NCBI GenBank assembly: GCA_040384765.1 | Contig: JAZKIQ010000004.1 | Location: 1 to 17,905 of the forward strand | Origin: Patescibacteria group bacterium | Lineage (GTDB): Bacteria > Patescibacteriota > Minisyncoccia > Phycocordibacterales > JBBUBG01 | Direction: 5' to 3' | DNA length: 17,905 bases | Shown here: positions 1-17,905 of the stretch, piece after piece | Position numbering within the stretch: position 1 is the first letter of the stretch | How the letters are laid out: every line of letters starts with the position of its first letter | The notes under the pieces: generated by a model | The model's input: only the letters and a program-made list of their open reading frames with translations | Told to the model about the DNA's origin: nothing | Databases searched by the model: none | Made by a program: the position numbers and the translations under genes

Positions 1-26
1 GAAACCCCGGCTTTTATATTTCCTCG

Positions 27-1244
27 CTATGCACCCACCTCGATCTCTACAAAACGATGACTGCCTACTTTCAATTTTCCGCTTTTATCATTTTGAGCCT
101 TTGGGTCAGTAATCTTCACAAACTCTTCCCCCACAGCAAAGGAGACACCGCCCTGTTCAATAAGCCTGCGCGCATCGCTCTTTGATTTTGCAAAACCCGC
201 ATGCACAAGCAGATCAACCCACGACAACCCTGGTGAAAATGACACAACCCTAAGCACCTCTGGCACACCTTTATGCTGAATAGTCTTCTCAAAATACTCC
301 TTCCCTGCCTTTGCAGCCTCTTCCCCCTTAAACAACTTCACCACTTCATGGGCAAGCAAGAGCTTTGCGTCGCGAGGGTTGGCGCCACCCTCAAGCTCTT
401 TTTTGATCCGACCAATCTGAGCAATGGCAATATCCGTGCAGAGCTCAAAACCCGGAAGGATCATCCCGTCGGTCCAGCTCATCACTTTCCCAAACATCTC
501 TTCGGCTGTATCAACGAGGGCAATCATGTTGCCCGTAGTTTTACCCATCTTTATCCCTTCAGCATCGGCAAGAAGCTTTGTGGTAATTACAAACTTCTCT
601 TTCCCTTTCATTCGTTTCAGCAAATCTCGCCCTGCGAGCATGTTGAATGTCTGATCGTTACCCCCGACTTCTCCATCAACATCCATCGCAACAGAGTCAT
701 ATCCCTGCATAAGTGGGTACAAAAACTCATTAAGAAAAAGGTCTTTCCCCTCTCCAATACGCTTCTGAAACATGTCCCGCTTGATCATCTGTGCATGGGT
801 CATGTGAGACATCAGTTCGAGCGTCTCCTGAAAGGAAAGCTTACCAAGCCATTCTGAGTTGTATTTGAGCAAGGCTCCATTCTCGCCTCCAAATTCAATA
901 AACATGCTTGCCTGATCTTTGTACAACGAAGCATTTCCAAGCACCTGCTCGCGCGAAAGAGGAACTCGCGTGGCCATTTTGTCGGTTGGGTCACCGATCA
1001 TTGCAGTGAAATCGCCAAGAAGGAGAACCACTTGGTGACCCAGTTTTTGGAAGATACGAAGCTTCAGAAGAGGGATTATATGTCCCATATGGAGCGTTGG
1101 CCCGGTGGGGTCTATTCCCAGATACACCGTGAGTCTACTCCCACTCACAAGCTTCGAACGCAAAAACTCCTCTGAGGGATAGATATTCTCCACCCCTCGC
1201 ATAAGCAGCTCTTCAATCAGCTTTTCTTTCGATTCCATTGCCAT
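27..1244 (-). CDS. tyrS: Tyrosine--tRNA ligase
   Basis: Class I aaRS motifs GIDPTGPTLHMGH (HIGH) and KMGKT (KMSKS), plus YPLMQGYD, GGNDQ and a C-terminal S4 domain (SKSDARRLIEQGGV). Start moved to ATG 1244 (1238 also possible) because of an extended -10 element just upstream. Confidence 0.97.
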   Translation of the reverse strand: MAMESKEKLIEELLMRGVENIYPSEEFLRSKLVSGSRLTVYLGIDPTGPTLHMGHIIPLLKLRIFQKLGHQVVLLLGDFTAMIGDPTDKMATRVPLSREQVLGNASLYKDQASMFIEFGGENGALLKYNSEWLGKLSFQETLELMSHMTHAQMIKRDMFQKRIGEGKDLFLNEFLYPLMQGYDSVAMDVDGEVGGNDQTFNMLAGRDLLKRMKGKEKFVITTKLLADAEGIKMGKTTGNMIALVDTAEEMFGKVMSWTDGMILPGFELCTDIAIAQIGRIKKELEGGANPRDAKLLLAHEVVKLFKGEEAAKAGKEYFEKTIQHKGVPEVLRVVSFSPGLSWVDLLVHAGFAKSKSDARRLIEQGGVSFAVGEEFVKITDPKAQNDKSGKLKVGSHRFVEIEVGA

Positions 1245-1252
1245 ATTTGTCC

Positions 1253-1261
1253 AGTTTAGCA
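1253..1261 (-). promoter_or_regulatory. Putative extended -10 promoter of tyrS (TGcTAAACT)
   Basis: The minus strand reads TGC-TAAACT-8 nt-ATG(1244), with no SD motif. Confidence 0.55.
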
Positions 1262-1297
1262 AACTCATCCGTCTAACGGAATAACGAGCCTCTCCGC

Positions 1298-1326
1298 TTG
1301 TTTGCCTCTCTCTTTTGGCGTATCAT
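1298..1326 (+). promoter_or_regulatory. Putative sigma70 promoter of the PBP gene
   Basis: TTGTTT (1298-1303), a 17-nt spacer and TATCAT (1321-1326), 15 nt before ATG 1342. Confidence 0.5.
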
Positions 1327-1341
1327 CAAAAAAACCAATAT

Positions 1342-3867
1342 ATGTCAAGAAAACGAGATCTTTTTAAAACCTTTGTACTCCACAAAGTAGCCCCGCTCGC
1401 AATTGCGACGGTGCTCCTTGTTGGTGGAGGCGCAGCGCTCTGGGCTGCCACCTTGGAGGTACCCTCCTTCGAATCGTTTGCTGAGCGCAAAGTGCTCCAG
1501 TCGACAAAAATATACGACCGCACCGGAGCGGTGGTGCTGTTTGATGTGCACCAAGACATAAAGCGCAAAGTGGTCCCTTTTTCTGAAATCTCTGACACGA
1601 TCAAAGAGGCGACTCTCGCGATCGAAGATGACAGTTTTTACTCACACCACGGCATTAAGCCCAGCTCGATTCTGCGAGCACTTTTGGCTGACATCAAAAC
1701 AGGCTCTTTCAGCCAAGGAGGTTCTACGATCACCCAACAGGTGATCAAAAACGTACTGCTCACCCAAGAGCAAACAATCACACGCAAAATAAAAGAGGCC
1801 ATTCTTGCCATCAAGCTCGAAAGAACTCTCTCGAAAGATCAGATCTTTGAGCTGTATCTCAACGAGTCCCCTTATGGTGGAAATATGTACGGAGTGGAAG
1901 AGGCTTCTCAAACATACTTTGGGAAAAAGGCCAAAGAGGTAACCCTTGCTGAGGCCGCATACCTGGCGGGAATACCGAAGGCCCCTTCTCGATACTATCC
2001 GTATGGTACTCGGTTTAAGGACTTGGTAACTCGAAAAAATCTCGTTCTCTCACGAATGGAGACCCTCGGATATATCACAAAAGAGGAAGCTGTCGCAGCA
2101 AAAGAGGAGGATGTGCATTTCCTCCCTGCAAGCGAATCTGGGATCAAAGCCCCCCATTTTGCGCTGTACGTCCGAGAGTATCTTGAGGAAAAATATGGAA
2201 AAGATGCTATCGAGACGGATGGCTTGCGTGTTATCACAACACTCGATTGGAACCTCCAAAAAAAGGCTGAGGGTATCGTCGCGGAATATGGCAAAGACAA
2301 CGAGGTAAAGTTCAACGCTCACAATGCAGCCATGGTAGGGATCGACCCAAAAACAGGACAGATCCTTGTCATGGTTGGCTCGCGCGACTATTTCGACACA
2401 GAAAACGACGGCAACTTCAACATCACCCTTGCAAAACGTCAGCCAGGATCGTCATTCAAACCGGTCGTCTACGCAACGGCATTTAAAAAAGGGTACACCC
2501 CGGATACCGTAGTTTTTGATGTGAAGACCCAGTTTTCAACCAACTGCGACGCGGACGGCAACCCTCTTGGAGGCGCCCAGGCCGGCACCTGCTATATGCC
2601 AGGCAACTACGACAACGACTTCCGGGGCCCAATGACCTTGCGAAACGCTCTCGCTCAATCGATTAACATCCCCGCGCTAAAGGCACTCTACTTGGTCGGC
2701 ATAAAAGCGGCCCTTGAAACAGCGCGTGACCTTGGAATCACGAGCCTTACTGACCCCACACGCTACGGCCTCACGCTTGTGCTCGGTGGTGGCGAAGTCT
2801 CCCCTCTCGAACTCACCAGTGCCTACGCAGTGTTTGCAAACGACGGCGTTCGCCACCCATACGCATCGATTCTCCGCGTTGAAGACTCGAAAGGAAATGT
2901 GCTCGAAGAGTTTATCGATAACCCAACGACCGTCCTTGATCCCCAGGTTGCGCGCGAGATCAACAGCATCCTATCCGACGATGTCGCACGAAAACCTGCG
3001 TACGGGGAAAACTCTGTTCTCTCCGTCCCTGGCCGCGAAGTGGCAGCAAAGACCGGTACCACCAACGACTACCGTGATGCATGGATCATGGGGTACACGC
3101 CAAACTTCGCTCTCGGTGCGTGGGCTGGAAACAACGACAACTCACCAATGGAAAAGAAGGTGGCTGGCTTCATTGTGGCGCCAATGTGGAACGCCTTTAT
3201 GAAAGAGGCACTCGCGGTCCTTCCCGATGAAAGCTTTACCCGCCCCGAGCCACTCGATCCGAATCTAAAACCTGTGCTCCGCGGTGTGTGGCAGGGAGGC
3301 GAAACGTACACGGTAGATAAAACGACGGGCAAACTTGCAACGGAGTTTACGCCACCTGAAAACCGCGAAGAGCGCTACGTGCGAAACGTACACGACATCC
3401 TTCACTGGGTAAACCGCGCAAACCCTCTTGGACCTGCACCCTCAAATCCAGGGCTCGATTCGCAGTATCACCTTTGGGAAGCCGGGGTCACCAAATGGCT
3501 CGCATCCCACGGCATGCCCGCAGACTTTGGCTCGAAACCCACAGAGTTCGATACCGTACACACCCAAGCGACCCTTCCTGTTATATCAATCACCTCCCCT
3601 ACAAGTGGTGCGGTAGTCTCAAGAAGCGCTCGCCTTTCGGTAAACATTGTACGCAAGTTGTCTGCACAAGCAGAGTATCCCCTGGTATCTGCAGAGTACT
3701 ATCTCAATGGTGCCTACCTTGGTGTAAGCACCGCCGATCCTTTTAGTTTTTCCTTCACCCCTGAAAACGCCTCTTCCCTTCAAACAGAGAACGATCTCAA
3801 AGTAGTAGCAAAAGATTCTATCGGAAACCGGGGCTCGGCTACCGTCCATTTCACCATCTCCGACTAG
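1342..3867 (+). CDS. Class A penicillin-binding protein (PBP1A family; transglycosylase + transpeptidase, C-terminal Ig-like domain)
   Basis: N-terminal TM helix; GT51 motifs EDDSFYSHHG, GGSTITQQ and RKIKE; transpeptidase motifs SxxK (GSSFK), SxN (SIN) and KTG (KTGT); beta-rich C-terminus. ATG 1342 is preferred over TTG 1315. Confidence 0.95.
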   Translation: MSRKRDLFKTFVLHKVAPLAIATVLLVGGGAALWAATLEVPSFESFAERKVLQSTKIYDRTGAVVLFDVHQDIKRKVVPFSEISDTIKEATLAIEDDSFYSHHGIKPSSILRALLADIKTGSFSQGGSTITQQVIKNVLLTQEQTITRKIKEAILAIKLERTLSKDQIFELYLNESPYGGNMYGVEEASQTYFGKKAKEVTLAEAAYLAGIPKAPSRYYPYGTRFKDLVTRKNLVLSRMETLGYITKEEAVAAKEEDVHFLPASESGIKAPHFALYVREYLEEKYGKDAIETDGLRVITTLDWNLQKKAEGIVAEYGKDNEVKFNAHNAAMVGIDPKTGQILVMVGSRDYFDTENDGNFNITLAKRQPGSSFKPVVYATAFKKGYTPDTVVFDVKTQFSTNCDADGNPLGGAQAGTCYMPGNYDNDFRGPMTLRNALAQSINIPALKALYLVGIKAALETARDLGITSLTDPTRYGLTLVLGGGEVSPLELTSAYAVFANDGVRHPYASILRVEDSKGNVLEEFIDNPTTVLDPQVAREINSILSDDVARKPAYGENSVLSVPGREVAAKTGTTNDYRDAWIMGYTPNFALGAWAGNNDNSPMEKKVAGFIVAPMWNAFMKEALAVLPDESFTRPEPLDPNLKPVLRGVWQGGETYTVDKTTGKLATEFTPPENREERYVRNVHDILHWVNRANPLGPAPSNPGLDSQYHLWEAGVTKWLASHGMPADFGSKPTEFDTVHTQATLPVISITSPTSGAVVSRSARLSVNIVRKLSAQAEYPLVSAEYYLNGAYLGVSTADPFSFSFTPENASSLQTENDLKVVAKDSIGNRGSATVHFTISD

Positions 3868-3883
3868 AGCACTCTCGGGGTAT

Positions 3884-4144
3884 TCAACGAATCTGCTTCG
3901 GTGCCTTCTCTCCAAGCTCCTTCTTGAGAATTTCGAGGAGTCTCCTCTTGCGCATAAAAAACTCTGATTTTGCGGGCCCGTTGATATCAACAAAAAGCGT
4001 CCCGTTCTTTACGCTTACCTGAGCAATCTCAATCGTTGTCCGGCACTCTTTTTCCAAAAAATCCACAGTAATACTCCGAGCCGCCTCATCCGGCGGCCGC
4101 ATACTCTTAAACCGTTCCAAAAAACTAGATAACGGACTAATCAT
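3884..4144 (-). CDS. DciA/DUF721-like small protein (putative replicative helicase operator)
   Basis: 86 aa, directly downstream of dnaN. The pattern (SVKNGTLFVDINGPAKSEFFMRKRRLLEILK) resembles the KH-like DUF721 core, and the position matches dnaA-dnaN-(recF)-DUF721 synteny. Confidence 0.6.
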   Translation of the reverse strand: MISPLSSFLERFKSMRPPDEAARSITVDFLEKECRTTIEIAQVSVKNGTLFVDINGPAKSEFFMRKRRLLEILKKELGEKAPKQIR

Positions 4145-4155
4145 CTGTTATGAAC

Positions 4156-5256
4156 CTAGCGGTTCATCGGCATCACCAAATAGGTCAGGCTGGTGTCTCG
4201 CACAGGCTTGATCACGAGGGGTTTACCTGGCCCATTGAGGGAGACTGCCACTTTCTCTTCCCCAATCGACTGCAGGCCATCGAGAACGTACTTAGCATTA
4301 AAGCTCATGGTGGCGAGCTCACCTTCAAACACCCCTTCGAGGAGTGTCGTATTTTCTCCGGAATCCTGGTTTTTCGACTCCACCTCACACACCCCTTCGG
4401 CTGGATCAATCTTAAGAGCTATCTGAGACAGTCTGTCTGAAAAAAGAGCAGAGAGCTTGAGCGCCTGAACAAGGTCGCGCTTCTCAAGCGTCCCTTTTGT
4501 TTTTGACTGGGTCGGCATGATCTGACGATAGTTTGGAAAATTCCCCACAACGAGGCGCGTCGTGAAATAGAGATTCTCCGTTTTGAGCGAGAGCTGGTTC
4601 TTGTTGATCAAAACTGTCACATCTCCCTGCTCATTCTCTATTGCCCGAAGCAGCTCTCCGGCGTTTTTCTGAGGAATCAAGAGAGCTGTCTGCATCGTGC
4701 TTTCGGCTGCCTGAACCCTTTTCTCTGCGAGGCGAAAGCCGTCGGTTGCCACAAACACAAGCTCACCGTTGTCTGCGTACAAGTAGATACTCGCGATCTC
4801 AGGCTTCACGTCAGAAAGTGAGGCAGCATACAGCACCGCGCGTATCCCCTCACGGAGCCCTTCTGCACTGATAACAACAGTCTCTTCCGCCTCTACCCGC
4901 GGTATAACAGGAAAATCTTCGGCTGGAACACTTTTAATAAGCGTTGATGTCCGCTTTGTTGCGAGCGCAAGATTTCCTCCCACCACCTCAAATTTGATCG
5001 TCTCATCCCCACCCACGGTCGAGAGAAAGTTTGAAAGCATAGCGCCTCCAAGAGCCACCAACCCTTCACCTTCAAGCTTCGCAGGCACCGCATACTCGAT
5101 ACCCACATCAAGGTTTGTCGCCTTCAGAAGGAGCTTCCCTTTGCCAGCTTCGATAAGGATGGCGGAGAGTACGGGCAGTGAAAGGTTTTTACCCGTCATC
5201 TTTTCGACGAGGGCCACCCCTCCTTTCAACCGATCTCTGAGACATTCTCCTTTCAT
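4156..5256 (-). CDS. dnaN: DNA polymerase III beta sliding clamp
   Basis: 366 aa with ATNLD, EDFP, VATDGFRLA, GNFPNYRQIMP, FNAKYVLD and a C-terminal LVMPM; lies downstream of dnaA. Confidence 0.97.
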   Translation of the reverse strand: MKGECLRDRLKGGVALVEKMTGKNLSLPVLSAILIEAGKGKLLLKATNLDVGIEYAVPAKLEGEGLVALGGAMLSNFLSTVGGDETIKFEVVGGNLALATKRTSTLIKSVPAEDFPVIPRVEAEETVVISAEGLREGIRAVLYAASLSDVKPEIASIYLYADNGELVFVATDGFRLAEKRVQAAESTMQTALLIPQKNAGELLRAIENEQGDVTVLINKNQLSLKTENLYFTTRLVVGNFPNYRQIMPTQSKTKGTLEKRDLVQALKLSALFSDRLSQIALKIDPAEGVCEVESKNQDSGENTTLLEGVFEGELATMSFNAKYVLDGLQSIGEEKVAVSLNGPGKPLVIKPVRDTSLTYLVMPMNR

Positions 5257-5428
5257 AAGATGTGTATGATTTTTTATATAAAACAGTTCACTACTCCTAT
5301 TAGTCCTGTGGATACCGTGGATAACTCAGAAATCTTTTGTAACCACAACGTCTTTTCCCTATTTTCCAACTGCTTCTTTTGTGGACAACTCATCTCTTTT
5401 TCCCCAGATGCCGATTATGTTATGCACT
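5257..5428. promoter_or_regulatory. oriC: oriC unwinding region (DnaA boxes, DnaA-trio-like tract, AT-rich DUE)
   Basis: One-mismatch DnaA boxes at 5307-5315 (TGTGGATAC), 5316-5324 (CGTGGATAA), 5380-5388 (TGTGGACAA), 5398-5406 (TTTTCCCCA) and 5420-5428 (TTATGCACT), plus a weaker box at 5339-5347. An AT-rich tract lies at about 5265-5284, in the dnaA-dnaN intergenic region. Confidence 0.85.
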
Positions 5429-6784
5429 CGCCAAGGTGTTATACAGGATGTTCTTAATCTGTTCTACCTCCTGATTCAACAGGTTATCCACCTTGATATC
5501 CTCTTTTATCTTCTCATATGCGTGAATAACGGTTGTGTGGTCGCGTCCTCCAAGCTTTTGGCCAATATACGGATACGACGTGTTGAAATCCTCGCGAAGG
5601 ATATACATGATTACTTGCCGCGGCTTCACCACCTCTTTGCGACGTGTTTTTTCATAGAGTACACGCTCTTCAATGTTGTAGAACTCCGCAACAATTCGAA
5701 TAACATCCTTGATCGAGATCTGGCGTTGCTGCTTGATGTTGTTTTTGATCAGTACCTTTGCTTCAGCAAGAGAAAGAGGTCTGTTTTTGAGCTGAGCTTG
5801 GCATACGATCGCATTTAAGGTGCCTTCGAGTTCTCGGATCGAGTCGGCGATCACTGAGGCGATATATTCAATAATGCTGTCATCGGGAGCAAACGCCGTC
5901 TGACGCGCCTTTGTTTTGAGAATCGCAAGACGTGACTCAAAGTCAGGCTTGGTTACGTCTGCTTGCATGCCTCCCTCAAAGCGCGATCGAAGACGATCCT
6001 CGAGGCCTACAATCTGTTTTGGTGGCTTGTCCGAGGAGAAGATCACCTGCTTTCCATTTTCATGAAAATGGTTGAACAGATGGAACAACTCTTCCTGGGT
6101 TTTGTCCTTTGCGGTAAGAAACTGGATATCATCAATAATAAGGAGGTCAAACTTCCGGTACTTCTCCTTAAAAAGATGCACTCTGTTTTTGATAACTGAG
6201 TCCACAAAGTCGGTCATCCACCGCTCGCTCGTTACATAGTAGGTTTTTTTGGTAGGGTCGCGTTTTCGCAGCTCGTTGCCAATGGCTTGGAGGAGGTGTG
6301 TCTTCCCTACTCCCGTAGGTCCATAGATAAAAAGCGGGTTGTAGTTCTTGCCGGGGTTTTTTACCACTGCTTGCCCTGCAGCGTATGCCAGTTCATTGAA
6401 GGGGCCGACGATAAAGTCATCGAAGGTGTATTTCGGGTTGAGATTATCCTCCTTGTTTACAAACATTTCAGCAATCGGCATCTGGGCTGCAAAGGTGCCA
6501 GAAGGTGCGGCTGACTCACTTGCCTTCTTTTTGTCATCTATGCGCTCGATTACAAATTCAACACCTCGTACATTCGATGCGTTGGTGCGAAGTATCTCGA
6601 GGATTGTTTTGTGGTGCTTTGCCGAGAGCCAGTCTCGCACAAATGCGTTGGGAACCCCTACGAAGATGATCTCGTCCTCCTCTTTTGCGATGGAGGTGTT
6701 CTTAAACCATGTGTTGAAGTTTGCCTTTGATACCGAAAGTTCAACCTCGGAAAGTGTTTTCTGCCATAGTTCTTTAAGATCCAT
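5420..6784 (-). CDS. dnaA: Chromosomal replication initiator DnaA
   Basis: LNPKYTFDDF, YNPLFIYGPTGVGKTHL (Walker A), LLIIDDIQF (Walker B), RLRSRF and GGRDHTTVIHA (domain IV). The likely true start is ATG 6784 (MDLKELWQ), giving 454 aa. Confidence 0.98.
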   Translation of the reverse strand: MDLKELWQKTLSEVELSVSKANFNTWFKNTSIAKEEDEIIFVGVPNAFVRDWLSAKHHKTILEILRTNASNVRGVEFVIERIDDKKKASESAAPSGTFAAQMPIAEMFVNKEDNLNPKYTFDDFIVGPFNELAYAAGQAVVKNPGKNYNPLFIYGPTGVGKTHLLQAIGNELRKRDPTKKTYYVTSERWMTDFVDSVIKNRVHLFKEKYRKFDLLIIDDIQFLTAKDKTQEELFHLFNHFHENGKQVIFSSDKPPKQIVGLEDRLRSRFEGGMQADVTKPDFESRLAILKTKARQTAFAPDDSIIEYIASVIADSIRELEGTLNAIVCQAQLKNRPLSLAEAKVLIKNNIKQQRQISIKDVIRIVAEFYNIEERVLYEKTRRKEVVKPRQVIMYILREDFNTSYPYIGQKLGGRDHTTVIHAYEKIKEDIKVDNLLNQEVEQIKNILYNTLASA

Positions 6785-6790
6785 GGGAGA

Positions 6791-6796
6791 AGTATA
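6791..6796 (-). promoter_or_regulatory. Putative -10 element of dnaA (TATACT)
   Basis: The minus strand reads TATACT-tctccc-ATG(6784). Confidence 0.6.
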
Positions 6797-6829
6797 AATC
6801 CCTCTGTTGAAAGCAAGAACTAGGCGGAG

Positions 6830-6861
6830 TTGTTCACATATTGTGGAGTACCTGTGGATAA
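6830..6861. promoter_or_regulatory. DnaA box cluster upstream of dnaA
   Basis: A perfect TGTGGATAA at 6853-6861, TTGTTCACA at 6830-6838 (1 mismatch) and TGTGGAGTA at 6842-6850 (2 mismatches). Confidence 0.8.
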
Positions 6862-6926
6862 CTCGCTCATCATTTGGTGGGAGTGATCCGTTGACATTTG
6901 TATGCAAATGAGAAGCCTCTCCTGGG

Positions 6927-6955
6927 TTGCGGGGAGGCCTCGATTCATATACACT
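6927..6955 (+). promoter_or_regulatory. Putative sigma70 promoter of rpmH-rnpA-yidC
   Basis: TTGCGG (6927-6932), a 17-nt spacer and TACACT (6950-6955), 7 nt before ATG 6963. Confidence 0.6.
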
Positions 6956-6962
6956 GGTCCCT

Positions 6963-7097
6963 ATGTCATTTACCTATAAGCCAAAGAAGCGAAAGCGCAA
7001 AACTACGCATGGATTTCTCGTGCGAAGCAAGAGCCCAGGAGGGCGCGCAGTGCTCAAGCGTCGCCGCCAAAAAGGCCGCAAGAAGCTTTCGGTATAG
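6963..7097 (+). CDS. rpmH: 50S ribosomal protein L34
   Basis: Not in the ORF track. Translated by hand: [44 protein letters not shown] (44 aa; HGF...RRxKGR). Divergent from dnaA and upstream of rnpA. Confidence 0.97.
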
Positions 7098-7114
7098 CGG
7101 CTCTTCGAATTCGT

Positions 7115-7447
7115 ATGAAGGCTTCCTCAAGGATCAGCCGCTCCGAATTTCCCGCTTTACTCGCTGGTCGCACTGTTCGCGGAGAGCATCTAGAGCTTAA
7201 ATACGCCCCATTTCCGGGGCGTATTTCGTATGCAATGGTCGTGTCTGCAAAAGTGGCTCCGAGTGCGGCAGATCGCAACCGGCTTCGGAGGCGGGGTCGT
7301 GCTATACTACAGAAACTCCAAAAAACAGTTGAACCTGGCTGGGGCATAGCACTGTTCTTCAAAAAAGGAGCACCCAAGCTGTCGTTTGCGGAGCTTGAAG
7401 TGGAGATTCGCTCCCTTCTTCTCAAAACCTCTTTTTTTCATTCGTAA
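7115..7447 (+). CDS. rnpA: Ribonuclease P protein component
   Basis: 110-aa basic protein with the RNR motif VVSAKVAPSAADRNRLRRR; follows rpmH. Confidence 0.92.
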   Translation: MKASSRISRSEFPALLAGRTVRGEHLELKYAPFPGRISYAMVVSAKVAPSAADRNRLRRRGRAILQKLQKTVEPGWGIALFFKKGAPKLSFAELEVEIRSLLLKTSFFHS

Positions 7448-7450
7448 TCA

Positions 7451-8167
7451 ATGCTTCAAGCACTTTTCTTTAACCCTTTCTATAATGCGCTCATCTTTCT
7501 TGCTGCTGTATTGCCAGGAAACGATGTTGGATTCGCCATTATTCTCCTGACCCTTGCGGTGAAAGGGATACTTGCTCCCCTCTCGCACAGCTCGCTTCTT
7601 GCACAGCGCAAAATGCGCGAGCTCGAACCGAAGCTCAAGGAGCTCAAGTCAAAGCATAAGGATCAAAACGAACAGGCACTAAAGATGATGGAGCTGTATC
7701 GTGAGCATGGGGTCAATCCGTTTTCGAGCTTGATGGTGATGCTCGTACAGATTCCCATCATCTTCGGTCTCTATTTTGTGTTTCAGGCGGGCATCGATCT
7801 TGCATCCCCCGCACTCTATGCGTTTACGCCACGGCCAGAATCGATCAACACCGTTTTCCTAGGTTTGGTAAACCTTGCTGAGCCAAGCTGGGTGCTCGCG
7901 GGCATCGCTGCCATTACGCAATTTTTCCAGACACAACTTGCGGTCCCTCCCGTACCAAAGGCAAAAGACGGCGAAGAGTCCACGTTTCAGGAGGAGTTTG
8001 CGCGTAGCATGAGTTTTCAGGCTCGTTTTATATTGCCGATTTTCATCTTCTTTATCTCTTTCAAGCTTCAGGCGGCCCTTCCCCTCTACTGGGCCACAAG
8101 CAACCTCTTTGGTATTGCTCACGAACTGTATATCAGACGCGAGGCGCAGAAAATTTCGCATAGCTAA
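7451..8167 (+). CDS. yidC: Membrane protein insertase YidC/Oxa1 (short form)
   Basis: GFAIILLTLAVK, MELYREHGVNP, LVQIPI and LPLYWATSNLF; canonical rpmH-rnpA-yidC synteny; no large periplasmic domain. Confidence 0.95.
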   Translation: MLQALFFNPFYNALIFLAAVLPGNDVGFAIILLTLAVKGILAPLSHSSLLAQRKMRELEPKLKELKSKHKDQNEQALKMMELYREHGVNPFSSLMVMLVQIPIIFGLYFVFQAGIDLASPALYAFTPRPESINTVFLGLVNLAEPSWVLAGIAAITQFFQTQLAVPPVPKAKDGEESTFQEEFARSMSFQARFILPIFIFFISFKLQAALPLYWATSNLFGIAHELYIRREAQKISHS

Positions 8168-8350
8168 AAGCCTCACCTTCTTTGTCGCCTTCGGCAGGAA
8201 AAGTCGAGACGTAGAAAACCTACGTCTCGACTTTTCCTTTCTATGCTCATGCCTGTCTCGCTTCACTCGACAACGGCATGTGCCGCAAGACCGGCACCGC
8301 CTCAAACATGAAGCAGTTCATGTTTGAGCTTCTCGAATCTGAGGCTTTTA
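8165..8350. repeat. Multi-hairpin palindromic intergenic element (MITE/REP-like; may also terminate the convergent transcripts)
   Basis: An 11-bp terminal IR (TAAAAGCCTCA at 8165-8175 / 8340-8350), a perfect 19-bp stem (8196-8214 / 8220-8238), a perfect 12-bp stem (8301-8312 / 8317-8328) and smaller stems at 8248-8280 and 8280-8297. Confidence 0.75.
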
Positions 8351-8362
8351 TCTTATGCTCCC

Positions 8363-9580
8363 CTATCTCACCTCTACCGACCAGAGTGCGCCATCAAGCT
8401 TGTTTATGAAATAGAGGTAGGAGCCTGTCGTGTCGATGGTGAGCTTTGTGATATCGAGAAGCTCACGAATACCTTCCCTCTCGGGAGCAAGCACGAGCTC
8501 GGGGTCGCCATCCTCTGAAAAGCGCCACAGCTCATCGTTTGTATGAAAAAGGCCTTTGTACCAAGCGTCGGGGAGCGCTGTTGTTGGGAGAGATGTTGGT
8601 ACAGCGCAAAAGAGTGCGTTGCTCTGGGTCCAGCGGCATTTTTCGGGAAAGGTGGTTATCGGATAGGGTCGCGAAGACTTACCCACGTCGAGCATAGCAG
8701 TTGAGAGTGAGTTTCCGGACGACTGGCTGTAGAGCAGCTCCTTTCCGCTTGGTGATAGTAGCCCCACGATGCCAGGGAGTTCGCCGAGAAGTTCTGTTTG
8801 TGCCCCCGTCTTCACATCGAGAGCGATAATCGCGCCCTCTACCCCAGACGATGCTTTTGTTCCAAGCAGGATCGTGCCCGGAGAGGTCCATGAGATGTTC
8901 CACTCGGTAAGCGGTGAAGAAAAAAGTGGGACACTTTTTTTAGAAACCATATCGAATATCTGACCTACTACGCCGCTCCCGCTTGGCAAGAGTACGAACG
9001 CTTTTTTGCCATCAGGAGAAAACGTAAAGTCGAGAGCTGCCCTTGGAAATGCGGTAGGAATAATCGTTATTTCTGTTGAGGTGGCAGCTGGGAGTGCATA
9101 TGCTGCAGTTCCCAGGAGCCCTGTTTCGGGGTCTTGTGCGCTTATCGCTACCAGTTTTCCGTCGCTTGACCATGATGCGCTCACGATCCCTCGAACGGTA
9201 GTGTTTGAAAGTTTTCGCACATCCCCTGTTTGGGGCGAGGCCTCAAAGATATGTCCGGTGGATCTCTCGATAAAGCGAACGGAGGGTTTGTCGCCGCTCT
9301 CCGCTACCGCGCTCGCTACGCCTGCCGTGAATAGCTTTCGCGCAGGGCTTGGCTCACCGTTTGAGAGAGACGTATCGCTCCCCGTGTTTCCGGTTCCAGC
9401 CGGAGCTCCCCTTGCCGGTACTCCGGAAACATCTTTGCCAAGGGAGACAGGAAATATTCCTGAGCCATCGTCTTGCGGTGCCTCATCGCCCGACCCACTT
9501 CGAAGAACAAAAAAGAGCGCGAGGATAGCAAGAATCGCTACGACAACTGTGCCAACTGCAATCTGTTGAGTGCGGGTCAT
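8363..9580 (-). CDS. Membrane-anchored beta-propeller protein (TolB/PD40-like repeats), paralog 2
   Basis: N-terminal TM helix, a G/S/P linker and repeated WSSDGK/FSPDGK/LSPSGK blades; EKCRW..LFCAVP..LPDAWYKG. Paralog of 10775-12001. Confidence 0.75.
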   Translation of the reverse strand: MTRTQQIAVGTVVVAILAILALFFVLRSGSGDEAPQDDGSGIFPVSLGKDVSGVPARGAPAGTGNTGSDTSLSNGEPSPARKLFTAGVASAVAESGDKPSVRFIERSTGHIFEASPQTGDVRKLSNTTVRGIVSASWSSDGKLVAISAQDPETGLLGTAAYALPAATSTEITIIPTAFPRAALDFTFSPDGKKAFVLLPSGSGVVGQIFDMVSKKSVPLFSSPLTEWNISWTSPGTILLGTKASSGVEGAIIALDVKTGAQTELLGELPGIVGLLSPSGKELLYSQSSGNSLSTAMLDVGKSSRPYPITTFPEKCRWTQSNALFCAVPTSLPTTALPDAWYKGLFHTNDELWRFSEDGDPELVLAPEREGIRELLDITKLTIDTTGSYLYFINKLDGALWSVEVR

Positions 9581-9583
9581 GAT

Positions 9584-10756
9584 CTAAGGATTCTTGAAAA
9601 TAACATGGAAATGGTCGTTGTCCGTGCCTATCCGTTCTCTTCGATATACATCTCCATTCGGTTGAATATATTCGATCGCTGGTCCACTTCCGATGGTTAC
9701 GTCTCGTACCGCCCCTCCCGGCAGAAGGGCAGCCTTGGTGATAAAGTCGACTGTTTTTTTATCGTGGAGGCTTATATCGACAATGTTGCGGCCAACCCTG
9801 TGGGTCTCATGACCCGGTTCGTTGCCACCGGTCACCTGTACGGTGCAGCCCCCACAGGTTGCCTTGAGCGTAATGAGTTTATCGAGGGCAGTTTTGCCCA
9901 TGCCACCCACATCGGTTTTTGGAGCGGTGCTGTTTACGGTGATATCGCCGTCTTTAAGGAGCGCGCGTACTGTCTTGTCGTCTCCAGCAGAGGCGCTTTT
10001 ATGTATTGTTGGGTCATATGCTGTTGCTTCGCCGGCTGTCCCGCTTCGGACTATTTTGCTCCCCCCTCCCGTCACTGCATCCTTTGCCTGTCGAATGGCG
10101 TCCTTAGCTCTCGCTTGTCCCGTCGCTCCTCCCCGCACCTCGATCTTGGGGATCGTGAACTTAAACGCCACGATATTGGGGTTGATGGTACGCAAGATGA
10201 GAAAGCTGCCGAGCGCGATTGCGGTACCGATCCCCGCATTGCGAATACGAGCACGTGCCTCATTCACCCCCTCGATCCGTCCCCCCACCCCACCCCAGAT
10301 GTACTGGAGTCCTGCCCACACAAGCGAAAAGAAAAGTACCACGCCACCAAAGGATATGAACAAAGTGAACAGTGTGCGCAGATAGTCACTCACCCCCTCT
10401 TCACTAATCCCTGCTTTGGTGAGATCAAGCCCGGGAACATTAATCGGTGCAAGAAAGCAGTATGTACCCTGCCCTGCGCCATCTGTGACGCTCGTCTTGC
10501 AGTTGTTCTTGATGACTGACCCTCCGGCAGTTGAGGGAGCAGCAGAGGCAGCTGCAGGAGATTCTCTGGTGGGGAGAGAGTACGAGGTGCCGGAGGTGGG
10601 GGCGTTTGGGGAGGGGGTGCTACCGCTGTCTTGGTCGAGGTCTGTGGGGCCGATGGCGGAGGTGGGTTGGAAGTTTGCAAAGGTAGGAGGTGCAACACAA
10701 AAGAGGCCGAGGAGGGCTGCGGCGACTACAAGCTTTGTGCGGAGGGCGTGATGCAT
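9584..10756 (-). CDS. Signal peptide + T4SS pilin-like (TrbC/VirB2-type) domain + C-terminal M15/LAS-like zinc peptidase domain
   Basis: A signal peptide and P/S/T linker, then two TM helices (YLRTLF...WAGLQYIWGG; RIRNAGIGTAIALGSFLILRTINP). The C-terminus has VTGGNEPGHETHRVGRNIVD and a terminal DHFHV (H..D..HxH zinc ligands). Confidence 0.65.
   Translation of the reverse strand: MHHALRTKLVVAAALLGLFCVAPPTFANFQPTSAIGPTDLDQDSGSTPSPNAPTSGTSYSLPTRESPAAASAAPSTAGGSVIKNNCKTSVTDGAGQGTYCFLAPINVPGLDLTKAGISEEGVSDYLRTLFTLFISFGGVVLFFSLVWAGLQYIWGGVGGRIEGVNEARARIRNAGIGTAIALGSFLILRTINPNIVAFKFTIPKIEVRGGATGQARAKDAIRQAKDAVTGGGSKIVRSGTAGEATAYDPTIHKSASAGDDKTVRALLKDGDITVNSTAPKTDVGGMGKTALDKLITLKATCGGCTVQVTGGNEPGHETHRVGRNIVDISLHDKKTVDFITKAALLPGGAVRDVTIGSGPAIEYIQPNGDVYRRERIGTDNDHFHVIFKNP
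10060..10619. repeat. 560-bp exact direct repeat, copy 1 (pilin core)
   Basis: Compared line by line with 12458-13017 (offset 2398); no mismatch seen. The sequences diverge at 10059/12457 and 10620/13018. Confidence 0.95.
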
Positions 10757-10774
10757 AAAAGGAGATCCCTTCCT

Positions 10775-12001
10775 CTACTCTTCTTGATCTATCTGTACTC
10801 GCCACAGAGTTTGATCTGCTTTGTTTATAAAATAGACAAAGCGGTCGTTCTCGTCTGGGGTTAGGTTGATTATATCGATAAATCCCCGTTTTCCATCGGT
10901 CCCGTCAAACAGCTTTTCAATAAATCCTGTGCGCGAAAAGCCCCAGAGCGCGTCAGCGGTGTGAAAAAGACCTTTGTACCAAGCGTCTGGAAGAGCTGTT
11001 GCTGGCCATACGAGAGGTGCTGCGCAGTAGAGTGTCGAGGTTTTGCCCCAGGTGCATTTTTCAAGAAGAGTGACCGGGTCAAACTCATATGAAGATCCAA
11101 GAGAGAGTGTCACCATTTTGGTGCGTAGGCCTGCGCTACTGTTTTCGGTGACAAGCAGCCGTTTCCCATCGGGAGAAAGAAGCGCTTGGATGCCCGCCGT
11201 ACCTTCGGCAAGCAAACGCTCTGTTCCTGTTTTTGGATCAATACTGAGGGCTACTCCCTCTATCCCCGAAGAGGCCTTTGTAGTAAGGAGGATCTGGCGG
11301 GGATCGGTCCAGGAGATTTGCCATTCTGAAAGTGGAGAGCTCCAGATCTCGCGTTCTTTTCGTGTTGAGAGAGTAACAACGAGCCCCTTCACGCCAGCTC
11401 CCGAGCCACGCAGGAAAAAGAGCTCTTTCCCGTCGGGAGAGAAGGCGAACTCAACCACTCCTCTCGGAAAAGCGATCGGCGTGAGCGATATTTCGGTCGA
11501 GCTTGCCGAAGGGAGCGCGTAGGCACTGTGGGTGTAGGCTCCGATGTTTGAATCTATCTGAAACACGACGGTCTTGCCGTCCGGGCTCCAGATGGCTTTG
11601 GCTATCTGTACGATCGTCGTATTTGAAATTTTTATCGCAGCATCGGCATTCGCGTGTCGGTCGAAAATATGCCCTGTATCTTTTTCTGCGTAGCGCACAA
11701 ACGGGTCGTCTCCCCCAAAAGCTACCATCCCTGCCACGCGACCGGAGGTCAGCTTTGCTCCATCGCTCGGGAGCGCGGCTCCCTCACCCACGTTTCCGTC
11801 GAGAGACAGCGCGGCACTGCTCCCCCTCCCTCCAGTTTGAGATACTGATGTGCCGTCCGAGGTGGGAAAGAGGCCTGAGGCATCGGACGCTCCGGCTCCC
11901 CCTTCGTTTGAGGAGTTGTTTCGGAAAATAAAAAAAGCGAACAGCCCCCCAAGAAGAAGGATAGCTATTCCTGCGCCGATGATTTTTTGCGTGCGTGTCA
12001 T
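10775..12001 (-). CDS. Membrane-anchored beta-propeller protein (TolB/PD40-like repeats), paralog 1
   Basis: The likely start is ATG 12001 (MTRTQKII, matching the paralog's MTRTQQIA, 4 nt after the upstream stop). TM helix; WSPDGK/FSPDGK/LSPDGK blades; EKCTW..LYCAAP..LPDAWYKG. Confidence 0.75.
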   Translation of the reverse strand: MTRTQKIIGAGIAILLLGGLFAFFIFRNNSSNEGGAGASDASGLFPTSDGTSVSQTGGRGSSAALSLDGNVGEGAALPSDGAKLTSGRVAGMVAFGGDDPFVRYAEKDTGHIFDRHANADAAIKISNTTIVQIAKAIWSPDGKTVVFQIDSNIGAYTHSAYALPSASSTEISLTPIAFPRGVVEFAFSPDGKELFFLRGSGAGVKGLVVTLSTRKEREIWSSPLSEWQISWTDPRQILLTTKASSGIEGVALSIDPKTGTERLLAEGTAGIQALLSPDGKRLLVTENSSAGLRTKMVTLSLGSSYEFDPVTLLEKCTWGKTSTLYCAAPLVWPATALPDAWYKGLFHTADALWGFSRTGFIEKLFDGTDGKRGFIDIINLTPDENDRFVYFINKADQTLWRVQIDQEE

Positions 12002-12005
12002 TTTA

Positions 12006-13145
12006 TTAGAGCGGTCTGCGAAGTGTCTCCCAGTACGCCGTACCCCCGATCCATTTTCCTTTCGCATCTTTGCCGGCAATGACCCCCTCTTTTTTGAGCT
12101 GTCTTGCCATAATCTCTACGCCTACTTCAATGTTTTTGTACGGATCTTTCAGATCCTCATTGGAGTAGTTGCGCGCGCGTGCTTCCTTGTCGACGTCGGT
12201 CAGCTGCAAGAGGCCGTAGTTGTTGAGATAGACATCGTTGGGGTTGAAATCTGACTCTCTCTTCGCGATTTTCCCGAGAAGCTCGACCCACCCTTCGTCT
12301 GTCACTTTTCCATCTGGGAAAAAGGCTGCCGCATCTGTGATCGGAATGTTTGAAAGCCCTGTGCGCTGCACCTGTGCGAGTGCATAGGCGTTCCAGCTGT
12401 CGTTGCGGAAGCCAGTTTTACTGGTGAGATTTGTGTTTTCGAGGCGTGGAGCTGTCGTCCCCCCTCCCGTCACTGCATCCTTTGCCTGTCGAATGGCGTC
12501 CTTAGCTCTCGCTTGTCCCGTCGCTCCTCCCCGCACCTCGATCTTGGGGATCGTGAACTTAAACGCCACGATATTGGGGTTGATGGTACGCAAGATGAGA
12601 AAGCTGCCGAGCGCGATTGCGGTACCGATCCCCGCATTGCGAATACGAGCACGTGCCTCATTCACCCCCTCGATCCGTCCCCCCACCCCACCCCAGATGT
12701 ACTGGAGTCCTGCCCACACAAGCGAAAAGAAAAGTACCACGCCACCAAAGGATATGAACAAAGTGAACAGTGTGCGCAGATAGTCACTCACCCCCTCTTC
12801 ACTAATCCCTGCTTTGGTGAGATCAAGCCCGGGAACATTAATCGGTGCAAGAAAGCAGTATGTACCCTGCCCTGCGCCATCTGTGACGCTCGTCTTGCAG
12901 TTGTTCTTGATGACTGACCCTCCGGCAGTTGAGGGAGCAGCAGAGGCAGCTGCAGGAGATTCTCTGGTGGGGAGAGAGTACGAGGTGCCGGAGGTGGGGG
13001 CGTTTGGGGAGGGGGTGAATTCGAGCTGAACGTCGCTGACCCCACTACTTGGAGTTGGAGCAATTGCCGCAGCTAGTGCAGAGTTACTCCCTAGAAAAAG
13101 AGTTAAAAGAAGGACTGCGAGTTGTGCAAAAAAGAGGCGTCTCAC
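12006..13145 (-). CDS. Signal peptide + T4SS pilin-like domain + C-terminal SLT-family lytic transglycosylase
   Basis: The GTG start overlaps the upstream TGA. Same pilin core as 9584-10756. The C-terminus has IAKRESDFNP (catalytic ES), YGLLQL and LKDPYKNIEVG. Confidence 0.75.
   Translation of the reverse strand: MRRLFFAQLAVLLLTLFLGSNSALAAAIAPTPSSGVSDVQLEFTPSPNAPTSGTSYSLPTRESPAAASAAPSTAGGSVIKNNCKTSVTDGAGQGTYCFLAPINVPGLDLTKAGISEEGVSDYLRTLFTLFISFGGVVLFFSLVWAGLQYIWGGVGGRIEGVNEARARIRNAGIGTAIALGSFLILRTINPNIVAFKFTIPKIEVRGGATGQARAKDAIRQAKDAVTGGGTTAPRLENTNLTSKTGFRNDSWNAYALAQVQRTGLSNIPITDAAAFFPDGKVTDEGWVELLGKIAKRESDFNPNDVYLNNYGLLQLTDVDKEARARNYSNEDLKDPYKNIEVGVEIMARQLKKEGVIAGKDAKGKWIGGTAYWETLRRPL
12458..13017. 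repeat. 560-bp exact direct repeat, copy 2 (pilin core)
   Basis: Identical to 10060-10619; the alternative-frame ORFs in the track are also duplicated. Confidence 0.95.
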
Positions 13146-14128
13146 TTTTCAAAGGTGATAAAGAAGCTGTTACGGGCGGACTGCAAGATCTTTCGGATGT
13201 TCTCAGCTGCAAAACCGATCTGGCTTGCTCCCGATCCCCCTTCTCCTGAACGGAGTGTTAGAACAAAGGGATCAGTTCCCGAGGGCACGATCTCACCGTT
13301 GATGCTCCAGGCTGATTTTAGTGTTGCGAGAGAGATATCTTCGAGCGAGACGAAATAGGGCGCTGCTCGCACCGTTGCCTCGCCTTCGAGAAGTGCGGCA
13401 CCTGCGTCGAGCGTGCTTTCAAGGATTGTGCCTGAAAGCGGACTCTCTTCGTAGAAATGTATCTCCGGCTCGACTTCGGGAAGCTCGACTGTTTTTTCTG
13501 TCGTTATGGTGCCGTCTGTGGTCGACACGAGTACGGAGACAACCGACCCCCCCTGGATCAGATCTTTTTTATAAAAAAGAACATTTTTACCAAAGCCCGA
13601 TGCTTGATTTTTTATCTTGTTGTCTACTTTCCAGGTGTATACCAGCTTTTCGGATGGGACCTCTTTCCCTCCACTAAAGAGGTGTGGCATAGCCACTATC
13701 TTCATCGTGGCTTCCGGTGAAGGAAGTGCCTTGCCTTTGTACCCAAGCGGTACAAATGTTTGTGCTTCCCACAGAAGGCTTACTGAGCCCGGGTTGATCG
13801 AAAGCGTTTTGGTGACGGCGCTGTTGCCCGAGCGTACGGTAATGCCGATCCGTGTTACAACCCCACGTTTACCTGTGCTAAAGAAAAGCTCTTTCTCCCC
13901 CATACCAGAAAGTACCTGTCGGCCATTTATCGTCCAGGTGATCGTCGAGCTATCAAGATCCACAGAAAAGTTTTGAAGTACGATGCGAGCAGGAACCTCG
14001 GGCCCTGGGTACTGCGGGAATACAAGAGCCGTAAGCTCGCTTCCTCCGAAGCCACCAATCTGCGCGCGGGTCGCAAGCGGCACAAGGAGGAAAATGAAGG
14101 CTAGTAATAAAAAAGTTTTGTATTTCAT
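13142..14128 (-). CDS. Secreted beta-rich protein with about three Ig/PKD-like domains
   Basis: Signal peptide (..ATRA|Q) and three repeats of a W-x-[IV]-[ND]-[GN] motif (ITWTING, YTWKVDN, SAWSING). ATGA/GTGA overlaps with both neighbours. Confidence 0.6.
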   Translation of the reverse strand: MKYKTFLLLAFIFLLVPLATRAQIGGFGGSELTALVFPQYPGPEVPARIVLQNFSVDLDSSTITWTINGRQVLSGMGEKELFFSTGKRGVVTRIGITVRSGNSAVTKTLSINPGSVSLLWEAQTFVPLGYKGKALPSPEATMKIVAMPHLFSGGKEVPSEKLVYTWKVDNKIKNQASGFGKNVLFYKKDLIQGGSVVSVLVSTTDGTITTEKTVELPEVEPEIHFYEESPLSGTILESTLDAGAALLEGEATVRAAPYFVSLEDISLATLKSAWSINGEIVPSGTDPFVLTLRSGEGGSGASQIGFAAENIRKILQSARNSFFITFEK

Positions 14129-14556
14129 GCTGCTTTGCGAGGGGTAAAGTCTGGTCGTCGTGACGCTCCGAGTCGCGCCCGGGTTACCACAGCAAGGTCA
14201 ATTTTTGTTTTCTCAGCTTGTTTCTTTTCATGCTGCTTTTTATCTTCTTTCCATGAGTTGCGTATCACTATGAAAGCATCGAGCGAAAAAAAGCTTCCCT
14301 GGTCTGTTCCCGGGAGAAGCTCCAGGATGATGGCGATGAACGTGATCACCAGATTTTTGCCGCCAAAGAGGTTTACTCCATAGATTTTAAGCCAAAACCA
14401 GAGCATAAAATAGCCCGAAAGGGTGATGAGCCAGTTGATCACCACTCCGATGAGCGCCCATTCGAGGATCACTTGTATCAGGTCGACGCATGCGGTGCCG
14501 ATGAGGGTGAGGAGTGCAATTGGTGTGCTTATGCGGTATTCGATCTGGTGGTTCAT
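14125..14556 (-). CDS. Small polytopic membrane protein of the T4SS-like operon
   Basis: Three to four hydrophobic segments and a basic C-tail; ATGA overlaps with the VirB4 gene and with the downstream gene. Confidence 0.65.
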   Translation of the reverse strand: MNHQIEYRISTPIALLTLIGTACVDLIQVILEWALIGVVINWLITLSGYFMLWFWLKIYGVNLFGGKNLVITFIAIILELLPGTDQGSFFSLDAFIVIRNSWKEDKKQHEKKQAEKTKIDLAVVTRARLGASRRPDFTPRKAA

Positions 14557-16385
14557 CGGGAGGTTGGCTTAACTTCTGGGTGTGTTTGTCCGTACTCCTC
14601 TTTTGCTTCGCGGATAGCAAGGAGTTGTGAAGGGTCGGAGGTGATGATCTGGTCTTCGGTGTATGAGGCGATCACTTTGATTGCCGCATGTTTGAGCCCT
14701 GCAAAAAAGATCCCCTCCCCCACGGCAGATTCAAGCAGAAGAAACTTCTCCTCTTCGGTGAGGTTGAACGTTTTTTGGATTGCATCGATCGATGCAGGAG
14801 ACTGCTTAAGCAACAGCTGCATCGAAGAGTTGGTGACAATTGGCAGACCATACGGAGATTTCATGAAGTCCTCGACGTCTTGAGTGATCGTCGCAAGACC
14901 AAGGAAATATTTACGTCCACGTTTTGCAAGCGAAAAGAGGAACGAAGCGGTGTCCTCGGACTTCATCATCCACCATGCCTCGTCGATCACGAGGAGTCGC
15001 TTGCGCAGATTGCGGCGCACAGCGCCCCAGATATAGTTCATTACGATATGCATCGCGACAGGCTTGAGTTCGTCTTCCATGTCGCGCACAGAAAAGACGA
15101 TGAATTTTTTGTTGATATCGATATTCGTGGGGCGGTTGATGAACCCTGCCCACGATCCTTGGGTATATTTGAGCATTCGAGTCGCAAGCGAGCCACCGCC
15201 CTCCATGCCTGCAAGTACGAGCTCGAGGTCTGAGAGGAGGGGCGGGTCAAGATGGGCTCCTGCTGCGATGGACTCTACGGTGATATCTTTGAGAGCGTAT
15301 GTTTCGGTGATAGCAGAGTCTACGATCGAATCCTCTTCGGGCGTAAGACCGCCGAGCATGATTCGAAAGAGGCCCACCAGAGTGATGATGTGCGAGCGGA
15401 GGACATCTGCAGGAGACTCATCTTCTCGTACCGGTGGAAGATCAAATGGGTTGATATGGTGCTCTGAGGTAAGCGAGATATTAAAATAGCGCCCCCCTAC
15501 TGCGTCGGCCATATATTCGTACTCTCGTTCTGGGTCGATCACAATCACTTCAGTATCAAACATCAGGGTGCGAAGGATCTCGAGCTTTGTTGCGTACGAC
15601 TTGCCAGAGCCTGCTTTTGCAAAGGTGACGGAGTTGTAGTTTTCAAGCGAGAACCGGTCGAACAGGATAAGGCTCGAGTTGTGGCGGTTGATGCCGTACA
15701 AAATACCTTTGTCGCTCGTGAGGTCGAACGAAATAAAAGGAAAGAGTGAAGAGAGTGGCGAAGAGTTGAGCTTTGAGTGGACCTCGATCTTATCTTCGCC
15801 CACAGGAAGCACGCTTTTCCACGCCTCTTCTTGCTGGAAAAGTGCTGGCTTTACGTAGATAAGTCGTGACTCGAGGATTGACTTGATCTCTGCCTCGGTT
15901 TTCTCGAGCTCTGCCTCGTTTTCTCCGTAGATCGTGATGTAAAGGCCTACATCAAAAAGCCGCTCTTGTGCCTGCTGGAGCTGATTGCGCAGCTGCTCCA
16001 CATCTTGGTATGCGGTGTCGAGCACCGGGTCGCGCACAAATCCTTTTTCGGAGCGTATAGAAATCTGGCTCTGGATCTCGGCCGCTTTTTTCTGGAGCTT
16101 TTTGAGCACTGACGCTGTGTCGACTGGGTGAACGAAGATGGCTACATCAAAAATCTTGTCGAGGTTGATGATCGGTGCAAACCAGTTTTCAGAAAGAAAG
16201 CGCGGGTATGAGATGACATAAAAAGTACGGGATACCTTTTCGCCAAGGTGGAGGTTTTTGGGTGTTATGTTGAGTGCCGACGGAGCGATGACGTCTTTGA
16301 GCTCAAGGACGCCTGCCGAATAGATATCCTCGGGGAGGATAGGTGCGATTTCCGGTTCATTTTTCTTGTTGCCGAAGATTGACAT
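14553..16385 (-). CDS. virB4: VirB4/TraC-like type IV secretion ATPase
   Basis: Walker A (AKAGSGKS), VIDPEREY, HINPFD, Walker B (LLVIDEAW), KRGRKY and ITQDVEDF. Confidence 0.88.
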   Translation of the reverse strand: MSIFGNKKNEPEIAPILPEDIYSAGVLELKDVIAPSALNITPKNLHLGEKVSRTFYVISYPRFLSENWFAPIINLDKIFDVAIFVHPVDTASVLKKLQKKAAEIQSQISIRSEKGFVRDPVLDTAYQDVEQLRNQLQQAQERLFDVGLYITIYGENEAELEKTEAEIKSILESRLIYVKPALFQQEEAWKSVLPVGEDKIEVHSKLNSSPLSSLFPFISFDLTSDKGILYGINRHNSSLILFDRFSLENYNSVTFAKAGSGKSYATKLEILRTLMFDTEVIVIDPEREYEYMADAVGGRYFNISLTSEHHINPFDLPPVREDESPADVLRSHIITLVGLFRIMLGGLTPEEDSIVDSAITETYALKDITVESIAAGAHLDPPLLSDLELVLAGMEGGGSLATRMLKYTQGSWAGFINRPTNIDINKKFIVFSVRDMEDELKPVAMHIVMNYIWGAVRRNLRKRLLVIDEAWWMMKSEDTASFLFSLAKRGRKYFLGLATITQDVEDFMKSPYGLPIVTNSSMQLLLKQSPASIDAIQKTFNLTEEEKFLLLESAVGEGIFFAGLKHAAIKVIASYTEDQIITSDPSQLLAIREAKEEYGQTHPEVKPTSR

Positions 16386-16386
16386 G

Positions 16387-17061
16387 CTATTTGGCTTGCG
16401 CGGTGACCGAGGTCATCCCCTCAACTACGGGCCGCTCGAGATCGCCGGGGTTGAATATTTTGTAAAACAGCTCCACGAGTTCTTCGGTGCCAAGGGGCAA
16501 CGCGCGCACTCCTGCGCGGACGAGGCCTTGGGCCACCACAGACGCGCGCTGCTCGAGCTGCGCGCGGTTTTCTTCGAACGCCTCTCTCTTTGCGCCCGTC
16601 TCGGCAGAGTTTTGTTTGCTCCCAAAGAGGGTGCCAAGAAAGCCAACGGCCTTTCCCTGCCCTACGGCAAACGGAGGCGTGTACGGAATAATGACAAAGA
16701 ATGTTTTTGTCATTATCGATACAGAGTCGGTGAAGCTTTTGATGAACTGCACATATTCACGAGTCTGAATCTTGATCAGGTCGTTTACCTGCACCTTCAT
16801 GCGTTCTTCAAGGAGTGAGATATAGGGGCGAATATCGAGACGGCGCGACTGGATATAGATCTGTACGGAAAAATCGAGAGAGTTGAGAAAGTTTTGATAC
16901 TGAGAGATGATCGCCGTTTGTTCGTCGGCCGATTTGAGCGCAAAGTTGAGCGATGAGCAGATAAGCGCCATCGCGAGTGTGCCATCTTTGAGGACCACTA
17001 CACCGTCGTGGATCTCATCAATAGGTAGGAACTCTTGTGCTGCTTTTGACGCTTTGGCCAT
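16387..17061 (-). CDS. VirB4-associated protein (resembles the TraC/VirB4 N-terminal region)
   Basis: LNFALKSADEQ..YQNFLNSLDFSVQI..; 1 nt from the VirB4 start; lies between prgI and virB4. Confidence 0.6.
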   Translation of the reverse strand: MAKASKAAQEFLPIDEIHDGVVVLKDGTLAMALICSSLNFALKSADEQTAIISQYQNFLNSLDFSVQIYIQSRRLDIRPYISLLEERMKVQVNDLIKIQTREYVQFIKSFTDSVSIMTKTFFVIIPYTPPFAVGQGKAVGFLGTLFGSKQNSAETGAKREAFEENRAQLEQRASVVAQGLVRAGVRALPLGTEELVELFYKIFNPGDLERPVVEGMTSVTAQAK

Positions 17062-17067
17062 AGGGTA

Positions 17068-17076
17068 ATAATAGCA
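17068..17076 (-). promoter_or_regulatory. Putative extended -10 promoter (TGcTATTAT) of the VirB4 operon
   Basis: The minus strand reads TGC-TATTAT-taccct-ATG(17061). Confidence 0.6.
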
Positions 17077-17109
17077 CGCTACCTCTTTCTACTTTTCCAC
17101 CAAACGTTC

Positions 17110-17517
17110 TTATTTCTGTACCTTTTCTTGTACGTCGAGTGACCAGGCAAGGTCTTTGAGCTTGCTGCGAGATACTCTTTCGATAGAAAGGGGCTGTTGT
17201 TTAGGGAGAATGAGGTCCTCCTCCTTTTTTACCGGCTTGTCTTCCCTGTGCCATGTGTAGAGCTTTGGGCCGAGCTGGTAGCGTACCCATGCGGCGAGAG
17301 CGTAGATAAAAGGCCGTTCGTTTACTTTGTAGAAAGCGAGTGCGAGCGAAAGGCCGGCGAATCCGAGAATGGCGGGAACGGCTAGGAAGGTGGGAAAGAT
17401 CTGGTAGAGGATAAAGCTTCCTGCTCCCCCGCCCGCTACATAGAGAAACTGCTTGAACGTGAGCCGTCCAAACAGCTTGTCTTCAACATCGATGAATTGA
17501 GGAACTTGAAATTGCAT
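17110..17517 (-). CDS. prgI: PrgI family protein (VirB3-like T4SS membrane component)
   Basis: MQFQVPQFIDVEDKLFGRLTFKQF, two TM helices, then KVNERPF..PKLYTW. ATG 17517 is preferred and is preceded by TATACT + 6 nt. Confidence 0.8.
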   Translation of the reverse strand: MQFQVPQFIDVEDKLFGRLTFKQFLYVAGGGAGSFILYQIFPTFLAVPAILGFAGLSLALAFYKVNERPFIYALAAWVRYQLGPKLYTWHREDKPVKKEEDLILPKQQPLSIERVSRSKLKDLAWSLDVQEKVQK

Positions 17518-17523
17518 ATGTAC

Positions 17524-17529
17524 AGTATA
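17524..17529 (-). promoter_or_regulatory. Putative -10 element of prgI (TATACT)
   Basis: The minus strand reads TATACT-gtacat-ATG(17517). Confidence 0.55.
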
Positions 17530-17533
17530 GCTC

Positions 17534-17679
17534 ACCTTCTTAAAACTCATTTCGGGACTCGGGCGTTTCTCGGGAAAAGCACGATACTTTTCTGCTGAAA
17601 AGTTCTCTACTCAGCGCCTTCGCGCTTCCGTAAGGCTTTTCCCGAGAAGCGCCCTCGAGCCTCATGGATTTAAGAAGGT
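17534..17679. repeat. Nested inverted-repeat element (MITE/REP-like or structured RNA)
   Basis: An outer 11-bp IR (ACCTTCTTAAA at 17534-17544 / 17669-17679), a 20-bp IR with 1 mismatch (17561-17580 / 17635-17654) and inner hairpins at 17586-17603 and 17613-17626. Confidence 0.75.
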
Positions 17680-17685
17680 TCGTGT

Positions 17686-17905
17686 CTAGCTGGTTGCTTC
17701 ACGATATGGATCCGAAGACTTTTGTTGTGGCAGTGGAGCTTTCGGTGGCAAGGGGCGCGGCTTGGGTTCGTTTGCGGGTTGGACAGGAGGCGCTGTTGGG
17801 GCGGGCGTGATTGGTGGGAGGGGGGGTGGTGGAGTGGTGGGAGGGGGGGTGGCTGCTGGAGGTGGCGGAGGTGTTGGTGGAGCTGTCGGGGCCACCGCCG
17901 GCTCT
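17686..17905 (-). CDS. 3' end of a Pro-rich hypothetical protein ending in DPYRE (truncated by the window edge)
   Basis: Open frame reading ...PPTPPPPPAATPPP...SSDPYREATS*; the start lies beyond the window. Confidence 0.6.
   Translation of the reverse strand, partial: EPAVAPTAPPTPPPPPAATPPPTTPPPPLPPITPAPTAPPVQPANEPKPRPLPPKAPLPQQKSSDPYREATS

What the first reader, a model, noticed from the sequence alone, without database searches (positions are those of the whole stretch)
10060..13017. 560-bp 100% identical direct repeat within otherwise diverged paralogous modules: gene conversion or a domain-switching cassette
Seen: 10060-10619 equals 12458-13017 with no mismatch, even at synonymous sites. 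The signal peptides and C-terminal domains are unrelated, and the flanking beta-propeller paralogs are heavily diverged. An old duplication therefore has a recently homogenised centre. The repeat ends almost exactly at the GGG linker where the enzyme domain begins. Inference: a crossover between the copies would excise 2398 bp (SLT domain + propeller 1 + start of pilin 2) and fuse the first gene's signal peptide and pilin in frame to the peptidase domain. Unequal crossover would expand the array, as in Rhs/CDI C-terminal swapping.
Basis: partly seen in the sequence, partly recalled or inferred. Interest (0 to 1): 0.8.

Follow-up and report, generated by a model that had tools for sequence, protein, structure and literature searches.

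The report
Two wall-cutting enzymes share one pilin module
Two neighbouring secretion-system genes of an ultrasmall (Patescibacteria) bacterium join the same pilin-like membrane module to two different cell-wall-cutting enzymes, and copying between the two genes (gene conversion) keeps that module's DNA identical, as it does in related genomes.

Summary
Window 10060-10619 equals 12458-13017 exactly over 560 nt. It is the only repeat of 150 nt or more at 90% identity in the 822-kb genome.

The repeat encodes a VirB2-like T4SS_pilin membrane hairpin. Two minus-strand genes of an origin-proximal type IV secretion locus share it: pilin-SLT lytic transglycosylase (13145-12006) and pilin-LAS-like zinc peptidase (10756-9584). 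A beta-propeller gene follows each.

The propeller paralogs are 45% identical, and their 4-fold sites are saturated (30 of 111 identical; chance 0.256). The duplication is therefore old and the pilin identity recent.

I examined 93 related loci. All 8 that carry two or more such modules show 90-100% nucleotide identity confined to the module. The modules pair by genome in a tree, whereas the enzyme ends find their counterparts in other genomes.

Best reading: recurrent gene conversion (concerted evolution). The module probably has to stay the same because both enzymes dock to the same machine.

A programmed Rhs/CDI-like switching cassette is not supported. An assembly artefact is unlikely, though only low-depth contigs could be laid.

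This scan has found the same pattern before on other DNA. I found no description of it in the papers searched.

The parts
12458..13017 (-). Repeat copy 1: pilin module (Pro/Ser/Thr-rich linker, Cys pair, two-helix membrane hairpin, linker ending GGG) inside the pilin-SLT gene
   Evidence: Exact 560-nt identity with 10060-10619. PF18895 T4SS_pilin E 0.0013, 19.2 bits for the whole protein; 22.6 bits for the module alone.
10060..10619 (-). Repeat copy 2: the same pilin module inside the pilin-LAS-like peptidase gene
12006..13145 (-). Pilin-SLT gene (379 aa): leader, pilin module, SLT lytic transglycosylase domain
   Evidence: PF01464 SLT, 35.4 bits against a cut-off of 21.3, residues 284-352. 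ORF.
9584..10756 (-). Pilin-X gene (390 aa): leader, pilin module, 158-aa C-terminal domain X, read as a LAS-type zinc peptidase
   Evidence: No Pfam match for X. 139 relatives in the 1.84-billion-protein library; 23 of 38 scanned carry T4SS_pilin. G79, H87 and D95 are invariant and E81, H84, E142 and H150 nearly so. AF2 model pLDDT 90. The best structural matches are ShhN, MepA and VanY/VanX-type peptidases, Z 6.4-3.6.
10775..12001 (-). Propeller gene 1 (membrane-anchored PD40-like beta-propeller). The likely start is the ATG at 12001, not the TTG at 12079.
   Evidence: PF07676 PD40, 29.8 bits. The alignment with propeller 2 begins at residue 27 of the long ORF.
8363..9580 (-). Propeller gene 2, paralog of propeller 1
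   Evidence: 45% identity, E 9e-111. 4-fold sites are saturated.
13142..14128 (-). Conserved secreted protein of 328 aa with no known family; always lies between virB4 and the pilin-hydrolase gene in relatives
   Evidence: No Pfam match. Found at 24-39% identity (best segment) in 10 of the 12 relatives' loci compared.
14125..14556 (-). Small membrane protein (143 aa) of the locus
   Evidence: ORF. Weak matches in 4 of 12 relatives.
14553..16385 (-). VirB4-type ATPase
   Evidence: PF19044 88.3 bits, PF12846 and PF01935. 71-78% identical in relatives.
16387..17061 (-). 224-aa protein, perhaps a split-off VirB4/TraC N-terminal domain
   Evidence: Weak TraC_F_IV match, E 0.011, profile positions 19-174. 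54-60% identical in relatives.
17110..17550 (-). PrgI (VirB3-like)
   Evidence: PF12666, 35.1 bits against a cut-off of 27.
8517..8587 (-). 71-nt stretch, 80% identical to 10935-11005: the conserved C-terminal motif (ALPDAWYKGLFHT) of the two propellers, i.e. residual paralogy

Best explanation
The repeat is the coding sequence of a VirB2-like 'T4SS_pilin' module: a linker, a Cys pair, a two-helix membrane hairpin and a linker ending GGG. Two paralogous genes of the Patescibacteria (Paceibacteria-type) type IV secretion locus next to dnaA share it. Each gene joins the module to a different peptidoglycan hydrolase. One is an SLT lytic transglycosylase, which cuts glycan strands. The other is a LAS-type zinc peptidase, which cuts peptide stems or cross-links. 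Together they form a split, membrane-anchored counterpart of the two-domain VirB1-like hydrolases of Gram-positive T4SSs.

Shown:
- The 2.4-kb unit [pilin-hydrolase + propeller] was duplicated long ago.
- The pilin part alone is base-identical.
- The same domain-limited identity recurs in every related locus examined that has two or more such modules.

Inferred:
- The identity comes from recent homologous-recombination gene conversion between the tandem copies, i.e. concerted evolution.
- The tract stops where homology stops. Downstream that is the unrelated enzyme domains; upstream it is the saturated leaders.
- Conversion is kept, or favoured, because the fast-evolving module is the part that docks both enzymes to the same partner in the T4SS or co-assembles with pilins, so the two copies must change together.

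A crossover between the copies can also delete or amplify units. That would be an evolutionary by-product, not a programmed switch.
For: 1. Exact 560-nt identity with abrupt ends. It is the only long repeat in the genome.

2. The duplication is old. The propeller paralogs are 45% identical. Their 4-fold sites match at 30 of 111 (27%) against a chance value of 0.256, and the longest run of identical codons is 5. The pilin module has 186 of 186 identical codons.

3. The pattern recurs. I examined 93 loci: the window, 12 and 80. Of these, 79 have one or more modules by my own HMM, 71 have one and 8 have two or more. In 8 of 8 the nucleotide identity is high only in the module:
- window: 560 nt at 100%
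- L034: 364 nt at 100%
- L058: 295 nt at 99.0%
- L033: 370 nt at 97.3%
- L090: 389 nt at 94.3%
- L065: 368 nt at 93.8%
- L051: 287 nt at 89.9%, plus 338 nt at 93.8% inside one gene
- L035: 103 nt at 90.3% inside a module that is only 60% identical in protein. This includes 24 identical codons in a row, where elsewhere only 17 of 57 same-residue codons are identical, which marks a short conversion tract.
A permissive search found no diverged second module in any single-module locus.

4. In a tree of 87 modules, each genome's modules are sisters on long stems (0.33-1.36 changes per site). The paired loci lie in at least 6 places of the tree.

5. The enzyme ends instead match across genomes. SLT-type: window-L090 43%, L051-L065 43%. 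CHAP/NlpC-type: L034-L090 42%, L034-L065 37%.

6. Internal control: five small tandem pilin genes on contig C9 of the same genome are at most 45% identical in protein. Proximity alone does not homogenise pilins here.

7. The pairs combine a glycosidase with a peptidase: SLT, SLT_3 or 3D with CHAP/NlpC-P60 or the LAS-like domain.

8. A second assembler's contigs of the one run that holds this DNA reproduce all the junctions (left flank/repeat, repeat/middle at both ends, repeat/right flank). They show no variant in the repeat.
Against: - Only Logan contigs of one run could be laid, at a word depth of about 6, and that run is probably the source of the assembly. The repeat contig has depth 9.55 against 5.8, 6.5 and 8.05 for the flanks, which is less than double. 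A few real differences between the copies could have been smoothed away, and the order of the pieces is not proven by spanning reads.
- The single recA gene of this assembly carries an in-frame TAG (C10:21391). TAG is a normal stop in the window. Recombination proficiency is therefore not shown, although at this depth the TAG may be an error.
- Gene order differs between two related paired loci: L065 has SLT-type then CHAP-type, L090 the reverse. Simple inheritance of one ancestral pair does not explain this.
- The selective reason (shared docking or co-assembly) is inference only.
- The tree is a quick one on 101 columns with many unresolved forks.
Confidence: 0.8

Rival explanations
1. Birth-and-death with domain shuffling. 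The pilin module, or a whole pilin-enzyme gene, was duplicated recently and joined to another enzyme domain. The identity then reflects youth, not conversion, and such pairs are lost before they diverge.
For: - The enzyme ends are very diverse among 87 fusion ORFs.
- The closest database relative of this module (P0141, 61% identical) carries a third kind of C-terminal domain.
- Gene order differs between L065 and L090.
- L051 has an in-frame tandem duplication of the module inside one gene.
- No long-diverged pair was seen.
Against: - In the window the two genes sit in a duplicated 2.4-kb unit whose propeller halves are saturated at synonymous sites, and the leaders are diverged. A recent event would have to place 560 nt in frame between an old leader and an old enzyme domain.
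- L065 has diverged but alignable N-terminal regions on one side of the identical core.
- L035 shows a short tract inside an old, 60%-identical module.
- The same two enzyme types recur in different paired genomes.
Confidence: 0.1
2. A programmed or frequently used switching cassette. Crossover between the two 560-nt copies deletes SLT plus propeller 1, or unequal exchange expands the array, to change the enzyme displayed, as in Rhs/CDI C-terminal swapping.
For: - The copies are direct, in the same codon phase and long enough for RecA recombination, so an in-frame fusion would result.
- The contig graph (left flank-repeat-middle-repeat-right flank) cannot tell the full form from a mix with a deleted form.
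- Module number varies from 1 to 3 among genomes.
Against: - Both genes are complete and tightly packed in one operon with their own leaders.
- There is no promoterless or orphan cassette, no immunity-like gene, and no recombinase or inverted repeat nearby.
- A deletion would be irreversible.
- The middle piece has the same depth as the flanks (6.5 against 5.8 and 8.05).
- In 7 other paired loci the genes are adjacent and both retained.
Confidence: 0.04
3. Assembly artefact. Two similar but different copies, or two strains, were collapsed to one consensus and written twice, or the middle piece was misjoined.
For: - Low depth, about 6.
- The repeat (560 nt) is longer than short-read k-mers, so an assembler had to resolve it by pairing.
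- The repeat contig has depth 9.55, less than twice the flanks.
- The only run holding the DNA is probably the source.
Against: - Independent contigs of that run break exactly at 10060 and 10619, carry all the junctions and show no other letters.
- Seven other genome records show the same domain-limited similarity, five of them at 90-99%. Collapse cannot produce that.
- The protein architecture is coherent in both genes.
Confidence: 0.04

Closest known systems
Patescibacteria origin-proximal T4SS with VirB2-like pilins (Quinonero-Coronel et al. 2025, PMC12102498; passages read)
   Same: Same locus type: PrgI/VirB3 and VirB4 of the monoderm (MPF-FATA-like) class, PF18895 pilins near virB4, and a position next to dnaA/dnaN. 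The paper notes that VirB1 homologues are associated with virB4 in Paceibacteria.
   Different: The passages I read describe pilin arrays as highly variable: mean 25% and maximum 54% amino-acid identity. They mention neither pilin-hydrolase fusions nor identical modules. Here the hydrolase-fused modules are 90-100% identical in DNA within genomes. The small pilin array of the same genome fits the paper's picture, at 45% or less. I did not read the supplements.
Two-domain VirB1-like hydrolases of Gram-positive T4SSs (PrgK of pCF10, TraG of pIP501; known to me from the reference list and text of PMC12102498, and from recall)
   Same: A glycan-cutting SLT domain plus a peptide-cutting domain serving one T4SS, held at the membrane.
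   Different: There the domains sit in one polypeptide with a plain membrane anchor. Here they sit in two genes, each on a VirB2-like hairpin, and the peptidase is LAS-like in the window rather than CHAP.
Concerted evolution of duplicated T4SS pilus genes in Bartonella Trw (Nystedt et al. 2008, Mol Biol Evol; seen only as a citation in PMC3483213) and of bacterial paralogs such as tufA/tufB (recalled)
   Same: Recombination between tandem or duplicated copies keeps them alike within a genome while they diverge between genomes.
   Different: Here homogenisation is limited to one domain of multidomain proteins whose other domains are unrelated. It recurs in many deeply diverged lineages.
Polymorphic toxin loci (Rhs, CdiA, LXG), with a constant N-terminal delivery part and swappable C-terminal parts (recalled)
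   Same: It works alike in one respect: a constant delivery or docking module carries variable C-terminal enzyme domains, and recombination acts at the constant part.
   Different: No orphan cassettes and no immunity genes. Both genes are complete and co-retained. The C-terminal domains are housekeeping-type wall hydrolases expected of a T4SS.

Membership tests
T4SS_pilin (PF18895) / VirB2-like pilin | Match to the family profile at or above its curated cut-off (26.6 bits) | tested here: inconclusive
   The window module scores 19.1-22.6 bits, E 1e-4 to 1e-3, below the cut-off. Of 69 aligned homologous modules, 63 match PF18895 at E <= 0.001 and 5 match TrbC/VirB2. My HMM links the window module to them at E 2e-25.
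T4SS_pilin (PF18895) / VirB2-like pilin | Leader followed by two hydrophobic helices joined by a short basic loop; encoded next to virB4 | tested here: met
   The two hydrophobic stretches and the Arg-rich loop VGGRIEGVNEARARIRN are read from the sequence. The gene lies 1.4 kb from virB4, with the same placement in relatives. The topology (both ends outside) is inferred, not tested.
SLT lytic transglycosylase (PF01464) | Profile match above the cut-off; catalytic Glu-Ser motif | tested here: met
   35.4 bits against 21.3. The strings KRESDF and GLLQL are present in the sequence. The motif names are recalled.
LAS zinc metallopeptidases (Hedgehog/DD-peptidase fold; M15-like) | Sequence match to a curated family (e.g. 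Peptidase_M15_4) | tested here: not met
   No Pfam family for domain X at E <= 10. No PDB sequence match apart from a repeat artefact. Some other fusions in relatives do match PF13539.
LAS zinc metallopeptidases (Hedgehog/DD-peptidase fold; M15-like) | Shared fold | tested here: inconclusive
   Model pLDDT 90. Foldseek PDB found nothing at E <= 0.001. VIA-align gave ShhN Z 6.4, 6.1 and 5.4, MepA 5.1, VldE 4.6, LdcB 4.5, T5 peptidase 4.0 and VanXY/VanX/DacB/DD-peptidase/VanY 4.0-3.6. That makes 13 of the top 16 rows LAS-type, but all lie under the tool's Z 8 caution line.
LAS zinc metallopeptidases (Hedgehog/DD-peptidase fold; M15-like) | Conserved His...Asp and His-x-His metal/catalytic residues | tested here: met
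   H87 and D95 are invariant; H84, E142 and H150 are 90% or more conserved in 38 sequences. The window has H87-x7-D95 and H150-F-H152. The spacing differs by one residue from the motif I recall.
Concerted evolution by gene conversion | Paralogs closer within a genome than orthologs between genomes, while flanking parts keep orthology | tested here: met
Concerted evolution by gene conversion | Identical tract with sharp ends between old, diverged flanks; mosaic tracts in some pairs | tested here: met
   L035 has a tract of 24 identical codons in a module that is 60% identical.
Concerted evolution by gene conversion | Homologous recombination machinery present | tested here: inconclusive
   There is one recA match (E 7e-136), but the assembly has an in-frame TAG in it.
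Rhs/CDI-type C-terminal switching cassettes | Orphan, promoterless C-terminal cassettes with immunity genes downstream of a full-length gene | tested here: not met
   Both genes have starts and leaders. The gene after each is a conserved propeller found in 74 of the 93 loci.
PrgK/TraG-type bifunctional VirB1 hydrolase | Glycosidase and peptidase domains in one polypeptide | tested here: not met
   Each protein has one enzyme domain.

The most novel reading that the evidence does not exclude
The pilin-hydrolase proteins are real building blocks or tip or base subunits of the Patescibacterial T4SS pilus, not mere anchors. The identical VirB2-like modules let a glycan-cutter and a peptide-cutter co-polymerise in one filament or ring that displays wall-degrading enzymes. 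This could open the bacterium's own wall for the machine, or breach the wall of the host cell on which these epibionts live. Because the module evolves fast (about 30% identity between families), gene conversion would be the device that lets both subunits follow the same changing interface. That would make the homogenisation selected rather than incidental.
Probability: 0.2. Interest if true: 0.75.

Novelty: new variant of a known kind. Interest (0 to 1): 0.5.

Why it matters
Passages read report that the T4SS of Patescibacteria is essential for epibiotic growth in the one genetically tractable species, and that how it is built and what it does remain open.

This finding shows that its wall-cutting enzymes are fused to the pilin-like module. 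It also shows that evolution keeps that module identical between the two enzymes in genome after genome. That singles out the module as the part which must fit something else in the machine. It gives a concrete, testable handle: which partner binds the module, and are the enzymes displayed on a pilus?

It is also a clean natural example of domain-limited concerted evolution in very small genomes that otherwise have no repeats.

Tried and rejected
- Complex prediction on four copies of the pilin module (alignment A2): verdict 'no answer', score 0.00, partner fold uncertain. I draw no conclusion from it.
- Scan of metagenome contigs with the module: 591 pattern matches, none a relative.
- The search for homologous proteins: only the two own proteins and one 61% relative. 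Strain-level comparison of module number was therefore impossible.
- Runs X2 and X3 of the same study hold next to none of the stretch.
- PDB sequence search with domain X: the WD40 'hits' are sums of weak matches of one short segment to repeated blades, with per-stretch E of 25 or more. The profile search found nothing meaningful.
- Foldseek against the PDB: no match at E <= 0.001.
- Clustering of the C-terminal tails was confounded by shared linker residues. I repeated it with later cut points.
- The careful tree search did not finish in 300 s, so I used the quick tree.
- Direct repeats in L075 turned out to be a roughly 110-140-nt intergenic element, not pilin modules.
- L110 has a 112-nt inverted repeat upstream of virB4, which is unrelated.
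- The search of earlier findings near this place: nothing.
- I saw no microhomology, hairpin or inverted repeat at the repeat ends.

Full report
OBSERVATION

Window 10060-10619 and 12458-13017 are identical over exactly 560 nt. Outside these limits, per-bin identity drops at once to chance level (one search lists the first 300 nt). The own genome (G000: 822,710 bases, 12 contigs, 99.83% complete) holds only these two copies. A megablast of the genome against itself finds no other repeat of 150 nt or more at 90%.

ANATOMY

All genes of the region lie on the minus strand and are tightly packed. In order they are:
- PrgI/VirB3-like, 17550-17110
- a 224-aa protein, 17061-16387
- VirB4, 16385-14553
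- a 143-aa membrane protein, 14556-14125
- a 328-aa secreted protein, 14128-13142
- pilin-SLT, 13145-12006
- propeller 1, 12001-10775
- pilin-X, 10756-9584
- propeller 2, 9580-8363

Then follow yidC, dnaA and dnaN.

Each repeat copy encodes the same 186 residues: a Pro/Ser/Thr-rich linker, a Cys pair, two hydrophobic helices joined by an Arg-rich loop, and a linker ending GGG. This part matches Pfam T4SS_pilin weakly, at 19-23 bits against a cut-off of 26.6. It belongs to a family in which 63 of 69 aligned members match that profile at E <= 0.001.

After GGG the two proteins are unrelated. One has an SLT domain, 35.4 bits against 21.3. The other has a 158-aa domain X with no Pfam match.

DOMAIN X

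- X has 139 relatives at E <= 0.001 among 1.84 billion representative proteins.
- Of 38 that I scanned, 23 carry T4SS_pilin in front of it. Pilin-X is therefore a common design.
- In an alignment of 38 sequences, G79, H87 and D95 are invariant, and E81, H84, E142 and H150 are nearly so.
- The AlphaFold model is confident, with mean pLDDT 90.1.
- Foldseek found no PDB match.
- VIA-align against 48,161 chains put Sonic/Drosophila hedgehog N-domains first (Z 6.4, 6.1, 5.4). Then came MepA (5.1), VldE (4.6), the VanY-like LdcB (4.5), the T5 L-alanoyl-D-glutamate peptidase (4.0) and VanXY, VanX, DacB, the Streptomyces DD-peptidase and VanY (4.0-3.6).

Each Z is modest, below the tool's caution line of 8. 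But the list is almost purely the LAS (hedgehog/DD-peptidase) fold, and the conserved His/Asp/His residues fit it. I read X as a LAS-type zinc peptidase, with moderate confidence.

IS THE ASSEMBLY RIGHT?

One public run (X1) holds 0.99 of the sampled words, and it may be the source. Its Logan contigs, made by another assembler, were laid on 9000-12457, a stretch that holds one copy only. They give:
- one contig that is exactly the 560-nt repeat (depth 9.55);
- one that runs from the left flank 30 nt into the repeat (depth 5.8);
- one that covers the whole middle piece with 30 nt of repeat at both ends (depth 6.5);
- one that leaves the repeat into the right flank (depth 8.05).

No other letters, gaps or joints lie inside the repeat. 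All junctions of the assembly therefore exist in the reads.

The limits are these:
- Depth is low.
- The repeat's depth is less than double the flanks'.
- Contigs drop minor variants.
- No read spans a copy.

'Exactly 100%' and the order of the pieces are thus likely but not proven.

AGE OF THE DUPLICATION

The two propellers are 45% identical in protein. At 4-fold degenerate sites they agree at 30 of 111 (27%), where base composition alone gives 25.6%. The longest run of identical codons is 5. The leaders of the two hydrolase genes are also diverged. Between these saturated flanks lie 186 identical codons. An old tandem duplication of a 2.4-kb unit with a recently homogenised pilin part is the simplest reading.

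Among the 74 of the 93 loci that have a propeller hit, only the window has two propellers. This duplication unit is therefore particular to this lineage.

RELATIVES

The gene order PrgI, 224-aa protein, VirB4, (143-aa protein), 328-aa protein, pilin fusion, propeller, next to yidC and dnaA, is conserved in 10 of the 12 loci fetched from genomes of the same order. L033 and L038 matched only the pilin domain.

A scan of species-representative genomes with VirB4 gave 80 more loci. They are titled Paceibacteria, Parcubacteria or other Patescibacteria.

I built an HMM of the module from these loci. Of 93 loci, 79 have a hit: 71 have one module and 8 have two or more. The other 14 have none; several of them are cut by contig ends. 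A permissive search (E <= 10) found no diverged second module in the single-module loci.

In all 8 multi-module loci the two genes are similar in DNA only over the module:

| Locus | Stretch | Identity |
|---|---|---|
| window | 560 nt | 100% |
| L034 | 364 nt | 100% |
| L058 | 295 nt | 99.0% |
| L033 | 370 nt | 97.3% |
| L090 | 389 nt | 94.3% |
| L065 | 368 nt | 93.8% |
| L051 | 287 nt (plus 338 nt at 93.8% between two modules inside one gene) | 89.9% |
| L035 | 103 nt | 90.3% |

In L035 the modules are only 60% identical in protein. They nevertheless hold a run of 24 identical codons, whereas elsewhere in the same alignment only 17 of 57 same-residue positions have the same codon. That is the mark of a short conversion tract.

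The graded series from 90% to 100% also argues against assembler collapse as the general cause.

WITHIN VERSUS BETWEEN GENOMES

- In a quick maximum-likelihood tree of 87 modules, the modules of each genome are sisters on long stems. The paired loci fall in at least 6 places. L065, L034 and L090 form one group.
- The enzyme ends, cut after the shared part, match across genomes instead. SLT-type: window-L090 43%, L051-L065 43%, L051-L090 36%. CHAP/NlpC-type: L034-L090 42%, L034-L065 37%, L065-L090 32%.
- Pfam names for the pairs are: SLT with the LAS-like domain (window); SLT with an unknown domain (L033); SLT_3 with a weak DUF7057 match (L035); 3D with an unknown domain (L058); an unnamed end with CHAP/NlpC (L065; its unnamed end groups with the SLT-type ends); NlpC/P60 with SLT (L090); an unknown domain with a weak CHAP match (L034).

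The usual pair is thus a glycan cutter plus a peptide cutter.

Modules that pair by genome while the enzyme ends pair by type is what concerted evolution predicts.

Against a simple single origin, the gene order is reversed between L065 and L090.

CONTROL IN THE SAME GENOME

Contig C9 carries five small tandem T4SS_pilin genes within 2.3 kb. Their best pairwise identity is 45% in protein, in line with the published picture of variable pilin arrays. Tandem position alone therefore does not homogenise pilin genes in this organism. The hydrolase-fused modules are special.

MECHANISM

Shown: the facts above.

Inferred: gene conversion by homologous recombination between the direct copies. The tract is bounded by the loss of homology in the enzyme domains and in the leaders.

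I further infer that identity is useful. Between families the module is only about 22-35% identical, so it evolves fast. If it is the part that docks to the T4SS or packs with pilins, two enzymes that must sit in the same place need the same module, and conversion provides that.

The genome has one recA match, but the assembly shows an in-frame TAG in it, and TAG ends 7 of the 14 window genes checked. At this depth I cannot tell an error from a real defect.

RIVALS

- Recent duplication with domain shuffling (0.10). It fits the diversity of the enzyme ends and the third kind of end on the closest database relative, P0141. It does not fit the saturated flanks or the mosaic L035 pair.
- A switching cassette (0.04). 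It has no supporting feature beyond the geometry. Both genes are complete, there are no orphan cassettes, recombinase or inverted repeats, and the middle piece is as deep as the flanks.
- An artefact (0.04). This is discussed above.

KNOWN OR NEW?

In the two T4SS papers I read only the passages found by term search. Quinonero-Coronel et al. 2025 (PMC12102498) describe this T4SS, its pilins and its place near dnaA. They report pilin arrays with at most 54% identity. They mention no pilin-hydrolase fusion and no gene conversion ('gene conversion' 0 occurrences; 'fused' and 'fusion' refer only to VirB3-VirB4). The 2025 FEMS review (PMC12857230) likewise speaks of sequence-divergent pilins.

Six searches found no paper on this pattern:
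- 'Patescibacteria, type IV secretion, VirB4, pilin'
- 'Southlakia epibionticum, type IV secretion, lysozyme'
- 'PF18895'
- 'concerted evolution, gene conversion, type IV secretion, VirB2'
- 'gene conversion, Patescibacteria' (listing only)
- 'pilin, peptidoglycan hydrolase, Candidate Phyla Radiation, fused'

I did not open the supplements of PMC12102498; they may list such proteins.

Concerted evolution of duplicated T4SS pilus genes is known from Bartonella Trw (Nystedt et al. 2008). I saw that only as a citation.

This scan has already reported the same pattern on at least eight other genomes. I reached my reading before that look-up, and those notes agree with it.

I class the finding as a new variant of a known kind. 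The mechanism is ordinary. Its domain-limited, lineage-wide use on pilin-anchored T4SS hydrolases is not in the literature I could search.

NOTE ON DATA

The order-wide family search included one unpublished genome, G251. It enters only that call's tally (398 of 401 genomes with a T4SS_pilin match). No claim here rests on it.

Noticed in passing
G000 contig C10:21085-21864 (stop at 21391): The only recA match of the genome has an in-frame TAG (…KLGVKI*DLLISQPD…). TAG is an ordinary stop in the window's genes. It is either a sequencing error at about 6x depth or a disrupted recA.
   Followed up: partly
G000 contig C9:8578-10841: An array of five small tandem T4SS_pilin genes (80-180 aa), at most 45% identical to each other. 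It contrasts with the identical hydrolase-fused modules.
   Followed up: yes
window 16387-17061 (-): The 224-aa protein just upstream of VirB4 weakly matches the N-terminal part of TraC/VirB4 (PF11130, E 0.011, profile positions 19-174). VirB4 itself matches only the later part, so the N-terminal domain may be a separate gene. It is conserved at 54-60% in relatives.
   Followed up: partly
L075:3162-3298, 3646-3783, 5408-5533 and 11070-11190 (inverted): In a Campbellbacteria record, an intergenic element of about 110-140 nt occurs four times (86-94% identity) between the T4SS genes and once, inverted, 6 kb away. Its function is unknown.
   Followed up: partly
L051:13882-15306: One gene holds two pilin modules in tandem (period 393 nt, 93.8% identical) before its SLT-type end. 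It is followed by a third module in the next gene, so the module array can expand in frame.
   Followed up: partly
window 10775-12079 (-): The longest ORF of propeller 1 starts at a TTG that overlaps the SLT gene by 74 nt. The alignment with propeller 2 suggests the real start is the ATG at 12001, 4 nt after the SLT stop.
   Followed up: partly
window 8363-12079 compared with 93 loci: Only this locus has two propeller genes, so the duplicated unit here is hydrolase plus propeller. In the 7 other paired loci the two hydrolase genes are adjacent and share one propeller.
   Followed up: yes
L110:9886-9997: A 112-nt inverted repeat (89% identity) lies just upstream of virB4 in one related record.
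   Followed up: no

Follow-up and report, generated by a model that had tools for sequence, protein, structure and literature searches.

Two candidate wall hydrolases joined to one putative pilin module in a Patescibacteria type IV secretion operon

Two genes of a type IV secretion system (T4SS) operon from a member of the Patescibacteria share, letter for letter, a 560-nt core that encodes a putative VirB2-like pilin module, and each continues into a different C-terminal domain, SLT-like in one protein (P0002) and LAS-like in the other (P0001). We propose, with a probability of about 0.6, that these proteins are the peptidoglycan hydrolases of a Paceibacteria (Parcubacteria) T4SS of the monoderm type, one cutting glycan and the other peptide, each tethered by the pilin module, and that they would fill the role of VirB1, PrgK, TraG of pIP501 or CwlT. 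The parts are known and their arrangement is new; no pilin-hydrolase fusion architecture was found in the literature searched. The pilin-enzyme layout is common in the group, and it may show how these cells pass a secretion machine through the wall.

Each protein would comprise five parts, namely a Sec signal peptide, a Pro/Ser/Thr linker, the VirB2-like pilin module with its two helices, a short helical spacer and an extramembrane enzyme domain. Between the helices, an Arg-rich loop is expected on the cytoplasmic side, and both ends of the pilin module would then lie outside. The SLT/GH23-like P0002 should cleave the glycan strand and P0001, as a LAS-type zinc peptidase, the stem peptide or the cross-link, so that jointly they would cover both bond types covered by the single two-domain hydrolases of Gram-positive T4SSs. 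The common module would bring both enzymes to the site of T4SS pilin docking or assembly, and recurrent gene conversion would keep it identical between the paralogues. We infer this topology, these activities and the T4SS location, and also that the wall opened would chiefly be the cell's own.

Gene order and the shared core

All features described here lie on the minus strand of the window, by which we mean the whole 17,905-nt stretch of DNA analysed, in the order PrgI, TrsD-like, VirB4, a 143-aa and a 328-aa protein, pilin-SLT, propeller, pilin-LAS, propeller; the genes are tightly packed, with gaps or overlaps of 3-18 nt. The gene for a PrgI/VirB3-like membrane protein (17110..17550; Pfam PF12666 PrgI, 2e-8, 35.1 bits against a cut-off of 27) heads the portion of the T4SS operon inside the window. 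The TrsD-like product (16387..17061; NCBIfam NF041427 TrsD, 2.2e-5) resembles the N-terminal part of VirB4 and also matches the N-terminal parts of the NCBIfam VirB4 models NF045975 and NF045971, and it is followed by a VirB4-like T4SS ATPase of the monoderm (CD1110/MPF-FATA) type (14553..16385; NF045971, 9.2e-109, 364.8 bits against a cut-off of 325), which also matches the Pfam TraG P-loop (5.3e-25). With VirB4 and PrgI both matched, the VirB4 operon setting given in an earlier note on this DNA holds. The 143-aa membrane protein (14125..14556), recognised by hydrophobic stretches in its translation, and the 328-aa secreted protein P0145 (13142..14128) have no match in Pfam or NCBIfam; the latter lies directly upstream of the pilin fusions and is conserved there, its relatives adjoining a pilin ORF in 31 of the 48 loci searched with tblastn.

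P0002 (12006..13145; 379 aa) reads, by translation and Pfam, as signal peptide, linker, pilin module, spacer and SLT/lysozyme-like domain, and P0001 (9584..10756; 390 aa) has the same plan in translation with a LAS-like, metallopeptidase-type domain at its end. Each is followed by a PD40 beta-propeller: the membrane-anchored P0003 (10775..12001; PF07676, 5.8e-7), whose likely start is the ATG at 12001, 5 nt past the P0002 stop, and its paralogue P0004 (8363..9580; a weak PD40 match), which starts 3 nt past the P0001 stop. A profile scan of the ten operon ORFs and four more ORFs upstream returned no further hydrolase families.

The core at 10060..10619 (P0001 residues 47-232, hairpin at about 10184-10396) equals that at 12458..13017 (P0002 residues 44-229, two-helix hairpin at about 12582-12794) in 560 of 560 nt, or 186 aa. 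It holds a P/S/T linker, a Cys pair, two hydrophobic helices ending in LILRTINP and a spacer ending in TGGG. Beyond the core, identity at the same offset falls immediately to 13-57% in windows of 30 nt, most of them at 20-40%, which is about random. BLASTP aligns the two proteins in their N-terminal part (192/211 identities) and finds no significant similarity outside it; signal peptides and C-termini are unrelated, and only the core is common, bearing out the earlier description of an identical core with an abrupt switch. P0003 and P0004 are only 45% identical, from P0003 residue 27 onward, from which it follows that homogenisation of the core came much later than the duplication.

The window is part of a metagenome-assembled genome, short reads have difficulty with an exact repeat of 560 nt, and contigs of other genomes break off within the core (G296), all of which would suit a repeat collapsed or copied by the assembler, with one fusion not real. 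We find this scarcely credible. In Logan contigs of run X1, possibly the window's source sample and built by a different assembler, the repeat is a separate 560-nt contig at depth 9.55, the contigs neighbouring it have depths of 5.8-8.05, and no variant letters are reported. Four unique contigs each overlap the repeat contig by 30 nt, giving all four junctions in this independent graph, and because the contig 10590-12487 exits one core copy and enters the other, no linear path other than the gene order of the window exists. Nine further genomes of the pair sample described below show the same pattern, and many unrelated assemblies again pair a pilin + SLT with a pilin + LAS-like gene. The repeat does not stem from a mis-join, and the observation of two fusions with one core is confirmed.

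The pilin module and the two C-terminal domains

The window's own cores score 19.1 and 19.2 bits against PF18895 (T4SS_pilin), under the Pfam cut-off of 26.6, but 34 of 35 relatives match this model at E<=0.01 (best 2.7e-12), as do 62 of 75 at E<=0.001 in a virB4-anchored sample. The pilin relationship claimed for the core is thus upheld by the relatives and not by the window's score, and it is through them that the core belongs to the VirB2-like T4SS_pilin family of Patescibacteria. An AF2 model gives a two-helix hairpin (core residues 42-79 and 82-112, pLDDT about 90 there). This predicted fold is unspecific: a structure search with the hairpin placed a conjugative pilin of Aeropyrum pernix only at rank 10 among many unrelated hairpins. 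The Foldseek check that the earlier note had suggested failed to give the expected hits, neither the core model nor that of the P0001 C-terminal domain matching anything in the PDB at E<=0.001, nor the latter anything in BFVD.

N192 and P193, just past helix 2, are near-invariant in 35 relatives, and C-terminal processing of VirB2/TrbC-type pilins is established. Both count for the reading that the proteins are precursors, cleaved past helix 2 near INP to release a soluble enzyme and leave one mature pilin from both genes; identical cores would give a uniform pilin pool. The short stand-alone pilins L016, L027 and L035, however, retain INP..LV though they bear no cargo, which makes the motif part of the pilin itself, and no candidate protease was found in the operon. 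We regard such cleavage as quite improbable.

The C-terminal domain of P0002 (12009..12457) is identified at the family level, its residues 284-352 matching PF01464 (8.7e-9) with 35.4 bits against a cut-off of 21.3, and the earlier SLT call is sustained. RES, GLLQL and DPYKN are present as had been noted, ES and GLLQL within the Pfam-matched stretch (12090-12296). In a PDB sequence search the closest solved relative was DslA (Bd0314) of Bdellovibrio bacteriovorus (6ta9, 1.7e-8). The match spans only DslA residues 155-233, taking in the C-terminal stretch with the DslA YW motif and lying downstream of the DslA ES motif; an ES motif is present in both proteins. From sequence, the domain is best described as SLT/lysozyme-like, the alignment not separating lysozyme from lytic transglycosylase. 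In the available excerpts of PMC7511926, DslA differs in that it is soluble and acts as a lysozyme on the deacetylated peptidoglycan of prey, using a second catalytic Glu; going by the alignment, P0002 may or may not have an equivalent second acid.

For the C-terminal domain of P0001 (9587..10059; folded part residues 247-390, 9587-10018), identification is at the level of fold and motif. The AF2 model (pLDDT 90.4, pTM 0.83) was compared with 48,161 chains by VIA-align, and ranks 1-9 were all LAS-type zinc peptidases or Hedgehog, with Z of 4.0-6.3, all below 8, a range that according to VIA-align may reflect only a common arrangement. Rank 1 was ShhN (Z 6.3, rmsd 3.5, 111 aligned, 20% identity), followed by a second ShhN chain (Z 6.0), Hedgehog, BaLdcB/VanY-like, MepA, VldE, VanX, the T5 L-Ala-D-Glu peptidase and VanXYc (Z 4.0); Atlas structure leads were DD-carboxypeptidase-like, M15_3 and M15_2 clusters. 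The best structural matches are thus those of the LAS/Hedgehog fold (MEROPS M15 VanX, VanY and LdcB; MepA; Zn DD-peptidase; Hedgehog N-domain). The LAS active-site motif is His...Asp followed by a C-terminal His-x-His/Asp. P0001 shows the same arrangement with conserved Glu residues, the motifs named in the earlier note being found at H316/H319...D327 and H382-F-H384. Over 75 relatives H319 and D327 are conserved in 75, E313 and H382 in 74, H316 in 72 and E374 in 71, and the H384 column has 66 His and 9 Asp.

Unlike established LAS enzymes, the domain carries an additional helical part at its N-terminal end, which contains Cys, and has no PDB sequence match; none of the 75 family members matches a Pfam M15 model, and the family profile has no significant match to M15_3, VanY or other C-terminal domains of related pilins. 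The proposed M15/LAS-like identity therefore stands for fold and conserved His/Asp/His, with modest Z, and not for Pfam M15 membership; the model makes the domain probably LAS-like, and it is most suitably ranked as a new family within the LAS/Hedgehog DD-peptidase superfamily. It is mostly pilin-fused in the sample scanned (50 of 74 relatives in sample A2).

Recurrence and homogenisation in other genomes

The core was matched in 263 of 301 genomes of the order, and a pilin ORF lies downstream of virB4 in 68 of 80 virB4 loci. The homologue collection suggested earlier extends the picture of one chassis with many C-termini to many genomes: 49 of 75 pilin ORFs in the virB4-anchored sample continue for at least 100 aa beyond the pilin domain, into domains that include dockerin-like, Ig-like and coiled-coil-like ones and others of no assigned type. 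Many are not hydrolases, so wall cutting is not the only use of the chassis. In one genome (G203), where the peptidase identity is secure, a pilin + Peptidase_M15_3 gene (8.6e-16) adjoins a pilin + SLT-like gene, the pair having a 250-nt exact core in common.

Among 16 genomes with two pilin ORFs, a sample biased because both members were found by their likeness to P0001, 10 have identical stretches of 138-560 nt that do not extend past the module, and six pairs are only 58-85% identical. Within-genome paralogues often having exact DNA in the pilin module only points to gene conversion. One could suppose that the hairpin is a plain membrane anchor which only tethers housekeeping wall hydrolases, the identity of the copies arising neutrally as nearby repeats recombine. 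The exact runs include synonymous sites and were therefore made by recombination, not protein-level selection, and the six drifted pairs also suit this account. Against it, gene order downstream of virB4 is conserved throughout the order, every one of the 75 pilin ORFs (68 loci) being on the virB4 strand and downstream of it; homogenised cores are also seen where the copies lie 9 kb from each other on opposite strands (G074, G241) or on separate contigs (G187, G296); and the conversion tracts end at the module borders. We judge it improbable.

Within-locus module identities in the virB4-anchored sample were 0.83, 0.91, 0.56, 0.91, 0.48 and 0.97, and those between loci had a median of 0.37 and a maximum of 0.54 over 298 pairs. 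Cores near-identical within genomes and different between them are what co-packing subunits would show, and the fusions might be minor subunits that co-polymerise with pilins into a filament whose muralytic enzymes open the wall of a putative host. The cargo is very diverse, with adhesin-like dockerin and Ig-like domains, and in the modelled topology the C-terminus comes after the second helix and so should sit outside the membrane. Excerpts of two papers also agree with such a role: the SLT domain has as its closest solved relative a predator lysozyme acting on the prey wall (PMC7511926), and T4SS pilins are among the top-expressed function-unassigned genes in Patescibacteria enrichment cultures (PMC10936435). 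Nevertheless, no pilus is reported for the lineage in the literature searched, a domain of about 160 aa may hinder packing, and recombination can homogenise tandem repeats without selection. Moreover, Gram-positive T4SSs require enzymes of this kind for the cell's own wall, and this requirement accounts for the genes with no host involved. We consider filament-borne enzymes unlikely, and the earlier note's interpretation, which had placed the enzymes on a T4SS appendage, is partly supported.

Relation to known systems

CwlT is a two-domain, membrane-tethered hydrolase that cleaves both glycan and peptide. It (from ICEBs1), PrgK of pCF10 and TraG of pIP501 are the two-domain hydrolases of Gram-positive T4SSs in the excerpts of PMC12102498, and our preferred reading, a pair of tethered wall hydrolases, likens the window to them in its VirB4/PrgI-type operon, membrane tether and SLT or muramidase plus peptide-cleaving activity that opens the wall for the machine. 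In the window, by contrast, the two predicted activities are divided between two proteins, a LAS-like peptidase takes the place of CHAP or NlpC/P60, and the tether is a letter-for-letter shared VirB2-like pilin module instead of a simple transmembrane helix.

The same excerpts describe Patescibacteria T4SSs as MPF-FATA-like, near dnaA, with VirB2-like pilins (PF18895) in arrays of 2-11 genes and mostly without detectable VirB1 (PMC12102498), and those of PMC10633639 report the T4SS and its pilins as essential in a Saccharibacterium, Southlakia epibionticum. The window module resembles these pilins in family (via its relatives), two-helix hairpin and position near virB4 and dnaA. Published arrays, in the portion of PMC12102498 available, are short and divergent (average 25% identity, maximum 54%), whereas the window module is 100% identical between paralogues; neither those excerpts nor the ones of PMC10633639 mention a pilin-hydrolase fusion. 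The window's pilin module, unlike the array pilins, bears a predicted enzyme of 150-160 aa.

In polymorphic toxins (CDI, Rhs and similar systems) the N-terminal delivery module is conserved, the C-terminal domains can be exchanged, and recombination takes place where the two meet. The likeness to them drawn earlier is apt for the layout, since the fusions also combine a conserved N-terminal module with swapped C-termini and recombination at the junction. It fails on immunity: the window has no cognate, small immunity-like gene, the next gene being the conserved PD40 propeller, which is found 3' of pilin fusions with many different C-terminal types. The conserved part here is a putative T4SS pilin, which is predicted to carry wall enzymes and binding domains, not intracellular toxins. 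Modular type IV pilins, for example in Streptococcus sanguinis, reportedly carry a grafted functional domain with an adhesive role; they likewise add to a pilin scaffold a C-terminal module that would be shown on a filament, but belong to an unrelated pilus system with a class III signal peptide, whereas the window's cargo is predicted to be enzymatic.

The operon and its repeated pilin core

The two fusion proteins, P0001 (9584-10756, minus strand; a signal peptide, a pilin module and a LAS-like C-terminal domain) and P0002 (12006-13145, minus strand; a pilin module followed by an SLT domain), share one strand with PrgI, a TrsD-like protein and VirB4 and form an operon with them. A Pfam/NCBIfam scan of the window's ORFs gives a tightly packed operon on the minus strand, running from 17550 to 8363 in the order PrgI/VirB3-like protein, TrsD-like protein, VirB4, a 143-aa membrane protein, the 328-aa secreted protein P0145, P0002, the PD40 propeller P0003, P0001 and a second PD40 propeller, P0004. 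The VirB4 is of the monoderm CD1110 type (9.2e-109); sequences 73-79% identical to it occur in assemblies of Parcubacteria, Paceibacterota, Taylorbacteria, Campbellbacteria, Kaiserbacteria and similar groups, which places the organism with the Paceibacteria-type Patescibacteria. VirB4 function is split over two neighbouring ORFs, a 224-aa TrsD-like protein (16387-17061, minus strand), which matches VirB4 models in their N-terminal parts, and a 610-aa ATPase (14553-16385, minus strand); this looks like the monoderm TrsD plus TrsE arrangement, rather than a broken gene.

The source genome is 823 kb in size and 99.8% complete, and the window is the initial 17.9 kb of a 135-kb contig. To one side of the operon the window carries tyrS, a class A PBP, dnaN, dnaA, rnpA and yidC, the last four of which (4156-8167) are a replication-origin gene set that adjoins the T4SS operon. 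Four ORFs upstream of PrgI have no family matches, and beyond them are ksgA (L050:6607-7443), just past the far end of the operon, and a UvrD-type helicase. Excerpts of a 2025 survey describe a T4SS beside dnaA, dnaN, rnpA and ksgA as the arrangement of this class of Patescibacteria, and the window agrees with it (PMC12102498).

P0001 (390 aa) and P0002 (379 aa) share an identical tract of 186 residues (47-232 and 44-229, respectively) and are unrelated outside it. The earlier note had described an identical core of about this length with an abrupt switch to unrelated C-termini, and the DNA bears this out: 10060-10619 equals 12458-13017 at 560/560 nt, with identity at background level within one 30-nt window on either side. 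The tract starts past two differing signal peptides, which are visible as signal-like N-terminal sequences in both translations, plus some 20 further residues; it contains a Pro/Ser/Thr linker, a Cys pair, two hydrophobic helices and a spacer with TGGG at its end, and its end falls on the opening codon of the C-terminal domains. The propellers P0003 and P0004 are only 45% identical as proteins, which implies an old duplication of a two-gene unit and a recent homogenisation of the pilin tract. The identity extends to synonymous sites, so recombination (gene conversion), and not protein-level selection alone, has homogenised the core. The best-conserved piece of the older duplication is a 71-nt stretch, 80% identical, in both propeller genes (8517-8587 and 10935-11005).

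The repeat can also be followed in the Logan contigs of sequencing run X1, where it forms a separate 560-nt node with four unique neighbours, each overlapping it by 30 nt. One of these neighbours leads out of one core copy and into the other, which leaves the order in the window as the sole linear path; X1 may be the source sample, so this comparison checks the assembler and not the sample. Almost none of the sampled words were found in runs X2 and X3.

Taken singly, the cores match the T4SS_pilin family (PF18895) weakly, at 19.1 bits for P0001 and 19.2 bits for P0002 (E ~1.3e-3) against a cut-off of 26.6, over profile positions 4-62 of 71. It is through the family that the pilin relationship claimed for the core is upheld: 34 of 35 core relatives (32 ORFs from 29 loci of the genome searches, with P0001, P0002 and P0006) match PF18895 at E ≤ 0.01, the best at 2.7e-12, and two also match TrbC/VirB2. 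Several exceed the cut-off, for example those of loci L025 (39.9 bits) and L015 (34.6 bits), and P0006, the closest relative outside the window with a 62% identical core, reaches 25.1 bits. In a second set, of pilin ORFs anchored on virB4, the family is matched at E ≤ 0.001 by 62 of 75. Through these relatives, the link of the core to PF18895 is firm despite its own weak score. A word-index protein search with the core returned P0006 as its single outside relative, and the family becomes visible only through whole-genome searches.

The AF2 model of the core (53 sequences) has helices at 42-79 and 82-112 with a turn of two residues between them; pLDDT is near 90 across this hairpin, and the remainder is of low confidence. 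The inter-helix loop is Arg-rich, from which we infer that both ends of the module should face outside the membrane. A bare hairpin of this kind is an unspecific query in fold searches: Foldseek of the core model against the PDB gave nothing at E ≤ 0.001, and VIA-align listed hundreds of unrelated helical hairpins, with which the conjugative pilin 8dfu_B (rank 10, Z 7.8) was tied, so that structure decides neither for nor against membership.

The two C-terminal domains

The SLT motifs that the earlier note had read in P0002 are supported by a match to PF01464 at residues 284-352 (35.4 bits, cut-off 21.3, E 8.7e-9), and the translation has RES at residues 296-298 with GLLQL downstream. From its sequence the domain is predicted to act either as a lysozyme or as a lytic transglycosylase. 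Among solved proteins DslA of Bdellovibrio is closest to it (1.7e-8), and the role of the ES motif as the catalytic Glu is taken from excerpts of the DslA study (PMC7511926). The C-terminal end of P0002 (12009-12100) aligns with the DslA stretch that holds a YW motif, which is also kept in the related pilin-SLT proteins of loci L019 and L034; the same excerpts associate this motif of DslA with preferential action on deacetylated peptidoglycan (PMC7511926).

Nothing in Pfam, NCBIfam or the PDB sequences matches the C-terminus of P0001. Searched exhaustively, a set of 1.84 billion representatives yielded 139 relatives of the domain at E ≤ 0.001, six of them at E ≤ 1e-10 if the protein used as query is counted; most of the relatives measure 270-330 aa and carry the domain at their C-terminus. 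We aligned 74 relatives (62 of the 139 and 12 ORFs from the extracted loci), of which 50 carry T4SS_pilin. The profile of the 75 family members, P0001 included, has no match among PDB sequences, and a phmmer search of P0001 against the same sequences gave WD40 matches at residues 243-294 that are repeat-inflated and were judged spurious. Against 12 pilin ORFs whose C-termini are of other kinds (M15_3, VanY, two Cys/His types, SLT, CHAP and 3D-like) the profile gave nothing significant, its best full E-value in this set of 12 being 0.06.

The AF2 model of the domain is of good quality (pLDDT 90.4, pTM 0.83). With Foldseek it finds nothing at E ≤ 0.001 in the PDB (best 0.55, unrelated) or in BFVD, where the best row is a multi-domain phage protein named GH19 (3.4e-3) and rows named Hedgehog-like and Peptidase M15A stand at E 0.13-0.45. 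VIA-align against 48,161 chains, on the other hand, places LAS or Hedgehog structures at all of ranks 1-9, with 84-113 residues aligned and Z falling from 6.3 to 4.0, modest values which, being below 8 for every LAS structure, may mean a shared arrangement only. The order is ShhN (Z 6.3, rmsd 3.5, 111 aligned), a second ShhN chain (6.0), Hedgehog (5.5), BaLdcB (5.4), MepA (5.2), VldE (4.7), VanX (4.3), the T5 L-Ala-D-Glu peptidase (4.1) and VanXYc (4.0), with VanXYg, DacB, VanYB, 1lbu, Ply500 and LysB4 in lower rows. An Atlas structure search likewise leads toward LAS-type enzymes.

LAS active sites have a conserved His...Asp followed by a C-terminal His-x-His/Asp, as metal-binding and catalytic residues. 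In the LAS-like family H319 and D327 are present in 75/75 sequences, E313 and H382 in 74/75, H316 in 72/75 and E374 in 71/75, while the column of H384 holds 66 His and 9 Asp. Because the top of the structural list belongs entirely to one superfamily and these residues are conserved, we regard the domain as LAS-like on the superfamily level and as a family that current models do not cover. The earlier note had proposed an M15/LAS-like peptidase; the LAS part of this is favoured by fold and by the His/Asp/His conservation, and the M15 part is not, since M15_2, M15_3, M15_4, VanY or any other M15 model matches 0/75 family members at E ≤ 0.1 and we place the domain in no named M15 family.

Exchange of cargo on a homogenised module

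Cataloguing the C-terminal domains of core homologues, as had been suggested, reveals one chassis with many C-termini. A six-frame search finds the core in 263/301 genomes of the order, mostly in ORFs of 250-600 aa, and by eye 12 of the 32 extracted ORFs carry a P0001-like C-domain. The other C-termini comprise a second His/Cys-rich type, Peptidase_M15_3 (8.6e-16, in genome G203), VanY, SLT, CHAP, dockerin-like repeats and unnamed domains. We also selected 80 loci through VirB4, and therefore independently of the pilin; a same-strand pilin ORF lies downstream of virB4 at 68 of them. The tail after the pilin domain measures at least 100 aa in 49/75 of these pilin ORFs and less than 40 aa in 15/75. 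A P0001-like domain is found in 7 of the 75, every time fused to the pilin, and Pfam names the cargo of a few others: SLT_3 in two, and SLT, 3D, NlpC/P60 and He_PIG in one each.

Several observations accompany this catalogue. By eye, the C-termini of P0006 and of L010:354-1403 appeared to be 3D or MltA-like, and Pfam gave no confirmation; one other pilin ORF matches 3D at 3.1e-6. Two pilin modules (L037:11384-12967 in genome G074 and L038:11176-12291 in G241) are fused to long dockerin/EF-hand-like repeats (Dockerin_1, 4e-6), and in each the core is nearly identical to that of a peptidase-bearing paralogue 9 kb off on the opposite strand. At one virB4 locus of another genome two pilin-domain frames overlap (L059:6725-7252 and L059:7054-7797), possibly a frameshifted or mis-assembled fusion gene. 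SLT_3 (PF18896), found in two pilin ORFs of the virB4-anchored alignment, has the accession next after T4SS_pilin (PF18895), and our guess is that both were built from the same fused proteins, so that the architecture would be implicit in Pfam. Excerpts of the literature on Patescibacteria/CPR T4SS pilins, PF18895 and VirB2, whose supplementary tables may list such proteins, contain no published pilin-hydrolase fusion.

Homogenisation of the core is not peculiar to this window. Seventeen genomes have two rows among the 150 matches listed; with G178 dropped, as its second match is to the C-domain only, 16 pairs remain, including that of the window. Within genomes the pilin-domain identities are 1.00, 0.61, 1.00, 0.97, 0.96, 0.58, 0.70, 1.00, 0.86, 0.87, 0.75, 0.98, 0.98, 0.85, 0.83 and 0.98, in a sample that favours similar pairs, as each member had been detected by its resemblance to P0001; the C-termini of the paired ORFs reach 0.21-0.38 in forced alignment. 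An exact DNA run of 138-560 nt lies within the pilin module in 10/16 pairs, among them copies 9 kb apart on opposite strands and copies on different contigs. The virB4-anchored sample holds seven loci with two pilin ORFs, of which six pairs were scored (one, with a domain stretch of less than 60 aa, was dropped), and gives within-locus identities of 0.83, 0.91, 0.56, 0.91, 0.48 and 0.97 against a between-locus median of 0.37 and maximum of 0.54 (298 random pairs).

On contig C9 of the source genome, directly after a solute-binding protein gene and far from the T4SS operon, there are two short stand-alone pilins in tandem (L051:3579-4010 and L051:4016-4375), the first of which exceeds the cut-offs of TrbC (1.7e-7) and T4SS_pilin (2e-6). 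Compared with the fused cores or with one another, the two reach only 23-27% identity; homogenisation is thus a property of the cargo-bearing set and not of all pilins. That the module is homogenised and the C-domain freely exchanged offers a testable rule on which part must stay compatible.

Proposed wall hydrolases tied to a secretion system

The most economical reading is that P0001 and P0002 are the wall hydrolases of this T4SS, a peptide cutter and a glycan cutter, each of which the pilin module would tie to the machine. CwlT is a two-domain wall hydrolase of Gram-positive T4SS type, and the division of labour between P0002 and P0001 would, by analogy, parallel that of such enzymes. As in the VirB1-class hydrolases of monoderms (PrgK/TraG/CwlT type), the putative hydrolases are encoded within the T4SS operon, and on the structural model the hairpin would serve as a membrane tether; unlike in these, glycosidase and peptidase are on separate proteins and not on one polypeptide. 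The pair would therefore work like VirB1-class hydrolases while not being a member of the class by architecture. In excerpts of the 2025 survey, most genomes with VirB2-like pilins are without a VirB1-type wall hydrolase and pilus biogenesis may dispense with one (PMC12102498). Hydrolases fused to pilin modules would explain why VirB1 is rarely detected in Patescibacteria, and the fusions of Paceibacteria offer a simple answer to its absence: the hydrolase is joined to the pilin module itself, and current family models miss many of the fused enzyme domains, the LAS-like one among them.

A likeness to polymorphic toxins had also been drawn, and it does not extend past the layout. In those systems a cognate immunity gene follows the variable C-domain, whereas in this operon a PD40 propeller begins 3-5 nt past each stop. 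The order of P0145-like gene, pilin fusion and propeller recurs, each neighbour being present at 31 of 48 loci, a set with some mutual overlap, and the propeller stands beside pilin ORFs of many C-terminal types, unlike a cognate immunity gene. P0145 (13142-14128), which belongs to no known family, and the membrane-anchored, TolB-like PD40 propellers (10775-12001 and 8363-9580) are probably uncharacterised components of this T4SS.

A stronger reading, in which the fusions would join the filament and attack the host wall, fits the uniform cores and varied cargo. In its fullest form, which we consider unlikely, the T4SS filament of Paceibacteria would consist of subunits sharing one gene-converted pilin module and bearing interchangeable, outward cargo (glycan cutters, several kinds of peptide cutter, binding domains), such that the pilus is a programmable, enzyme-studded drill through the partner's wall and itself the effector. 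That the fusions are precursors cut behind helix 2 is a possible, if unsupported, model. Excerpts of two studies describe the T4SSs of Patescibacteria as essential in the sole species tested and state that their function is unknown (PMC10633639, PMC11665869). The homogenised module with its exchanged C-domains also points to a large and mostly unannotated pool of extracellular domains placed at the contact machinery of very small cells.

There is, finally, a practical side to the exact repeats, which break assemblies. Contigs of other genomes start or stop within the pilin core at L006 and L039 (contigs C15 and C9 of G296) and also at L016 and L027, which suggests that short-read assemblies regularly break at this within-genome repeat and under-count the fusions.
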